Shown one piece after another: positions 1 to 38,460 of a stretch of DNA of 38,460 bases. Made by a program: the position numbers and the translations under genes. Numbering within the stretch: the first letter of the stretch is position 1; the number at the start of each line of letters is the position of its first letter. A model generated the notes under the pieces. The model did not search any database, was not told where the DNA came from, and saw only the letters and a list, made by a program, of their open reading frames with translations. The stretch comes from a virus (lineage: Duplodnaviria; Heunggongvirae; Uroviricota; Caudoviricetes). The stretch is taken from the IMG/VR virus record IMGVR_UViG_3300045911_000760. One strand, given 5' to 3'.

Positions 1-2232
1 GCTGAAGCGAGCGCCGCCCTGCGTGCCGCCGCCCAGGCCGCCGAGGAACTCGGCGAGCGGCCGCGCGCGGCAGAGCTCGCCAGCCGCGCCGCCGAGCTGG
101 CGCCGGACGTCGCGGAAATCCAGCTCCTGGCCCGTCGCCTGGAGTACTTGGAGCGCGGGGCGGGTAACGCAGAGCAAGCGGCTCGCACCGTCGCGCAGCT
201 CCGCGGTCTCGGCGAGCGCTTGACCCATCGCCAGATCGAGCTTCGCGCATTCCTCCTCGCAGAGGCGCTCGACGTCGTCGAAGGCGGCGGGGCGGGACGC
301 CGCGAGCTCGACAAAGCCGTGGAGCGTGTCGGGAGCCGTGCGCTCGTTGCGGTCGGACTCGCCGAGCGGCTCGAAGACGATCCACGCCGCGCCTTGCAGC
401 TCCTCGATGCTGCGCTGGGCAGCGACCTGCACGGGCTCCGGGGCGAGGGGCAGGTGCTCATTCGCGCTGGGCGCGTGGCGCGCGCACTGGGCGAGCTCGA
501 TCGAGCACAAGCCTACCTTTCGGCCGTCGCCCACGAAGATCCACGCCACGTCGAAGCAGCCGCCGAGCTGCGCGAGATCGCCGCGGAGCGCGGGCGCGTC
601 GAGCGAGATGCGCAGGCGCGCCTCGAGAAAGAGGCGAAGGCGCGCGCCGAACGGGAGGCCGCCGAAACGAAGGCACGCGCAGAACGCGCCGAGTCGGAGG
701 CGAAGGCACGCGCCGAGGCGGAGCGTCAGGCTGCGGCAGCGAAACTCCAGAAGGAGCGCGCCGAGTCGGAGGCGAAGGCACGCGCCGAGGCGGAGCGTCA
801 GGCTGCGGCAGCGAAACTCCAGAAGGAGCGCGAAGCGGCGGAGGCAAAGGCACGTGCCGATCGGGAGGCGGCGGAGCTCAAAGCCCAGAAGGAACGCGAG
901 GCAGCTGAGGCGGAGGCCCGCGCGGCGGCACGAGCCGCCGAGGCGGAGAGGAAAGCAGCCGAAGAGAAGGCCCGCGCCGATGCAGAGGCAGAGGCGGTCA
1001 GGGCTCGCGCCGAAGCGGAGGCACGCGCTCAGCGCGAGCAAGCCGAGCGCGAGCAGGCCCAACGCGAGCAAGCCGAGCGTGCGCAGGCCGAGGCGCAGCC
1101 AGCGCCAGGTTCATCCCAGCGCCCCCGGGGTCGTCGGCTCTCTTCCGGATCCATGGCGAGCGTGCGGGAGCGAGATCTCGTGGCTGCCTTCGAAAACGGC
1201 GATGCGCTCGCCGGCCGCACGCTCCTGGAGCTTCTGGCCGGAGACGCCGCGCGGTCCCACGACCGCCTCGTCATTGCCGAGCGCTTGACGACGCTCTTGC
1301 CGGGGGACGAGTGGACGCTGCGCCAGCTGGTGCAGGCAGCCGAGAGCGAGCGCAATGCCCCGCTCGCCGCCGCTGTGCGCCACGTGCTGGGAACCTTCGG
1401 TGTGGTGCCCTTCGAGGTGGCTCCCGAGGTTGGCAAGCTGCGCGAGCAACCCGACGAGGTGCGCAAGATGCTCACCGGCGACTTGCAGTGCGCAGGCGTC
1501 GAGGCGGCGGCAATCGTCTGGGACAACGTCCCCAACCTGTTCAAACAGGAGCCGAGCGCCTATGGCATCACCGGGCTCGAGCGCGTGGCAGCTGGACCCC
1601 TGACCCCCCTATCGCGTTTGTACGCGGACGCCGTGCGCCTGTTCGGGGTCGGCCGCGTGCCCGTCTTCCAGCGCCGTGGGGCAGAGGCCATCACCCTTTC
1701 GGTGGCGCTGCTCTCGCCACCTGCGCTCCTCGTGAGCGGAGAGATCGAAGACGGCAGCTCCGAGCTCGCGTTCCACTTTGGGGCGATGATCCTGGCGACC
1801 ACGCCCGAGCTTGCGTTGCTGTTCGGCGCAGAACCGCCGCGGGTCCGCCTCCTGCTGGCTGCCTTGCTCGCGGCGTTCGGACCCCCCAGTGCGGCGCGCC
1901 CGAGCCCGGAGGTGACCCGGCTCGCGGCGTCCCTCTGGGAATTCTTGCCGCCACGCGGGCAACGGCGCCTGTCGCAACTCTGCGCCCACCCGGAGCAATT
2001 CGCTTACGACCGCGTGACCGCCGCGGCGCGTCAGGTGCTCCGCCGCGCCGGCCTCGTCCTGTGCGCGGACTTGGCGACGGCGGTGGTCGCCGCATGCGAG
2101 GAGGAGCGCCTAGCCCCGCCCCGCACGCTGACGGAACTCGGGGAGTGCGCCCGCCACAGTGCTGCGGTCGCCGACCTCCTGCGGCTCGCGGTCAGCCCGG
2201 CCTACGCAGAAGTGCGCTGGAGCGCCGCCTGA
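1..2232 (+). CDS. Host TPR-like / TolA-like coiled-coil protein, 5' truncated by the window
   Basis: Frame 1 is open from base 1 to TGA at 2230-2232. Helical TPR-like segment (ALGELDRAQAYLSAVAHEDP), then an A/E/K/R-rich linker and a globular C-terminal domain. Confidence 0.75.
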   Translation, partial: AEASAALRAAAQAAEELGERPRAAELASRAAELAPDVAEIQLLARRLEYLERGAGNAEQAARTVAQLRGLGERLTHRQIELRAFLLAEALDVVEGGGAGRRELDKAVERVGSRALVAVGLAERLEDDPRRALQLLDAALGSDLHGLRGEGQVLIRAGRVARALGELDRAQAYLSAVAHEDPRHVEAAAELREIAAERGRVERDAQARLEKEAKARAEREAAETKARAERAESEAKARAEAERQAAAAKLQKERAESEAKARAEAERQAAAAKLQKEREAAEAKARADREAAELKAQKEREAAEAEARAAARAAEAERKAAEEKARADAEAEAVRARAEAEARAQREQAEREQAQREQAERAQAEAQPAPGSSQRPRGRRLSSGSMASVRERDLVAAFENGDALAGRTLLELLAGDAARSHDRLVIAERLTTLLPGDEWTLRQLVQAAESERNAPLAAAVRHVLGTFGVVPFEVAPEVGKLREQPDEVRKMLTGDLQCAGVEAAAIVWDNVPNLFKQEPSAYGITGLERVAAGPLTPLSRLYADAVRLFGVGRVPVFQRRGAEAITLSVALLSPPALLVSGEIEDGSSELAFHFGAMILATTPELALLFGAEPPRVRLLLAALLAAFGPPSAARPSPEVTRLAASLWEFLPPRGQRRLSQLCAHPEQFAYDRVTAAARQVLRRAGLVLCADLATAVVAACEEERLAPPRTLTELGECARHSAAVADLLRLAVSPAYAEVRWSAA
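685..832 (+). repeat. Exact in-frame 72-bp tandem duplication
   Basis: 685-756 is repeated at 757-828 (plus 4 more bases), encoding RAESEAKARAEAERQAAAAKLQKE twice. Confidence 0.95.
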
Positions 2233-2384
2233 AGCACCCCGGGGAGGCTGCCGCTGGAGCGGCGCGACACGCATGTCGCGCCCGGCATCTGCGCCGGGGG
2301 AGCATTTCTCGTGCTTCGTCGCCATTCGCCCCTGTGGCATGGGCCTTGCTTGAAGCGTGGATCGTGCTCAGATCCCCTGGAGCC

Positions 2385-4205
2385 ATGGCCGATCAGCCGC
2401 CGCGCAGATCCACCGGGACCCGACGACGCGGGTCGATTGGCTGGCGCGCTTCGTTGCTGGCGTGCCTCGGATTCGGCGTGGCTGGCTGCTCCGTCGATGT
2501 CTTGGAGATGGCGGGCGGTTCGAGCACACGCAACGAATGCTCGGAGAGCAGGGAGTGCGGCGGGGGGCGTTGCGTGGGCGGCCAGTGCCGCGCAGAGGAG
2601 GGCACGATCGAGGCGCTGCTCCTCGAGATCACTCCCCCAGCGGACGCGCCCACCATCGCCGGGGTTCGCTTCGTCCAGACCCTGGGCGGCGTTCCGGCTG
2701 GTGGTGGGGCGCTGGACCTGGAACTCGGGCACGTGTCGCAGGTCCAGGGCACCGTGACGTCGGCTCCGGAGAGCCTCACCTGCGCGCCCGCCGCCGGGGA
2801 AGGGGACGCGCCCAGTCTCGATGGGAGTCTGCCCGCCCGGGTGACCCTGACGCCGCGGGCCCGGCAGCTCGGCGTCGCGAGCCCCAGCCACACGAGCGAC
2901 GCCGTCCTGATCGACGGGGGCTATCGCTTCCGAGCAGCGGTTCCGCCGGGTCGGTACGACATCTACGTCGAACCCCGCGAGGTGCTGGGCGAATGCGTCC
3001 GTCCGCCACACCTGTTCTTGGACCGGGCCGTGGAGGCAGGGGACGTGGACCTGCGACTGAAGCTCGCGACCCCCCAGGCGCTCGCGGTTCGGGTGCGGTG
3101 GCCCGACGTCGCTACGACTCTCGACGGCTGGGTGCTCGACATCATCGAGCGCGAGTCCGGTAGGTTGCTGTCCACGCGCGGCGTGCTCGGCGCGGGCCAA
3201 CAGACCGCCGACGGACTCGAATACAGCCTAGCTCTCGCGTACGTGCCGGCCGATCCGGCGGGAACGGGTCTCGAACTGGTGCGTCTGTCGCCGCCGCCGG
3301 GCGTGGCGGCCCCCCAGTTGATCGTCGACCGCAGCGTGGTCGAGCTCTTCCAAGAGGGGGAGGGGGTCATCGACCAGCTGCGCTCCCTGCCCCGTCCGGT
3401 GCGTGTCATGGCTCAAGTGAGCGCCGGCTACAGCACGGCGTCCGTCGCCGCGACGGTGAGCCTCGTGGCGACCGAGCTGCGCATGATCAGCCCCGGGACG
3501 GTCGCCGCGTTCGAGCGGGTGGTCGAAACCGATGGGAGCGGCCAGTTCGCGGTGGACCTGCTGCCCGGGACCTACCGGGTGGTCGCTCTCCCCCCCGTCG
3601 GATCCGGCCTGTCTCCGACCGAGGCCGTGTGGCAGATCAGCGCGAACGAGGAGGTGCAGGCAGGGCGCGTGGTGGAGCTCGTCTCGAGCGCTGAGATCGC
3701 AGCCCGCGTCTTCGGACCGGGGCGGGGCGTAGTCGCCGGCGCGTCCGTCCACGCCGCTGCTTCCGCTGGAACCCACGTGGCAGGTGTGCTCGACCGGGCC
3801 TTGGGACTGACCTCCTACACACCCCGCGCCGAGGGGGCGATCACCGACGGCGAGGGCCGCTTCCGGATGACTGCGGATCGGGGCCTGTTCGATCTCTGGG
3901 TGCGTCCCGGTGCGGGCTCCGGCTTCGCGTGGCTCGTTTACCCTGGTCTCGATGCGAGCGCGGGCGCGGTGCCCCTCGGCGACGTGCGGCTGCCGCTGCC
4001 GGTCGGTTACACGGGCGTCGTGACGTCGGCGGACTTGGGCACCGGCGTTTCCTCGGCGCTGGTGCGCGCCTACGCGTATCTCAAGGGTGCCGAGCTCACG
4101 AACGATCCCGCCGAAGCCACCGCGGTGGTGCAGGTCGCCGAGAGCCGGACCGGACCCGGCGGCGAGTTCGAGTTGCTACTCCCGGCCACCCTGTCGGCGC
4201 CGTGA
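2385..4205 (+). CDS. Host putative lipoprotein with beta-sandwich (carboxypeptidase-regulatory-like) repeats
   Basis: ATG at 2385 (MADQPP), lipobox-like FGVAGC, Cys-rich EGF-like stretch, repeated GxFxxxLxPGxY motifs. The ORF-track extension to 1311 is a shadow. Confidence 0.7.
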   Translation: MADQPPRRSTGTRRRGSIGWRASLLACLGFGVAGCSVDVLEMAGGSSTRNECSESRECGGGRCVGGQCRAEEGTIEALLLEITPPADAPTIAGVRFVQTLGGVPAGGGALDLELGHVSQVQGTVTSAPESLTCAPAAGEGDAPSLDGSLPARVTLTPRARQLGVASPSHTSDAVLIDGGYRFRAAVPPGRYDIYVEPREVLGECVRPPHLFLDRAVEAGDVDLRLKLATPQALAVRVRWPDVATTLDGWVLDIIERESGRLLSTRGVLGAGQQTADGLEYSLALAYVPADPAGTGLELVRLSPPPGVAAPQLIVDRSVVELFQEGEGVIDQLRSLPRPVRVMAQVSAGYSTASVAATVSLVATELRMISPGTVAAFERVVETDGSGQFAVDLLPGTYRVVALPPVGSGLSPTEAVWQISANEEVQAGRVVELVSSAEIAARVFGPGRGVVAGASVHAAASAGTHVAGVLDRALGLTSYTPRAEGAITDGEGRFRMTADRGLFDLWVRPGAGSGFAWLVYPGLDASAGAVPLGDVRLPLPVGYTGVVTSADLGTGVSSALVRAYAYLKGAELTNDPAEATAVVQVAESRTGPGGEFELLLPATLSAP

Positions 4206-4422
4206 CTCGAGGGGACGCCCCTGGTTTCCCGTGCGCGGACTCCGATCCGCCGCGACCAGCGGCAGGCAGCCCACTCCGGCCGGCTCAACGGTAGGACCGA
4301 CTCGGTCCCGCAGCATCAGGTTCGACATCGCTGAAATCGCCGCGAACGCGGGAATGTTTCGGCCTGATCGAGGGTCAAGGTACTGCTGGCGGGGAAACGG
4401 ATGACGGTATAGGGTCGATGGA

Positions 4423-5697
4423 GTGAGTCGCCCCTCCACTGCGCCGAGCCATCGGCCCGCCGAGCAGGGCTCGCCCGCCGTCGACCCGATCTCGGCGGTG
4501 GCGGAGTTTCATGCCGGCGTCGGGGACCCCTCCCCGTCAGCCGACGCGAGCGCGGCACCCCGCGCGTATCGCGAGGGCAGCGGCCGTGACGCGGCGGCGG
4601 AGGACACGAGCGGGCCGACGGAGCAGGCGGCGGCTTGGGGGGACTCTCGGGCGCTGGCCGGCGCCTTACATGAAGTCTCCAACGCCCTCACGGTCGTGCT
4701 CGGCTGGCTCGACGCCGTCGCGGAGAGCGACGACCCCGCCAAATTGCACGCCGCTCTCGCCGTCGCCCGCGAGCACGCTCGCCGCGGACGCAACCTGGCG
4801 CGACGCGCGATCGGTGCGGAAGGTGAGAGTGTTTGCGAACCGCGCGGTGCCGAAGGGCTCGCGCGGTTCGCCGTGATGAGTGTTCGACCACGCGCGCTCG
4901 CGTGCGGCGTGCACGTCGAGCTAGACGACGCAGAGGGCCCGGATGTGCCCTTGCTCGACGAAGCGCCCGCCCTGCAGGTGCTGACCAACTTGCTTCTGAA
5001 TGCCATCGATTTCTCCCCTGCCGGCGGCTCCGTCTGCGTGAGCGTGCGCGTCGAGGCAGACGCGGTCGTGTTCGTCGTCAGCGACGAGGGACCGGGCGTT
5101 CCCGAGGAACGTCGCGCTAGCCTGTTCGAAGATCCCGTCAGCACGCGCCTCGGGGGAGCGGGCATCGGGTTGCCCTATTCGCGCCGGCTCGCGTGCGAGC
5201 GTGGTGGCGATTTGCGTCTTGTGCCGACGTCACGCGGCGCTTGCTTCGAGGTGGTCTGGCCACGCGCGAGCACCACCGGGCTTCGTCCCAGCGCCTCCCC
5301 AGACTCGACCTCGCTCAAAGTGCTCGTCGGGTCGCGCATTCTGGTCGTCGAAGACGACGCCGCGATCGCCTCGCTGCTCGAGCTCAGCCTCGAGGCCAAG
5401 GGGGCCGAGGTGCTCGTCGCGCCCGGCGCAGAGAACCTCGCGCAGGTGCTCGCAGGTCGGCCGGTGTTCGACGCTGCGCTCCTCGACCTGTCCCCCGTCA
5501 AGGAGGATCTCGGCCGTTGGCTCGACGAGATCCGCCGCCAGGCGCCGGAGGCACCCCTCTTGCTCGTCAGCGGTCACCCGAACGGGGTGCCCGAAGAAGC
5601 CGAGGGACGTTTCTCTGCCTGGGTGCGGAAGCCCTTCGAAATGGGTGAGCTGCTGCAGACGCTGGCCGGCCTGCTCGCCCAGCGCGTGCAGCACTGA
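4423..5697 (+). CDS. Hybrid sensor histidine kinase / response regulator
   Basis: H-box LHEVSNAL, N-box QVLTNLLLNA, G1 SDEGPGV, G2 GGAGIGL; receiver domain ILVVEDD...LLD...RKPF. Confidence 0.9.
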   Translation: MSRPSTAPSHRPAEQGSPAVDPISAVAEFHAGVGDPSPSADASAAPRAYREGSGRDAAAEDTSGPTEQAAAWGDSRALAGALHEVSNALTVVLGWLDAVAESDDPAKLHAALAVAREHARRGRNLARRAIGAEGESVCEPRGAEGLARFAVMSVRPRALACGVHVELDDAEGPDVPLLDEAPALQVLTNLLLNAIDFSPAGGSVCVSVRVEADAVVFVVSDEGPGVPEERRASLFEDPVSTRLGGAGIGLPYSRRLACERGGDLRLVPTSRGACFEVVWPRASTTGLRPSASPDSTSLKVLVGSRILVVEDDAAIASLLELSLEAKGAEVLVAPGAENLAQVLAGRPVFDAALLDLSPVKEDLGRWLDEIRRQAPEAPLLLVSGHPNGVPEEAEGRFSAWVRKPFEMGELLQTLAGLLAQRVQH

Positions 5698-7131
5698 GCC
5701 GTGCAGGAGCGAGCCGTTCAGGAGCGAGCCGTTCAGCTCCGAGCTCCAGCACTCGTTCTGTGCGCCTTTGCGCCGGACCCGCTCCAGAACCCTTGACATA
5801 CCGCGGGGGCAGCCTACCTTCCCCGCGCCGGCGACGCCTGGGGTCCCAGGTGGTCCACCCTGCGAAGGTGGCGGAATGGCAGACGCACCAGCTTGAGGTG
5901 CTGGCGGGGTAACTCCCGTGGAGGTTCGAGTCCTCTCCTTCGCACAGCCAAAAAGAGCGGTGCCGGGTGGTGTAAGGCACCACCTGGCACGCTCTGACGG
6001 TGGCTCTGCCCCAGTATCCGCCCCAGAAAGGCCCGAGGGGGGTGCGCCAAGTTGGGCAAGAACCGAGATCGCCTCGGTCTCGTTCGCGTGGGCGTAGCGG
6101 TTCGTCGTGGTCGTCTGCTTGTGACCGACGAGGAAGGCGGCGCCGATCAGGTTGCCCGTCGTCATGAGCTCGGTCGTTCGCACGTGGCGGAGGTCGTGCA
6201 GGTGGACCCGCTCAGCCAGCTCAGGTGGCATAACCTTCGCGGCCGCCTTGCGGATCGTGGAGCGGAAGTCGCGGTCGGCGAACACCTGACCTCCGGCTTG
6301 CACGGGCAGGGACTCGAGGAGTTCCACCGCCCTGGGCGTGAGCGGCACGCGCCGCCCCCACCGGTTCTTGTCGGCGTCCGCGGTGATCTTCAGGAAGGTC
6401 TGCCCGCGGCTCCAGTGCGTACCCACGCGGAAGCGCCACCAGAAGCCTGCACGGAGCCCTGTCTCGAGGAGGATTTCGACCAGACCCCGAATGGGCCATC
6501 GGATACCGTCGACGCGACTGCGCCGAGAGAACTCAGGCAGGTGGGGCAGCATCGCACGGACAAGCTCGACCGTGAGACCTTCGGTGTGCCCTCGGTTGCC
6601 GTGCTTGTGCCGGGTACCCTGAGCCTTCCCTGGGCGCGGCGGGAACTTCGGCAGTTCGGTGATCCACCCGTGCGTCTCGGCGAACACCAGGACCTGACGG
6701 AGCGTGGAGAACTCCTTTTTCACGGTCTCGTAGGTCACCTCCTTCAACCGGCGAGCTTGGTACGACGCCAGGGCTCCCGTGGTGACGTCGGAAAGGCGTG
6801 GGAATGCTGGGACGAGGTGTGCCGAGAGGTGCATCGTCCGTAGCTCGGCTGTCTCTTGCGAAATCTCACCGCCGGTCTTCTCGAGCAGGTACGAAGCCCC
6901 GACCTCCGCGAGCTTGGCGTGAGGGTCCGACCCTTGGATTGGCTTGCCCCATCTCCCCGCCAGGACGTCTGCGACCATGACGGCGCCCCAACGGGACGCC
7001 GCAGCCCCGTCGGTGCTCTTCAGCGTCGAGTTTGAGAAGTCGAAGCGTCGACCCTGGTGACTGAACCGGCAGCGCCAGCGCTTGTTGATCTCGTCCCAGA
7101 CTACTCTGGGAGCCTTGGGCTTACCCGCCAT
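5230..7131 (-). CDS. int: Tyrosine integrase; ORF continues through the tRNA into host DNA
   Basis: ATG at 7131 (MAGKPK). Catalytic motifs ETGLR, HDLRH, VGH, NRY. No stop before the tRNA; first stop is at 5230-5232. Confidence 0.9.
   Translation of the reverse strand: MAGKPKAPRVVWDEINKRWRCRFSHQGRRFDFSNSTLKSTDGAAASRWGAVMVADVLAGRWGKPIQGSDPHAKLAEVGASYLLEKTGGEISQETAELRTMHLSAHLVPAFPRLSDVTTGALASYQARRLKEVTYETVKKEFSTLRQVLVFAETHGWITELPKFPPRPGKAQGTRHKHGNRGHTEGLTVELVRAMLPHLPEFSRRSRVDGIRWPIRGLVEILLETGLRAGFWWRFRVGTHWSRGQTFLKITADADKNRWGRRVPLTPRAVELLESLPVQAGGQVFADRDFRSTIRKAAAKVMPPELAERVHLHDLRHVRTTELMTTGNLIGAAFLVGHKQTTTTNRYAHANETEAISVLAQLGAPPSGLSGADTGAEPPSERARWCLTPPGTALFGCAKERTRTSTGVTPPAPQAGASAIPPPSQGGPPGTPGVAGAGKVGCPRGMSRVLERVRRKGAQNECWSSELNGSLLNGSLLHGSVLHALGEQAGQRLQQLTHFEGLPHPGRETSLGFFGHPVRVTADEQEGCLRRLAADLVEPTAEILLDGGQVEERSVEHRPTCEHLREVLCAGRDEHLGPLGLEAELEQRGDRGVVFDDQNARPDEHFERGRVWGGAGTKPGGARAWPDHLEASAA
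5696..5736 (+). repeat. 15-bp tandem repeat (about 2.7 copies)
   Basis: gagccgtgcaggagc gagccgttcaggagc gagccgttcag, directly after the kinase stop. Confidence 0.85.
5793..5820 (+). promoter_or_regulatory. Sigma70-type promoter of tRNA-Leu
   Basis: TTGACA (5793-5798), 16-bp spacer, TACCTT (5815-5820), about 40 bp upstream of the tRNA. Confidence 0.7.
5862..5944 (+). tRNA. tRNA-Leu(GAG); likely integration site
   Basis: Acceptor GCGAAGG/CCTTCGC, anticodon arm CCAGC-TTGAGGT-GCTGG, long variable arm, T-loop TTCGAGT; CCA not encoded. Confidence 0.97.
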
Positions 7132-7417
7132 GGGCCCTCCGCTCGAGGTGCTCCGCAAGCTCCTTCGCTTTCGGGTTCTGGCGCGTTGTGGCGTGCGCGG
7201 AGCCGCGCCGCTTGCTCGGACGGCGCACGGCAGGCGCGTCTTCGACTGTGACGTTCATGTACTCGTCCAGGTCCTCTCTGGCGTAGAGAGGCTTCCTGCC
7301 AATGCGTCGGCATCGCACACGCTTCGCCACGTGCTCCCGAAACGAGCTCACGCTGACGTTGCAGTACGCTGCGGCTTGCTTCGTATCGAGGTAGGGGCTC
7401 GTGCTGGGGGACGTCAC
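7121..7417 (-). CDS. xis: Excisionase-like HTH_17/MerR-type DNA-binding protein
   Basis: YLDTKQAAAYCNVSVSSFRE...RRIGRKPLYAREDLDEY; overlaps the int start; GTG at 7417 after a GGAG RBS. Confidence 0.8.
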   Translation of the reverse strand: MTSPSTSPYLDTKQAAAYCNVSVSSFREHVAKRVRCRRIGRKPLYAREDLDEYMNVTVEDAPAVRRPSKRRGSAHATTRQNPKAKELAEHLERRAHGG

Positions 7418-7528
7418 GGCGCTCCCCTCCAGGTAAGCGCGTTGCACCGGACACCGATGCCCGCTTGTTTGCCTTTCTGCGAGGCTGCCCCTTTCCGTGG
7501 AGCGCCGCAGTGCCGATGATAGCCGTGG

Positions 7529-7912
7529 ATGTCGAGTTCCTTGCCTCCCAGTCCTCCAGCGCTCCCGCGCTCCGTGCCTTTCAGCAGGCAGGTCGCGGTA
7601 CGTCTCGAGATCTTGATGGAAGCGCTCGACATGTCAGCTCGGGAAATGTCCCGCAGGATTGGCATTGCTGGTGGGGCGCTCAACCGAATCTTCAGCGGAG
7701 CCCGTGGCGATCGGCTCAACGTGGACGTGGCCTTGGCGATGATCGACGTGCTCGGAGCGTCCGACGCATGGGTGCTCCGAGGACGCGGCGCACCCATGGC
7801 AGACGGATCGACGCCACAGGACTTCGACCTTGCGAAGCAAAGCGTCCTCCGCAAGCGCGCGCCGCTGCTCGAGGGGCTCACCGCAGTTTCCCCCCATCAC
7901 GAAGCACGGTGA
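7529..7912 (+). CDS. XRE-family HTH regulator
   Basis: MSAREMSRRIGIAGGALNRIFSG...LGASDAWVLRGRG pattern; start uncertain. Confidence 0.7.
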   Translation: MSSSLPPSPPALPRSVPFSRQVAVRLEILMEALDMSAREMSRRIGIAGGALNRIFSGARGDRLNVDVALAMIDVLGASDAWVLRGRGAPMADGSTPQDFDLAKQSVLRKRAPLLEGLTAVSPHHEAR

Positions 7913-8141
7913 GGAAAGACTCCAGCTGACCGGCAGCGACCAAGAGCTTCATGCCGCTCTGGATGAGGTCGGCCGCGGAAGCACGCATGTCGCATGCGTC
8001 GCGCTCGAGGTCGTCGAGTTCGGAGTTCAGGTGGATTTTCGGGGCCCTGCCGATGGCGGCGTCGGCCTCGACTAGGGCCTTGTGCTCGTCGGCGGCGATG
8101 CGTTCGAGCAGTGCAGTTGCGGGGAATGGAGGGGTGTGCAT
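7878..8141 (-). CDS. Hypothetical phage protein
   Basis: 87-aa helical ORF co-oriented with xis/int. Confidence 0.5.
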   Translation of the reverse strand: MHTPPFPATALLERIAADEHKALVEADAAIGRAPKIHLNSELDDLERDACDMRASAADLIQSGMKLLVAAGQLESFLTVLRDGGKLR

Positions 8142-8170
8142 GGGGGGTGGGGACTTTGGTGGAGTGTGAG

Positions 8171-8395
8171 CTACGGGAGCTGGGTTGCTCTTCTCCGTCG
8201 CTGCCGCTCGAGCTCACGCCCGCGGGTGTCGGCCCAGGCGACGTAGCGCTGGAGCTCGCGGCGCTCGCGTTCCGCCTCCGCGTCGAGCTCACCCAGTCGA
8301 CGGCGCACGGCCTCGAGGTGAGTGAAGCGGATGCGCTTCGCGTGGAGGACGCGGCCGAGCTGGACCATTGGGTGGTAGGAGGCAACGCGGGCCAT
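8171..8395 (-). CDS. Hypothetical phage protein
   Basis: ATG at 8395 overlaps the upstream stop (TGATG). Confidence 0.5.
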   Translation of the reverse strand: MARVASYHPMVQLGRVLHAKRIRFTHLEAVRRRLGELDAEAERERRELQRYVAWADTRGRELERQRRRRATQLP

Positions 8396-8703
8396 CAGTC
8401 CTGGCACTCCGGGCAGCCCAGTCGGCCGCATTCGTTGCCTGACGTGCAGCGGTTGCCGGCCACACCGGGCGTTTCGTCGGGTTCGCGCTGTGCCCCGAGC
8501 CGCAACTCCAGCAGCCGCCGCTCCAAGACCTCCACGGCCTCCGGCGAGAGTCCCACGGTGATCATCTTGTAGTCGTCGGTCGTCACACGCAGACGGGCAA
8601 TCGCGCCCTGTTCAGCGTCGACGTCGCTGGGTTCCTCCAACGTGATCACGGTGCGGACGCCATCCTCGTAATCCACGATGCAAGTCACAGGGTGTGCGGT
8701 CAT
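8395..8703 (-). CDS. Hypothetical protein with C-terminal Cys cluster
   Basis: MTAHPV start coupled to the upstream stop; ends CTSGNECGRLGCPECQD. Confidence 0.55.
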   Translation of the reverse strand: MTAHPVTCIVDYEDGVRTVITLEEPSDVDAEQGAIARLRVTTDDYKMITVGLSPEAVEVLERRLLELRLGAQREPDETPGVAGNRCTSGNECGRLGCPECQD

Positions 8704-9179
8704 TGGGCGAAGTCTCCAGCCTGTAGGACGACCAGTCCGCGCGACGTGCCGATGCGTCTCCAACCTGCGCGCAGGAAGCAGCGGCCTGGGTCGCGCTTGT
8801 GTCGTACCTTGCGAGGATCGACCTCCGTCGTGAGCGGCGCTGGAGGGAGCCCCCACTTGCGTTCCCAGTAGCCCAGCGTAAGTGACGTTGCTGACCGAAC
8901 GAGTTCGGAGGAGCGAGCCGGCCCCTCGTTGCGGAAGAGCGAGCAGCGCCACCGCAGATTCCCCGCTGGGTCCAGGTTCTCGATCGCGCCCCAAACAGCC
9001 GAGTTGTCATGCGTTAGCAGCACGAAGGTGCGCCCGCTCGCCATGAACTCCACGGCGCCAGGCGTCTGCCGCGAGTAGTGACGATCCGCGAGCGCGCGGG
9101 CCGCGGGATGGCAGCGTCGCACCTGTCGCCACGGTGAGTCGTCCGCTGGTAGCAGCGCCAACTGCAGAGCGCCCATCAC
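8700..9179 (-). CDS. Conserved phage protein, possible Mom-like GNAT-fold DNA modification enzyme
   Basis: ADRHYSRQ...WRCSLFRNEG...TEVDP...GRCFLRAGW; motif layout recalls Mom/XF1762-type proteins (from memory, unverified). Confidence 0.45.
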   Translation of the reverse strand: MMGALQLALLPADDSPWRQVRRCHPAARALADRHYSRQTPGAVEFMASGRTFVLLTHDNSAVWGAIENLDPAGNLRWRCSLFRNEGPARSSELVRSATSLTLGYWERKWGLPPAPLTTEVDPRKVRHKRDPGRCFLRAGWRRIGTSRGLVVLQAGDFAQ

Positions 9180-10678
9180 GCGACCCTCCAGGCAAAAGGG
9201 CGCCGCGCTCTCACGGCAGTCACGTCTCGGCGGCTACTCACGAGAAAGTCACTCGGTTTCACCGCTCGCATCACCCCCGACGTTCGGGGAGCACTCGATC
9301 CACTTCGTGCCATAGCCGGCGTCCTTCCGCCGCGTGGACATGCTGCTCGGGATGGGCCCACGTATGCCCCGAGCTTCCCGCGAGTGATCAGCTCGCGACG
9401 GGCCGGCGTGACGCGGCCCTTCTCCCGTTTTTGGGTAGCGCCCTGCCGCGTGTCGAACACGGGACCCCCGGGGGCCGCACCTGCCAGGACTACCCGATAA
9501 CGCACGGGACTAGCGCGCCCAGATTCCTTAACGCTGTTGTCGCCGCGTTTGGATACTGGATAGGTCAACTCGCGGGCCTCCGCCGAGGGGCTTGAACCCT
9601 CGTGCACAACTAAGCGCGTCCGCAAAGTCGTGGGCCCACCTGGCGCGGAGAAGATTGCCCCGAAAGCGCCGCCGCTCGGGACCACACGGTTGCTCCTAGC
9701 GCTCACCCAAGCGCTGTTCGGCGCGGTGGACCCGCGGGGAATCGAACCCCGGTCCGCGAAGTCTCGAATCTCACCCTCGCTCACGCGCGTAGCTGCATTC
9801 AAGGCAAGCAGCGGCCCTAGACGCCTGGGGGTCGGCGCCTCCACCACCGTCAGGTTCTCGGCCACGGATCGACGGACTTCCGGGGCCCCGCTCGTGTGAT
9901 GACGCTGGAGAGCTACTCGAGCTCCTGGCGCTCCAACGCTCTCAGGCCGCAGCCTCGAGAGGAGTGACGTTGTCGTTTGCGACTGTGTCGTGCCCAAAGT
10001 GATCACGGCGGTATGGGCGCCCGCCGGCGCGGTCAGGTGAGCCCGTCGCTCCACGTCGAAGCCTGTCGGACCCTGGTTGCTGTCTCTCCGGCTGTCACGG
10101 CGCGAGTCACAGTCCCCTGCCGTTGGGTCGCCTACGCAGACTCGTTGCGTCTTCCGGGGTTGCAGGCCCGCTCTCCCGGTTGAAGCATCGTCGATGCTCT
10201 CGCGAGCAACAGGCCGCTGACACGAAGAGGATGCCGTCTCTCCGGCTGTCACGTCTCGCGCTACTCTCACCGCTGGCCTAGGACGCGGCCTCTCGTCTCC
10301 GACGTTCGAACATTCGAGCGCTCCACAGGCTGGGGTCGAACCAGCGACCAGTCGGTTAACAGCCGACCGCTCTACCACTGAGCTACCGTGGATCGATGCC
10401 GCGTTCCCCAAGGAGGCCGAGAATCCCCTGGAGCAAGTGCACGCGGCGGCACGTTCCCTTACGGGGTTCAGCGGGTACCGGCCTGCCACGGGTTTGCCCC
10501 GCTTCACGGCCGGGGCCCTCGCCCCTCGGCTTTCGGAATTCTTCAGTAGCAAGGACGCATGATGCACCTCCTTCGTCTGCGTCTCCTTGCAGGGGCACTC
10601 GTCGGCTTCAGGAGCCCACAGGAGCGCACCGAGCAGGGACAAGAACAGCGCGATCACCGCCGCGAAGAGCGTCTTCAT
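9176..10678 (-). CDS. ORF with N-terminal TM/signal segment (MKTLFAAVIALF) that stays open across the RNA cluster
   Basis: Start overlaps the upstream stop (ATGA) and stop overlaps the next start (GTGATG). Beyond about 45 aa the sequence is R/A/G/S-rich and not protein-like. Confidence 0.35.
   Translation of the reverse strand: MKTLFAAVIALFLSLLGALLWAPEADECPCKETQTKEVHHASLLLKNSESRGARAPAVKRGKPVAGRYPLNPVRERAAACTCSRGFSASLGNAASIHGSSVVERSAVNRLVAGSTPACGALECSNVGDERPRPRPAVRVARDVTAGETASSSCQRPVARESIDDASTGRAGLQPRKTQRVCVGDPTAGDCDSRRDSRRDSNQGPTGFDVERRAHLTAPAGAHTAVITLGTTQSQTTTSLLSRLRPESVGAPGARVALQRHHTSGAPEVRRSVAENLTVVEAPTPRRLGPLLALNAATRVSEGEIRDFADRGSIPRGSTAPNSAWVSARSNRVVPSGGAFGAIFSAPGGPTTLRTRLVVHEGSSPSAEARELTYPVSKRGDNSVKESGRASPVRYRVVLAGAAPGGPVFDTRQGATQKREKGRVTPARRELITRGKLGAYVGPSRAACPRGGRTPAMARSGSSAPRTSGVMRAVKPSDFLVSSRRDVTAVRARRPFAWRVA
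9202..9241 (-). repeat. Repeated RNA motif, copy C
   Basis: GTGAGTAGCCGCCGAGACGTGACTGCCGTGAGAGCGCGGC. Confidence 0.75.
9202..9420 (-). ncRNA. Structured RNA domain, possibly GOLLD-like
   Basis: Hairpin GGGCCG-CGTCACGC-CGGCCC whose loop is complementary to CGTGAC near the 3' end; CGG-TGAAA-CCG hairpin; ends in the repeated motif. Confidence 0.5.
9433..9495 (-). ncRNA. tRNA-like mini-element 2 (acceptor-like stem, hairpin, T-arm)
   Basis: GGGTA-GTCCTG-GCAGGTGC-GGCCC/CCGG/GGGTC-CCGTG-TTCGACA-CGCGG-CAGGGC-G-CTACCC. Confidence 0.45.
9577..9650 (-). ncRNA. tRNA-like mini-element 1 with tmRNA TLD geometry
   Basis: CTCCGCG-CCAGGTGGGCCC-ACGACT...AGTTGT-GCAC-GAGGG-TTCAAGC-CCCTC-GGCGGAG-G. Confidence 0.65.
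9725..10073 (-). ncRNA. ssrA: Phage-encoded tmRNA
   Basis: 5' GGGTCCG pairs with 3' CGGGTCC-ACC including G3.U70; stemless D-loop ACAGGCTTCGAC; T-arm CGGGG-TTCGATT-CCCCG; internal tag frame; 349 nt. Confidence 0.97.
9942..9980 (-). other. tmRNA tag reading frame, ANDNVTPLEAAA*
   Basis: GCA AAC GAC AAC GTC ACT CCT CTC GAG GCT GCG GCC TGA. Confidence 0.93.
10079..10099 (-). repeat. Repeated RNA motif, copy A (partial), just upstream of the tmRNA 5' end
   Basis: CGTGACAGCCGGAGAGACAGC. Confidence 0.8.
10233..10270 (-). repeat. Repeated RNA motif, copy B
   Basis: GTGAGAGTAGCGCGAGACGTGACAGCCGGAGAGACGGC. Confidence 0.8.
10321..10392 (-). tRNA. Phage tRNA-Asn(GTT)
   Basis: TCCACGG-TA-GCTC-AGTGGTA-GAGC-G-GTCGG-CTGTTAA-CCGAC-TGGTC-GCTGG-TTCGACC-CCAGC-CTGTGGA-G; canonical cloverleaf, no CCA. 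Confidence 0.97.
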
Positions 10679-10875
10679 GCGTCCTCCCGAGTGATCCTGC
10701 ACGCGCCGAACGGTGGATTGCCCGGCAAGCACGCAGCCCGCCACGCCTCGAACGCAGTCGTGATCGGGTAACCGGTGAGCTCGACGCGGTCGCACTCGCG
10801 CTCGTCCGTACCAGGCACGTCGTGCCAGGGACCCTCGACTATCCAGGTCGGACTAGACGCGCGCGATTGGGTCAC
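10675..10875 (-). CDS. Hypothetical phage protein
   Basis: 66 aa, coupled to neighbours by GTGA/ATGA overlaps. Confidence 0.55.
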   Translation of the reverse strand: MTQSRASSPTWIVEGPWHDVPGTDERECDRVELTGYPITTAFEAWRAACLPGNPPFGACRITREDA

Positions 10876-11174
10876 GACGCGGCAAGCTCCTCAGTTGCGA
10901 GGGTGTAGCCGAGTCCAGCGAGCGAGGCCCGCGCCCCACCGTTATGCACGGTCGACCCGGGGAGCCGCCCGAAAGCCACGACGTCGCCGCGGTCGTTCGA
11001 CTCCAGCAAGCTGGCGCCAGCCCCGTTCGGCACGGCGAGCACGAAGTAGATGGGGTGCTGCTCCACCTGCCCGCGACGGTCGAAGCGGAAGCCCATGATC
11101 GGATTGCTCAGCCGATAGAGCTTCCAGCTCACGTCGTGAACGACCCGCGTGTCTTCGAGAAATGCCTGCCTCAC
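10872..11174 (-). CDS. Hypothetical phage protein
   Basis: 100 aa, ATGA overlap upstream. Confidence 0.6.
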   Translation of the reverse strand: MRQAFLEDTRVVHDVSWKLYRLSNPIMGFRFDRRGQVEQHPIYFVLAVPNGAGASLLESNDRGDVVAFGRLPGSTVHNGGARASLAGLGYTLATEELAAS

Positions 11175-11380
11175 CTCCAGATCCTTTCTCCCCCGTCACA
11201 CTCCCACTCGTGCCGGAGCCGCGTTGCATCCGACCTGACGACGCCGGTTTCCCGGCAGCGGTTCGTCTGTCGATACGCCTCCCAGTCGGTCGCCCTCAGA
11301 ACGTGGGCGACGCTCACCGCGACCGTGGAGAACGCCATGCTGACGGCGATGACCAGGACCGCAGTATCCGACCGGCTCAA
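11171..11380 (-). CDS. Small membrane protein
   Basis: TTG start overlaps the upstream stop; hydrophobic AVLVIAVSMAFSTVAVSVAHV. Confidence 0.55.
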   Translation of the reverse strand: MSRSDTAVLVIAVSMAFSTVAVSVAHVLRATDWEAYRQTNRCRETGVVRSDATRLRHEWECDGGERIWR

Positions 11381-11724
11381 GCGGCCTCCTTCAACTCGCC
11401 CTCTTCCACGCGAGGCGCCGCGACCATGCGCTCTGCCGCGGCAACGAGTTCGCGGCCGAGGGCCGCAGCGAAGCGAGGGCACCGGAGAGCCTCTTCGAGG
11501 ATCCCGAGGTCCACCTGGCCCTTCTCGCGACGTCGAACGGTGCGCTCGTGGGAACCGATGGACTCGGCAAGTTCGATCTGACCGAGGCCGACGGCAGCAC
11601 GCGATCGACGGAGGACGATCGCGGCCACCTGGTGCGGCGTTTGAGGGACGAGGCGTAGACCGGACGTTGATGCCCGTCCCAGACCCCGCAGCAGACGTAG
11701 GGTAGGGCCATGACTCCGCGTCAT
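11377..11724 (-). CDS. XRE-type HTH protein in CII-like position
   Basis: RAAVGLGQIELAESIGSHERTVRRREKG; ATG overlaps the cro stop. Confidence 0.65.
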   Translation of the reverse strand: MTRSHGPTLRLLRGLGRASTSGLRLVPQTPHQVAAIVLRRSRAAVGLGQIELAESIGSHERTVRRREKGQVDLGILEEALRCPRFAAALGRELVAAAERMVAAPRVEEGELKEAA

Positions 11725-12038
11725 GTGACTGGCCCTCCAGGAGGACTGTCTGGAGCCCGCTCGGAGTCCGTTGGGGCCGCGAGCACACCACGGACACCGG
11801 CTAGCGCCCGGTCCCTCTTCTCCCGTTCGGTTTTGGTTTCCCACGCTTCCGGCGAGATTCCGGTGAGCTCGAAGATGGCATCTCGGTACTGGGGAGCGGG
11901 GCGACTCTCGCCCCGGACCCAAGCGGCGACCGCGGGCTGCGTCACATCGAGAACCTTCGCCAGGAAGCCCTGAGACCGTGTTTTCTCGGCCCGCATCCAC
12001 TTTCGGAGGAGAGCTCTCCCTTCGGTACGTTCAGCCAC
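11721..12038 (-). CDS. Cro-like XRE regulator
   Basis: SQGFLAKVLDVTQPAVAAWVRGESRP HTH; GTG at 12038 lies at the predicted TSS (probably leaderless). Confidence 0.8.
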   Translation of the reverse strand: MAERTEGRALLRKWMRAEKTRSQGFLAKVLDVTQPAVAAWVRGESRPAPQYRDAIFELTGISPEAWETKTEREKRDRALAGVRGVLAAPTDSERAPDSPPGGPVT

Positions 12039-12044
12039 GAACCA

Positions 12045-12103
12045 AAGCATAATTATGACAAAGCCAGGCGTCAACGGGATTGCGCTTCCCAATCATAGTT
12101 ATG
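12045..12103. promoter_or_regulatory. Putative repressor operators
   Basis: CATAATTATG (12048-12057) and CATAGTTATG (12094-12103) between divergent HTH genes. Confidence 0.7.
12046..12074 (-). promoter_or_regulatory. Leftward promoter of the cro operon
   Basis: Minus-strand TTGACG (12074-12069), 17 bp, TATGCT (12051-12046); overlaps palindrome CATAATTATG. Confidence 0.75.
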
Positions 12104-12126
12104 GGTCAGCCCGCTATGTTCCCCCC

Positions 12127-12720
12127 GTGACCAAGGGCAAGCAGACCGGTCGGCCCGGGCTGAGCGACTCCGAGGCGAAGCGGGTTCGGGACCTCCTCCA
12201 GAGGCTCCTAGACGAGGGGGAGTTTGAGAATCTGACGCAGCTCGCGAGGGCGCTGGAACGGACTCAGCCCGCGGTGACTCAGCTGTTGGCCGGAACCAAC
12301 AAGGCGAGCTTCGAAACGCTCAAGCGCGTTGCCGGCGTAGCGAGGGTCCCGTACGCAAGTCTCCTTGACGGCGGTTCTCCTCCCGACCTCCTCCGCGTCT
12401 CCGACTCCCGCACCGTCGAGTACGACCCGCGCTACCCCAACCGGTCAGAGGCTATCGACGTCCTCATCCGAGCCGGCGAGGACCGCGAGGAGGTCGAACA
12501 GGCGGCCGACGCCGTAGCCGTGGCCCTGTCCAGCGCCGAGGACCTCAGCACGCTCGACTGGCTCGACGACATCCGTGCCGAGCTCCGCCGGCTACGTCGC
12601 GGCGGGGGCAGGGTGGGGGCGCGGCAGGTCACGCCGGATGAGGCCCGGGCGGCCCAGGATGAGACGGCGCGGCGGTTCGAGGCGGCGCTGAAGCCGAAGG
12701 GGCGGGGGCGGAAGGGCTAA
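12127..12720 (+). CDS. CI-like repressor (XRE HTH, no evident S24 domain)
   Basis: NLTQLARALERTQPAVTQLLAGTNKASFETLKRVA; GTG at 12127 follows -10-like TATGTT (12115-12120); start inferred. Confidence 0.75.
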   Translation: MTKGKQTGRPGLSDSEAKRVRDLLQRLLDEGEFENLTQLARALERTQPAVTQLLAGTNKASFETLKRVAGVARVPYASLLDGGSPPDLLRVSDSRTVEYDPRYPNRSEAIDVLIRAGEDREEVEQAADAVAVALSSAEDLSTLDWLDDIRAELRRLRRGGGRVGARQVTPDEARAAQDETARRFEAALKPKGRGRKG

Positions 12721-12743
12721 CCCGGCCAGGTGACCAGGACGAA

Positions 12744-12773
12744 ACCCACCTTTCGGCGCTCCGGAAGGTGGGT
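12744..12773 (+). terminator. 13-bp hairpin after the repressor gene
   Basis: ACCCACCTTTCGG-CGCT-CCGGAAGGTGGGT; no U-tract. Confidence 0.45.
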
Positions 12774-12888
12774 CAGGTCCCAAATGTCACCTGAATTGTG
12801 GTGCCTTCGCCGCGGCGAATGGCTACGCTTGTAGTCACGGGGTCCGCTGGAGGGCCTCGGTTCCACCTCTACGGCGGAGCTTTGTCCG

Positions 12889-13374
12889 ATGAACGCACTG
12901 GTCAAGCCACTCTGGAAAGACATGCGGGAACGGCGTGTGAAGCCCCTGGAGCTTCTCACGGAGCTCGGGCTTTCGGAGCCGCCGGTGGACCCGTTCTTCA
13001 TCGCGCGCGCCCTGGGCGTGACGGTCGAATGCGACGATTTCCCTTACGAGGGGGCCCTCGACTCGACCGGCGCGAGCCCGGTGATCCACGTTCGGGCATC
13101 GGACATCACGCCACGGCAGCGGTTCACGGCGGCCCACGAGCTCGGGCACCTCATCCTCCACCCGTTGGGCGAGTTCTTCCGAGACGAGAAGTTGGGTGGG
13201 CGTCGAGGTCTCCGCGAGGTGCAAGCGAACCGGTACGCCGCAGAGCTGCTGATGCCGGCGCTGTGGGTCCGCGAACGCCTGTGGCGCGGCGAGAAATTCG
13301 ACGACCTGATGGCAACGTTCGGTGTCTCACGCTCGGCACTGATGGCCCGGCTGGAGGCGCTTGCCGCATTCTGA
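12889..13374 (+). CDS. ImmA/IrrE-family metallopeptidase
   Basis: PVDPFFIARALG...RQRFTAAHELGHL...EVQANRYAAELLMP. Confidence 0.88.
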   Translation: MNALVKPLWKDMRERRVKPLELLTELGLSEPPVDPFFIARALGVTVECDDFPYEGALDSTGASPVIHVRASDITPRQRFTAAHELGHLILHPLGEFFRDEKLGGRRGLREVQANRYAAELLMPALWVRERLWRGEKFDDLMATFGVSRSALMARLEALAAF

Positions 13375-13789
13375 CCCGGACGGACTCGATCTAGGTGTCG
13401 AGAGCGGGACCCGCGCCCTTGGGCTCGCGGCGGTGCGCTCTGCGGAGGGAAAAACAAGCCACGCCGAGGAGCTGAGATCGATCGGGGCAATCCTGGGCTT
13501 CGTGCTCGCTGCCGTTGTCCCTCTTGTGGCTATCGTGGCCGAGGTCGTATTCGACAAGCTCGATGGCTGGCAGCGGATCATCCTCTGGTTGGGCAGCGTC
13601 GCCTACAGCGTTGGCGTGTACACGGCGGCCCAGAAGCTGACCTTGCCCATCTACGAGTACCTTCTCCTTGAGTCGGTGCGGCGCGGAACCGACAAGGAAG
13701 CCGTCCCCCGCGAGTCGCTGAAGACAGCGGTTGATCTCGTGGGGAACGTAGCTGAGGCCGTCGGTAAGGCGGCTAAGGGTGCATCCTAA
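13361..13789 (+). CDS. Two-TM membrane protein (possible superinfection exclusion); start uncertain
   Basis: Hydrophobic IGAILGFVLAAVVPLVAIVA and IILWLGSVAYSVGV; lies in the immunity region. Confidence 0.55.
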   Translation: MPHSDPDGLDLGVESGTRALGLAAVRSAEGKTSHAEELRSIGAILGFVLAAVVPLVAIVAEVVFDKLDGWQRIILWLGSVAYSVGVYTAAQKLTLPIYEYLLLESVRRGTDKEAVPRESLKTAVDLVGNVAEAVGKAAKGAS

Positions 13790-14418
13790 AGCGGGCACAC
13801 GGCCTGAGCCCGCATCGCCACGCGCCGCCGGTCGTCCCTGAGCCGCGCCTTCCGCAGGCCGGGCACTGACCCGCGCCGCGCCGCCAGCTCCCGCAGCCCG
13901 GGCTCTCCGGGCCATCCGTAGTCGTCGCCTCGCAGGTAGACGAGCTGCGGGGTCACGAGCGCCGTCGGAGTCCCGCTGACCTCACCCTGGCGGAGCACGG
14001 CGCAGCTCTGGGTCACGTCAAAGGCCAGGGCCAGGCCTGGGAAGTCGAGGCCCGCCCGGAGCGCTCGAGCTGCCGCCCGGCGGGGCGCGATGAGCCGCGC
14101 GGCCAGCGCGTCGGATAGCAACTCGACCCGTTCGGAGCGGCACCCGTCCCGCCGGAGGATCCACTCGGCGAGTTCGTGGGCGGTCAGCCAGCGCAGGTCG
14201 GTGCCCCGAGCGCGCGAGCGGACGTAGAGCCGCCAAGACGCCCCGACACGCGCGAGCGCCGCCGGCGTCCTCAGCCCAGGGCAGACATCGACCGGCACTG
14301 CCTGCCCCGTGCCGAGTAGTAGGCGCGCCAGTTCGATGGGCGCCACGGGCGTATCCGGGTCGAGCCCCGCCGCCCTATACGCCCAGTCCGCGAGCCCTTC
14401 CAGGTCTCCAAGCTCCAT
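13786..14418 (-). CDS. Second ImmA/IrrE-like protein with altered motif
   Basis: TPVAPIELARLLLG...LRWLTAHELAEW...ALAARLIAP; HExxE instead of HExxH. Confidence 0.65.
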   Translation of the reverse strand: MELGDLEGLADWAYRAAGLDPDTPVAPIELARLLLGTGQAVPVDVCPGLRTPAALARVGASWRLYVRSRARGTDLRWLTAHELAEWILRRDGCRSERVELLSDALAARLIAPRRAAARALRAGLDFPGLALAFDVTQSCAVLRQGEVSGTPTALVTPQLVYLRGDDYGWPGEPGLRELAARRGSVPGLRKARLRDDRRRVAMRAQAVCPL

Positions 14419-14544
14419 GCGGCCATGGAACCTCCATGGGCAGGCCGTCCGGAAGTGACGTCCGTTAAGGTGGGACAAGAAACGTCCGGGCGCAGAACGG
14501 ATGTAGGCAAGGGTGCGAGCAATCTGCGGACGCTACCAAAGTTT

Positions 14545-14590
14545 GGTTATGACCCTCTTGACGAGGTCGGAGCATAAGCATAATTATGAC
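14545..14590 (+). promoter_or_regulatory. Rightward early promoter/operator
   Basis: TTGACG (14558-14563), CATAAT-like -10 (spacing suboptimal); AAGCATAATTATGAC (14576-14590) is identical to 12045-12059. Confidence 0.6.
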
Positions 14591-14596
14591 CTCAAG

Positions 14597-14794
14597 ATGA
14601 ACGGCTCCCTGGTGCCCACGGTCCCCGCCGCAGCTTGCCCGCTTGAGGCGTACTCCGACGCCTGGCACGCGAACGACCCGCGCGCGTTGGTGATGTTCCG
14701 GTCCCGCCTGGCTCAGCTGGTGACCAACTCGGACGTGCGGGAACTGGGGAAGGCTCTACTTCGCGAGCGCGCTGGCGAGGAGGCACTCCCGTGA
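14597..14794 (+). CDS. Hypothetical protein, first gene of rightward operon
   Basis: ATG right after the operator; stop overlaps next GTG. Confidence 0.55.
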   Translation: MNGSLVPTVPAAACPLEAYSDAWHANDPRALVMFRSRLAQLVTNSDVRELGKALLRERAGEEALP

Positions 14795-14985
14795 GCTCCT
14801 GGAGCTGGACCCCGGTCGAGGGTGGGTACCGAGCGACGGACGGGCGGGCGAGTCTCGCCAAGGTTGCCGGGACGAAGAAGTGGGTGCTGTCGCTTCGCGA
14901 CGGGCGGCAATTCCCTCTCCCTCGTCGGGCATCGTTCGACCACGCTGAGCAGATCCTCGCTCGTGAGCTTGGGGGTGCCGCGTGA
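14791..14985 (+). CDS. Hypothetical phage protein
   Basis: 64 aa, GTGA coupled. Confidence 0.6.
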
Positions 14986-15626
14986 CCTGGCAGCCGAACC
15001 CGCGCCGGTCTCGTCCTCATCGCCACACGGCGGAGAGCTTCTGGTCCAAGGTGGACGTTGGGTCCGACGACCAGTGCTGGGAATGGAAGGGGCCCCGGAC
15101 GTCGCGCGGATACGGAGCAATCACCTTCCACAAGAAGTCTTGGAGAGCCCATCGGCTGGCCTGGACCTTGAAGAACGGCGAAATCCCGAGCGGGCTGTTC
15201 GTTTGCCACCACTGCGACAACCCCCCTTGTTGCAACCCGAAGCACCTGTTCTTGGGAACCAGCGCCGACAACTGCGCTGATGCCAAATCCAAGGGACGCG
15301 TGCCTTCCGGTGAGCGGCACCCATCGCGCGTCCACGGCACGGGCTACATGCCTCGTGGGGACCAGCACCCCCTGCGTCGAAACCCAGAGCTTGCCGCGCG
15401 CGGTGAACGCAACGGTAGCGCGACGCTCTCGGAGGAGCAGGCCCTAGAGATCATCCGACGTCGCGCCGATGGGGATAGGTCGGTCGAACTGGCGCGCTGC
15501 TACGGCGTCTCCCAAAAGACCATCAAGTCCATCGTGGCGGGCCGAAGCTGGGCTCATCTCCCAAGGCCGTCCCGTGCCGCCGTGGGGCAGGGTCCACGCC
15601 CGCTCCACTCCAAGGAGGAGTCGTGA
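14982..15626 (+). CDS. HNH endonuclease with C-terminal HTH
   Basis: FWSKVD...CWEWKG...RAHRLAW...[20 protein letters not shown]. Confidence 0.9.
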
Positions 15627-16393
15627 GGCCCTACGAGGAGCGCCGCGAGGCGCGGGTTGAAGCTCTCCGGCAGAGAGCCTCCAAGAAACGTGCTGAGGCG
15701 CAGGGGAAGATCTCCAGGGCGCGGTCCATTGCGGAGCACATCCCCCTCGGGCAGCCCATCCTGACGGGACACTCGTCCGAGCGTCGTCATCGTGGGGACA
15801 TCGCCAAGATCCGAAGTGGCTTCGAAGGAGGCTACGAAGCGCTGAAGGAGGCTGAGGAACTCGAGCGACGCGCCCGTGCGGCGGAGCGCAACACGGCGAT
15901 CAGCAGTGACGACCCGGAGGCAATCGAGAAGCTCCGGGCGAAGCTCGCCCAGGAGGAAGCCTCTCGCGACGAGATGAAGCGCCTCAACGCGATCCACCGG
16001 AAGGGCGGCTGGGAAGCCGTCGCGACGGAGGTGGGTGTGGAGAAGGCCGCGGATCTGCGCCGCACGGCTCGCTACACGGCCGACGACAAGCCGTTCCCGC
16101 CCTTCGCGCTCACGAATGCCGGGGCGACCATCCGACGCCTGAAGGAGCGCATCGAGCAGTTCGAGAAGGCGCGCGCGGCGGAGCCTGCGCCTGCGGAGCG
16201 AATCGGTAACGCCGTCCTCGAGGAAGAGGACAACCGAACTCGCATCCGCTTCGACGGGAAGCCGGACGCCGCCATGCGGCAGGCACTGAAGTCCTCCGGG
16301 TTCCGGTGGGCTCCAAGCTTGGGTGTCTGGCAGCGCCACGCGAGTGAGCAGGCCCGACATGCCGCCAGGCGGATCCTCGGAGGCGGAACGTGA
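15623..16393 (+). CDS. DUF3560-like protein
   Basis: [18 protein letters not shown]...[12 protein letters not shown]...RIRFDGKPD...[13 protein letters not shown]. Confidence 0.8.
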
Positions 16394-16695
16394 CGCACGT
16401 CTTCACGAGCCGACACGAACTCCTCTCCGAGGTCGTCGTGGAGATCGACTGGGAGAACCCGTGCGACAGCCGCGACCCACTGGACTGGGTGTGGGGCGAG
16501 ATCCGGGCGTACGTCTGCGGCGAGCAGGTGGAGCTGTCCGGTACGGGCCTCGGGGCTCTCCTCGACGCCTACCACGAGCGCGAGGGAGACGGAGCTCTGG
16601 GGTTCAGGGACGAGATGGTCCGCCAACTCGAGGACGCTCGGACCATCCGGCTGGAGGAGCGCGCCGAAGCGCGTCTGGAGGCGTGGCCATGCTGA
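16390..16695 (+). CDS. Hypothetical phage protein
   Basis: 101 aa acidic ORF, GTGA coupled. Confidence 0.6.
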   Translation: MTHVFTSRHELLSEVVVEIDWENPCDSRDPLDWVWGEIRAYVCGEQVELSGTGLGALLDAYHEREGDGALGFRDEMVRQLEDARTIRLEERAEARLEAWPC

Positions 16696-16994
16696 GCGGG
16701 CAGGGGGTGCAGATGGTTGGGCAAGGGAACTCGCCGGTCGACGCGGTCGACTCCGCATTGGCGCGCACGCGGGACCAGGTGTGTGAACTCGAGGGGAAGC
16801 TGAAGAAGGTGCTCGCCGCCGGCGAGGCCGCTGTAGCGGCACACAGGGCGGGGGAAGTCGCGCTGTGTCGCTGGCATCTCGCAGAGCTGACGGTGCTGTC
16901 TCGCTCGGTCACGGGGAACGGGCGTCTCGCCATTGAGCTTACCGAGGCCCTCATCGAGGCCTCTCAACCACTCATCAGAAAGGAAACGTCATGA
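16689..16994 (+). CDS. Hypothetical coiled-coil protein
   Basis: ATG at 16689 overlaps the upstream gene end. Confidence 0.5.
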   Translation: MLSGQGVQMVGQGNSPVDAVDSALARTRDQVCELEGKLKKVLAAGEAAVAAHRAGEVALCRWHLAELTVLSRSVTGNGRLAIELTEALIEASQPLIRKETS

Positions 16995-17164
16995 AAGAGG
17001 AGATCGTCATCACCCGGACGGTGACCGAAGAGTTCCGGATGGTCGTGCGCAAGTGCGAACCGAGTAGCTACCCGCCCGAGCGGGTTCTGGACACGGAAGG
17101 CGTGGAGCTCCCGGAGCCCGCCTCGCGCCCGAGCAACGTGATCCCGCTGCGCAGGGCTGGCTGA
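16991..17164 (+). CDS. Small hypothetical protein (57 aa)
   Basis: AAGGA RBS, ATGA overlap; MKEEIVITRT...NVIPLRRAG. Confidence 0.55.
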   Translation: MKEEIVITRTVTEEFRMVVRKCEPSSYPPERVLDTEGVELPEPASRPSNVIPLRRAG

Positions 17165-17326
17165 GGTGCTGTTCGTCGATTCTGAGGAGCCGCGGCGCGC
17201 CTACACGCGCTGGTTCGGTCTCAACGTGGCCCACCAGCTCAGGGGTGGGGCGACCGTGGGGGAGCTCACCGAGACCTGGGCGGACATGTTCGAACTGGAG
17301 CCGGAAGGCGTCGCTTGAGGAGTGTC

Positions 17327-18298
17327 ATGGAGCAGGAATTGGTAGAGGTCGAGGTTCACGAGGCCATCCCTGACGGGCAGAGCATCGAACTGTTCGACCC
17401 CGTGCGCTTCGAGATCACGGTCGACCAGATCGAGGCGAAGCGCGCCGAGTACGCTGCCCTGAGCGCAGAAACTCCGACCGGCTACGAACTGGTCCGCCGT
17501 GCCCTCGCGGACTGTCGGGGCATGCGCACCGGGATTGAGAAGCGCAGAAAGGACCTGTCCGCTTCCCCGCTCGCCTACCTGCGACAGCTCAACGACACGG
17601 CGAAGAAGCTGACGGAGCTCATCGAGAGTTTCGAAGCGCCGCTCAAGGCGAAGAAGTCCGCGGTGGACGAGGAGAAGGCTCGTCTGAAGCGGGAGAAGGA
17701 AGAGGCTGAGCGCAAGCGACTCGAAGAACAGGTCCGCCAGCAGCGTGAAGCTGAAGAGGCGAGACTCCGCGCCGAGCGCGAGGCGGAAGCTCAGCGCATT
17801 GCAGAAGAACGCGCCGCCCTGGAGGCGGAGCGGAAGCGACTCGACGAGGAGCGCGCGCGCGAGGCGGAAGCTCGCCGGGTCGAGCAGGAGCGCGCCGAAG
17901 CCGAGCGCCAGGCCGCAGAGGCAAAGCTCGCCGAGGAGCGCGAGCGCCTCAAAGCTCAGTTCGCCGAGGACCGTGCGCGGCTCGAGCGCGAGCGCCAAGA
18001 GTTCGAGGCGGAGCGCCAGAAGGCCGCCAAGGAAGAGGCAGAGCGCCAGGCCAAGATCCGTGCCGAGGAAGAGGCCAAGGCGCAGGCGGAGCGCGAACGG
18101 GTCGAGGCTGAGGAGCGAGCTCGCCGACGCGAGGAGATGCGACCGGACATCGAGAAGATCGAGCAGTACCGGCGGAGCATCTGGGCGCTCGCCGAAGACG
18201 CGCCGCAGGTCACCTCGACCGAGGCGCAAGAGGCTGTCTCGCGTGCCGTGGAAGCCCTGCGTCGCGAAGCCACGAACCTGGAGGGCTTCGGGTCGTGA
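17327..18298 (+). CDS. Long coiled-coil phage protein
   Basis: GAGGAG RBS; RTGIEKRRKDL...IESFEAPLKAKK followed by E/R/A heptads. Confidence 0.75.
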   Translation: MEQELVEVEVHEAIPDGQSIELFDPVRFEITVDQIEAKRAEYAALSAETPTGYELVRRALADCRGMRTGIEKRRKDLSASPLAYLRQLNDTAKKLTELIESFEAPLKAKKSAVDEEKARLKREKEEAERKRLEEQVRQQREAEEARLRAEREAEAQRIAEERAALEAERKRLDEERAREAEARRVEQERAEAERQAAEAKLAEERERLKAQFAEDRARLERERQEFEAERQKAAKEEAERQAKIRAEEEAKAQAERERVEAEERARRREEMRPDIEKIEQYRRSIWALAEDAPQVTSTEAQEAVSRAVEALRREATNLEGFGS

Positions 18299-19428
18299 AC
18301 GCCCCCGTCGTCCCCCTTCGGAGTATCCGGTGCAGTTCGCTGCCCCTGGCGAAGCTCTGCGCCGCGTCTCAGCAGCCCGTGAAGCTCAGGATCCGCGAGC
18401 GCCACGAGGGCGCCGATGCCGGAACCGCGGCCCACGAGTGCCTCGAGGACCTGCCGCGCATCGGCGTGGTGAACTGGGACAAGGTCGGCCTGGTCGCGAA
18501 GAAGCACGGCGTCGACGAGAACGACATCCGAGTGCTCTGCGCGCTGGGGACGCGGCTATGGCGGCAGGTGTCGTGGATGTTCCAGAACGCCAGGGCCGAG
18601 GTGGCTCTGCAGAGCGAGGTCGCACCGGGGCTCTTCCTAACCGGTCACGCCGATGGGCTGGACGTCCCGATCGATCAGGGGACCACGGCGCGCGGCTACG
18701 ACTGGAAAACGGGATTCCTCGACGGGGACTACCGCGAGCAGGCGCTCGGCTACTGCGCCCTGACCCTGCTCAAGTACCCGCACCTAACCGAGTGCACGCT
18801 CACGATCTTGTGGGTGCGTGACTGCGAGGCGGAGCACGTCTCGATGACGCGGATGGAGCTCGCCGACTGGCTCCGAAGGACGGTCCAGCCGATCTTCGAG
18901 TGGGACGGCGCCTACCAGGCTGGGAAGCACTGCAAGCACTGCCCGCGCAACCACGAGTGCGAAGCGGGGATCGCCCGTCTGAGGCGCGACGCGGCGATCA
19001 TCGCCGACCGCAGCATGGTCGCCCGCGCCGAGTCCGAGCTCGAGCACATGCCTCCGGAGGAGATCGTCAGCCTCCTGGAGAAGGCCGACACCGTCGTGGC
19101 CTTTGCCCAGAGGATCCGTGAGGCGGTGAAGCTCCACGTGATGACCCGTGGGGACGTTGTTGGCGGTGGCTACCGGCTGACCCTGCAGCAGTCCGAGCGT
19201 CGGGTGATCGATACGGAGGCGGCCTGGCCCGTGCTCGAGAGGTCGCTCGAGCCGGAGGAACTGGCGAGCGTCGTCGAGGTTCGCATCTCCAGGGCGGAGG
19301 AGATCGTCAAGAAGAAGGCAGGGCGAGGCAACGGCGCCTCGGCGATCCGAATGCTGCAGGCGGAGCTCCAAGAGGCCGGAGCCATCCAGAAGAAGACCGA
19401 CGACCGGCTCGTGGTGCGGCGCGCCTGA
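18295..19428 (+). CDS. PD-(D/E)XK exonuclease (DUF2800/Cas4-like)
   Basis: GTAAHECLE...TGHAD...YDWKTG...QALGY...CKHCPRNHEC. Confidence 0.8.
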   Translation: MNAPVVPLRSIRCSSLPLAKLCAASQQPVKLRIRERHEGADAGTAAHECLEDLPRIGVVNWDKVGLVAKKHGVDENDIRVLCALGTRLWRQVSWMFQNARAEVALQSEVAPGLFLTGHADGLDVPIDQGTTARGYDWKTGFLDGDYREQALGYCALTLLKYPHLTECTLTILWVRDCEAEHVSMTRMELADWLRRTVQPIFEWDGAYQAGKHCKHCPRNHECEAGIARLRRDAAIIADRSMVARAESELEHMPPEEIVSLLEKADTVVAFAQRIREAVKLHVMTRGDVVGGGYRLTLQQSERRVIDTEAAWPVLERSLEPEELASVVEVRISRAEEIVKKKAGRGNGASAIRMLQAELQEAGAIQKKTDDRLVVRRA

Positions 19429-19444
19429 GCCTCGAAAGGGAAGC

Positions 19445-20209
19445 ATGTTCGACGAACAGCAGCATGAACTCGCAATCGAGCAGAAGATGCTCGAACTCGA
19501 GAAGGTACTCGCCTCCTGCCGATTGGAGGACGTCGCTCAGCTGAGCGAGGTGCAGCAGGCCTTCAGGATCGGTCGCTGGGTGGATCGGCTCGCCCGGGTG
19601 CTCTCCGACGACGTCGTTCAAGCGGTGTTGATGCCGCTCCAGGGCTCCGCTCTGGGGTTCCGGACCGACAAGGACCGGCAAGGCGGCTACCCGCTGGAGA
19701 TCGTCCGAGAGTGCGCCATCGAGGCGCTCATCCGTGGGTTCCGCATCGCCGGGAACGAGTTCAACATCATCGACCGGCGCTTCTACGCGACGAAGAGCGG
19801 ACTCGAGCGGAAGGTAGCCGAGTTCCCAGGTCTCAGCTCCTTGGAGCTCAAGCCGGGGACGCCGCAGGTGGACGGAAACATCGCGCACGTCCCGTACCGG
19901 GCCGACTGGCTACTCAACGGCTCGCCGATGAGCATCGTCTGCGACCAAGTCTTTTCCCCGGACGGGAGCCGCCTGGTCGAGGACAAGCGCCTCCAAGTCC
20001 CAGCGCAGAAGGGGCTCGGCGTCGACGCTGTGGTCGGGAAGGCCACGCGCAAGATGCTCGCGAAGATCTACCGCGAGCTGATCGGGGCGAAGCTGGGGCT
20101 CGAGGACGGGGACATCGACGATACCCGCGGGCTCGACGTCTCCAGTGAGAACCGAGCTCCAGCCTCCGGCAACCGCGCCCCCGTTCGTCTTCGGGGAGGT
20201 CACCAGTGA
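19445..20209 (+). CDS. Hypothetical protein, candidate ssDNA-annealing recombinase
   Basis: Position between exonuclease and ssb; GNEFNIIDRRFYATKSG segment. Function inferred from synteny only. Confidence 0.4.
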   Translation: MFDEQQHELAIEQKMLELEKVLASCRLEDVAQLSEVQQAFRIGRWVDRLARVLSDDVVQAVLMPLQGSALGFRTDKDRQGGYPLEIVRECAIEALIRGFRIAGNEFNIIDRRFYATKSGLERKVAEFPGLSSLELKPGTPQVDGNIAHVPYRADWLLNGSPMSIVCDQVFSPDGSRLVEDKRLQVPAQKGLGVDAVVGKATRKMLAKIYRELIGAKLGLEDGDIDDTRGLDVSSENRAPASGNRAPVRLRGGHQ

Positions 20210-20550
20210 TGTCGTTTGGCGCCAAGATGGCCACGGCGCACTCGCGCGACGCGAAGATCCGGCGCGCACAAGGGTGCTTCGACACCGCGGTCATGCACGA
20301 GGAGCAGGCCTACCGGTACCTCACGACGGGGAGCCACGTGGAGCTGCGCGGCGTTGTGCTCTCCGAGGACGAGCAGTTCCTGACCTCGCGGTTCGATTGT
20401 GTGGCTTGGGACAAGTTCAACGACGCAGGACGTCGCCCGGAGTGGCCGAGGCCGTTCGGTCCGCGGCGTGAAGGTTCGTCGTCTTGCGAGTCGGGTTCGA
20501 TCGCGAGCGGCGGGGAGCGTGCGTACTGCACGTGTGATCGTTGTTGGTGA
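20206..20550 (+). CDS. Hypothetical phage protein
   Basis: GTGATG overlap with the upstream stop. Confidence 0.45.
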   Translation: MMSFGAKMATAHSRDAKIRRAQGCFDTAVMHEEQAYRYLTTGSHVELRGVVLSEDEQFLTSRFDCVAWDKFNDAGRRPEWPRPFGPRREGSSSCESGSIASGGERAYCTCDRCW

Positions 20551-20555
20551 GAAGG

Positions 20556-21134
20556 ATGAGTCCCGACGTCACCTTCATGCAGATCCCGGGGTACCCGGAC
20601 TACGTCGCCGGGTCAGACGGGGAAGTCTACTCCCTGAAGTACGGTCGCCGCAGGAGACTCCTTGGTTGGCTGAACAGCCATGGGTACCGCGTGGTAGCGG
20701 TGCGCGGCGGGGAGCGGCGACGCCTGCTCGTGCATAAGGCGGTTGCACTTGCGTTTCACGGGCAGCCCACAGGCGATCTCGTGATTCGCCACATCGACGG
20801 CAACCATCTGAACAACGTGCCCGGCAACCTCGCCTGGGGGACCCGTAGCGAGAACGCCCAAGACGCCATCAAGCACGGAACCCACGTCGCTCTGCAGCCG
20901 TGGAAGATGGCCCGAGGGGAGCGTCACGGGTCACGTACGAAGCCGGAACGTGTCCCGCGTGGGGAACGCAGTGGCAGTGCGAAAATCACCAACACGCATG
21001 TCGTCGCGATCCGCGCGATGGTCGATCTCGGGTTCACGATCTCCCACATTTCCAGGTCCCTCGCGGTGCCTCGCGGCGCCGTCAAGTGCGTCGTCCAGGG
21101 AAAGACCTGGCGACATCTACAGGAAGCATCATGA
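20556..21134 (+). CDS. NUMOD4-HNH homing endonuclease
   Basis: IPGYPDYVAGSDGEVYS...VHKAVALAF...RHIDGNHLNNVPGNLAWGT. Confidence 0.88.
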   Translation: MSPDVTFMQIPGYPDYVAGSDGEVYSLKYGRRRRLLGWLNSHGYRVVAVRGGERRRLLVHKAVALAFHGQPTGDLVIRHIDGNHLNNVPGNLAWGTRSENAQDAIKHGTHVALQPWKMARGERHGSRTKPERVPRGERSGSAKITNTHVVAIRAMVDLGFTISHISRSLAVPRGAVKCVVQGKTWRHLQEAS

Positions 21135-21583
21135 GCCAAGGTTTGAACAGAGTAACCCTGCTCGGGAACCTAGGATCCGATCCGGATTCGCGAGTTACAG
21201 CTGGCGGGACCACGGTGTTGAAGCTCCGCCTAGCAACAAGTGAGACGTTCCTCGACCGCAACCGGCAGAAGCAGGAGAGAACCGAGTGGCACAACGTCGT
21301 CATTTTCGGCCGCCGCGCTGAAGCTCTGGGGAAGTTCCTCGGCAAGGGCGACCGCATCCTCATCGAGGGGAGCCTCCGCACGACGAGCTACGAGGACCGC
21401 GAGGGGGTGAAGAGGTACCGGACGGAGATCATCGCGAACAACGTCGTCCTGTCGGGTGGCGGGCGCGGCGGAAGCGGCGGAGGCGGTCGTGGCGACGACG
21501 ACGGCGGCTCCCGCACGAGCGGGGGCGGGTACGACGACGCCGACTACGGCGCCGGCGGAGATGACGACGACATCCCGTTCTGA
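21131..21583 (+). CDS. ssb: Single-stranded DNA-binding protein
   Basis: LNRVTLLGNLGSDP...TEWHNVV...IEGSLRT; Gly-rich linker; DDDDIPF tail. Confidence 0.96.
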   Translation: MSQGLNRVTLLGNLGSDPDSRVTAGGTTVLKLRLATSETFLDRNRQKQERTEWHNVVIFGRRAEALGKFLGKGDRILIEGSLRTTSYEDREGVKRYRTEIIANNVVLSGGGRGGSGGGGRGDDDGGSRTSGGGYDDADYGAGGDDDDIPF

Positions 21584-21594
21584 GGTGACGCTCG

Positions 21595-22023
21595 ATGAAG
21601 ACACTACCGACTGACGAGCTGGTCGCCCGCCTTCGCGATAGGCGCAAACGGGCGGCGAGAACCTCACCTGGGCCCGACACCATCGGCAAGCAGGTGCTCA
21701 CTGGACAGATCGATTCCGCGATGAAGGCAGCCCTCAACCGGGAGTACCTGCGCGGACGGACGGATGCGCTCGATGAGGTGATCCGGATGCTGACGGAGAA
21801 GCCGGAGCCTGGCCCCACGCCCATGACCGACGAAGAGCTTTTGGCCTACGCGGACATCCACTGCGAAACCGAACGGGCTCTGTTTTCGGTCGACCACATC
21901 CGGAGGCTGTTTGCGCTCGCTGGCAAGCCGGAGCCGGAGATCCCGACCACTGGGTTCCTGGCCTGCAAACAGGACGTCATACACCCGCTGACGAAAGCCG
22001 CACGCGAGAGGCTGAGCGCATGA
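21595..22023 (+). CDS. Hypothetical phage protein
   Basis: 142-aa ORF in operon, GAGG RBS. Confidence 0.6.
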   Translation: MKTLPTDELVARLRDRRKRAARTSPGPDTIGKQVLTGQIDSAMKAALNREYLRGRTDALDEVIRMLTEKPEPGPTPMTDEELLAYADIHCETERALFSVDHIRRLFALAGKPEPEIPTTGFLACKQDVIHPLTKAARERLSA

Positions 22024-23366
22024 CCGTCGCCAACCATTCCGAAAGCTGCGGCCGCTGCCATCAGCCGGAGTGCACCTGTCCCGACGGAGCCCCCGCGCCC
22101 GACGCGTTGGAGCACATCGCCAAACTGCGCCTGTGGACCGCTAGCGAGCTGGACGGACAAGGCGGGCACGTGGTGTACCTCGACCGGTTGCCAATCGCGG
22201 AACTGGACGCGCTCGAGGCCACTCTCCTCGCCGAACGCCAGCGCCACGCGGAGGAGCGCGCAAAGTGGGAGGCAGGTCTCTCCGATTTCGCGCGACGTTC
22301 CGAGCGAGACCTCCAGACGCTCCGCGAGCAGCTACGGCACATGACGGAGGAACGCGACCGCACGCTACGCACGGAGTCCAGGATGGAGCTTGCTCGCAAC
22401 TCGGCCCAGGCTACCAGCGTTCGCTGGGAGAGCGCTTTTCACGATGTGAAGCGCGAACGAGACGGGGCAAAGGCCGAGGCGGCAGAGCTCCGCGACCAGC
22501 TCCAGCGCGTGGAGGGGGAGAGGGATGAGGCGCGGGCGCAGCTGAAAAACCTCGTAGAGAACAGCGCCTCTTCGCGCGCGGTGGAGCGAGCCGAGCTGTT
22601 GTCCCTCGAACTCACCGCCAGCCGCGCCGCCGACCCGGATGACCTTCGCGCTCTCGGCTGGGCCGTCGCCGTACACAACGACTATCGGCTGAACGGTGAG
22701 CCGCACACGTTTTGGTTGATGACGCGCGATGGACGGGCCGTGAAGGGCGAGGGGCGCACCGATGCCGAGGCACTGGGCCAGGTGCGCAAGCAAGTTGGGT
22801 TGCCGTCGCCCCATTCTCCCGACGGCCGGAAGGTGGATGGGCCAGGCCCACTCTCAGACGATGGCGTGTGCCCGTTCTGCAATTGCTACGCGGACGCGGA
22901 CACACCCCACGCCTGGCGCGACTGTGCGCGCGACTTGCGCGAGGTCAAGCAGGGCTTGCAGGAGCGCACTGACCGCCTGGAGCGCGACTACGCGGCCGCC
23001 AATTCCAGGCTACGAGAAGCTTTCTCCGCGTTTCGCCTGAAGGTCTCTGAGGCGCTGGGGTGCACGAAGCTAGTGCACGGAGTTACGCCTGAGCCGTTCA
23101 CGGTCCCGGCGGACGACCAGGTCGTTCTGGAGACCATTCGCACCATCGAATCCCGCTCCACCTGGCGCTCCATCACCCAGGTCCCGACGGAGGAGGAGCA
23201 TGCGTGGTGTGGGGGTGAGTACGCCGTGCGTCGCGTCGCGTGGCTCGGCGGTGGGCGGCAACTCGTGCGCGTGCGCAACCTGGGCGACTGGGGCGCACTG
23301 CTCGGTGAACAGTACGACGAATGGCTCCCCATCCCGCCCTCAGCGGGAGGAAGTGAGGACGGGTGA
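22020..23366 (+). CDS. Mosaic coiled-coil phage protein
   Basis: Cys motifs, coiled coil, LGWAVAVHNDYRLNGEPHTFWL segment; ATGA coupled. Confidence 0.65.
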   Translation: MTVANHSESCGRCHQPECTCPDGAPAPDALEHIAKLRLWTASELDGQGGHVVYLDRLPIAELDALEATLLAERQRHAEERAKWEAGLSDFARRSERDLQTLREQLRHMTEERDRTLRTESRMELARNSAQATSVRWESAFHDVKRERDGAKAEAAELRDQLQRVEGERDEARAQLKNLVENSASSRAVERAELLSLELTASRAADPDDLRALGWAVAVHNDYRLNGEPHTFWLMTRDGRAVKGEGRTDAEALGQVRKQVGLPSPHSPDGRKVDGPGPLSDDGVCPFCNCYADADTPHAWRDCARDLREVKQGLQERTDRLERDYAAANSRLREAFSAFRLKVSEALGCTKLVHGVTPEPFTVPADDQVVLETIRTIESRSTWRSITQVPTEEEHAWCGGEYAVRRVAWLGGGRQLVRVRNLGDWGALLGEQYDEWLPIPPSAGGSEDG

Positions 23367-23698
23367 AGTTCAGAACGACAGAACGAGGTTTCGCGATCGC
23401 CGAGTTCACCGACCTCTACGGCGCCGAGTGTTCGCTACAGAAGTCGAGCTTGGCCACGGAGGATGCCATCTGGTTCGGGGTCACTGAGCCGGAAGTTAGC
23501 GAGACCGGATGGCGCCCCGACTGGCCAGCGCGCGCTCGCCCTGTCTCAGCGGAACGGCTCAAGGCGCTCAACTTCGACGTGTTCGGCCGCATGCACCTGA
23601 CCCAGGACATGGTGCGTGAACTGCTGCCTGCGCTGCAGCACTTCGCCGAGACGGGTGAACTGCCCGCCCCATCGACAGAGGGAGGCGAGGGTGGCTGA
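23363..23698 (+). CDS. Conserved phage hypothetical protein
   Basis: RGFAIAEFTDLYGAECSLQKSSLATEDAIWFG...RMHLTQDMV. Confidence 0.7.
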   Translation: MKFRTTERGFAIAEFTDLYGAECSLQKSSLATEDAIWFGVTEPEVSETGWRPDWPARARPVSAERLKALNFDVFGRMHLTQDMVRELLPALQHFAETGELPAPSTEGGEGG

Positions 23699-24104
23699 CT
23701 TGAAACTGGCGCGTCTATCAATCGACCACGGTGTGCGACTCTGGACCGCAATCGACCGCTACACCGTGAGCTGCGGAGGAGAGCCCGACAAGCACATCTA
23801 CGGCAACACGCCGAGGATGAGCGCCGTTGCGGAGGTGGAAGCGGTCGTTGCTGAAGCCATGGCGAGCGGCGATACCTCCTCCCCCTGGCTCCCCATCGCC
23901 GAGTGCGCGGAGTTGGAGGAGGGAGAGTATTTGGTTGCCTACGCGAAAGGCCGAGGCAGCCCCGCGCATCGCCGAGTCGTCTACTGGACTGGTAGCGAGT
24001 GGTGGGCGGGCAAGGAGTCACGGGTGCCGCTGTCCGCTCCGCAGTTCATCCACCGCATGGGCGCCATCCCCGGGCCGGCGCGCGGCGGAAAGGACGGTGG
24101 CTGA
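23691..24104 (+). CDS. Hypothetical protein with DUF551-like C-terminus
   Basis: WLPIAEC...YLVAY...VVYW pattern; GTG after GGAGG. Confidence 0.5.
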   Translation: MADLKLARLSIDHGVRLWTAIDRYTVSCGGEPDKHIYGNTPRMSAVAEVEAVVAEAMASGDTSSPWLPIAECAELEEGEYLVAYAKGRGSPAHRRVVYWTGSEWWAGKESRVPLSAPQFIHRMGAIPGPARGGKDGG

Positions 24105-24574
24105 TGGGCATGTTCGACATGCTGCGGATCGCAGTTCCCGACGGCCACGTCCCTGCCGATGGGCTGTGGCAGACGAAGGACTTCGATTGCGACTTGGACG
24201 TCTACGAGGTCCGCGACGGGAAGCTGTGGGTGACTCTGTATGAGTCGGGTGAGAGCCACTCGGTGAACCACACCGGCGTCATCAACTTCTACGACTACAT
24301 CCACGGGACTGGGCTGCTCGAGTGGTACGCGGAGTTCCGCGACGGCGAACTGGTCGAGGTGCGAAAGAGAGAAAGTCGCGCAAGCCACGACTGCCTCACC
24401 GTTCACAGTGCGTGCTCTGGATGTCTCCACTACTGGGAGCGTCGAGGCATCTGCGCGCTCTCCCCCGACCTGAGTGCCGACCGCGTCTGGACGATCAAGG
24501 GCCCGCCGCCCGTCCGTGTCGAGTGCAGCGCCAAGGTCCCGAACGATGTCGACCCTGTCTCGGAGGTCGAATGA
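24104..24574 (+). CDS. Conserved phage hypothetical protein
   Basis: MGMFD...WQTKDFDCDLDVY...FYDY motif; TGATG overlap. Confidence 0.65.
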   Translation: MGMFDMLRIAVPDGHVPADGLWQTKDFDCDLDVYEVRDGKLWVTLYESGESHSVNHTGVINFYDYIHGTGLLEWYAEFRDGELVEVRKRESRASHDCLTVHSACSGCLHYWERRGICALSPDLSADRVWTIKGPPPVRVECSAKVPNDVDPVSEVE

Positions 24575-25260
24575 AGCCCGGCAAGCTCATCGTCCTCGAG
24601 GGAATCGACGGGGCAGGGACCACCACCCAGCAACGTTTTCTCGACACCGCTCTCAGCTACCGCGGGCTCGACGTAGAGGTGACGCGCGAGCCCACGTTTG
24701 GGCCCATCGGGAACCTGCTCCGCGACGTGATGGGGCGGCGCATGCGGGCCTTCGGGGCCGAGGCAATGGCTCTCCTGTTCGCCGCGGACCGCCTCGACCA
24801 CCTCGCCCGTGAGGTGGAGCCGGCGCTCGCCCGTGGCGCGGTGGTCATCTGCGACCGCTACGACCTCTCGACGCTGACGTACCAGGCGGCGACGCACCCC
24901 GATGGCGAGGCGATCGTCCCGTGGCTACGGGCCATCAACTCTCGGGCGAGGCGCCCCGACCTGACGATCGTGGTCGACGTTGCGCCGGAGGTGGCCGCCG
25001 AGCGGCGCGCGGCTCGCGGTGGACCCGCGGAGCTCTTCGAGCAGACCGAGCTCCAGGCGCGGCTCGCCAGGCTCTACGCGCGGGCGGAACTGCTCTCGCC
25101 CGGCGACCGCATCGTCCACGTCAACGGGGATCGCTCCGAGCAGGAGGTGGCCGCAGACGTGCTCCGGGTCGCCCTGTTCTTCTGCATCGAGGGGCGCGCC
25201 GAGGAGAGCGCCGCGCCGCAGTGCCCTCCGGAGTTCTTCGTGAGTGAGGACCATCTCTGA
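24571..25260 (+). CDS. tmk: Thymidylate (dTMP) kinase
   Basis: LIVLEGIDGAGTTTQ, TREP, ALLFAADR, ICDRY, PDLTIVVDV. Confidence 0.92.
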   Translation: MKPGKLIVLEGIDGAGTTTQQRFLDTALSYRGLDVEVTREPTFGPIGNLLRDVMGRRMRAFGAEAMALLFAADRLDHLAREVEPALARGAVVICDRYDLSTLTYQAATHPDGEAIVPWLRAINSRARRPDLTIVVDVAPEVAAERRAARGGPAELFEQTELQARLARLYARAELLSPGDRIVHVNGDRSEQEVAADVLRVALFFCIEGRAEESAAPQCPPEFFVSEDHL

Positions 25261-25520
25261 TGCCAGCTGGAAAACCATACGAGTGGCGCCCGGTTCCGGG
25301 CTTCGAGGGCTACGAGGTCCGACGTGACGGGCAGGTGAGAACCTGGCTGCAGCCGGGTCCCGGCATGCGCCGCGCGAAGCGCCCGCGGGACAAGAAGCCG
25401 GTGCGCGGGCGTGACGGGAGGCTCCACGTGCAACTCCGGAGCGCCCAGGGCTGGGAGACAAGGGCCGTCGAGGAACTCGTGGCGGCGGCGTGGGCGCAGG
25501 AAGAGCGGAGGAGCGCGTGA
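25260..25520 (+). CDS. NUMOD4-only protein (no HNH domain)
   Basis: EWRPVPGFEGYEVRRDGQVRT; ends before any HNH motif. Confidence 0.65.
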   Translation: MPAGKPYEWRPVPGFEGYEVRRDGQVRTWLQPGPGMRRAKRPRDKKPVRGRDGRLHVQLRSAQGWETRAVEELVAAAWAQEERRSA

Positions 25521-25543
25521 CCTGCGCGTAAGGGAGATGCCGA

Positions 25544-26056
25544 ATGCCCCATGATGCTCAGAAGGCGCGCGAGCGATCGCGCAGGTATCGCGAGCGCAAG
25601 AAGGTTGCGAAGTACGGAGCCGAGTCCGCAGGCAAGGACATGCGTGGCCGTCACGGCAACCACGCGCGAGGTCCCCAGAGCGGCAACTGGGCCGGAGAGA
25701 AGCTCCGTACCAGCCACGGTTACATCGCCGTGCGCGTGCCGCTCAACCACCCTCATGCCTGGGGTCCGCCAAGACTGAAAGGTTTCAGATACGCATATGA
25801 GCACATCGTAGTCGCAATGCAGATACTCGGCCGACCGCTTCTCGACGACGAGGTTGTTCATCACCGGAATGGGCAGCGAGACGACAACCGCCCAGAAAAC
25901 CTCGAAGTGACGACTCGTTCTGAGCATGCCCGTGAGCACACTTCGCTCCCTGGAACGAGGGACGAGCTGGGGCGCTTCAACGACGCACCTCGTCATGGTG
26001 ACCCCTCGGAGTGGCCCGAGGACCTCCGGGTCCGACAAATGCCGGGGGGCGCATGA
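25544..26056 (+). CDS. HNH endonuclease with foreign C-terminal tail
   Basis: GYIAVR...YEHIVV...EVVHHRNGQRDDNRPENLEV; tail GDPSEWPEDLRVRQMP. Confidence 0.85.
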   Translation: MPHDAQKARERSRRYRERKKVAKYGAESAGKDMRGRHGNHARGPQSGNWAGEKLRTSHGYIAVRVPLNHPHAWGPPRLKGFRYAYEHIVVAMQILGRPLLDDEVVHHRNGQRDDNRPENLEVTTRSEHAREHTSLPGTRDELGRFNDAPRHGDPSEWPEDLRVRQMPGGA

Positions 26057-26259
26057 CGCTGGGCTACATCGCACTCGGTGCCGCCGGAGTGGTCGGCCTG
26101 TTCATCGTGGCCGCTGTCGTGAGCTCCGCGCTCCACCGCCCGCCCCCGTGGACGCCGCCGCCCAACGAAGAGCTCCGGGCGTGGCAGCTCCGGTTCCACG
26201 AGAAGGCCGCCGACGAGGTTGCCGTGGTGCAACGGTACTCCAAGGAGCTCGGGCTGTGA
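26053..26259 (+). CDS. Small single-TM protein
   Basis: MTLGYIALGAAGVVGLFIVAAVV; ATGA overlap. Confidence 0.6.
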   Translation: MTLGYIALGAAGVVGLFIVAAVVSSALHRPPPWTPPPNEELRAWQLRFHEKAADEVAVVQRYSKELGL

Positions 26260-26987
26260 GGGGCATCATCCTCCGGGACCACGAGGTGCGCGCGCTGCTC
26301 CGCAACAAGCGCGTGCTGGTGGTGCGCCTGGTCGAGCCAGTGTCGAAGCGGCAGCGCAAGTGGTTGACACCAGAACTGCTGAGCTCGGTTCCGAGCACGG
26401 AGTACCGGGACGAGTGGCCCGCTCGCTGCGGTCCTGGTGTACGCCTGGCCCACCCCAAGGGTGGACCGCTTGGGTTTGTGCGGTGCCCGTGGGGCGTAGC
26501 GGGCGAGCGCCGCTCCGTGCGCGAGGCGTGGCAGCAGTTCTTCGATGACGAGATGCCAACTGACCGCCCTCGAGGGCCACGCGGGACGATGGGGTGCCCG
26601 GCGACACCCGAGAGGGTTTCTCGCGTTTTCTATCGCGCCGACGGCGAGTCCCACCCGCATGACGAGTACGGGCATCCCGTTTGGCTCCCATCGACCCACA
26701 TGCCCAGCTGGGCTTCCCGCCTGACGATCGAGGTGGTCTCGACGAAGGTGGCGCGGCTCCACGCGCTGACCGAGGACGATGCCCAGGCCGCTGGCGCCGA
26801 ACGCCCCGTTCTGTACGACCCGTCTGAAGAGCTTGGGTTCCCGGCGCACCCGTACACCGGAGAGTACCGAGAGGGCCTCAGGAAGCTCTGGGACGATCGC
26901 TACGGCGGGCGCCCCTGGCGCTGCTGGGAAGACAACCCCTGGTGCTGGCTGGGGGAGATGAAGGTCGTGGAGGCGTCGCGCTCATGA
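26256..26987 (+). CDS. Conserved phage protein (ASCH/PUA-related)
   Basis: CPWGVAGERRSVREAW...FYRADG...PSTHMPSWASRLTIEV...NPWCW. Confidence 0.75.
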   Translation: MRGIILRDHEVRALLRNKRVLVVRLVEPVSKRQRKWLTPELLSSVPSTEYRDEWPARCGPGVRLAHPKGGPLGFVRCPWGVAGERRSVREAWQQFFDDEMPTDRPRGPRGTMGCPATPERVSRVFYRADGESHPHDEYGHPVWLPSTHMPSWASRLTIEVVSTKVARLHALTEDDAQAAGAERPVLYDPSEELGFPAHPYTGEYREGLRKLWDDRYGGRPWRCWEDNPWCWLGEMKVVEASRS

Positions 26988-27679
26988 GACGCCCTTGGAC
27001 TCCTGCCGACGACGATCGCCTCCACTACCTCTGGGGCGCCGACCGGCTCGAAGCCATCGCTGCGGACCTGGGCCGAACGCCTGTCGCCGTGTATCTGCGC
27101 GCCCGCCGCATTGGGCTGAAGTGCGGGACGCCGCAGGGGAGCGAATCGTTTGCCGAGGCCTGCCGGAGAACGGGGTTCTCCCCGGACGGGCTCCGCCACG
27201 TGCTGCGCCGCGCTGGCGTGCGGCTGCGGCAGAAGATGTCTCCGCCAGGGCCCCGCAAGACCGCCGTGCGCGGCCTGTGCGTCGACTCCTTTGCGGTCGA
27301 CGAGGCGGTGGCCAAGTGGCTGTCGGAGGAGACCCCAGGCGAGGCCGCCCGGCGGCACGGAGTGCGACCTGAAGCCCTGCGCAGCTGGCTCCGAGAAGCC
27401 GGGAAGATCCCGCAGAGCCGCAGCCGGCGCACGTGTGAGCGGATCCCGAGCACTGAGATCGACGCTGTCGTCGCGGAGGTGCGCCGCCTGCGCAACGTCA
27501 CCTCAGAGGCAAAGCGGCTCGGGGTGCCGCAGCAAACTCTGTCCCGGTGGCTGCGCGAAGCGGGAGTGCCGCGCCGCGGCGCCTGGGCGTGGCTGGTGGA
27601 CCCCGAGACGGTCGAACGGGTCGTGTCCGAGAGGATGTCGCGAAGGCGCGAGAGAACGCTGCCCATGGCGGCCGAGTGA
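26984..27679 (+). CDS. Multi-HTH DNA-binding protein
   Basis: WTPADDDRL start plus several HTH-like units (TPGEAARRHGVRPEALRSWL; TSEAKRLGVPQQTLSRWL). Confidence 0.7.
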   Translation: MRRPWTPADDDRLHYLWGADRLEAIAADLGRTPVAVYLRARRIGLKCGTPQGSESFAEACRRTGFSPDGLRHVLRRAGVRLRQKMSPPGPRKTAVRGLCVDSFAVDEAVAKWLSEETPGEAARRHGVRPEALRSWLREAGKIPQSRSRRTCERIPSTEIDAVVAEVRRLRNVTSEAKRLGVPQQTLSRWLREAGVPRRGAWAWLVDPETVERVVSERMSRRRERTLPMAAE

Positions 27680-27695
27680 AGGTGGTCGAGAAGGT

Positions 27696-29405
27696 ATGAC
27701 GAAGACGACGAAGCTCCGCCTGGCGGACAAGCTACAGCTGCCGCTCGAGGCAGCGACAGAAACCCTGGCCGTCCTAGGCCGCCGCGGGAGCGGCAAGACT
27801 CACACGGCATCGGTGTTCGTCGAGGAACTCCTCTCGGCTGGCATTCACACCGTGGTCCTGGACCCGCTCGACGTGTGGGCGGGCCTCCGGAGCTCGGCCG
27901 ACGGCAAGAGCGAAGGCTTCCCCGTGGTGGTGTTCGGCGGGGCACACGGCGACCTGCCCCTCGAGGGCGCGTCCGGACGGGTCCTCGCGGATGCGGTGGT
28001 CGACCACCAGCTTTCCGCCGTTCTGTCCCTGCGGCACCTAAGCAAGACCGAGCAGCGCCGGTTCGTGGGCGAGTTCTGCGAGCGGCTCTATGAGCGGAAG
28101 GGCGTCGAGGAGCACCGCGCGCCCCTGCACGTGGTAATCGACGAGGCCGACGCCTTTGTAGCCCAGCGCATGCCGCCGGGCGGGGAGCGCGCCTACGGCG
28201 CCATCGACACCCTGGTGCGCCGCGGGCGGTCGAGCGGGTTCGGGACGACCCTCATCTCCCAGCGTGCCGCCGTGATCGCGAAGGACGTGCTCACGCAAAC
28301 GGAAGTGCTGGTCTGCCACCAGACCACGGGGCCCCAGGATCGGAAGGCGCTGGAGGCCTGGATCGAGCAGAACGATTCCGAGGGGCATCGCGCCGAGTTC
28401 CTCCGATCGCTCGCCAGCCTGCGGACCGGGGAGGCCTGGTTCTGGTCGCCGGCGTGGCTGCGCATCTTCCAGCGTGTGCAGGTCCGCAAGCGGAAGACCT
28501 TCGACAGCTCGAGCACGCCCAAGGTCGGCCAGGCACGGGTCGCACCGAAGAAGCTCGCCCCGGTGGACATCGACGCCCTGCGGGCCCAGCTCGCCGCGGT
28601 GGTCGAAAAGGCAGCTGGGGACGACCCCAAGGCCCTCCGGAAGCGGATCGTCGAGCTCGAGCGAGAGCTGACCAAGGCGCGGGCGGGGACCGCGGACTCG
28701 ACGGAACTCGCGCGCCTGCGCGCCGAGGTCGCATCCTGGCAAGGGGCGGCAACGCTAGCGCAGGGGGTTATGGCGGACGCGGGACGCGCCATCGAGCGGG
28801 CGTGCGACGCCCTCGAAAAGGTGGGGGCTCCGCGGCGCGCTCCGCAGCACGTGCCAGCCCAGAATATTCGGAGGAATATTTCGTCGCCAAAGCCCGCCGC
28901 CGTTGCTTCCCCGAAGCCAAAAATAGCCGCGCGAGCGCCGTCCGAGTCCAGGAATATTTCGCTCGGCAAGGGGGAGACAGCCACCCTGACCGTGCTCCTT
29001 CAGCATCCGAACGGGTGCACGCGGGAGCAGCTGACGATCATCACCGGCTATAAGCGCTCCACGAGAGATGCCTACGTCCAGCGCCTGCGCGCCGCGGGGC
29101 TCGTGGAGGTGGCTGGAGCCGTCGTGCGCGCCGTCCCCGGGGCTGAGGCGGCCGTGCCCGACTTCGAGCCGCTCCCCACGGGCGCGGCCCTGCTGACCCA
29201 CTGGCTGGAGCGGCTGCCCCAAGGGGAGGCGGAGGTCCTGCGGGTGGCAAACAGCGCCTACCCCGAGAGCGTGACGCGGGACGAGGTGTCCGACGCCACC
29301 GGGTACAAGCGATCCACGCGCGACGCATACATCCAACGGCTCAAGGCTCGGGCGCTCGTCCAGGTCACCGGCGGCGGCATTCGGATGAGTGAGGTGCTCG
29401 CGTGA
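27696..29405 (+). CDS. HerA/FtsK-like (DUF87-type) ATPase with two C-terminal winged-helix repeats
   Basis: Walker A GRRGSGKT, Walker B VVIDEAD, RRGRSSG, ISQR; TGYKRSTRDAY occurs twice. Confidence 0.85.
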   Translation: MTKTTKLRLADKLQLPLEAATETLAVLGRRGSGKTHTASVFVEELLSAGIHTVVLDPLDVWAGLRSSADGKSEGFPVVVFGGAHGDLPLEGASGRVLADAVVDHQLSAVLSLRHLSKTEQRRFVGEFCERLYERKGVEEHRAPLHVVIDEADAFVAQRMPPGGERAYGAIDTLVRRGRSSGFGTTLISQRAAVIAKDVLTQTEVLVCHQTTGPQDRKALEAWIEQNDSEGHRAEFLRSLASLRTGEAWFWSPAWLRIFQRVQVRKRKTFDSSSTPKVGQARVAPKKLAPVDIDALRAQLAAVVEKAAGDDPKALRKRIVELERELTKARAGTADSTELARLRAEVASWQGAATLAQGVMADAGRAIERACDALEKVGAPRRAPQHVPAQNIRRNISSPKPAAVASPKPKIAARAPSESRNISLGKGETATLTVLLQHPNGCTREQLTIITGYKRSTRDAYVQRLRAAGLVEVAGAVVRAVPGAEAAVPDFEPLPTGAALLTHWLERLPQGEAEVLRVANSAYPESVTRDEVSDATGYKRSTRDAYIQRLKARALVQVTGGGIRMSEVLA

Positions 29406-30328
29406 AGAACCGACAAGGCTACCTCCACATCCACGACACGTTGGTCCAAGTCTGGGAGGACGAAGTCGACAGCGACGGACTGTTCCAGGTGTTCCGCCGC
29501 GCGCTCGCGCGAATGCGGAAGCGTGGCTGGGAGCTCCAGCGCGACCCCGAAGTGGAGAAGCGATACCCGTCAATCGCCCGCACCCACTGGGTGGGTCGCA
29601 AGGGCGACTTGGAGGTCGAGCTGGAAACAGCTGGGCGTTGCCTCAAGGTTGGCTTCTTCCAGAACGTCTCGTTCGAGAACCCGAACGGCGGGCGCTACGA
29701 CTTCCAAAAACTGAAGCGAATGGCCGCGGCATCTCGCTCCATGCGCCTTCAGTGCCTGGCCGAGATGCACGTCCTGGCTCGGTTCCTCCATGAGACTTGG
29801 GGCTACCCGCTGAAGGTTCGCGACGGATTCGGGCATCGACCCGTCGAGATCACCCCGCTCGTTGTCCGCGACATCGCGGAGGACCGCCGAGACGGTCCTC
29901 CGTTGGAGATCTTCAACCGGGATTGGGGTTCCGATCGCTTCGAGCGCGACGAGACGGGATGGCCGTCGCAGAAGGAAATCTCCACCTGCTGGAGCCGTCA
30001 CGACCGACACGGGAAGCTCATCACCCAGGGGGTCACGAAGTACATCCGAGACAGGGGAGGACGGCTCGCGCGGGGACAGGTATTCGGGGGCATCAACGGG
30101 AACTGGTGGTTCGTGTCGAACGGCTCCGTCATCGAGCATGTACACGCGGCGGAGTGCTTCGACTGCGAAGACCCGGAAATCTTCGATCGGAGGTCGAAGA
30201 ACGCGGTGCACCTGCTGCGCCTCCGGGAGGAGCTCGCCAAGGCCACCAAGGCCGAGGACTACCGGCGCGTCGCGACGCTGGGCGCGGTGCTCGCTCGGTT
30301 CACCACAAAGCGGCAGGAGGCAGCGTGA
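29402..30328 (+). CDS. Hypothetical phage protein
   Basis: 308 aa, GTGA coupled; FFQNVSFENPNGGRYDF. Confidence 0.7.
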   Translation: MKNRQGYLHIHDTLVQVWEDEVDSDGLFQVFRRALARMRKRGWELQRDPEVEKRYPSIARTHWVGRKGDLEVELETAGRCLKVGFFQNVSFENPNGGRYDFQKLKRMAAASRSMRLQCLAEMHVLARFLHETWGYPLKVRDGFGHRPVEITPLVVRDIAEDRRDGPPLEIFNRDWGSDRFERDETGWPSQKEISTCWSRHDRHGKLITQGVTKYIRDRGGRLARGQVFGGINGNWWFVSNGSVIEHVHAAECFDCEDPEIFDRRSKNAVHLLRLREELAKATKAEDYRRVATLGAVLARFTTKRQEAA

Positions 30329-30672
30329 GCGACGAATTCTACATCCTCTCTCTCAAGTGGTCCGTGGACCAAAACGGGAAGCCGCTTCCGCGCCGAAAGA
30401 GTGGCTGGCAGCCGGGCGACCAGTTCGTGCTCATCTGGTGGGCGCCTGACGCCAAGGGGTACACGCGCTGCCTGGAGAACGCTGGCCGGTACACACGGGC
30501 GCAGATCGACGCGGCTCCCGGCTACTACAACAACGGCGAGACGACATGCGCCGTCCCCTGCGAAGTCGTTGAGGCTCACGCCAACCGGATGACTGGAGAT
30601 TGGCACATGCACACGTTTCGCACGGCGAGCGGTAGGGCTTTCGCGTCGACCGACGAGCAGGAGACCGCGTGA
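30325..30672 (+). CDS. Conserved phage hypothetical protein
   Basis: FYILSLKW...WWAPDAKGYT...AGRY. Confidence 0.7.
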   Translation: MSDEFYILSLKWSVDQNGKPLPRRKSGWQPGDQFVLIWWAPDAKGYTRCLENAGRYTRAQIDAAPGYYNNGETTCAVPCEVVEAHANRMTGDWHMHTFRTASGRAFASTDEQETA

Positions 30673-31112
30673 ACTGCCTGCAGCCCGAGCCCCTGTTCCT
30701 CTTCTGCCCTGCGTGCGGCAGTCAGCACGAGGACCTCGGCGAGTGGGCGACGCGCCCCCACCGAACGCACCTCTGCCTGTTCTGCAAGCACGAGTGGAGA
30801 CCGCACGAGCACCCGACCGTTGGCGTGGCACTCCCAGCCGTCGGTGAGGAGCTACGATGCATCATCCTTCCCCACGCGGTGTTCGCGAGCCTCGACGAGT
30901 ATTCGTGCACGATGCCGACAGGTCCGCGCGTTGGGCGCTTCTGGCGGAGAAGGTGGCCGTTCCGCGCGCCAGACCGCACCGGGATTCAGAACCTCGCCGT
31001 CGTGACCCCTGGACCGGATGGCGCTGACTACAACTTGATCGTCTGGCGGCGTCTTTACGTCGCCGAGTGGCTGTTTGTGGATGCGCTGGTGAGCGCTGCG
31101 AGGGCTGCTTGA
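30669..31112 (+). CDS. Hypothetical Zn-binding protein
   Basis: CPACGSQH...HRTHLCLFCKHEW. Confidence 0.6.
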   Translation: MNCLQPEPLFLFCPACGSQHEDLGEWATRPHRTHLCLFCKHEWRPHEHPTVGVALPAVGEELRCIILPHAVFASLDEYSCTMPTGPRVGRFWRRRWPFRAPDRTGIQNLAVVTPGPDGADYNLIVWRRLYVAEWLFVDALVSAARAA

Positions 31113-31471
31113 ACTGCGGACACTGGGGAAACCTTGCGCGGCGCAAGCTCGGAGCGCTACCCGAAGGCTTTGAGTTCTTCGAGATTCGCGCGACCAAGTG
31201 GGGCACGATGCTGAAGGGCGGCGTCGCGACCGTCACGAAGTCCGGCAAGAACAAGGGCCGGAAGCGCTGGGGCGGGCCGCACCTGACCGCGATCGTCACC
31301 GACGAAGAGTACCAGGCCGAGCTAGCACGGTACGAGCGCGAGACCGGAAACTGCCACGAGTGCTTGGGCGAGAAGCAGACCGTGGCCGGTTGGCACCACC
31401 AGACGGGCTGGAGCTATCGCACGTGCCACCGCTGCAAGGGGAGCGGTAAGGCTCCGGAGAGCAGGACATGA
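31109..31471 (+). CDS. Hypothetical protein with DnaJ-like Zn finger
   Basis: CHECLG...CHRCKGSG; TTGA overlap used as the start. Confidence 0.6.
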   Translation: MNCGHWGNLARRKLGALPEGFEFFEIRATKWGTMLKGGVATVTKSGKNKGRKRWGGPHLTAIVTDEEYQAELARYERETGNCHECLGEKQTVAGWHHQTGWSYRTCHRCKGSGKAPESRT

Positions 31472-31812
31472 CCTCGGCGGAGCGGAAGCCACGTCGGTTC
31501 CGCATGGTCGACATGGGCGACGGAAAGCTGACGCGCGTCATGGTCGTCGAGAACCGCGGACACGATGGCTACGTCGTCCGGTGGACGCAGTCTTGCTCCG
31601 GGTGCCACGAGACCAACGAGGGCTACGAGACGGGACTCTACCCCTACGACGAGAAGGCCCAGTGCTACGTCGGCGCGGGGTGCAGTGAGTGCGGGTACAC
31701 AGGTAAGCGTCGCATGGAGTGGTGGATCCCGTTCGACCCGCGCGCGGAGAAGGACATCGAACGCCAGATCGACGAGGAGATTCGCTGGCAAGAGGAGCGA
31801 GAAAGCGCATGA
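31468..31812 (+). CDS. Hypothetical Cys-motif protein
   Basis: CSGCHE...GCSECGYTGKRR. Confidence 0.6.
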   Translation: MTSAERKPRRFRMVDMGDGKLTRVMVVENRGHDGYVVRWTQSCSGCHETNEGYETGLYPYDEKAQCYVGAGCSECGYTGKRRMEWWIPFDPRAEKDIERQIDEEIRWQEERESA

Positions 31813-32441
31813 CGTTCTGTGACCGCGAAGCCCTCGCGTCCGCCAGTCTCGACGGCGAGACGCACGTGATTGAACCGCTCCCCAGGCTCGCGATCTCCGT
31901 TCATGCCCCCTGGGCCTGGGCCCTGCTCTACGGCGGCAAGGACATCGAGAACAGGGCTCCCAACTTCCCAATGCGACACCGCGGCGCGCCGGTGCTCGGA
32001 GACGTGTGGTTGCACGCAAGCCTGTGGCCAGGGCGGGGGCCACTACGCGACTTCTCGGACGCCAAGGCGGCGTTTGTGGCGGAAGGGCAACGCATGGTCG
32101 AGACCATGTGGGAGTCGCAGGGCTGGCTCGACGAGACCTATGACATCCGGAACACGAAGTGCCTGGCGCGCCTGTACGCGCTGACCGAGGAGAAGCTCGG
32201 GGTCTCGGTCCCGAAGACGTCGGAACTCAACAACCTGCGCGGCCACATCGTCGGCCGCCTCCGCGTCACCGGCCACCGCGACCCACGCGACCCACCGGAA
32301 TCCGCCTGGTACGTCCTCGGGAGCAAGGCGGTGCTCGTGGAGGCTCCGCGTCCGCTGGCTACGCCGGTGCTCTGCAAGGGCGCGCTGGGGTGGTGGCCCG
32401 TGCCCGACGACGTGATCGAGCAGCTCCGGGTGGCAGCGTGA
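31809..32441 (+). CDS. ASCH-domain protein
   Basis: ISVHAPWAWALLYGGKDIENR...WLHAS...KGALGWW. Confidence 0.8.
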   Translation: MTFCDREALASASLDGETHVIEPLPRLAISVHAPWAWALLYGGKDIENRAPNFPMRHRGAPVLGDVWLHASLWPGRGPLRDFSDAKAAFVAEGQRMVETMWESQGWLDETYDIRNTKCLARLYALTEEKLGVSVPKTSELNNLRGHIVGRLRVTGHRDPRDPPESAWYVLGSKAVLVEAPRPLATPVLCKGALGWWPVPDDVIEQLRVAA

Positions 32442-32839
32442 AGCGCACACCCCTCGAGCGAAAAACCCCGCTCGTGTCCAAGTCGAAGCTCGAGTCGTCG
32501 AAGCTGCTCACGCGGACCAAGCCCATGCCGAAGAAGCGCGCCAAGCCTCGCAAGGGGCCGCCGCGCGATCCGAAGTTCCTCGCGTTCGTGCGGTCGCAAC
32601 CCTGCTACATCCTCGGGTGCTTCGAGAAGGCGGAAGCCCACCACTTCGGAAGGCGCGGCAAGTCGCAACGCTGCTCCGACTACGAAACCGTGCCCCTCTG
32701 CCACGACCACCACATGGCCTGGCACTCGAGCACGGGCCTACCGGGCAAGACGCGCGCCGAGTGGAAGGAGCTTTGGGCAGCCTACGCCGTGGAGCTCCGA
32801 GCGCAGTTCGAGGGGCATCGCGACGAACAAACTTTCTGA
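32438..32839 (+). CDS. DUF968/NinG-like His-Cys protein
   Basis: FLAFVRSQPC...AEAHH...DYETVPLCHDHH. Confidence 0.75.
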   Translation: MKRTPLERKTPLVSKSKLESSKLLTRTKPMPKKRAKPRKGPPRDPKFLAFVRSQPCYILGCFEKAEAHHFGRRGKSQRCSDYETVPLCHDHHMAWHSSTGLPGKTRAEWKELWAAYAVELRAQFEGHRDEQTF

Positions 32840-32843
32840 CTGC

Positions 32844-32941
32844 CGCCGTCAAAAAGGTTTTGACATCGAAACCGCACGGGACTACCTTACTGAGTGTCGC
32901 AAGGGAAACCCAAGCGGCAAGCCGGCCCCGGGCTACGGGGT
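32844..32941 (+). promoter_or_regulatory. Cassette promoter P1 with leader hairpin
   Basis: TTGACA 32860-32865, N17, TACCTT 32883-32888; hairpin GCCCCG-GGCTA-CGGGGT 32925-32941. Confidence 0.85.
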
Positions 32942-32964
32942 GTTCGTTGAAAACGGAGTCTCTC

Positions 32965-33273
32965 ATGATCGAGGTCACAATCCTCATCCCCCTCTTCTCC
33001 AACGACGGAAAGAGGTTCTCGCGCTCTCACCACGCGAAGTTCGAAGCGCTCCTAGCGCGGACCTTCGGTGGCGTGACCGCCCTCCCCGGTGAAGCCCGGG
33101 GCGTGTGGCTGGATGGGGGCACCCGGTACGATGACCAGCTCATCGGCTACCTGGTCGCCCTGCCCAGCATCACGGACGGCGGGAAGCTCGGACGAGTAAT
33201 CGACCGAGCGAAGCGCCACTACCGGCAAGAAGCCATCTTCTTCCGGTACCTGGGGAGAGCCGAGATCAGGTGA
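32965..33273 (+). CDS. Small protein, possibly P-II/DUF3574-like fold
   Basis: ILIPLFSNDG...TFGGVT...GVW...YRQEAIF; GGAG RBS, ATG at 32965. Confidence 0.6.
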   Translation: MIEVTILIPLFSNDGKRFSRSHHAKFEALLARTFGGVTALPGEARGVWLDGGTRYDDQLIGYLVALPSITDGGKLGRVIDRAKRHYRQEAIFFRYLGRAEIR

Positions 33274-33280
33274 GGCTTCG

Positions 33281-33310
33281 GGGAGGGGGTCGGGAAACCG
33301 GCCCCCTCCC
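33281..33310 (+). terminator. 13-bp GAAA-tetraloop hairpin between cassette-1 genes
   Basis: GGGAGGGGGTCGG-GAAA-CCGGCCCCCTCCC; no U-tract. Confidence 0.55.
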
Positions 33311-33338
33311 GCTTCGATGATCCCAACCGGAGCGAGCC

Positions 33339-34148
33339 ATGCCAGCCAAACGCATCACCTACGAAACCACGCTCGGAGAGCGCATCCAGTACCCGGAGCC
33401 TGCTCCGGAGGTGGCGGCGTACCTCGACCGCGTGAAGCGCGCCGCCGAGGACCCGAAGGTCAGCGAAAACGCCCTGATCGATCTCGTCTACAGCGCGGAG
33501 AACCCGTTGCTCGAGAAGGGGCATTTCGAGTCCCGGCCGGACCGCGGAGCGGTCACCACGAAGACCCTGAAAAACCCCATCTACCACGTGATGGCGGACC
33601 TGCTGCAGCTCAAGGCGATCAAGCTTGGCAGGGCGTCGGCGGCGGACCTCGAGGCCAGCTACACGCAGAGCGTTTCCGACGCGGCGCGGGCGCTGGGGAT
33701 CTCGGAGACGGCCGTCAGGAAGGCGATTCACGCGGGCAAGCTCGTCGCGATCGAGAAGTCCTTCGGGTACCTCATCGACCCGCGATCAACGGAGGACTAC
33801 GGGGCCAACCGCAAGCCCCGCGGGGGCGCTCGGGAGCCAGCGCTGCGGCTGGCCTACGGCAACGAGCCGGGGAAGTCGTTCCGGGCGAAGTTCGCGGGGA
33901 TCCGGCGCGGAAAGCAGGAGAAGTTCAAGGACGGGCAGATCACCCCGTGCGAGGTCGACACCTTCGAGCGGGGGATCTTCATCATCACGGGACGGGAGAT
34001 GCATCGGGCCTTCGTCGTGGTGCCGTCGTCGCGCGTGCACCGGTACGAGCACGGGCGCTTCTTCATCGAGGGGCGATTCAAGTTCGCGGAGAAGATCAAC
34101 AACCCCGAGGCCGCTTCGAAGGCGTTCCGGGAGTTCGAGCCAAGCTGA
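33339..34148 (+). CDS. Protein with central HTH_17-type DNA-binding domain
   Basis: SVSDAARALGISETAVRKAIHAGKLVA...YLIDP. Confidence 0.8.
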   Translation: MPAKRITYETTLGERIQYPEPAPEVAAYLDRVKRAAEDPKVSENALIDLVYSAENPLLEKGHFESRPDRGAVTTKTLKNPIYHVMADLLQLKAIKLGRASAADLEASYTQSVSDAARALGISETAVRKAIHAGKLVAIEKSFGYLIDPRSTEDYGANRKPRGGAREPALRLAYGNEPGKSFRAKFAGIRRGKQEKFKDGQITPCEVDTFERGIFIITGREMHRAFVVVPSSRVHRYEHGRFFIEGRFKFAEKINNPEAASKAFREFEPS

Positions 34149-34184
34149 GCTGGGCGCGCTCGGCCCTCGGGACTATCTGCGCCC

Positions 34185-34272
34185 CGATGTCGAAAAAGTT
34201 TTGACATCGAAACCGACTCACGGTAGATAACAGGAGTCAGCACGACGAACCGAGCCCCAGCGGTCCTGGGGC
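34185..34272 (+). promoter_or_regulatory. Cassette promoter P2 with inverted repeat and leader hairpin
   Basis: CGATGTC-N11-GACATCG; TTGACA 34201-34206, N17, TAGATA; hairpin GCCCCAG-CGGTC-CTGGGGC 34254-34272. Confidence 0.85.
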
Positions 34273-34294
34273 GCCTCTCGGAAAGCAGGAACAA

Positions 34295-34462
34295 ATGGCC
34301 AAGAAGCCCTATCAAGGAACGAACGACGTCTGGTACCGCGGTGAGTACGCGGTGGTCCCCGTGGTCGGCGGATACCAGGTGGTGAACACGCGGACCGCGC
34401 GCCGCAGCACGCCGAAGACGAAGATTCGAGCCCTTCGGCTCCTCATCAAGGTGACTCGCTGA
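34295..34462 (+). CDS. Small basic protein (55 aa), absent from ORF track
   Basis: CAGGA RBS; MAKKPYQGTNDVWYRGEYAVVPVVGGYQVVNTRT...KVTR*. Confidence 0.65.
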   Translation: MAKKPYQGTNDVWYRGEYAVVPVVGGYQVVNTRTARRSTPKTKIRALRLLIKVTR

Positions 34463-34553
34463 GTCCGACGCCTGCCACCGGCCTCGAGGGGGAGACCTCC
34501 CGGGGCCGCGGCAGGCGCCGCACCCGCGTGCCTGGGAAAAACTGAGGGACGAC

Positions 34554-34874
34554 ATGGCGAACAGCATCGCGACAACCATCCTGGCCCAACTCGGCGGAAC
34601 CGGTCGGCTCGTGACGATGATCGGGGCTCACAACCTCATCGACTGCGGCAAGGGGCTGTCGCTTAGCTTCCGTGGCTGCCGCAAGGCGAACCGGCTGATC
34701 ATCACACTGGACGAAAGCGACACCTACACCGTGGAGCTCGGCAAGTTCTCGCGGTGCTCCTACACCACCGTCTACCAGGCCAGCGGGATCTACGCCGACG
34801 GGCTCCGCCAGGTCATCGAGAACGAGACCGGCCTTTACCTGAGCCTCGGCACCCTGGGTAGGGGCGCGGCGTGA
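34554..34874 (+). CDS. Conserved mobile-element small protein
   Basis: IATTILAQLGG...MIGA...ANRLIITLDESDTYTV...GIYADGL...ETGLYLSL; a pattern I recognise from phage/plasmid early regions, function unknown. Confidence 0.75.
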   Translation: MANSIATTILAQLGGTGRLVTMIGAHNLIDCGKGLSLSFRGCRKANRLIITLDESDTYTVELGKFSRCSYTTVYQASGIYADGLRQVIENETGLYLSLGTLGRGAA

Positions 34875-35065
34875 ACACTCACGGAGCCGGCATCCACGGG
34901 CCCTACCGGGCCCCGGTGTTCTACGTCGACGACAGGCAGAACGTCGTCGACGGCTGGTTCGTGAGCCGCCGCGGGGCCGCCGTGCGCGTGCTTCTCTCCG
35001 GTCGCCCTGGGGTGACCCGCACCGTCCACGCGCGTTACGTGTTCACGCGGTGGGCGCCGGCCTGA
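34871..35065 (+). CDS. Hypothetical protein
   Basis: 64 aa, GTGA coupled. Confidence 0.55.
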   Translation: MNTHGAGIHGPYRAPVFYVDDRQNVVDGWFVSRRGAAVRVLLSGRPGVTRTVHARYVFTRWAPA

Positions 35066-35079
35066 GATGTTCTTTTTGG

Positions 35080-35160
35080 TGGAAAGGTTTTGACATCGCA
35101 ACCTGGGCGCCCTAGTCTCTCCCTTGTCACCACGACACCGGGCTTCGGCGGTACCGAGGC
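35080..35160 (+). promoter_or_regulatory. Cassette promoter P3 with leader hairpin
   Basis: TTGACA 35090-35095, N17, TAGTCT 35113-35118; hairpin GCTTCGG-CGGTA-CCGAGGC 35142-35160. Confidence 0.88.
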
Positions 35161-35183
35161 GCCTTCAAGAAATCGAGGACCCC

Positions 35184-35495
35184 ATGGCCTACACCGAGAC
35201 GACCTGGAAGCGCTGGAACAACAAGGGGCAGAAACTCCTCGTTGCCTACCGCCTGGGAGACAAGGTGCACGAGGAGCTGGCCCGCGTGTGCGACAAGCTG
35301 AGCGACCACCGGCGCTGGATCGGCAAGGGCGACGAGGAGCTCCGCCAGGCGATGCGCGAATCGTTCGACCAGCACTATGCCTCGCGGCGTATCGCTCTCG
35401 ACGTGGAGCGCGAGCGACTCGGGTGCCCACGACGTCGAGAGCTGAGTGGCACGGAGTCCGCATACGAGGCGGAACTCCGGCTGATGAGGCGCTGA
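35184..35495 (+). CDS. Hypothetical protein
   Basis: GAGGA RBS, ATG at 35184 (MAYTETTW); followed by a GGGGCCCC hairpin. Confidence 0.7.
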   Translation: MAYTETTWKRWNNKGQKLLVAYRLGDKVHEELARVCDKLSDHRRWIGKGDEELRQAMRESFDQHYASRRIALDVERERLGCPRRRELSGTESAYEAELRLMRR

Positions 35496-35546
35496 CGCCG
35501 CAAGGGGCCCCACGGGGCCCCCACAAACTTTTGTCCGATGTTCCGT

Positions 35547-35628
35547 TAGAAAAGTTTTGACATCGCAACTGAACGGGCCTAAGTTCTTCTTGTCACCGCG
35601 ACACACCGAGCCCCGGCGGTACCGGAGC
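35547..35628 (+). promoter_or_regulatory. Cassette promoter P4 with leader hairpin
   Basis: TTGACA 35557-35562, N17, TAAGTT 35580-35585; hairpin GCCCCGG-CGGTA-CCGGAGC 35610-35628. Confidence 0.88.
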
Positions 35629-35651
35629 AACCCCTCGAAAAGGAACAGACC

Positions 35652-36422
35652 ATGACCCCCACTGCTGAAGTTGCGAAGGAACTCCGCCTGGCCCTCAAGA
35701 CCGAGCTCGGACTCGGGCCACGCGAGGTGAGCGTCCGCACCGACAACTACTCCCTCGGGAGCTCGATCGACGTCACGATCAAGGTCCCCGGGATCCTCAA
35801 AGACAAGGTCGAGGAGATCGCCAAGCGCTTCGCGCGCATCCAGTACGATCACGCGACGGGCGAGATCCTCTGCGGCGGCAACCGCCATGTGCACGTCGAG
35901 TACGCGCACCGGCTCTCCCTGGACCTGCAGGCGAAGTACGGTGCACTCCTGCCGCAGGAGGACGGCGGGGAGGCGACGATCGCTCCTGGCGCGACGGTTC
36001 GGCGCGAGCGCGAGTACTTCCGGTTCTTCCTGAACGGAGACGAGGCGCGCTACTGCTGGGGCGAGGGACTCGCCTCCATCTACTGGGCGGAGCTCGAGAT
36101 CGAGGCGGCTGCTGCGGCCGAAGCGGCTGCGCAGCTGACCGGGATCGATGCCGCGCTGTACGCCCTGCAGGGACTCTCCTCGGAGTCGGACCTCGCGGAC
36201 GTCGCCCATGGGCACATCGGCGAGGCGCTCCGTCGGCTGGACCTCGGTGACCTCTTCGGCGCTGCCCAGTTCGCCGGGCGCGCCGACTGGGCGACCTTCG
36301 ACGAGCGCGGACCGGTACGGGACGCTGTGGAGCTGGCGATCGAAGCGCTCCGCGCCCGGGTCGAGCAAGCGCAGGGCATCGCGCGCTTCGAGCAGGGCGC
36401 TCGGGAGGTGGCGGCGGCGTAG
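35652..36422 (+). CDS. LPD29-like (large polyvalent protein-associated) domain protein
   Basis: EVAKELRLALK...VSVRTDNYSLGSSIDVTIK resembles the LPD29 N-terminal pattern; AAGGA RBS. Confidence 0.65.
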   Translation: MTPTAEVAKELRLALKTELGLGPREVSVRTDNYSLGSSIDVTIKVPGILKDKVEEIAKRFARIQYDHATGEILCGGNRHVHVEYAHRLSLDLQAKYGALLPQEDGGEATIAPGATVRREREYFRFFLNGDEARYCWGEGLASIYWAELEIEAAAAAEAAAQLTGIDAALYALQGLSSESDLADVAHGHIGEALRRLDLGDLFGAAQFAGRADWATFDERGPVRDAVELAIEALRARVEQAQGIARFEQGAREVAAA

Positions 36423-36601
36423 CGCCGCGCGTGAGCGAGCCAGGGGCGGACATCGCCCCCGGCCCGGCTCCGGCTCCTGCCCTCGGGTTCCTCGAGGTCG
36501 GGCGCGGGCGCCGAGCCCGAAACGAAGTGGGCCCCGCGACGGCGGCAACCGTCCGGGACCCAGGCCACACCCAACCCCAGTTTCAGAAGGACAGGTGCGA
36601 C

Positions 36602-36832
36602 ATGCCGACCGATACCACGACCCAGCACGACGACCAGAACGCCGAGGCCAAAGGACTCACCCTTTCCGCCGAAGCCGCCGGCGAACTCCGCGCCGCGATG
36701 CGCGCGATGCGTGACCACGCGGACGAGCTCCAGAAGAGCCTGGCGGGGCGCCCCGAACTCGAGCGCGAAGCCGCCGCAGCGGAGCAGCTTGCGGTCTCTC
36801 TGGAGCAGGCAGGGAGGGCGCTCGGGGGCTGA
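36602..36832 (+). CDS. Small helical protein
   Basis: AAGGA upstream; ATG at 36602 (MPTDTT). Confidence 0.55.
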   Translation: MPTDTTTQHDDQNAEAKGLTLSAEAAGELRAAMRAMRDHADELQKSLAGRPELEREAAAAEQLAVSLEQAGRALGG

Positions 36833-36913
36833 CCGCGGGAACGATGGCGCGGGCGGGGGGCATCTCCGCCCGCGCCTCGCGCAACCTCCGAGCGCTCCGT
36901 CCGAAGAGCCCCC

Positions 36914-37087
36914 ATGCACCACGTCGTCATCCCCCTCGACCACGAGGGGCGCTGGATCCTTGTCACCGTGACGCCTGCCCGTGGAGCGTTGGAGCCGCCG
37001 GGGCTGGTCGTGATGACGGAGGGGAGCCTCCAGAAGTGCGAATCGGTCCGGGTCAAGCTGCTCGACGAGACGCCGACGCTGGCGTGA
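36914..37087 (+). CDS. Small hypothetical protein (57 aa)
   Basis: MHHVVIPLDHEGRWILV...ETPTLA*. Confidence 0.4.
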   Translation: MHHVVIPLDHEGRWILVTVTPARGALEPPGLVVMTEGSLQKCESVRVKLLDETPTLA

Positions 37088-37280
37088 AGAGCAACACGGT
37101 CAAGTATGCGGAATCACCAGGCTTTTTCTGACCTGTAAGGACTTCAGGTCGCAGTTCAGCAACTCCGCTCCCCGACACAGCCGTTTTCGGCTCCCGGAGC
37201 CAGCAAGCATCCCGTCCCGCTCAACAAAACCTCGGGCGTTCGGAAGCTCCGTAGCCGGAGGCGTGGGCGCATGCTGATTG

Positions 37281-37297
37281 TGCTTGCTGGGCAAGCA
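37281..37297. promoter_or_regulatory. Perfect 7-3-7 inverted repeat upstream of the P63C gene
   Basis: TGCTTGC-TGG-GCAAGCA. Confidence 0.55.
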
Positions 37298-37319
37298 TAG
37301 ATGGTGCATAAGTGGTGGC

Positions 37320-38339
37320 ATGTCCGAGTCAACTGCCAAGCGCGGGGGCGAGGCCCGAGCCGCTTCGCTCAGTCCTTCGAAACGGAAGGCCATTGCCCAA
37401 GCGGCAGCGATGGCCAGGTGGTCGAGCGAGGGCAAGTTGTCGCTCAGGGTAGCCAAGTACGGTGCCCCGGGCCGCCCGCTACGCATCGACAACATCGAGA
37501 TCCCTTGCTTCGTCCTAGACGACGGGACCCGAGTGATCGTGCAGCGCGGCGTCCACGCGGGGATCGGTCTGAGCGAAGGTGGCACATCGAAGGGCGCCTC
37601 GCGCCTGGTCGCGCTGATGAACTCGTTGCTCTCGCGTGGCGTGGACATCAAGGGCTTGGCGTCGCGCCTGGAGACGCCGATCCGATTCGTCCCCCCGCAG
37701 GGCGGCGGAGCCGCGTACGGCTACGAGGCGACCATCCTCCCGGACATCTGTGCCGTGGTCCTGGAGGCTGCCCGGCTCGGCAAGCTGAAGAAGAACCAGG
37801 CGAAGCTTTCGCGCACCTGTTCGATCCTTCAGCACGCGTTCGCGACGGTCGGCATCATCGCGCTCGTCGACGAGGCGACGGGCTACCAGGAGGTCCGGGC
37901 TCGCGATGCCCTCGCCGAGATCCTCGAGAAGTTTGTCCAGAAGGAGCTACGTCCCTGGGTGAAGACCTTCCCGCCGGAGTACTACGAGCAGATCTTCCGG
38001 CTCAACAGGTGGGAGTTTCCGGAGGACATCCGCTACCCGTCCGTCCTGGGGCACTGGACGAACAACATCGTCTACAAGCGCCTCGCCCCTGGTGTGCTCG
38101 AGGAGCTCAGGAACGTGACCCCGAGGTATCCGAGCGGGCGACTGAAGCATCGGCTCTTCCAGCACCTCACCGAGGACATCGGGCATCCGAAGCTCCGGGA
38201 GCACTTGGCGGGCGTGCTCATGCTCATGAAGTACTCGCCTGACTGGCGCGTTTTCATGGACCGCCTGGACAAGGAGTACCCCCAGTTCGGCGGGAACCTC
38301 ATGCTCCCGTTCCCGGACGACTACAGGGCCCCCGAATGA
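37320..38339 (+). CDS. P63C-domain protein
   Basis: GGEARAASLS...AARW N-terminus; IPCFVLDDGTRV; GIIALVDEATGYQ; WVKTFPPEYY. Confidence 0.88.
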   Translation: MSESTAKRGGEARAASLSPSKRKAIAQAAAMARWSSEGKLSLRVAKYGAPGRPLRIDNIEIPCFVLDDGTRVIVQRGVHAGIGLSEGGTSKGASRLVALMNSLLSRGVDIKGLASRLETPIRFVPPQGGGAAYGYEATILPDICAVVLEAARLGKLKKNQAKLSRTCSILQHAFATVGIIALVDEATGYQEVRARDALAEILEKFVQKELRPWVKTFPPEYYEQIFRLNRWEFPEDIRYPSVLGHWTNNIVYKRLAPGVLEELRNVTPRYPSGRLKHRLFQHLTEDIGHPKLREHLAGVLMLMKYSPDWRVFMDRLDKEYPQFGGNLMLPFPDDYRAPE

Positions 38340-38460
38340 CGCGGTCGACCCCGGCCGGCTTCGACATGCGCGACCAGGAGTACCTCGGCGCGCCCGCTGC
38401 GCTCGCCACCCGGTCGGCTCCGCACGAGCTCTACGCCGCCCTTGCGCGCCTCGACCACGA
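38336..38460 (+). CDS. Partial CDS running off the window
   Basis: ATG overlaps the P63C stop (ATGA); open to the window end. Confidence 0.45.
   Translation, partial: MTRSTPAGFDMRDQEYLGAPAALATRSAPHELYAALARLDH

Follow-up and report, generated by a model that had tools for sequence, protein, structure and literature searches.

What does a 1.4-kb run of tRNA-like and other structured RNAs do inside the early operon of a temperate phage, and how is the operon read across it? An earlier note on the window (the whole 38,460-nt stretch of phage DNA analysed here) had described this region as a dedicated RNA module. The explanation that we favour, with moderate confidence, is a co-transcribed array of exchangeable RNA cargo in the early operon of the phage, processed by RNase P and RNase Z and traversable by ribosomes.

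Genomic setting of the array

The region belongs to a cro-led operon upstream of the excisionase and integrase genes, just as the earlier note had placed it. The features that define this setting are:

12092-11721, minus strand: cro-like HTH_3 gene, the first of the minus-strand genes
10675-10875, minus strand: gene for 66 amino acids, from the list of open reading frames; stop codon TGA, overlapping (ATGA) with the ATG that opens the pass-through frame
10560-9180, minus strand: RNA gene array in the early (cro-side) operon of the prophage
8700-9179, minus strand: gene for 159 amino acids; its GTG start overlaps the pass-through stop, with GGAGG upstream
7447-7121: HTH_17 excisionase-like gene, downstream of the array
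7158 to about 6000: integrase gene, downstream of the array and beside tRNA-Leu
5862-5945: tRNA-Leu, adjoining the integrase gene

The phage is temperate and is integrated at tRNA-Leu; attR was not found within the window. Its host is probably a member of the Myxococcota. Judged from gene order, the array in the early operon would be expressed on induction. The upstream gene joins the pass-through frame at ACGCATGAAG, and nucleotides 10848-10721 within that gene are 80% identical to positions 4048-4178 of a related locus, L036. The product of the downstream gene matches PHROG phrog_24928 (E = 1.4e-31). The array is absent upstream of this gene in its 23 relatives from IMG/VR, and is therefore not tied to it. 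Protein genes do flank the RNAs, as had been claimed, but the RNAs do not lie strictly between them, since a stop-free frame from 10678 to 9176 spans the whole region.

From 5′ to 3′, the array is made up of the following, with the frame that overlies it given last:

10393-10560, minus strand: leader, including a conserved block (10544-10507) and a small GNRA hairpin (10465-10456)
10321-10392, minus strand: tRNA-Asn (anticodon GUU), no encoded CCA; ARAGORN and Rfam RF00005
10229-10253, minus strand: punctuation motif copy 1, GUGACAG, hairpin GCCG-GAGAGA-CGGC and U-rich tail
10082-10240, minus strand: module B, spacer RNA including the GCGA hairpin; conserved in L042
10075-10099, minus strand: punctuation motif copy 2, immediately before the tmRNA, as in L024, L034 and L036
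9724-10073, minus strand: one-piece tmRNA, tag ANDNVTPLEAAA followed by a stop, 3′ end ACCG (no encoded CCA); ARAGORN and Rfam RF00023
9651-9723, minus strand: two hairpins 3′ of the tmRNA, conserved in L025 and L032
9577-9650, minus strand: mini-element 1, 74 nt and tRNA-shaped, with a 4-nt loop in place of the anticodon loop; from its fold and ARAGORN -ps80
9437-9505, minus strand: mini-element 2, a T-arm-like hairpin (loop UUCGACA) and an acceptor-like 3′ strand; ARAGORN -ps80 only
9190-9439, minus strand: module X, a structured RNA of about 250 nt with 10 helices; alignment A4 and RNAalifold
9176-10678, minus strand: pass-through frame, 500 codons without a stop; its terminal TGA overlaps the GTG of the next gene

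The tRNA and tmRNA genes

Both of the familiar RNAs named in the earlier note were recovered. The tRNA-Asn at 10392-10321 was called by ARAGORN and by Rfam, where its 66.8 bits exceed the RF00005 threshold, and it carries a 7-nt anticodon loop. A blastn search of the region against 50,697 phage records gave matches confined to the tRNA-Asn part. The tmRNA at 10073-9724 is complete and in one piece, and matches positions 1-374 of RF00023, the full model, with 76.4 bits (gathering score 47); the tmRNAs of related loci score 74-108 bits. Its acceptor strand GGGUCCG pairs with CGGGUCC and includes the alanine identity pair G3:U70, which is kept in all seven aligned phage tmRNAs, while pairs 4-6 of the stem covary through compensatory changes; the tRNA-like domain also has its T-arm. 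The tag reading frame starts with Ala and ends at a stop according to ARAGORN, and the tags of all eight phage tmRNAs start with ANDN. The PK2-PK4 region aligns to the Rfam model with low posterior probability and non-canonical pairs. The tmRNA is genuine and represents a phage-specific lineage. An exact pattern scan for it returned one GTDB MAG, no viral contigs and no metagenome contigs.

Two further leads on the tmRNA were rejected. A permuted 'tmRNA*' reported by ARAGORN at 9399-9817 and the Rfam permuted-tmRNA matches (18 and 15 bits, E about 0.5-3) reuse the 3′ end of the real tmRNA, and we regard them as false positives. We also dropped the idea that a tag ending in AAA escapes ClpXP: the terminal Ala-Ala of the tag is the main ClpXP determinant (PMC7652416), and because the phage tag still ends in Ala-Ala no special function can be claimed for it.

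The segments around these genes are conserved among relatives but fold no better than shuffled sequence. The conserved leader block is 92% identical to L032 325-362 (alignment A5), and the leader as a whole has z = -0.16. Module B is 94% identical to positions 716-875 of L042, an array without tRNA or tmRNA, and has z = 0.01. In the two hairpins that follow the tmRNA (z = 0.2), AGCGCU/AGCGCU becomes GCGCC/GGCGC across the comparison with L025 and L032. The two GNRA hairpins reported earlier exist, and both are tiny: CCC-GUAA-GGG at 10465-10456 is kept in L032 as UCC-GUGA-GGA, and GCUC-GCGA-GAGC at 10207-10196 has lost one pair in L042, as deduced from the translation. The leader, module B, the post-tmRNA hairpins and mini-element 2 may be mere spacers.

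A repeated hairpin between the units

The two motif copies listed in the earlier note share an 18-mer, CGTGACAGCCGGAGAGAC, that occurs exactly twice, at 10099-10082 and 10253-10236 on the minus strand, with a third, diverged copy at 9229-9214. In shuffled sequence 0.13 matches are expected at up to three mismatches, and one of 100 shuffles reached two. Across the related loci, 17 copies fall within 14.4 kb of arrays and 3 within 106 kb outside them, an enrichment of about 40-fold. The stems covary (GCCGG/CCGGC, GCCGU/GCGGC), and the motif mostly stands just 5′ of the 5′ end of a tRNA-like element, of the 5′ end of a tmRNA or of a ribosome-binding site. A repeated hairpin-plus-U motif separates the units of the array.

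tRNA mimics and exchangeable cassettes

Of the two tRNA-like mini-elements proposed earlier, the first held up and the second did not. Mini-element 1 adopts a cloverleaf-like fold (z = -3.46, MFE frequency 0.69, one of 200 shuffles as stable), whereas mini-element 2 folds no better than shuffles (z = +0.68) and is at most a weak tRNA mimic, with 88% identity to L032. ARAGORN called both as tRNA-like at its 80% threshold only, and neither matched the Rfam tRNA model at E<=10. The slot of mini-element 1 is occupied in L032 and L025 by different tRNA-shaped elements. The broader idea of tRNA mimicry gains real support from relatives: L032, L040 and L043 carry 57-nt tRNAs without an anticodon arm that score 45-46 bits with the Rfam tRNA model, and L025 carries tRNA-like RNAs with large inserts in the anticodon loop, adjoining a Ro60 gene. 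The window's array holds at least one anticodon-less tRNA-shaped RNA.

We found these relatives by translating the region and searching protein databases, so that most loci came to light as called open reading frames. About 13 related arrays lie in other temperate-phage contigs (L024-L043), after HTH genes and before the integrase. They are mosaics of common cassettes (tmRNA, tRNAs, 57-nt mini-tRNAs and the punctuation hairpin), and their module content varies between phages. Because about 13 phage loci share both the cassettes and the position in the operon, we regard the module as a dedicated one, in keeping with the earlier claim, and not as a chance run of hairpins.

Two relatives raise a rival explanation, which we think unlikely: that the mini-elements, and perhaps X, are Y-RNA-type partners of Ro60/Rsr (phage-encoded in L025 and L036, host-encoded here) that link it to an exoribonuclease or in some other way change the course of RNA quality control, or else are decoys for tRNA-recognising host factors. 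In L025 the array is immediately preceded by a TROVE/vWA (Ro60) gene, and L036 has a fragment of such a gene; the inserts in the tRNA-like RNAs of L025 hold GCCGAAG, which fits the Y-RNA motif GNCGAAN0-1G, and L025 also gives a YrlA match of 39.3 bits, below the gathering score of 69. YrlA RNAs, which are tRNA mimics, are present in 22 phages (PMC4201824). The window itself is at odds with this proposal: tblastn with the L025 Ro60 protein finds nothing in it, positions 8900-10900 have no match to YrlA (RF02553) at E<=10, and the near-matches to the Y-RNA motif, UCCGAAAG in the leader and CCCGAACG in X, both miss the first G. X, moreover, persists in many arrays without Ro60.

A conserved structured RNA at the 3′ end

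The 3′ domain of the array (9439-9190), which the earlier note had called pseudoknot-capable, is a conserved, covarying structured RNA whose supported helices are all nested. Module X is 77-92% conserved in 10 loci, with one copy per locus. Nine full copies could be aligned, giving 53 pairs that are 98.5% paired; 12 of these pairs changed on both sides, against 5.6 +/- 1.4 in shuffles (none of 500 as high) and 1-5 covarying pairs in control alignments that had been slid. The window's X scores 279 bits with the resulting covariance model R1. A long-range helix, CAUGUC/GACGUG, is invariant, and covariation neither supports nor refutes it. A pseudoknot has no covariation support among the aligned copies, and the one considered, in which the H1 loop of X would pair with GCAUG, is by inspection of alignment A4 broken in the window's own copy.

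X is a previously undescribed structured RNA: an Rfam search of 9190-9439 gave no family at E<=10, GOLLD, ROOL and HEARO included. As DNA, it had only short chance matches within protein genes among 400 genomes of G001's phylum, with no Rfam family there, and an exact pattern scan returned no viral contigs and one metagenome contig. Directly 5′ of X stand a T-arm-like hairpin and an acceptor 3′ strand in all 10 loci, with a canonical GTTCGA T-loop in nine. At its 3′ end is punctuation motif copy 3, a hairpin and U-run at 9223-9195; by eye, all nine copies of X end in a 4-7 bp GC hairpin and 3-5 U, which a consensus terminator scan did not call. Because genes of at least five unrelated families follow it, X is not a gene-specific leader.

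This ending also suggests a possible role for X in cis, as an attenuator or antiterminator of the early genes that follow; the hairpin and U-run at its 3′ end would then be a terminator whose action depends on how X folds or on ribosomes translating the pass-through frame. We give this explanation a low probability. The hairpin and U-run always lie 10-20 nt before a ribosome-binding site and start codon, and RNAalifold offers an alternative fold in which the 5′ end of X pairs with the terminator region. That pairing is, however, disrupted in two or three of the nine aligned copies (the other hairpin variant), L034 has the same downstream gene family without X, and the same hairpin motif precedes tRNAs and tmRNAs where no gene follows.

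A single frame without stops

We consider the stop-free frame over the whole array to be its most unusual property. In the window the three sense frames hold 0, 28 and 13 stops, and an open length as great was reached by none of 5000 shuffles of like composition, whose open stretches average 164 codons. Over 14 loci no stop interrupts the pass-through frame, and the other two sense frames hold 164 and 142, in a sample that discovery through called reading frames biases towards open-frame arrays and that L036, L037 and a host-tmRNA control offset in part. L036, found by a DNA pattern, is open at 5134-6165, with 11 stops in each of the other two frames. Exactly one stop-free frame, the one used, crosses each of the eight phage tmRNAs; none of 25 chromosomal tmRNAs (from relatives of G001, of similar GC content) has one. 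X is entered in differing phases among the loci, each time along a stop-free path, and the junctions with neighbouring genes are mostly ATGA, TGATG or GTGA overlaps.

Substitutions are distributed over codon positions 1, 2 and 3 as 940:1068:1121, and the stop-free frame is kept without constraint on the encoded amino acids. Its first approximately 45 codons (MKTLFAAVIALF...) resemble a small hydrophobic peptide, and a coding-like GC3 pattern is confined to 10795-10496.

These results bear on a more sceptical reading, in which only the tRNA-Asn and the tmRNA are functional, the rest is spacer and the decaying remains of a tRNA array, and the open frame simply follows from GC-rich sequence. It accounts for the unremarkable folding of the leader, module B, the post-tmRNA segment and mini-element 2 (z between -0.2 and +0.7), for module content that varies between phages and for the long open stretches of shuffled sequence, but it is improbable given the conservation of X with its 12 covarying pairs, the roughly 40-fold enrichment of the motif inside arrays, and an open frame that is longer than in any of 5000 shuffles, persists across phase shifts and is absent from the 25 chromosomal tmRNAs of similar GC. 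A true protein product of the 500-codon frame, with the RNA predictions incidental to it, is very improbable: the reading frame is long, has an RBS-like GGAGG before its ATG at 10678 and is annotated as protein by gene callers in many assemblies, yet its substitutions are spread evenly over the three codon positions, the phase in which homologous segments are read differs, the products are Arg/Gly/Ala/Ser/Pro-rich strings without Pfam domains on record, and covariance models support the tRNA and tmRNA as covariation does X.

A proposed route from transcript to free RNAs

In the reading that we favour, of a processed and traversable RNA cargo array, the tRNA-shaped units would be the RNase P and RNase Z cut sites that free the RNAs. 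We propose this because a T-arm and acceptor strand always immediately precede X and a terminator-like hairpin closes it; CCA is not encoded in the window's tRNA-Asn or in six of the seven aligned tmRNAs, as expected for substrates of RNase Z. Ribosomes finishing the upstream gene would read on across the 1.4-kb RNA array and pass translation to the gene that follows. Such transit could guard the transcript against Rho-dependent polarity and suppress the hairpins that punctuate it, and so probably avoids polarity on the downstream early genes. It might also hinder the folding of the tRNA and tmRNA genes that it crosses. Once freed, the RNAs may assist translation and RNA quality control, or adjust them, while the phage grows: ribosome rescue would fall to the tmRNA, with a phage tag ending in AAA, and in two relatives (L025, and L036 with a fragment) the same slot carries Ro60 with Y-RNA-like tRNA mimics.

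A further step is tentative, and we put it forward only as a possibility. The stop-free frame may be a selected device that allows a long non-coding insert in an early operon without Rho polarity, and the balance of ribosome transit against folding, processing and termination may make release of the tmRNA, the tRNA mimics and X track the translational state of the cell, with X a new class of phage RNA in this circuit.

Relation to known systems

The statement that the module cannot be matched to a described system proved too strong, as phage tRNA/tmRNA islands and Ro60/Y-RNA loci have both been described (PMC1475703; PMC4201824), and the array is a compact temperate-phage variant of them. Among 30 mycobacteriophage genomes there are 101 tRNAs and three tmRNAs (PMC1475703). 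The islands of lytic phages likewise cluster tRNAs and one-piece tmRNAs on one strand, presumably in support of translation during infection. Unlike them, the array is short (1.4 kb), sits in the early operon of temperate, integrase-bearing phages, and has swappable cassettes, a shared punctuation hairpin, anticodon-less mimics and X. A stop-free frame, coupled to the genes on either side, also runs over it. Phage tRNA and tmRNA genes are usually viewed as cargo of large lytic phages that serves simply for codon supply or rescue; the arrays described here indicate that small temperate phages trade RNA cassettes (tmRNA, tRNAs, anticodon-less mimics, Ro60 with Y-like RNAs) at a fixed slot in an operon.

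The likeness to Ro60 (Rsr)/YrlA loci (Chen et al. 2014, PMC4201824; RF02553) lies in the tRNA-mimicking RNAs of L025 and L036, which stand on the same strand beside a TROVE/vWA gene, and in tRNA-processing enzymes as the likely handlers. The window differs in having no Ro60 gene, which in L025 and L036 stands on the same strand within about 4 kb, and no YrlA match; X, too, has no resemblance to YrlA in Rfam. The acceptor-like stem of YrlA is described as closed by a loop; by contrast, the mini-elements of the window keep an open acceptor stem, as in a true tRNA or the tRNA-like domain of tmRNA.

tRNA punctuation is familiar from polycistronic mitochondrial transcripts and from 3′-end formation in MALAT1-mascRNA. 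The array resembles it in using tRNA-shaped structures as apparent RNase P/RNase Z signals, with X following a T-arm and acceptor strand at 10 of 10 loci, but the likeness is one of anatomy, and the array is bacterial or phage.

Transcription-translation coupling, Rho-dependent polarity and leader-peptide attenuation have been reviewed (PMC12360218, PMC7858274), and the proposed transit would act likewise, ribosomes shielding nascent RNA from Rho and blocking terminator hairpins. What is translated in the established examples is a genuine gene or a short leader peptide, whereas here it would be 230-500 codons of RNA genes with an unconstrained peptide; we found no description of such transit in the literature. 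The purging of stops from one frame, in eight of eight phage tmRNAs and none of 25 chromosomal ones, points to ribosome transit as a way of embedding RNA genes in protein operons, and is relevant to the way in which non-coding inserts are accommodated under Rho surveillance in bacteria and phages. As a practical warning, gene callers annotate these arrays as hypothetical proteins of 230-500 amino acids.

A tRNA and a tmRNA in a prophage early region

The RNA array lies in the early region of a prophage, in which we located the following features:

12092-11721, minus strand: cro-like gene (HTH_3), first of the minus-strand genes
10392-10321, minus strand: tRNA-Asn(GUU), called by ARAGORN and Rfam (66.8 bits, gathering score 29)
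10073-9724, minus strand: complete one-piece tmRNA, called by ARAGORN and Rfam (76.4 bits, gathering score 47)
9650-9577, minus strand: mini-1, a tRNA-like four-arm fold
9505-9437, minus strand: mini-2, a T-arm-like hairpin and an acceptor-like strand only
9439-9190, minus strand: module X, a 3' RNA
7529-7912, plus strand: HTH repressor-like gene
7447-7121, minus strand: excisionase-like gene (HTH_17)
7158 to about 6000, minus strand: tyrosine integrase gene, adjoining a tRNA-Leu (5862-5945)

The cro-like, excisionase-like and integrase genes bear out the cro-led operon, with xis and int beyond the array, that an earlier note on this DNA had described from its sequence; an M78-peptidase and regulator pair runs in the opposite orientation to the cro-headed genes. 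The same note had placed a tRNA-Asn and a tmRNA in the array and proposed an Rfam covariance search, the collection of homologous loci and an analysis of their covariation. The search scored both genes above their gathering scores and returned no family for module X at E<=10. Two GNRA hairpins that it had listed are both in the sequence; they are tiny.

The tmRNA has a G3:U70 pair, encodes the tag ANDNVTPLEAAA* and does not encode CCA. The tmRNAs of these phage arrays form one lineage, with 65-97% identity among seven aligned copies (Rfam 74-108 bits) and 83% identity between the window's copy and an eighth, from locus L036; chromosomal tmRNAs from relatives of genome G001 mostly score 101-191 bits. 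Six of the seven distinct phage tags finish in (Q/E/L/R)AAA and one in AIAA, and the 27 chromosomal tags share the ending ALAA. The phage tags keep the terminal Ala-Ala, on which ClpXP recognition chiefly depends (PMC7652416); we therefore claim these endings as a lineage signature only, and not as an escape from proteolysis. Two G001-related genomes, G405 and G410, carry a second tmRNA copy (L084 and L085, respectively); the L084 copy has an ordinary ALAA tag, and R1, our covariance model of module X, found no X near either.

The nearest atlas clusters of the flanking histidine kinase lie in Myxococcota, which hints at a host there. The integrase frame (5230-7158, minus strand) stays open beyond the catalytic domain, across the tRNA-Leu in antisense and into host DNA, which fits an attP inside int.

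Related arrays are mosaics of common cassettes

A DNA search of phage records with the array region matched the tRNA part only, and no RNA array was found near relatives of the downstream 159-aa gene. Relatives were found by translating the stop-free frame (10678-9176) and searching protein collections. The matches are other phage RNA arrays, called as hypothetical proteins of 230-460 aa, though they cannot usefully be regarded as proteins; their contigs comprise about 13 distinct loci, to which exact DNA patterns added L036 (a GTDB MAG) and L037. Arrays in the longer contigs follow HTH genes (cro or Xre-type) and have an integrase downstream, as in the window. They are mosaics of these cassettes:

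tmRNA of the phage lineage
tRNAs Thr, Met and Asn, plus unusual tRNAs with 8-nt anticodon loops
57-nt tRNAs without an anticodon arm (L032, L040 and L043; Rfam tRNA 45-46 bits)
module B, a spacer RNA whose window and L042 copies share 94% identity
a hairpin motif, here termed punctuation
module X, the 250-nt 3' module
Ro60, a protein gene (complete in L025, a fragment in L036)

The fold of the 57-nt tRNAs consists of an acceptor stem, a D-arm and a T-arm, with z about -1.8 to -2.0. In two tRNAs with 8-nt anticodon loops (L040:748-824 and L041:535-611; Rfam tRNA 48-49 bits), ARAGORN reads 4-base anticodons (tcac, gcat); these could be frameshift-suppressor-like tRNAs or more mimics.

Of the two tRNA-like mini-elements previously proposed, mini-1 stands (z = -3.46; tRNA-like by relaxed ARAGORN), and in L032 and L025 the same flanks enclose other tRNA-shaped elements in its place. 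Mini-2 is not supported, its fold being no more stable than shuffles. A less likely rival explanation is that all but the tRNA and tmRNA is inert spacer; fold energies of the leader, module B and the post-tmRNA hairpins are unremarkable. Module X carries conserved structure.

Module X is a new RNA family

Module X occurs in ten copies, nine of them full and one partial, with 77-92% identity to the window copy. Its ten nested helices are 98.5% paired, and both sides have changed in 12 of 53 pairs, against 5.6 +/- 1.4 in column shuffles (0/500 as high) and 1-5 in slid controls. A long-range helix (CAUGUC/GACGUG) is invariant. The pseudoknot attributed to this 3' domain drew no covariation support. 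The covariance model gives exactly one match per X-bearing locus, and none in L026, L029, L034 or L035. In 400 genomes of G001's phylum, a DNA search for X met coding genes by chance and nothing else. We conclude that X is a new RNA family.

A T-arm-like hairpin and acceptor 3' strand, part of a tRNA, tmRNA or mini-element, always stand a few bases ahead of X, which ends in a GC hairpin and U-run 10-20 nt ahead of the next gene's RBS and GTG. Such an end favours the less likely rival view of X as an attenuator. X is not a gene-specific leader, because the genes behind it come from five or more unrelated families, and one of these families is also found after an array lacking X.

The first small hairpin of X (9424-9439; equivalents in L024, L036, L040, L041 and L043) has an A-rich loop ending AGCAA or ACAA; Rfam gave no RF01414 match for it.

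A punctuation motif

The two motif copies reported earlier are an 18-mer, CGTGACAGCCGGAGAGAC, that occurs exactly twice, once 5' of the tmRNA and once 68 nt past the tRNA; a third, more divergent copy is found at 9229-9214. In consensus the motif reads GUGAC(A/U)G, followed by a hairpin of 4-5 bp that has a GAGAG-type loop, and by a U-rich tail. There are 17 copies in 14.4 kb of arrays versus 3 in 106 kb of flanks, with 1 antisense. The stem covaries, and most copies immediately precede an RBS or the 5' end of a tmRNA or tRNA-like element. We interpret the motif as punctuation that signals either processing or weak termination.

One stop-free frame crosses the arrays

The window's minus-strand frame 10678-9176 has no stops, versus 28 and 13 in the other two sense frames; its 454 open codons were reached in 0/5000 dinucleotide shuffles. 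Across 14 loci the array-spanning frame has 0 stops versus 164 and 142. This pass-through frame starts at or overlapping the upstream gene's stop (ATGA, TGATG) and in most loci ends in a TGA overlapping the next gene's GTG. That it encodes a conserved protein is rejected: substitutions fall 940:1068:1121 by codon position, the products are Arg/Gly/Ala/Ser/Pro-rich strings, and homologous RNA segments are read in differing phases between loci, each along a stop-free path. Most loci were ascertained via ORFs, which raises a concern of bias; L036, found by DNA pattern, is also stop-free. Exactly one frame, the one used, is stop-free in 8/8 phage tmRNAs. Of the chromosomal tmRNAs from G001's relatives, 0/25 have a stop-free frame (mean minimum 2.9 stops per frame), a control that includes copies with 68-72% GC. 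We conclude that stops in one frame of the arrays are selected against.

The first ~45 codons have a coding-like GC3 pattern and resemble a signal or TM peptide (window 10545-10678, minus strand, MKTLFAAVIALF...; L035:241-400, MRSLRVAVLTLV...), and could represent a genuine small membrane protein without its own stop codon. Past the tmRNA of L034 (1438-1754) the frame continues in phase into an apparent protein domain (MTKADFIRQHPDL...), so that a single unbroken frame runs through both an RNA gene and a protein gene.

Proposed working and relation to known systems

We propose that the array would be co-transcribed from a cro-side promoter, with RNase P and RNase Z cutting at the tRNA-shaped elements to free its units. 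Ribosomes crossing the array would keep transcription and translation coupled, so that downstream early genes would not be cut off by Rho or by the punctuating hairpins, and the released RNAs might serve the phage in ribosome rescue and RNA quality control. The nearest described systems are islands of tRNA and tmRNA genes in phages (PMC1475703) and phage loci for Ro60 and YrlA (PMC4201824). New here are the temperate-phage cassette array, the X family, the anticodon-less mini-tRNAs and the pass-through frame, for which we found no earlier description in the literature.

Array RNAs might alternatively be Ro60/Y-RNA partners or decoys. The window has no Ro60 gene; L025 has a full TROVE/vWA (Ro60) gene directly upstream of its array, and L036 a Ro60 fragment at the same place. 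The first two L025 array RNAs (6077-6312) are tandem, tRNA-like and 105 and 125 nt long, with 40-60-nt inserts within the anticodon loop. One insert carries GCCGAAG, fitting the published Rsr-binding motif, and a YrlA match scores a sub-threshold 39 bits; the pair are candidate phage Y RNAs of unusual, non-permuted layout.

Follow-up and report, generated by a model that had tools for sequence, protein, structure and literature searches.

A tRNA-shaped RNA gene without an anticodon in an exchangeable RNA-cassette island of a prophage

Background

Y RNAs with tRNA-like modules have been described as YrlA (Rfam RF02553), as Yrn1 of Deinococcus (PMC4201824) and as Yrl1 and Yrl2 of phage phiLo (PMC12135203), and the YrlA of M. 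smegmatis, at least, is cleaved by RNase P and has CCA added. The element analysed here, called E1, belongs to a stretch of viral DNA of 38,460 nt (IMG/VR record IMGVR_UViG_3300045911_000760), the whole of which is referred to as the window. Like E1 as we propose to read it, Y RNAs do not decode and mimic the elbow and acceptor of a tRNA, and, like E1, they come from phage RNA islands that also encode tRNAs and a tmRNA. Unlike them, E1 has no CGAA motif, no Ro-binding stem and no Rfam match; YrlA is circularly permuted, whereas E1 is open at the 5' and 3' acceptor ends and closed at the central hairpin. A Ro60 gene stands beside the island in sister prophages, whereas none is present in E1's 38-kb window.

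Two further comparisons can be made within bacteria and their phages. The tRNA-like domain of tmRNA (RF00023) resembles E1 in its acceptor and T arm, its short D region, its lack of an anticodon arm and its segment lengths, but E1 has a simple hairpin in place of the mRNA-like domain and lacks G3.U70, UUCGAC and GGAC. Two tRNAs of sister prophages (L074 and L077) that are devoid of an anticodon arm share with E1 the acceptor, the T arm and the removal of the anticodon function; they possess a canonical D arm, in place of which E1 has a mini D stem of 3 bp, and E1 also carries a closed hairpin of 26 nt. Outside this group, mascRNA (MALAT1) and the tRNA-like parts of the MHV68 TMERs are small cloverleaf mimics with reduced D and anticodon arms, which are excised by RNase P and/or RNase Z and receive a CCA, are not aminoacylated, and whose excision sets the ends of neighbouring RNAs. 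These are, however, eukaryotic or herpesviral and without homology to E1; in the window, the Rfam mascRNA model matches only the T arm of the tmRNA, not E1.

Results and discussion

Sequence and fold of E1

E1 occupies positions 9577..9651 of the minus strand, where the sequence, the predicted fold, a scan for T arms with acceptor pairing and a single-sequence model (R1) point to a tRNA-shaped RNA. Read from 9650, its 5' part is CUCCGCG (7 nt), CCAGGUGGGCCC (12 nt) and ACGACU (6 nt); its middle is UUGCGGACGCGCUU, containing a GCG-GACG-CGC hairpin, followed by AGUUGU (6 nt) and GCAC (4 nt); and its 3' part is GAGGG-UUCAAGC-CCCUC, GGCGGAG and a final G at 9577, with CCC beyond. These segments are laid out as two acceptor strands (9650-9644 and 9584-9578), a mini D region (9643-9632), a closed 26-nt hairpin replacing the anticodon arm (9631-9606), a linker (9605-9602), a T arm (9601-9585) and a discriminator (G9577, CCC next). 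The T arm has a 5-bp stem and a 7-nt loop with the UUCRA consensus and a G-C closing pair.

Every segment listed in the initial annotation is present at 9577-9650, minus strand, with two details modified by folding. The D-loop, which had been called stemless, does count 12 nt, but a 3-bp mini-stem (GCC/GGC around AGGUG) is predicted in it; the 6-bp strands of the central helix read as claimed, but the helix has 7 bp in the minimum free energy (MFE) fold. This fold also pairs U9651.G9577, which brings the acceptor to 7 bp, and its T stem has 6 bp. It is a compact cloverleaf of -38.9 kcal/mol, to be compared with -30.8 +/- 3.5 for 200 dinucleotide shuffles (z -2.35), and it is unchanged in folding contexts of 117 and 326 nt. 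All helices are fully paired, with G.U at most, the sole mismatch being G/G at 7-66 in the initially annotated register, and this argues against random decay. Scanning the whole window for T arms with acceptor pairing returned two true tRNAs, E1, a second mini element (E2, see below) and one other site, where 0.06 sites are expected per shuffled window. The region is identical in Logan assemblies from two other sequencing runs (L072 and L073), and E1 is therefore not an assembly artefact. Runs SRR30649435 and SRR35364708 contain the same phage.

Of the parts of a canonical tRNA, E1 has the acceptor (6 to 7 bp) and a T arm with consensus T loop, and lacks the D arm (there is no 4-bp D stem) and the 7-nt anticodon loop. 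ARAGORN makes no tRNA call on it, and the Rfam models for tmRNA and tRNA (RF00005), proposed in the initial annotation as a check, are both silent on it at E<=10. As that annotation had stated, G3.U70 is missing (the pair is C3-G70 in its register, U3-A70 in the MFE register) and there is no anticodon loop, the central hairpin closing with a loop of 4 nt. G3.U70 is the alanine identity in the established AlaRS rule, and alanylation of E1 is accordingly unlikely. The absence of both features excludes decoding; a role as a tRNA-shaped decoy, also put forward there, is possible.

Relation to the adjacent tmRNA

The tmRNA of the prophage (9724..10073, minus strand; 76.4 bits with Rfam; tag ANDNVTPLEAAA) ends 73 nt before E1. 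It is 83% identical to the tmRNA of a sister prophage, G003. Between the two, changes in the T stem are compensatory, a U.G to A-U change in the acceptor stem preserves pairing, and G3.U70 is kept in both. Its tRNA-like domain reads GGGUCCG / ACAGGCUUCGAC / ... / GGAC / CGGGG-UUCGAUU-CCCCG / CGGGUCC.

E1 had been taken for a mini copy of this domain, stripped down, which would bind SmpB and modulate trans-translation. Its geometry does agree with that of the domain as regards segment lengths, and CAGG is found at an equal offset in tmRNA, E1 and E2, but the resemblance in sequence is at chance level (global alignment with the adjacent domain, z 0.5), so that the notion of a copy is not upheld. 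In the D-loop and linker, the coincidences are confined to CAGG and three of the four linker bases; the tmRNA D-loop motif (..GG.UUCGAC) and GGAC linker are not found in E1, which has CCAGGUGGGCCC and GCAC. An SmpB sponge is further disfavoured by the missing G3.U70, the silence of RF00023, and the full tRNA D arms of the L074 and L077 elements found in the corresponding slots, to be contrasted with the stemless D-loop of the tmRNA domain; moreover, it is not evident why a phage should titrate SmpB when it carries a tmRNA itself. The presence in the L077 prophage of a mini tRNA-like element in the tmRNA slot, which suggests that one slot can take either a tmRNA or a mini element as cargo, speaks in its favour. 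On balance, we find this explanation extremely improbable. Likeness in segment lengths shows neither descent nor SmpB binding, and since the G003 tmRNA exists without E1 or E2, E1 is not an obligate tmRNA companion.

The tmRNA model itself, applied to related genomes, scores 76-nt elements (tRNAs, most likely) at 35-37 bits and a tRNA-like fragment of 53 nt at 29 bits. A permuted tmRNA called by ARAGORN at 9399-9817 was rejected as false (its tag is atypical, and it reaches no more than 12-18 bits with the Rfam model for permuted tmRNA). We also discarded an origin of E1 from the tmRNA 3' end by displacement of an att-site copy: the two have different T arms, E1 possesses a 5' acceptor strand of its own, and the prophage uses tRNA-Leu as its att site.

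The RNA island

The island lies on the int and xis side of a lambda-like prophage, in the early-left operon. The prophage is integrated at tRNA-Leu, which integrase and excisionase adjoin, and has a GC content of 66-67% versus 72% for the host. The order within the island is tRNA-Asn, tmRNA, E1, E2 and a conserved 3' domain, and no promoter or terminator consensus was found inside it. The first gene, tRNA-Asn (GUU), lies at 10321..10392 on the minus strand, as do all the features that follow up to the 3' domain.

Folding reveals a hairpin module, H2 (GUCCCGA ... UCGGGGC, 9657..9689), 7 nt upstream of E1. One of its pairs is U.G in the window and U-A in the L074 and L076 prophages, and an exact 18-mer of H2 is found in 30 IMG/VR contigs, upstream of protein or tRNA genes; E1, being preceded by the same module, sits in the position of a gene. 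Between E1 and E2 extends spacer 2 (9492..9576, two predicted hairpins), which pairwise alignment shows to be about 97% identical in L074, with three changes that either fall at predicted unpaired positions or give G.U.

E2 (9439..9491), recovered by the same scan as E1, is a second mini tRNA-like element of 53 nt, with acceptor GUCCUG/CAGGGC, mini D GCAGGUGC, a 5-bp hairpin and T arm CCGUG-UUCGACA-CGCGG. It shares with E1, at equal offset, NCAGGUG-N-GGCCC (11/13 positions), and it is kept in L074, with U-A instead of U.G at one acceptor pair; folded alone, it is no more stable than shuffles. The conserved 3' domain (9195..9432) is 88% identical to that of G003, is also present in L074, L076 and L077, and ends in a leader module before the next gene, which encodes a phrog_24928 protein (8703-9176).

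Cassette exchange in sister prophages

The site of E1 is a cassette site. By alignment with the G003 prophage, a 285-nt segment comprising H1, H2, E1, spacer 2 and E2 (9433..9717, minus strand) is present in the window and in L074 and absent from G003, which is collinear on both sides. L074 keeps H2 (its 5' half almost unchanged) as well as spacer 2 and E2 (together about 97% identical), and between them, in the slot that the alignment assigns to E1 (705-761 of L074), it has a tRNA whose D and T arms are canonical and whose anticodon arm is deleted (46.5 bits with the Rfam tRNA model). In L077, whose island is G003-like, a 60-nt anticodon-less tRNA (1204-1264) occupies precisely the tmRNA slot. 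Between these two tRNAs, the acceptor and T stems show six double compensatory changes and the D arm differs by one loop base; their T loops are identical. A model built on both (R2) gives them 82-90 bits and real tRNAs 18-36 bits; E1, which falls below threshold in the Rfam tRNA model, is not listed by R2 either at E<=1, and it also lacks their canonical D arm.

U at -1 is common to E1, E2 and the L074 element, and E1 shares with the latter C1-G72 and the GCC tail. The sequence of E1 is not significantly similar to that of the L074 element (z -0.4), tRNA-Asn (z 1.7) or E2 (z 1.6), and its kinship with tRNA-derived cassettes thus rests on position and shape.

The initial annotation had granted that homologues might reveal a decayed ordinary tRNA. 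The L074 element is a slot-mate and tRNA-derived, which comes close to that outcome. E1 might be a functionless leftover of a tRNA or tRNA-like gene, decaying in a site of fast cassette turnover. Pointing in this direction, the segment is dispensable in the G003 prophage, which lacks E1; the slot of L076 contains a degenerate element that retains a T stem and has lost the T loop; the D arm kept by the L074 element is lost in E1; and E1 is an orphan sequence. Yet its helices are fully paired and its T-loop consensus is intact, its fold surpasses those of shuffled sequences, phage genomes seldom retain 75 nt of junk, and the miniature D design shared with E2 looks selected rather than eroded. 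We tend to regard decay as unlikely.

The orphan status of E1 emerged from a broad set of searches. No homologue was found by blastn in the GenBank phage collection, by BLAST in 401 genomes of the order and 383 of the family, or in protein space through the open frame over E1; neither an exact 30-mer nor the pattern formed by D motif and T loop occurs in IMG/VR, and in JGI metagenomes the D and T pattern gave two chance matches without T stem or acceptor. Model R1 scores E1 at 109 bits and everything else at noise level: in 151 genomes it returned 26-32-bit GC-rich noise without T loop, and over all fetched loci no homologue. Hence no covariation can be called upon for E1. As to its surroundings, the plus-strand ORF at 9134-9592 has no protein relatives, a 22-mer of the tmRNA is absent from IMG/VR and JGI metagenomes and a 23-mer of spacer 2 from IMG/VR, and no relatives of the integrase were found in genome contigs. 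Twenty-three IMG/VR loci with a phrog_24928 protein contain no tmRNA, and only two of them have ordinary tRNA genes.

Ro60 and Y RNAs

Downstream of a full Ro60 gene (TROVE and vWA), L076 has a stem with the CGAA motif and two tRNA-like elements in which inserts of 39 and 65 nt replace the anticodon region; these are likely tRNA-like Y RNAs. With G003, where a TROVE gene also lies beside the island, this makes two such sister prophages. On the model of Deinococcus Yrn1 and the YrlA tRNA mimics, E1 could then serve a Ro60 (Rsr) protein as effector module or partner RNA, the protein coming from the host or from the part of the phage outside the window, which amounts to at least 43 kb. According to Chen et al. 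2014 (PMC4201824), Yrn1 has a T arm, features of a D-loop and, at the 'anticodon' position, a stem-loop that is closed. However, the window has no TROVE gene (tblastn with the G003 TROVE protein as query) and no match to Rfam YrlA (RF02553) at E<=10, the CGAA or GNCGAAN0-1G motif is found neither in E1 nor in any stem around it, and G003 has the TROVE gene without E1. A long-range Ro-type stem joining upstream GGUCCCGA to downstream UUGACC was considered and rejected: the upstream segment pairs locally in H2, and this local hairpin is preferred because of the U.G to U-A change that supports it and because H2 recurs by itself in the 30 phage contigs. A Y-RNA role is, in our view, very unlikely for E1. 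Weak matches to Rfam YrlA in L074 and L076 were set aside, as they bridge the T arm of one tRNA-like element and the D arm of the next, a 'dimeric tRNA' type of false positive described by Chen et al. (PMC4201824).

Possible processing and function

E1 is a real tRNA-shaped RNA gene without anticodon, lodged in an island of swappable RNA cassettes. We propose, with confidence and doubt evenly poised, that it is a self-contained small-RNA cassette encoding a non-decoding tRNA mimic, and not a tmRNA derivative. Its design keeps the acceptor stem and T-arm 'elbow', with a miniature D region and a closed 7+3-bp hairpin for an anticodon arm. We infer that E1 is expressed, being transcribed together with the island. 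Several features are compatible with substrates of RNase P and of the CCA-adding enzyme (a coaxial acceptor/T stack of 12-13 bp, U at -1, encoded G73-C74-C75), and E1 is probably cut out by the tRNA-processing enzymes: RNase P would cut the 5' end after the U at -1, as for the tRNA neighbours, and the 3' end would be trimmed to G73-C74-C75 and completed by the CCA-adding enzyme. The product would be a stable tRNA mimic of about 75 nt, unable to decode, which would most likely act by occupying a factor that recognises tRNAs by their acceptor and elbow. As a side effect, its excision may part the tmRNA from the RNA and mRNA downstream.

This last effect could also be the whole story. E1 would then be a processing signal for RNase P and tRNA-processing enzymes acting only in cis, trimming the tmRNA 3' trailer and separating the island RNAs from the downstream mRNAs, much like mascRNA in MALAT1 or the tRNA-like parts of the MHV68 TMERs, and the released RNA would be inert. 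The short distance of 73 nt to the tmRNA 3' end, in a transcript without internal terminator consensus, and the U at -1 and GCC tail fit such a role. Against it, the G003 tmRNA and the L077 mini-tRNA directly adjoin the 3' domain without E1 or E2, and tandem tRNA-like elements with a highly conserved spacer exceed the needs of trimming; we judge it distinctly unlikely.

As a tRNA mimic, E1 may be grouped functionally with the anticodon-less tRNA look-alikes of the sister islands and with tRNA-like Y-RNA modules. A bolder extension starts from the comparison of L077 with G003, where an anticodon-less mini tRNA-like element and a tmRNA would be alternative cargo of one slot; E1, E2 and the mini-tRNAs would then have the same host machinery as their target as tmRNA or tRNA 3' ends have. 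We hold this to be quite improbable. If true, they could engage SmpB, EF-Tu or the ribosomal A site as acceptor/elbow mimics; alternatively, they could soak up host defence toxins that attack the CCA ends of tRNAs, and either way they would form a new class of phage counter-measure RNA.

Conclusions

Phage tRNAs are now seen as counter-measures to host defences that target tRNAs, and the study of phage Ro60/Y-RNA modules is only beginning. To these, the present locus adds a compact element, proposed to mimic a tRNA without decoding. It takes part in a cassette exchange whose other members are tmRNA, true tRNAs and tRNAs devoid of an anticodon, and the exchanged cassettes stand behind a shared linker hairpin. 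The sister islands offer natural variants, with no element, a mini-tRNA, E1/E2 or a tmRNA. Provided that they undergo processing and have a defined binding partner, such mimics would give temperate phages a cheap and evolvable means of interfering with enzymes that read tRNAs.

A tRNA-shaped RNA element without anticodon

E1, a 74-nt element on the minus strand (window 9577-9650), starts at 9650 with a 7-nt acceptor strand and a 12-nt G-rich segment beginning CCAGG, continues with a 6-bp helix (7 bp with an added C-G pair), a UU/UU internal loop and the hairpin GCG-GACG-CGC, and runs to 9577 through a GCAC linker, the T arm GAGGG-UUCAAGC-CCCUC and the complementary acceptor strand, followed by G and CCC. 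The segments listed in the initial annotation are all present as described on the minus strand, with minor corrections: pair 7-66 is a G/G mismatch in the register proposed, and a 3-bp mini D stem is likely. As an observation, the element is confirmed.

RNAfold gives a single dominant cloverleaf-like fold (-38.9 kcal/mol, 40% of the ensemble; stability z of -2.35 against 200 shuffles), which is kept in 117-nt and 326-nt contexts. A scan of both strands of the window, requiring UUCRANN enclosed by a 5-bp stem and, next to it on the 3' side, 7 nt able to pair with a heptamer further upstream, returned the two true tRNAs and E1, together with a second mini tRNA-like element called E2 (9439-9491, minus strand) and one other site, for an expectation of 0.06 sites per shuffled window. 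The whole E1 region is identical in two Logan assemblies of other sequencing runs.

Relation to tmRNA

E1 had been proposed to be a stand-alone mini copy of the tmRNA tRNA-like domain, perhaps an SmpB sponge. No test supports such a copy: in global alignment with the tmRNA's own acceptor, D-loop and T-arm, E1 scores at chance level (z 0.5), inspection finds neither G3.U70, nor the UUCGAC D-loop motif, nor the GGAC linker, and none of the Rfam tmRNA, tRNA, YrlA and mascRNA models matches E1 in 0.7-0.8 kb searches, even at E<=10. E1 and the tmRNA domain both lack an anticodon arm and combine a short, GG-containing D region with a T arm and an acceptor stem, features common to any minimal elbow-preserving tRNA mimic, and a sponge for SmpB appears extremely unlikely.

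Applied to related genomes, the tmRNA model scores 76-nt elements, in all likelihood tRNAs, at 35-37 bits and a 53-nt tRNA-like fragment at 29 bits. The latter (L049 1069-1121, minus strand, in G003, a MAG with a sister prophage) consists of a T arm and acceptor 3' end (..CGCCUCCACC), and is probably a displaced tmRNA 3' end remaining at an att site. A permuted tmRNA called by ARAGORN (window 9399-9817, minus strand; tag AATTALRNLGALVPCVIG) was judged a false positive that reuses the T arm of the real tmRNA.

Prophage context

Window bases 1 to approximately 5945 are host DNA of 72% GC, encoding a hybrid histidine kinase and a tRNA-Leu(GAG), and beyond them GC falls to 66-67%. The host part is followed by two minus-strand genes, for a tyrosine integrase and an excisionase-like HTH protein, then by small early genes and regulators; the plus-strand genes beyond are likely structural, from ORF layout only. 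The arrangement, attL-int-xis, is that of a lambda-like prophage. The integrase frame (window 5230-7158, minus strand) has no stop after the catalytic domain and continues uninterrupted across the antisense tRNA-Leu and some 240 host codons, which suggests that attP lies inside int. A 35-mer of this tRNA-Leu also occurs in Myxococcales and Polyangiales MAGs, which would fit a myxobacterial host.

The early-left operon carries on its minus strand a tRNA-Asn (10321-10392), a full tmRNA (9724-10073; Rfam 76 bits, tag ANDNVTPLEAAA), E1, E2 and a conserved 240-nt 3' domain, then the next protein gene. A consensus scan found no sigma-70 promoter or intrinsic terminator within this RNA island. One RNA-strand reading frame is stop-free over the entire island in all five relatives (406 of 407 codons at window 9176-10795, minus strand; 283 of 283 at L048 9811-10660; 230 of 230 at L074 461-1150; 364 of 365 at L076 3006-4100; 139 of 140 at L059 1841-2260, minus strand), a situation reached in none of 300 shuffles for the window, L048, L074 and L076. 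Island substitutions are distributed evenly over codon positions, so that stops are avoided without amino-acid constraint, and the E1+E2 indel of 285 nt amounts to 95 codons. One possibility is that the frame keeps ribosomes running through the island, as an anti-Rho device or for coupling to downstream genes.

A cassette site in sister islands

Direct searches (GenBank phages, IMG/VR, JGI metagenomes, BLAST of 401 genomes from the order and 383 from the family, a covariance model on 151 genomes) returned no E1 homologue. Relatives of the island were reached by BLAST (G003) and by protein search (L074, L076, L077), the query being the 'protein' that gene callers translate from the long open frame.

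The G003 prophage has the order TROVE/Ro60 - tRNA-Thr - tmRNA - 3' domain - xis - int - tRNA-Gly, and runs collinear to the window to either side of a segment that it lacks (window 9717-9433), which comprises H1, H2, E1, spacer 2 and E2. Its tmRNA (tag ANDNVTPLQAAA) is 83% identical to that of the window. The 3' domain (window 9195-9432, minus strand) is more conserved (88%); it is found in G003, L074, L076 and L077, partially in G313, and matches no Rfam family.

E1 could be the relic of a tRNA-like gene, being an orphan sequence that has lost its D arm and that G003 does without. However, its helices are fully paired, its T loop is intact and its fold is stable, and we consider a relic rather unlikely. 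That it serves as cis-acting punctuation only is less probable still, given that both G003 and L077 manage without it.

L074, an ENA metagenome contig, retains H2 (a hairpin module, window 9657-9689, minus strand), spacer 2 (9492-9576) and E2; the last two are about 97% identical to the window and the 5' half of H2 is nearly unchanged. The E1 slot carries another element, CGUGGAG-UA-GCUC-AGUGGUA-GAGC-(8 nt)-GCAGG-UUCGAUU-CCUGC-CUUCACG-G-CCC, which Rfam recognises as a tRNA (46.5 bits) from which the anticodon arm is deleted, and which is significantly similar to tRNA-Asn and the L076 tRNA-like RNAs (z 6-7). By alignment z-scores, E1 resembles none of these.

The L077 island is nearly identical to that of G003, with tRNA-Thr, leader and 3' domain in common. 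The leader and the 3' flank that enclose a 350-nt tmRNA in L048 (10054-10403) enclose in L077 a 60-nt tRNA without anticodon arm (1204-1264): a clean cassette swap. Comparison of the anticodon-less tRNAs of L074 and L077 shows the acceptor and T stems altered by six double compensatory changes, the D arm by one loop base and the T loop not at all; searching 151 genomes of the family with a model built from both yielded no other member. In G313, a 108-nt tRNA-like (L059 1852-1959, minus strand) follows tRNA-Thr behind a leader module, with a 7-bp acceptor, a GCACG/CGUGC D arm, a good T arm and an aberrant middle; it is neither called by ARAGORN nor matched by the Rfam tRNA model.

At L076 1382-3312, a full-length Ro60 gene (TROVE and vWA_Ro60, 540 aa) is directly followed by a stem with GCCGAAG. 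Two tRNA-likes come next, their acceptor, D and T arms perfect and their anticodon loop or arm replaced by inserts of 39 and 65 nt; GCCGAAG occurs in the first insert as well. These are likely tRNA-like Y RNAs of a non-permuted type. Beyond them lie tmRNA, H2, one degenerate tRNA-like, the 3' domain and integrase. Ro60 in sister islands might make E1 a Ro60-associated Y-RNA module, but the window has no TROVE gene and E1 no CGAA motif, which leaves this very unlikely.

The position after the tmRNA is therefore a cassette site, containing nothing, one tRNA-like or two depending on the sister phage, with flanking modules far better conserved than the contents. H2 shows one pairing-preserving change (U.G to U-A) and is absent from Rfam. 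With the core CCGUGUGGUCCCGAGCGG ... UCGGGRC, this hairpin is a linker found widely in phages: 30 IMG/VR contigs of differing GC, low-GC phages included, contain its exact 18-mer, always 5-40 nt upstream of ORFs (RBS and ATG) or 5-9 nt upstream of ordinary tRNA genes, which places E1 in a 'gene' position. Possible roles for H2 are as a processing site, as a stabiliser of the 5' end or as an element associated with a promoter. The leader module, ..GACGUGACAGCCGG(G)AGAGAC(C)GGC.., often preceded by a CCCCGAACGUCGGGGG hairpin, lies about 5-25 nt upstream of each RNA gene (tmRNA, tRNA-Thr, tRNA-likes, mini-tRNA), and also precedes protein genes (window copy C; L069). It is present at window 10233-10270, 10079-10099 and 9202-9241 (minus strand), and in L048, L059, L069, L074 and L077.

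A candidate tRNA mimic

In both E1 and E2 the acceptor strand runs straight into N-CAGGUG-N-GGCCC (agreement at 11 of 13 positions), a closed hairpin takes the place of the anticodon, and position -1 is U; the E2 acceptor is backed by one U.G to U-A change that would disrupt a competing long hairpin. C1-G72 and the G-C-C tail are common to E1 and the L074 slot element. Judged by the established substrate rules of RNase P and CCA completion, the U at -1, C1-G72 and G-C-C tail would be compatible with both steps in E1. Processed in the manner of a tRNA, E1 would become a tRNA mimic incapable of decoding. We give an even chance to E1 being such a non-decoding mimic cassette with tRNA-like processing, of the same functional kind as the sister anticodon-less tRNAs and tRNA-like Y-RNA modules.

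Non-coding RNAs of tRNA-like form in phage tRNA/tmRNA/Ro60 islands are already known (Chen et al. 2014, PMC4201824; PMC12135203); E1 is a new orphan variant among them. More interesting than E1 itself is a by-product of the analysis, the exchange of cassettes with tmRNA behind common linker modules.

What the first reader, a model, noticed from the sequence alone, without database searches (positions are those of the whole stretch)
32844..36422. Array of four near-identical promoter-hairpin-RBS cassettes driving small genes
Seen: four copies of AAA(A/G)GTTTTGACATCG(A/C)AAC at 32860, 34201, 35090 and 35557, each exactly TTGACA-N17-TAnnn(T/A), followed by a leader hairpin, RBS and 1-3 unrelated short ORFs. 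Known: T4-type PeSL elements (promoter-early-stem-loop) have this layout and promote modular gene shuffling, and anti-defence genes sit behind strong repressible promoters. Inference: a shuffleable, repressor-controlled early/anti-defence cassette system in a temperate myxophage, which I do not know to be described.
Basis: partly seen in the sequence, partly recalled or inferred. Interest (0 to 1): 0.82.

Follow-up and report, generated by a model that had tools for sequence, protein, structure and literature searches.

The report
Shared promoter-leader modules heading phage morons
Four accessory gene units in an integrated phage of a probable myxobacterium each start with a copy of the same host-type promoter, operator-like repeat and RNA hairpin; relatives gain, lose and swap these units whole, and the founding unit probably pairs a SAM-lyase-like anti-defence enzyme with its own DNA-binding regulator.

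Summary
AAARGTTTTGACATCGMAAC occurs exactly four times, all on the + strand (0.01 expected by chance). Each copy is TTGACA-N17-TAnnn(T/A), followed by two leader hairpins, a ribosome site and unrelated genes.

The hexamers match the host tRNA-Leu promoter in the same window, so these are sigma-70-type promoters. The -35 sits in a 16-bp near-palindrome. The same register is 6/8 palindromic in one related lineage and 8/8 in another, which suggests an operator.

The second leader hairpin covaries (88% paired, 4 of 7 pairs changed on both sides).

Metagenomic relatives lack P2-g55-terminator (362 nt), lack P3-g103-terminator-P4 (527 nt), or carry other genes. Breakpoints recur at terminator, promoter and hairpin edges.

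The conserved core is P1-g102-g269. It persists down to 39% protein identity.
- g102 has a fold whose only strong solved match is a phage SAM lyase (Z 10.2; next 7.7).
- g269 has an Xis/BldC-like winged helix.

This resembles an acr-aca-type self-repressed anti-defence operon whose promoter-leader was copied onto three moron-like units.

The layout is PeSL-like in evolutionary behaviour but not a PeSL in anatomy. Regulation, transcription and anti-defence activity are inferred, not shown. This scan has already reported PeSL-like cassettes in several lytic phages on other DNA.

The parts
32831..32964 (+). Module 1 (P1). Upstream inverted half-site GTCAAAA at 32848-32854; 16-bp near-palindrome GTTTTGAC|ATCGAAAC at 32857-32872; -35 TTGACA at 32860-32865; -10 TACCTT at 32883-32888; HP1 at 32895-32919; HP2 (CCCCG-GGCUA-CGGGG) at 32925-32941; RBS GGAG.
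32965..33273 (+). g102: 102-aa PII/CutA-like protein whose best solved match is the phage SAM lyase Svi3-3. It is the first gene of the conserved operon.
   Evidence: Model pLDDT 87. 6zm9 gives Z 10.2 over 101 residues and is the only Z>=8 hit among 48,161 chains. The family has 724 cluster representatives. Weak Pfam S-AdoMet_lyase hits in 2 of 54 members.
33339..34148 (+). g269: 269-aa DNA-binding protein with three parts, an N-terminal alpha/beta domain, an Xis/BldC-like winged HTH (about residues 107-146) and a C-terminal beta-sandwich. It is the candidate regulator of the four promoters.
   Evidence: Pfam HTH_17 below cut-off. Model pLDDT 87. Pukovnik Xis 4j2n matches at rmsd 1.1 A over 44 aa. 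It always follows g102 in relatives.
34172..34294 (+). Module 2 (P2). 25-bp palindrome CGATGTCGAAAAAGTTTTGACATCG at 34185-34209; near-palindrome at 34198-34213; -35 at 34201-34206; -10 TAGATA at 34224-34229; HP1 at 34236-34246; HP2 (CCCCAG-CGGUC-CUGGGG) at 34254-34272.
34295..34462 (+). g55: small, very basic protein (pI 11.1).
   Evidence: Homologs follow P2 in L179, L224, L230 and L237.
34466..34521 (+). Long GC hairpin ending the P2-g55 unit, terminator-like but without a U-tract. Its 3' edge (34519-34523) is a breakpoint in three independent variants.
   Evidence: Fold gives -46.9 kcal/mol, z -2.2. Breakpoints.
34554..35065 (+). g106 (phrog_9437, 34554-34874) and g64 (34871-35065), with overlapping stop and start codons.
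35066..35183 (+). Module 3 (P3). Near-palindrome at 35087-35102; -35 at 35090-35095; -10 TAGTCT at 35113-35118; HP1 UGUC-ACCAC-GACA at 35125-35137; HP2 (CUUCGG-CGGUA-CCGAGG) at 35142-35160.
   Evidence: The promoter part 35064-35120 is absent in L240.
35184..35495 (+). g103: 103-aa ORFan. It is followed by the GC hairpin GGGGCCC-CACG-GGGCCCC at 35504-35521 and then ACUUUUGU.
   Evidence: It is deleted in L240, leaving a 3' remnant.
35528..35651 (+). Module 4 (P4). Near-palindrome at 35554-35569; -35 at 35557-35562; -10 TAAGTT at 35580-35585; HP1 at 35592-35602; HP2 (CCCCGG-CGGUA-CCGGAG) at 35610-35628.
   Evidence: Homology with variant L238 starts at 35545.
35652..36422 (+). g256: acidic 256-aa protein. 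The Atlas model of its N-terminal 150 aa resembles LPD29 (polyvalent-protein domain) clusters.
   Evidence: TM 0.69 by the hit; a lead only. Homologs in L224, L237, L238 and L240.
5793..5945 (+). Host tRNA-Leu (5862-5945) with its promoter TTGACA-N17-TACCTT (5793-5821). This is an internal reference showing what a host promoter looks like.

Best explanation
The four sites are host sigma-70-type promoters. Each is fused to a common operator-like repeat and a two-hairpin 5' leader, and each heads its own transcription unit in the accessory (nin-like) region of an integrated temperate phage.

The original unit is the operon P1-g102-g269. g102 is a small SAM-lyase-like enzyme, probably a counter-defence function that is harmful if over-made. 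g269 is a DNA-binding protein that most likely binds the GTnTTGAC half-sites around the -35 and shuts the promoter off after a burst, as Aca proteins do for anti-CRISPR operons.

In this lineage the promoter-operator-leader (about 110 nt) was copied in front of three further moron-like units: P2-g55-terminator(-g106-g64), P3-g103-terminator, and P4-g256 and onward. All of them would therefore answer to the same switch.

The repeated modules and the GC hairpins at unit ends are the places where relatives differ. Whole units are inserted, deleted or replaced there by recombination between leader copies and by microhomology joins.

Shown: the motif, the promoter geometry, hairpin covariation, unit-level variation among relatives, conservation of the g102-g269 operon, and the folds.

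Inferred: transcription from these sites, binding by g269, repression, SAM-lyase activity, and any role in defence.
For: 1. Promoter.
- There are four exact copies, with 0.01 expected by chance.
- All are TTGACA-N17-TAnnn(T/A) with an A-tract upstream.
- The only other TTGACA-N17-TAnnnT on the + strand of the window is the host tRNA-Leu promoter. Its -10, TACCTT, is the same as P1's.

2. Operator.
- The 16 nt centred after TTGAC are palindromic at 5-6 of 8 pairs here, 6 of 8 in L181 and 8 of 8 in L235 (GTGTTGAC|GTCAACAC), all in the same register. P(>=6/8) is 0.004 and P(8/8) is 1.5e-5.
- P1 and P2 also carry an inverted half-site upstream. In P2 this makes a 25-bp palindrome.
- Copies within one genome are alike but differ between lineages. 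In L181 they are 45/45 identical, while the flanking genes are 72% identical to the window.
- The g269 recognition helix is identical where the operator is identical (window and L230) and differs in L235 and L181.

3. Leader.
- HP2 is 88% paired across 11 distinct leaders, and 4 of 7 pairs show changes on both sides.
- The covariation score is 0.306 against 0.153 in shuffles (0 of 500 reach it), and slid controls score lower.
- Loops are conserved: CGGU-N in one type and GGCUA/GGCAA in the other.

4. Unit-level variation.
- A wastewater contig joins 34156 to 34519 (no P2-g55-terminator) and 35061 to 35589 (no P3-g103-terminator-P4). A compost run has the same second joint.
- L240 lacks the P3 promoter and g103 but keeps a g103 3' remnant.
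- L179/L180 and L238/L239 replace 34524-35544 with other genes.
- L224/L237 and L230-232 diverge exactly at the 3' edge of HP2.

5. Core operon.
- g102 followed by a g269 homolog is found in every relative, down to 39% identity in a contig of 74.5% GC. That contig has its own TTGAC promoter, GTGT(C/T)GAC repeats and a CCCGG-CGCUU-CCGGG hairpin.

6. Folds.
- g102 matches phage SAM lyase 6zm9 at Z 10.2, rmsd 2.7 A, over 101 of 102 residues. It is the sole Z>=8 hit among 48,161 chains; the next scores 7.7.
- The most conserved residues of the g102 family are G46, W48, D57 and Q88. The SAMase conserved set is Gly56, Tyr58, Glu69 and Gln104 (PMC7877911).
- That paper also reports that T3 SAMase is toxic at higher expression.
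- The central domain of g269 is Xis/BldC-like.

7. Published parallel. acr-aca operons have a consensus promoter with an inverted repeat inside the core promoter, then small gene(s), then an HTH repressor gene (PMC9410906).
Against: - There is no transcript, start-site or binding data of any kind.
- The -10 hexamers are weak (3-4 of 6 positions). P2's -10 lacks the final T, and the generic promoter scan found none of the four.
- The dyad is only 5-6 of 8 in this phage and 1 of 8 in that register in the distant relative L242.
- Xis/BldC-type domains often bind direct repeats as monomers or head-to-tail arrays, so a symmetric operator is not required.
- Co-variation of helix and operator rests on three lineages and could simply reflect general divergence.
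- g102's residue-by-residue match to SAM-lyase catalytic residues was not verified. hhalign against T3 SAMase is weak (E 0.011, probability 3.8%) and does not place D57 opposite T3 Glu68.
- The fold is a common ferredoxin-like one.
- Leader folding energies are no better than shuffled sequence (z -0.9 to +0.1).
- One recombination boundary (34058) lies inside g269, not at a module edge.
- Pfam, PHROGs and PADLOC say nothing about the function of g55, g64 and g103.
Confidence: 0.55

Rival explanations
1. True PeSL-type mobile cassettes. The promoter copies themselves would be the recombination substrates. Crossovers between neighbouring copies would excise cargo as mini-circles that re-insert at other copies, with the stem-loop serving as a terminator for upstream transcription.
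For: The repeated unit is about 100 nt, with an AT-rich tract, a consensus -35 and a hairpin, placed upstream of ORFans in a variable region. These are the PeSL features in PMC2839356. The 35061-to-35589 joint is what recombination between leaders 3 and 4 would give, starting from an L240-like form. GC hairpins precede P2 and P4.
Against: The conserved, covarying hairpin is downstream of the start site and has no U-tract. Most breakpoints lie at terminator 3' edges, at the promoter 5' edge or at the HP2 3' edge. They carry 2-3 nt of microhomology or short fillers and leave no hybrid promoter behind. There are only four copies, against about 50 in phi1 and RB49. P1-g102-g269 is fixed in all relatives. 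No circle junction was sought or seen.
Confidence: 0.2
2. Unregulated morons. The four sites would be ordinary constitutive host promoters that express accessory genes from the repressed prophage for the benefit of the lysogen. The near-palindrome would be a by-product of an A/T-tract plus TTGAC, and the similarity of copies would reflect only recent duplication or gene conversion.
For: P2-g55-hairpin is present or absent as one block between relatives, which is the textbook sign of a moron (definition in PMC3594210). UP-like A-tracts are usual in strong promoters. L242 lacks the dyad in this register. The 45/45 identity in L181 looks like conversion.
Against: A perfect 16-bp palindrome in L235 and 6/8 dyads in two other lineages sit in one register. 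The bases just after the -35 (TCGMAAC) are conserved, although RNA polymerase does not read them. An HTH gene is invariably linked to P1. The GC content of the cargo equals that of the rest of the phage, unlike typical morons.
Confidence: 0.2
3. The leader hairpins are the functional heart. They would be nut/boxB-like or put-like sites that load an antitermination factor (perhaps the small basic g55), letting transcription run through the GC hairpins between units.
For: The stem covaries while the pentaloop is conserved, as expected for a protein-recognised RNA hairpin. Hairpins sit just downstream of each promoter and are kept where the promoter has decayed or is deleted (L224, L240 and the wastewater contig). 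g55 is arginine/lysine-rich with pI 11.1. Each unit ends in a strong hairpin.
Against: No Rfam family matches. Variants lacking g55 keep the hairpins. No boxA-like element was recognised. In the wastewater variant the g64 reading frame runs through the leader, so the hairpin cannot be essential there. A 5' stabilising hairpin explains the same data more simply.
Confidence: 0.1

Closest known systems
PeSLs (promoter-early stem-loops) of T4-type phages phi1 and RB49 (Arbiol et al. 2010, PMC2839356)
   Same: A repeated intergenic unit of about 100 nt with an AT-rich tract, a consensus sigma-70 promoter, a GC hairpin, SD and ATG. It sits upstream of ORFans in a variable region, and close relatives differ by insertion, deletion or replacement of the flanked genes.
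   Different: Here the phage is temperate and integrated, in a host of 66-72% GC, with four copies rather than about 50. The conserved hairpin is in the transcribed leader and is not a terminator. The -35 lies in an operator-like dyad. Most breakpoints are at unit edges rather than between two promoter copies. Mini-circles were not tested.
Morons of lambdoid and other temperate phages (HK97/HK022; Cumby, Davidson and Maxwell 2012, PMC3594210)
   Same: These are independent promoter-gene-terminator units present in one phage and absent from a close relative. P2-g55-hairpin (362 nt) behaves exactly like this.
   Different: Classical morons are single, each with its own promoter and often a deviant GC content, and they are expressed from the repressed prophage. 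Here four tandem units share one promoter-operator-leader, their GC matches the rest of the phage, and their expression state is unknown.
acr-aca operons (Aca1/Aca2 autorepression; Shehreen et al. 2022, PMC9410906)
   Same: A strong consensus promoter with an inverted repeat inside the core promoter, then small counter-defence gene(s), then an HTH gene in the same operon. The architecture is conserved while the operator sequence differs between families.
   Different: g269 is larger (269 aa, three domains) and its DNA-binding domain is Xis/BldC-like rather than a classical Aca HTH. g102 is not a known Acr. The same operator-promoter also heads three further units that lack an HTH gene. No binding or repression has been shown.
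T3 early region: host promoters A1-A3, leader hairpin R0.3, then gene 0.3 SAMase (NC_003298; PMC7877911, PMC8406200)
   Same: A SAM-lyase(-like) gene is the first gene behind strong host-type promoters and a structured leader, and its enzyme family is harmful when over-expressed.
   Different: T3 is lytic, and its hairpin is a long RNase III site. g102 is shorter (102 against 152 aa) and related only at the level of fold, with a weak profile signal.
phiC31 early promoters with conserved inverted repeats bound by the c repressor (recalled from memory; no open paper was found)
   Same: A temperate phage of a high-GC host with many near-identical early promoters and a repeated operator spread through the early region.
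   Different: This comparison was not checked here. phiC31's promoters are not sigma-70 consensus, and its repeats are bound by the immunity repressor.

Membership tests
PeSL (PMC2839356) | Repeated intergenic motif of about 100 bp containing a sigma-70 consensus promoter with an AT-rich tract upstream | tested here: met
   Four copies, each TTGACA-N17-TAnnn(T/A) with an AAAAG(G) tract. Similarity spans about -57 to the ATG.
PeSL (PMC2839356) | Stem-loop within or next to the promoter (upstream of the start site) that terminates or attenuates upstream transcription | tested here: not met
   The conserved, covarying hairpins HP1 and HP2 lie downstream of the -10 in the leader and have no U-tract. 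Separate, non-conserved GC hairpins do precede P2 and P4.
PeSL (PMC2839356) | Insertions, deletions and replacements between close relatives are bounded by the elements | tested here: met
   Joints 34156>34519 and 35061>35589; L240 deletions; L179/L238 replacement of 34524-35544; L224 and L230 diverge at the HP2 edge. One boundary (34058) lies inside a gene.
PeSL (PMC2839356) | Mini-circles formed by recombination between neighbouring elements | not testable with these tools
   Only assembled contigs were available. No circular junction could be sought in raw reads.
Moron (PMC3594210) | Own promoter and terminator flanking the gene(s) | tested here: met
   P2-g55-hairpin at 34466-34521 (-46.9 kcal/mol) and P3-g103-hairpin at 35504-35521. 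The terminators lack clear U-tracts.
Moron (PMC3594210) | Present in one phage and absent at the same place in a close relative | tested here: met
   Wastewater and compost contigs lack 34157-34518 and 35062-35588.
Moron (PMC3594210) | GC content different from neighbouring genes | tested here: not met
   The region 32-36 kb is 64-67% GC, like the rest of the phage. GC3 of 0.81-0.91 matches the other phage genes.
Moron (PMC3594210) | Expressed from the repressed prophage | not testable with these tools
   No RNA holder of the stretch was listed.
acr-aca-type autorepressed operon (PMC9410906) | Inverted repeat within the core promoter | tested here: met
   A 16-bp dyad over the -35: 5-6 of 8 pairs here, 6 of 8 in L181 and 8 of 8 in L235, all in the same register.
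acr-aca-type autorepressed operon (PMC9410906) | HTH gene downstream of small gene(s) in the same operon, conserved as a pair | tested here: met
   g102 followed by g269 in all relatives down to 39% identity. wHTH confirmed.
acr-aca-type autorepressed operon (PMC9410906) | The HTH protein binds the repeat and represses the promoter; the upstream gene inhibits a defence system | not testable with these tools
   Needs EMSA, reporter and defence assays.
Phage SAM lyase (Svi3-3/T3 SAMase; Pfam PF23780) | PII-like ferredoxin fold of Svi3-3 | tested here: met
   6zm9 at Z 10.2, rmsd 2.7 A, 101 aligned residues. It is the only Z>=8 hit among 48,161 representative chains. Foldseek E 1.3e-5, TM 0.71.
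Phage SAM lyase (Svi3-3/T3 SAMase; Pfam PF23780) | Sequence match to the family model | tested here: inconclusive
   g102 itself has no Pfam hit. Two of 54 family members hit PF23780 at E >= 0.007, and 5 of 54 hit DUF3574. hhalign against T3 SAMase gives E 0.011.
Phage SAM lyase (Svi3-3/T3 SAMase; Pfam PF23780) | Conserved Gly56, Tyr58, Glu69 and Gln104 (Svi3-3 numbering; PMC7877911) | tested here: inconclusive
   The g102 family conserves G46-x-W48, D57 and Q88(-E89) in the same order with similar spacing. No residue-level structural alignment could be printed, and hhalign does not pair D57 with T3 Glu68.
nut/boxB-type antitermination site | Short hairpin with a conserved loop downstream of an early promoter, with a boxA element and a cognate small arginine-rich protein | tested here: inconclusive
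   The hairpin with conserved pentaloop and covarying stem is met. No boxA was recognised. The basic g55 is absent from variants that keep the hairpin. No Rfam match.

The most novel reading that the evidence does not exclude
The array would be a small anti-defence regulon of a new kind. It would start from an ancient, widespread operon in which a SAM-lyase-like enzyme is held in check by a three-domain Xis/BldC-like repressor. The promoter-operator-leader of that operon would have been copied as a portable 'plug' onto newly acquired genes. Each new counter-defence gene would then be born already wired to the same burst-then-shut-off switch, and the copies would act as the seams along which such genes are traded between temperate phages of Myxococcota and their relatives in compost and wastewater.
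Probability: 0.2. Interest if true: 0.7.

Novelty: new variant of a known kind. Interest (0 to 1): 0.5.

Why it matters
It gives a worked natural example, from six or more metagenomic variants, of how accessory genes of a temperate phage are gained and lost as whole promoter-to-terminator units. It suggests that a regulatory module can spread within a genome so that new cargo inherits an existing control circuit.

It also flags an unnamed family of about 102-aa phage proteins (724 cluster representatives) as probable SAM-lyase relatives, linked in every relative whose context was examined to a putative regulator. If confirmed, this would extend SAM-depleting counter-defence and Aca-like control to phages of high-GC soil and mat bacteria. 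It would also supply compact, probably repressible promoters for Myxococcota genetics.

Tried and rejected
- **16-mer scans.** Scanning GTTTTGACATCGNAAC over genome contigs and viral contigs gave only single chance matches in unrelated taxa.
- **19-mer scans.** The 19-mer over metagenome contigs gave 46 loci, of which only L224 is a relative. Over viral contigs it gave 5 chance hits.
- **Motif in Myxococcaceae.** In 201 genomes there were 4 single 2-mismatch hits against 3 for the reversed control.
- **Phage database, DNA.** blastn of 32800-36500 found no match.
- **Related viral loci.** The search for related loci with the P63C protein and with g269 in viral contigs found none.
- **Whole genome.** None is held for this window.
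- **Downstream DNA.** Two start choices for the P63C gene were tried to fetch DNA beyond the window; neither is on record.
- **Rfam.** Searching 30000-38460 at E<=1 gave only a chance miRNA-like palindrome.
- **Generic promoter scan.** It lists none of the four sites because their -10 hexamers miss its rule.
- **g269 homodimer.** Complex prediction returned no answer (score 0.24, mark 0.42). This counts neither for nor against.
- **RNA runs.** No RNA holder of the stretch was listed. Runs labelled metatranscriptomic are flagged as probably DNA.
- **PADLOC.** Only the HTH of g269 touches a 'mad1' HTH model.
- **g102 against PDB by sequence.** Nothing meaningful was found.
- **g269 whole-model Foldseek.** No hit at E<=0.001; only the wHTH matches locally.
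- **g256 homolog search.** Only two near-identical proteins were found.
- **Conversion inside P2.** The idea that the window-versus-L179 difference in P2 is a conversion tract confined to the promoter was rejected. Thirty of 32 differences spread over 34058-34416, so the tract is a wider recombinant segment.
- **HP2 as an RNase III site or intrinsic terminator.** Rejected on size (5-7 bp) and the lack of a U-tract.

Full report
**1. The observation**

The 20-mer AAARGTTTTGACATCGMAAC occurs four times without mismatch, at 32853, 34194, 35083 and 35550, all on the + strand. No fifth site appears even at three mismatches in the 38,460-bp window. Shuffled sequence gives 0.01 matches on average.

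Every copy reads TTGACA, then 17 nt, then TACCTT, TAGATA, TAGTCT or TAAGTT. Aligning the four regions shows that similarity runs from about -57 to the start codon:
- an A-tract;
- the -35 and a conserved TCGMAAC;
- a variable spacer and the -10;
- a small hairpin at about +1 (HP1; UGUC-ACCAC-GACA in copies 3 and 4);
- ACCGAG;
- a GC hairpin (HP2; CCCCGG-CGGUA-CCGGGG type);
- GAAA, GGA(G) and ATG.

Leader 1 is a diverged type (GUCGC..GCGGC, then CCCCG-GGCUA-CGGGG).

**2. Setting**

- Bases 1 to about 5860 are host DNA of 71-73% GC and include a hybrid histidine kinase.
- tRNA-Leu lies at 5862-5945. A tyrosine-integrase ORF reads towards and across it.
- From there to the window's end, GC is 64-69% and almost all genes run rightward. 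They include an ImmR/ImmA-like pair (regulator plus M78 peptidase), two HNH nucleases, DUF3560, a DUF2800/PD-(D/E)XK nuclease, thymidylate kinase, a HerA-like ATPase and DUF968. The four cassettes follow, and then a P63C-domain protein of the kind found in the nin region of 933W-like phages.
- Earlier notes of this scan place contractile-tail genes and more of the same prophage over 40 kb beyond the window.
- Sequencing-run look-up shows the DNA comes from a hot-spring or microbial-mat metagenome. Partial relatives occur in compost, wastewater and sludge.
- The host kinase's nearest Atlas clusters are Myxococcota. However, the host flank has no DNA match in 201 Myxococcaceae genomes. 'Myxophage' is therefore plausible at phylum level only.

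**3. Are they promoters?**

The only other TTGACA-N17-TAnnnT on the + strand of the whole window lies 40 nt upstream of the host tRNA-Leu gene. It has the same -10, TACCTT, as P1. This internal control shows that the host uses this promoter type. The four sites are intergenic, correctly oriented, and 70-105 nt upstream of start codons with ribosome sites. All cargo ORFs have coding-type GC3 of 0.81-0.91.

The -10 hexamers are weak, and the generic scan misses all four. I found no RNA data. Promoter function is therefore a strong inference, not a demonstration.

**4. An operator-like repeat**

RNA polymerase does not read the bases just 3' of the -35, yet TCGMAAC is invariant. The 16 nt centred after TTGAC form a near-palindrome, GTTTTGAC|ATCGAAAC, with 6 of 8 pairs (5 of 8 in the C variants).

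Relatives found through the g269 protein carry different sequences at the same place and in the same register:
- L181 has CTATTGAC|GTCGAGAG (6 of 8 pairs).
- L235/L236 have the perfect palindrome GTGTTGAC|GTCAACAC (8 of 8 pairs). Chance is 1.5e-5 for 8/8 and 0.004 for 6/8 or better.

P1 and P2 also have an inverted half-site upstream. In P2 this makes the 25-bp palindrome CGATGTCGAAAAAGTTTTGACATCG.

Copies within a genome are alike but differ between lineages. In L181 the two copies are identical over 45 nt, while its coding DNA is only 72% identical to the window. This pattern is what a lineage-specific DNA-binding protein would produce, although gene conversion between copies would also produce it.

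In the most distant relative (L242) the register is not palindromic. However, the half-site GTGTTGAC sits on the -35, and a GTGTCGACAC palindrome lies upstream.

**5. The leader**

I aligned eleven distinct leaders from five lineages. HP2 is paired in 88% of cells, and four of seven pairs show changes on both sides (for example CCCCAG/CUGGGG, CUUCGG/CCGAGG, CCCGA/UCGGG). The covariation score is 0.306 against 0.153 in shuffles (0 of 500 reach it), and sliding the partner by one to three columns lowers all measures.

Loops are conserved (CGGUA/C/U, or GGCUA/GGCAA). Folding energies are not better than shuffled sequence in this GC-rich DNA, and no Rfam family matches.

HP2 has 5-7 bp and no U-tract, so it is neither an intrinsic terminator nor an RNase III site. 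It is kept where the promoter has decayed (L224/L237) or is missing (L240 and the wastewater contig). A 5' stabilising or protein-recognised hairpin fits best. An antitermination site is a weaker alternative.

**6. Cargo varies by whole units**

Relatives give at least six arrangements.

(a) *Window:* P1-g102-g269-P2-g55-T-g106-g64-P3-g103-T-P4-g256.

(b) *L179/L180, from the same spring.* These are 99.98% identical up to 34057 and 8% divergent over 34058-34523. They become unrelated immediately after the g55 hairpin. L238/L239 show another gene abutting P4, with homology resuming at 35545.

(c) *A 2792-nt wastewater contig.* It joins 34156 to 34519 (no P2-g55-T; 3 nt shared at the joint) and 35061 to 35589 (no P3-g103-T-P4 promoter). 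A compost contig has the same second joint.

(d) *L240, from compost.* g64 is joined directly to leader 3, so the P3 promoter at 35064-35120 is missing. g103 is deleted but its last 17 nt remain. P4 carries a TTGGCA -35.

(e) *L224/L237:* g55 homolog, hairpin, decayed promoter, HP2, g256 homolog.

(f) *L230-232.* These are identical to (e) up to the last base of HP2 and then carry a different gene.

L235 has a 91-aa gene and DUF3560 after P2, and L181 has a 54-aa gene and DUF932.

The g103 remnant shows that (d) arose by deletion from a window-like form. Form (c) is what recombination between leaders 3 and 4 of a (d)-like form would give.

Breakpoints therefore recur at four kinds of place: 34149-34157, 34519-34523, 35061-35064 with 35121/35589, and 35545 together with the HP2 3' edge. 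One boundary (34058) lies inside g269.

g106 belongs to phrog_9437 and has homologs in Vibrio, Rhizobium, Agrobacterium and jumbo phages, so the cargo is drawn from a wide pool.

**7. The fixed core**

g102 followed about 66 nt later by a g269 homolog is present in every relative recovered. This includes L182 (50% GC; 51% and 35% identity) and L242 (74.5% GC; g269 homolog at 39% identity, E 7e-56). L242 has its own TTGAC promoter and leader hairpin but no second promoter after the pair. The operon is therefore old, and the extra promoter copies are a feature of the window's lineage.

*g102.*
- It has no Pfam, PHROG or PADLOC hit.
- It folds with pLDDT 87 into a PII/CutA-like ferredoxin fold.
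- Against 48,161 representative solved chains, the phage SAM lyase Svi3-3 (6zm9) is the only hit with Z>=8 (Z 10.2, rmsd 2.7 A, 101 of 102 residues). The next hit scores 7.7.
- An exhaustive profile search finds 724 cluster representatives of this unnamed family.
- Across 54 diverse members, P9, W48 and Q88 are invariant, and N13, G36, G46, D57, Y62, G97 and E100 are at least 90% conserved.
- The SAMase paper names Gly56, Glu69 and Gln104 as the only strictly conserved residues, with Tyr58 stacking on the sulfonium. It also notes that T3 SAMase is toxic at higher expression (PMC7877911).
- The G-x-W ... D ... Q-E pattern of g102 is parallel in order and spacing. I could not print a residue-level superposition, however, and the profile comparison with T3 SAMase is weak.
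- Two of the 54 members touch Pfam S-AdoMet_lyase at E 0.007 or weaker.
- I put the chance that g102 is a SAM-lyase relative at about one half.

*g269.* It models well (pLDDT 87) as three domains. The central winged helix superposes on mycobacteriophage Pukovnik Xis (rmsd 1.1 A over 44 residues, 34% identity) and on BldC. Its recognition helix is identical in the window and in L230, which share the operator. It differs in L235 and L181, which do not.

**8. Mechanism proposed**

On entry or induction, host RNA polymerase fires the four promoters. The structured leaders stabilise the messages. g102, and perhaps other cargo such as the LPD29-like g256, act early. g269 accumulates and binds the GTnTTGAC repeats over the -35 of all four promoters, turning them down.

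This is the logic shown for acr-aca operons, which have a consensus promoter, an inverted repeat inside the core promoter, small gene(s), and an HTH repressor that is needed because unrestrained expression is harmful (PMC9410906). The steps from 'fires' onward are inference.

My odds:
- promoters: 0.85;
- one shared regulator: 0.55;
- that regulator is g269: 0.35;
- g102 is a SAM-lyase relative: 0.5;
- the array as a whole is anti-defence: 0.25.

**9. Comparison with known systems**

*PeSLs.* The array behaves like PeSLs in evolution, with repeated regulatory modules marking the seams of modular exchange (PMC2839356). It fails one anatomical criterion: the PeSL stem-loop is a terminator in or beside the promoter.

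*Morons.* P2-g55-T and P3-g103-T meet the comparative definition of morons (PMC3594210), except for deviant GC content and the untested expression in lysogens.

*Combination.* One operator-promoter-leader shared by a conserved regulator operon and by neighbouring morons in a temperate phage is a combination I did not find described. My literature search was limited.

*This scan.* It has already reported PeSL-like arrays in several lytic phages, so the general phenomenon is not new. I rate this a new variant of a known kind, with moderate interest.

Noticed in passing
window 5230-7158 (-) and 5862-5945 (+): The integrase ORF (642 aa as read; catalytic domain at residues 222-360) continues across the tRNA-Leu gene. 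The 3' end of int in the prophage would therefore be host-derived. This recalls the Mx8 arrangement (from memory), in which attP lies inside int and integration changes the C-terminus.
   Followed up: no
window 9399-10392 (-): ARAGORN calls a tmRNA (tag ANDNVTPLEAAA), a second tmRNA-like element and tRNA-Asn inside the phage-GC region, between the integrase side and the regulator genes. The 27-kb metagenome contig behind L179 would start near window 7540 and so includes them. Other first-stage notes already flag this RNA cluster.
   Followed up: no
L181:2273-2317 and 3593-3637: In a relative whose coding DNA is about 72% identical to the window, the two promoter copies are 45/45 identical to each other, including the spacer and -10. 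This suggests recent gene conversion or very strong constraint.
   Followed up: partly
window 36958-36975: A third copy of the HP1-like palindrome, CCTTGTCACCGTGACGCC (83% to the P3 copy), lies inside the 57-aa ORF at 36914-37087. It has no promoter and no HP2.
   Followed up: no
window 35652-36422: The Atlas model of the g256 N-terminal domain (1-150) resembles clusters carrying LPD29, a domain of 'polyvalent proteins' of phages and conjugative elements. Pfam itself gives no hit.
   Followed up: partly
window 12055-13374 (+): A regulator (phrog_1373-like) is followed by an M78/IrrE-type peptidase. This is an ImmR/ImmA-like pair that may be the induction switch of the prophage. The four-promoter motif does not occur near it.
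   Followed up: no
window 34871-35065 and the wastewater contig: In the variant with the 35061>35589 joint, g64 loses its stop codon. It would read through leader 4 and end at the TGA overlapping the g256 ATG.
   Followed up: no
L241 (NC_003298.1) 901-1359: In the RefSeq record of phage T3, gene 0.3 (the SAMase/SAM lyase) carries the product name 'SAM-dependent methyltransferase', which is misleading.
   Followed up: no
L230:1880-1930: After the promoterless leader hairpin, the L230-type variant has TTGCAT-N16-TAGACT in front of its alternative gene. This looks like a one-base-deleted relative of the TTGACATCG promoter.
   Followed up: no
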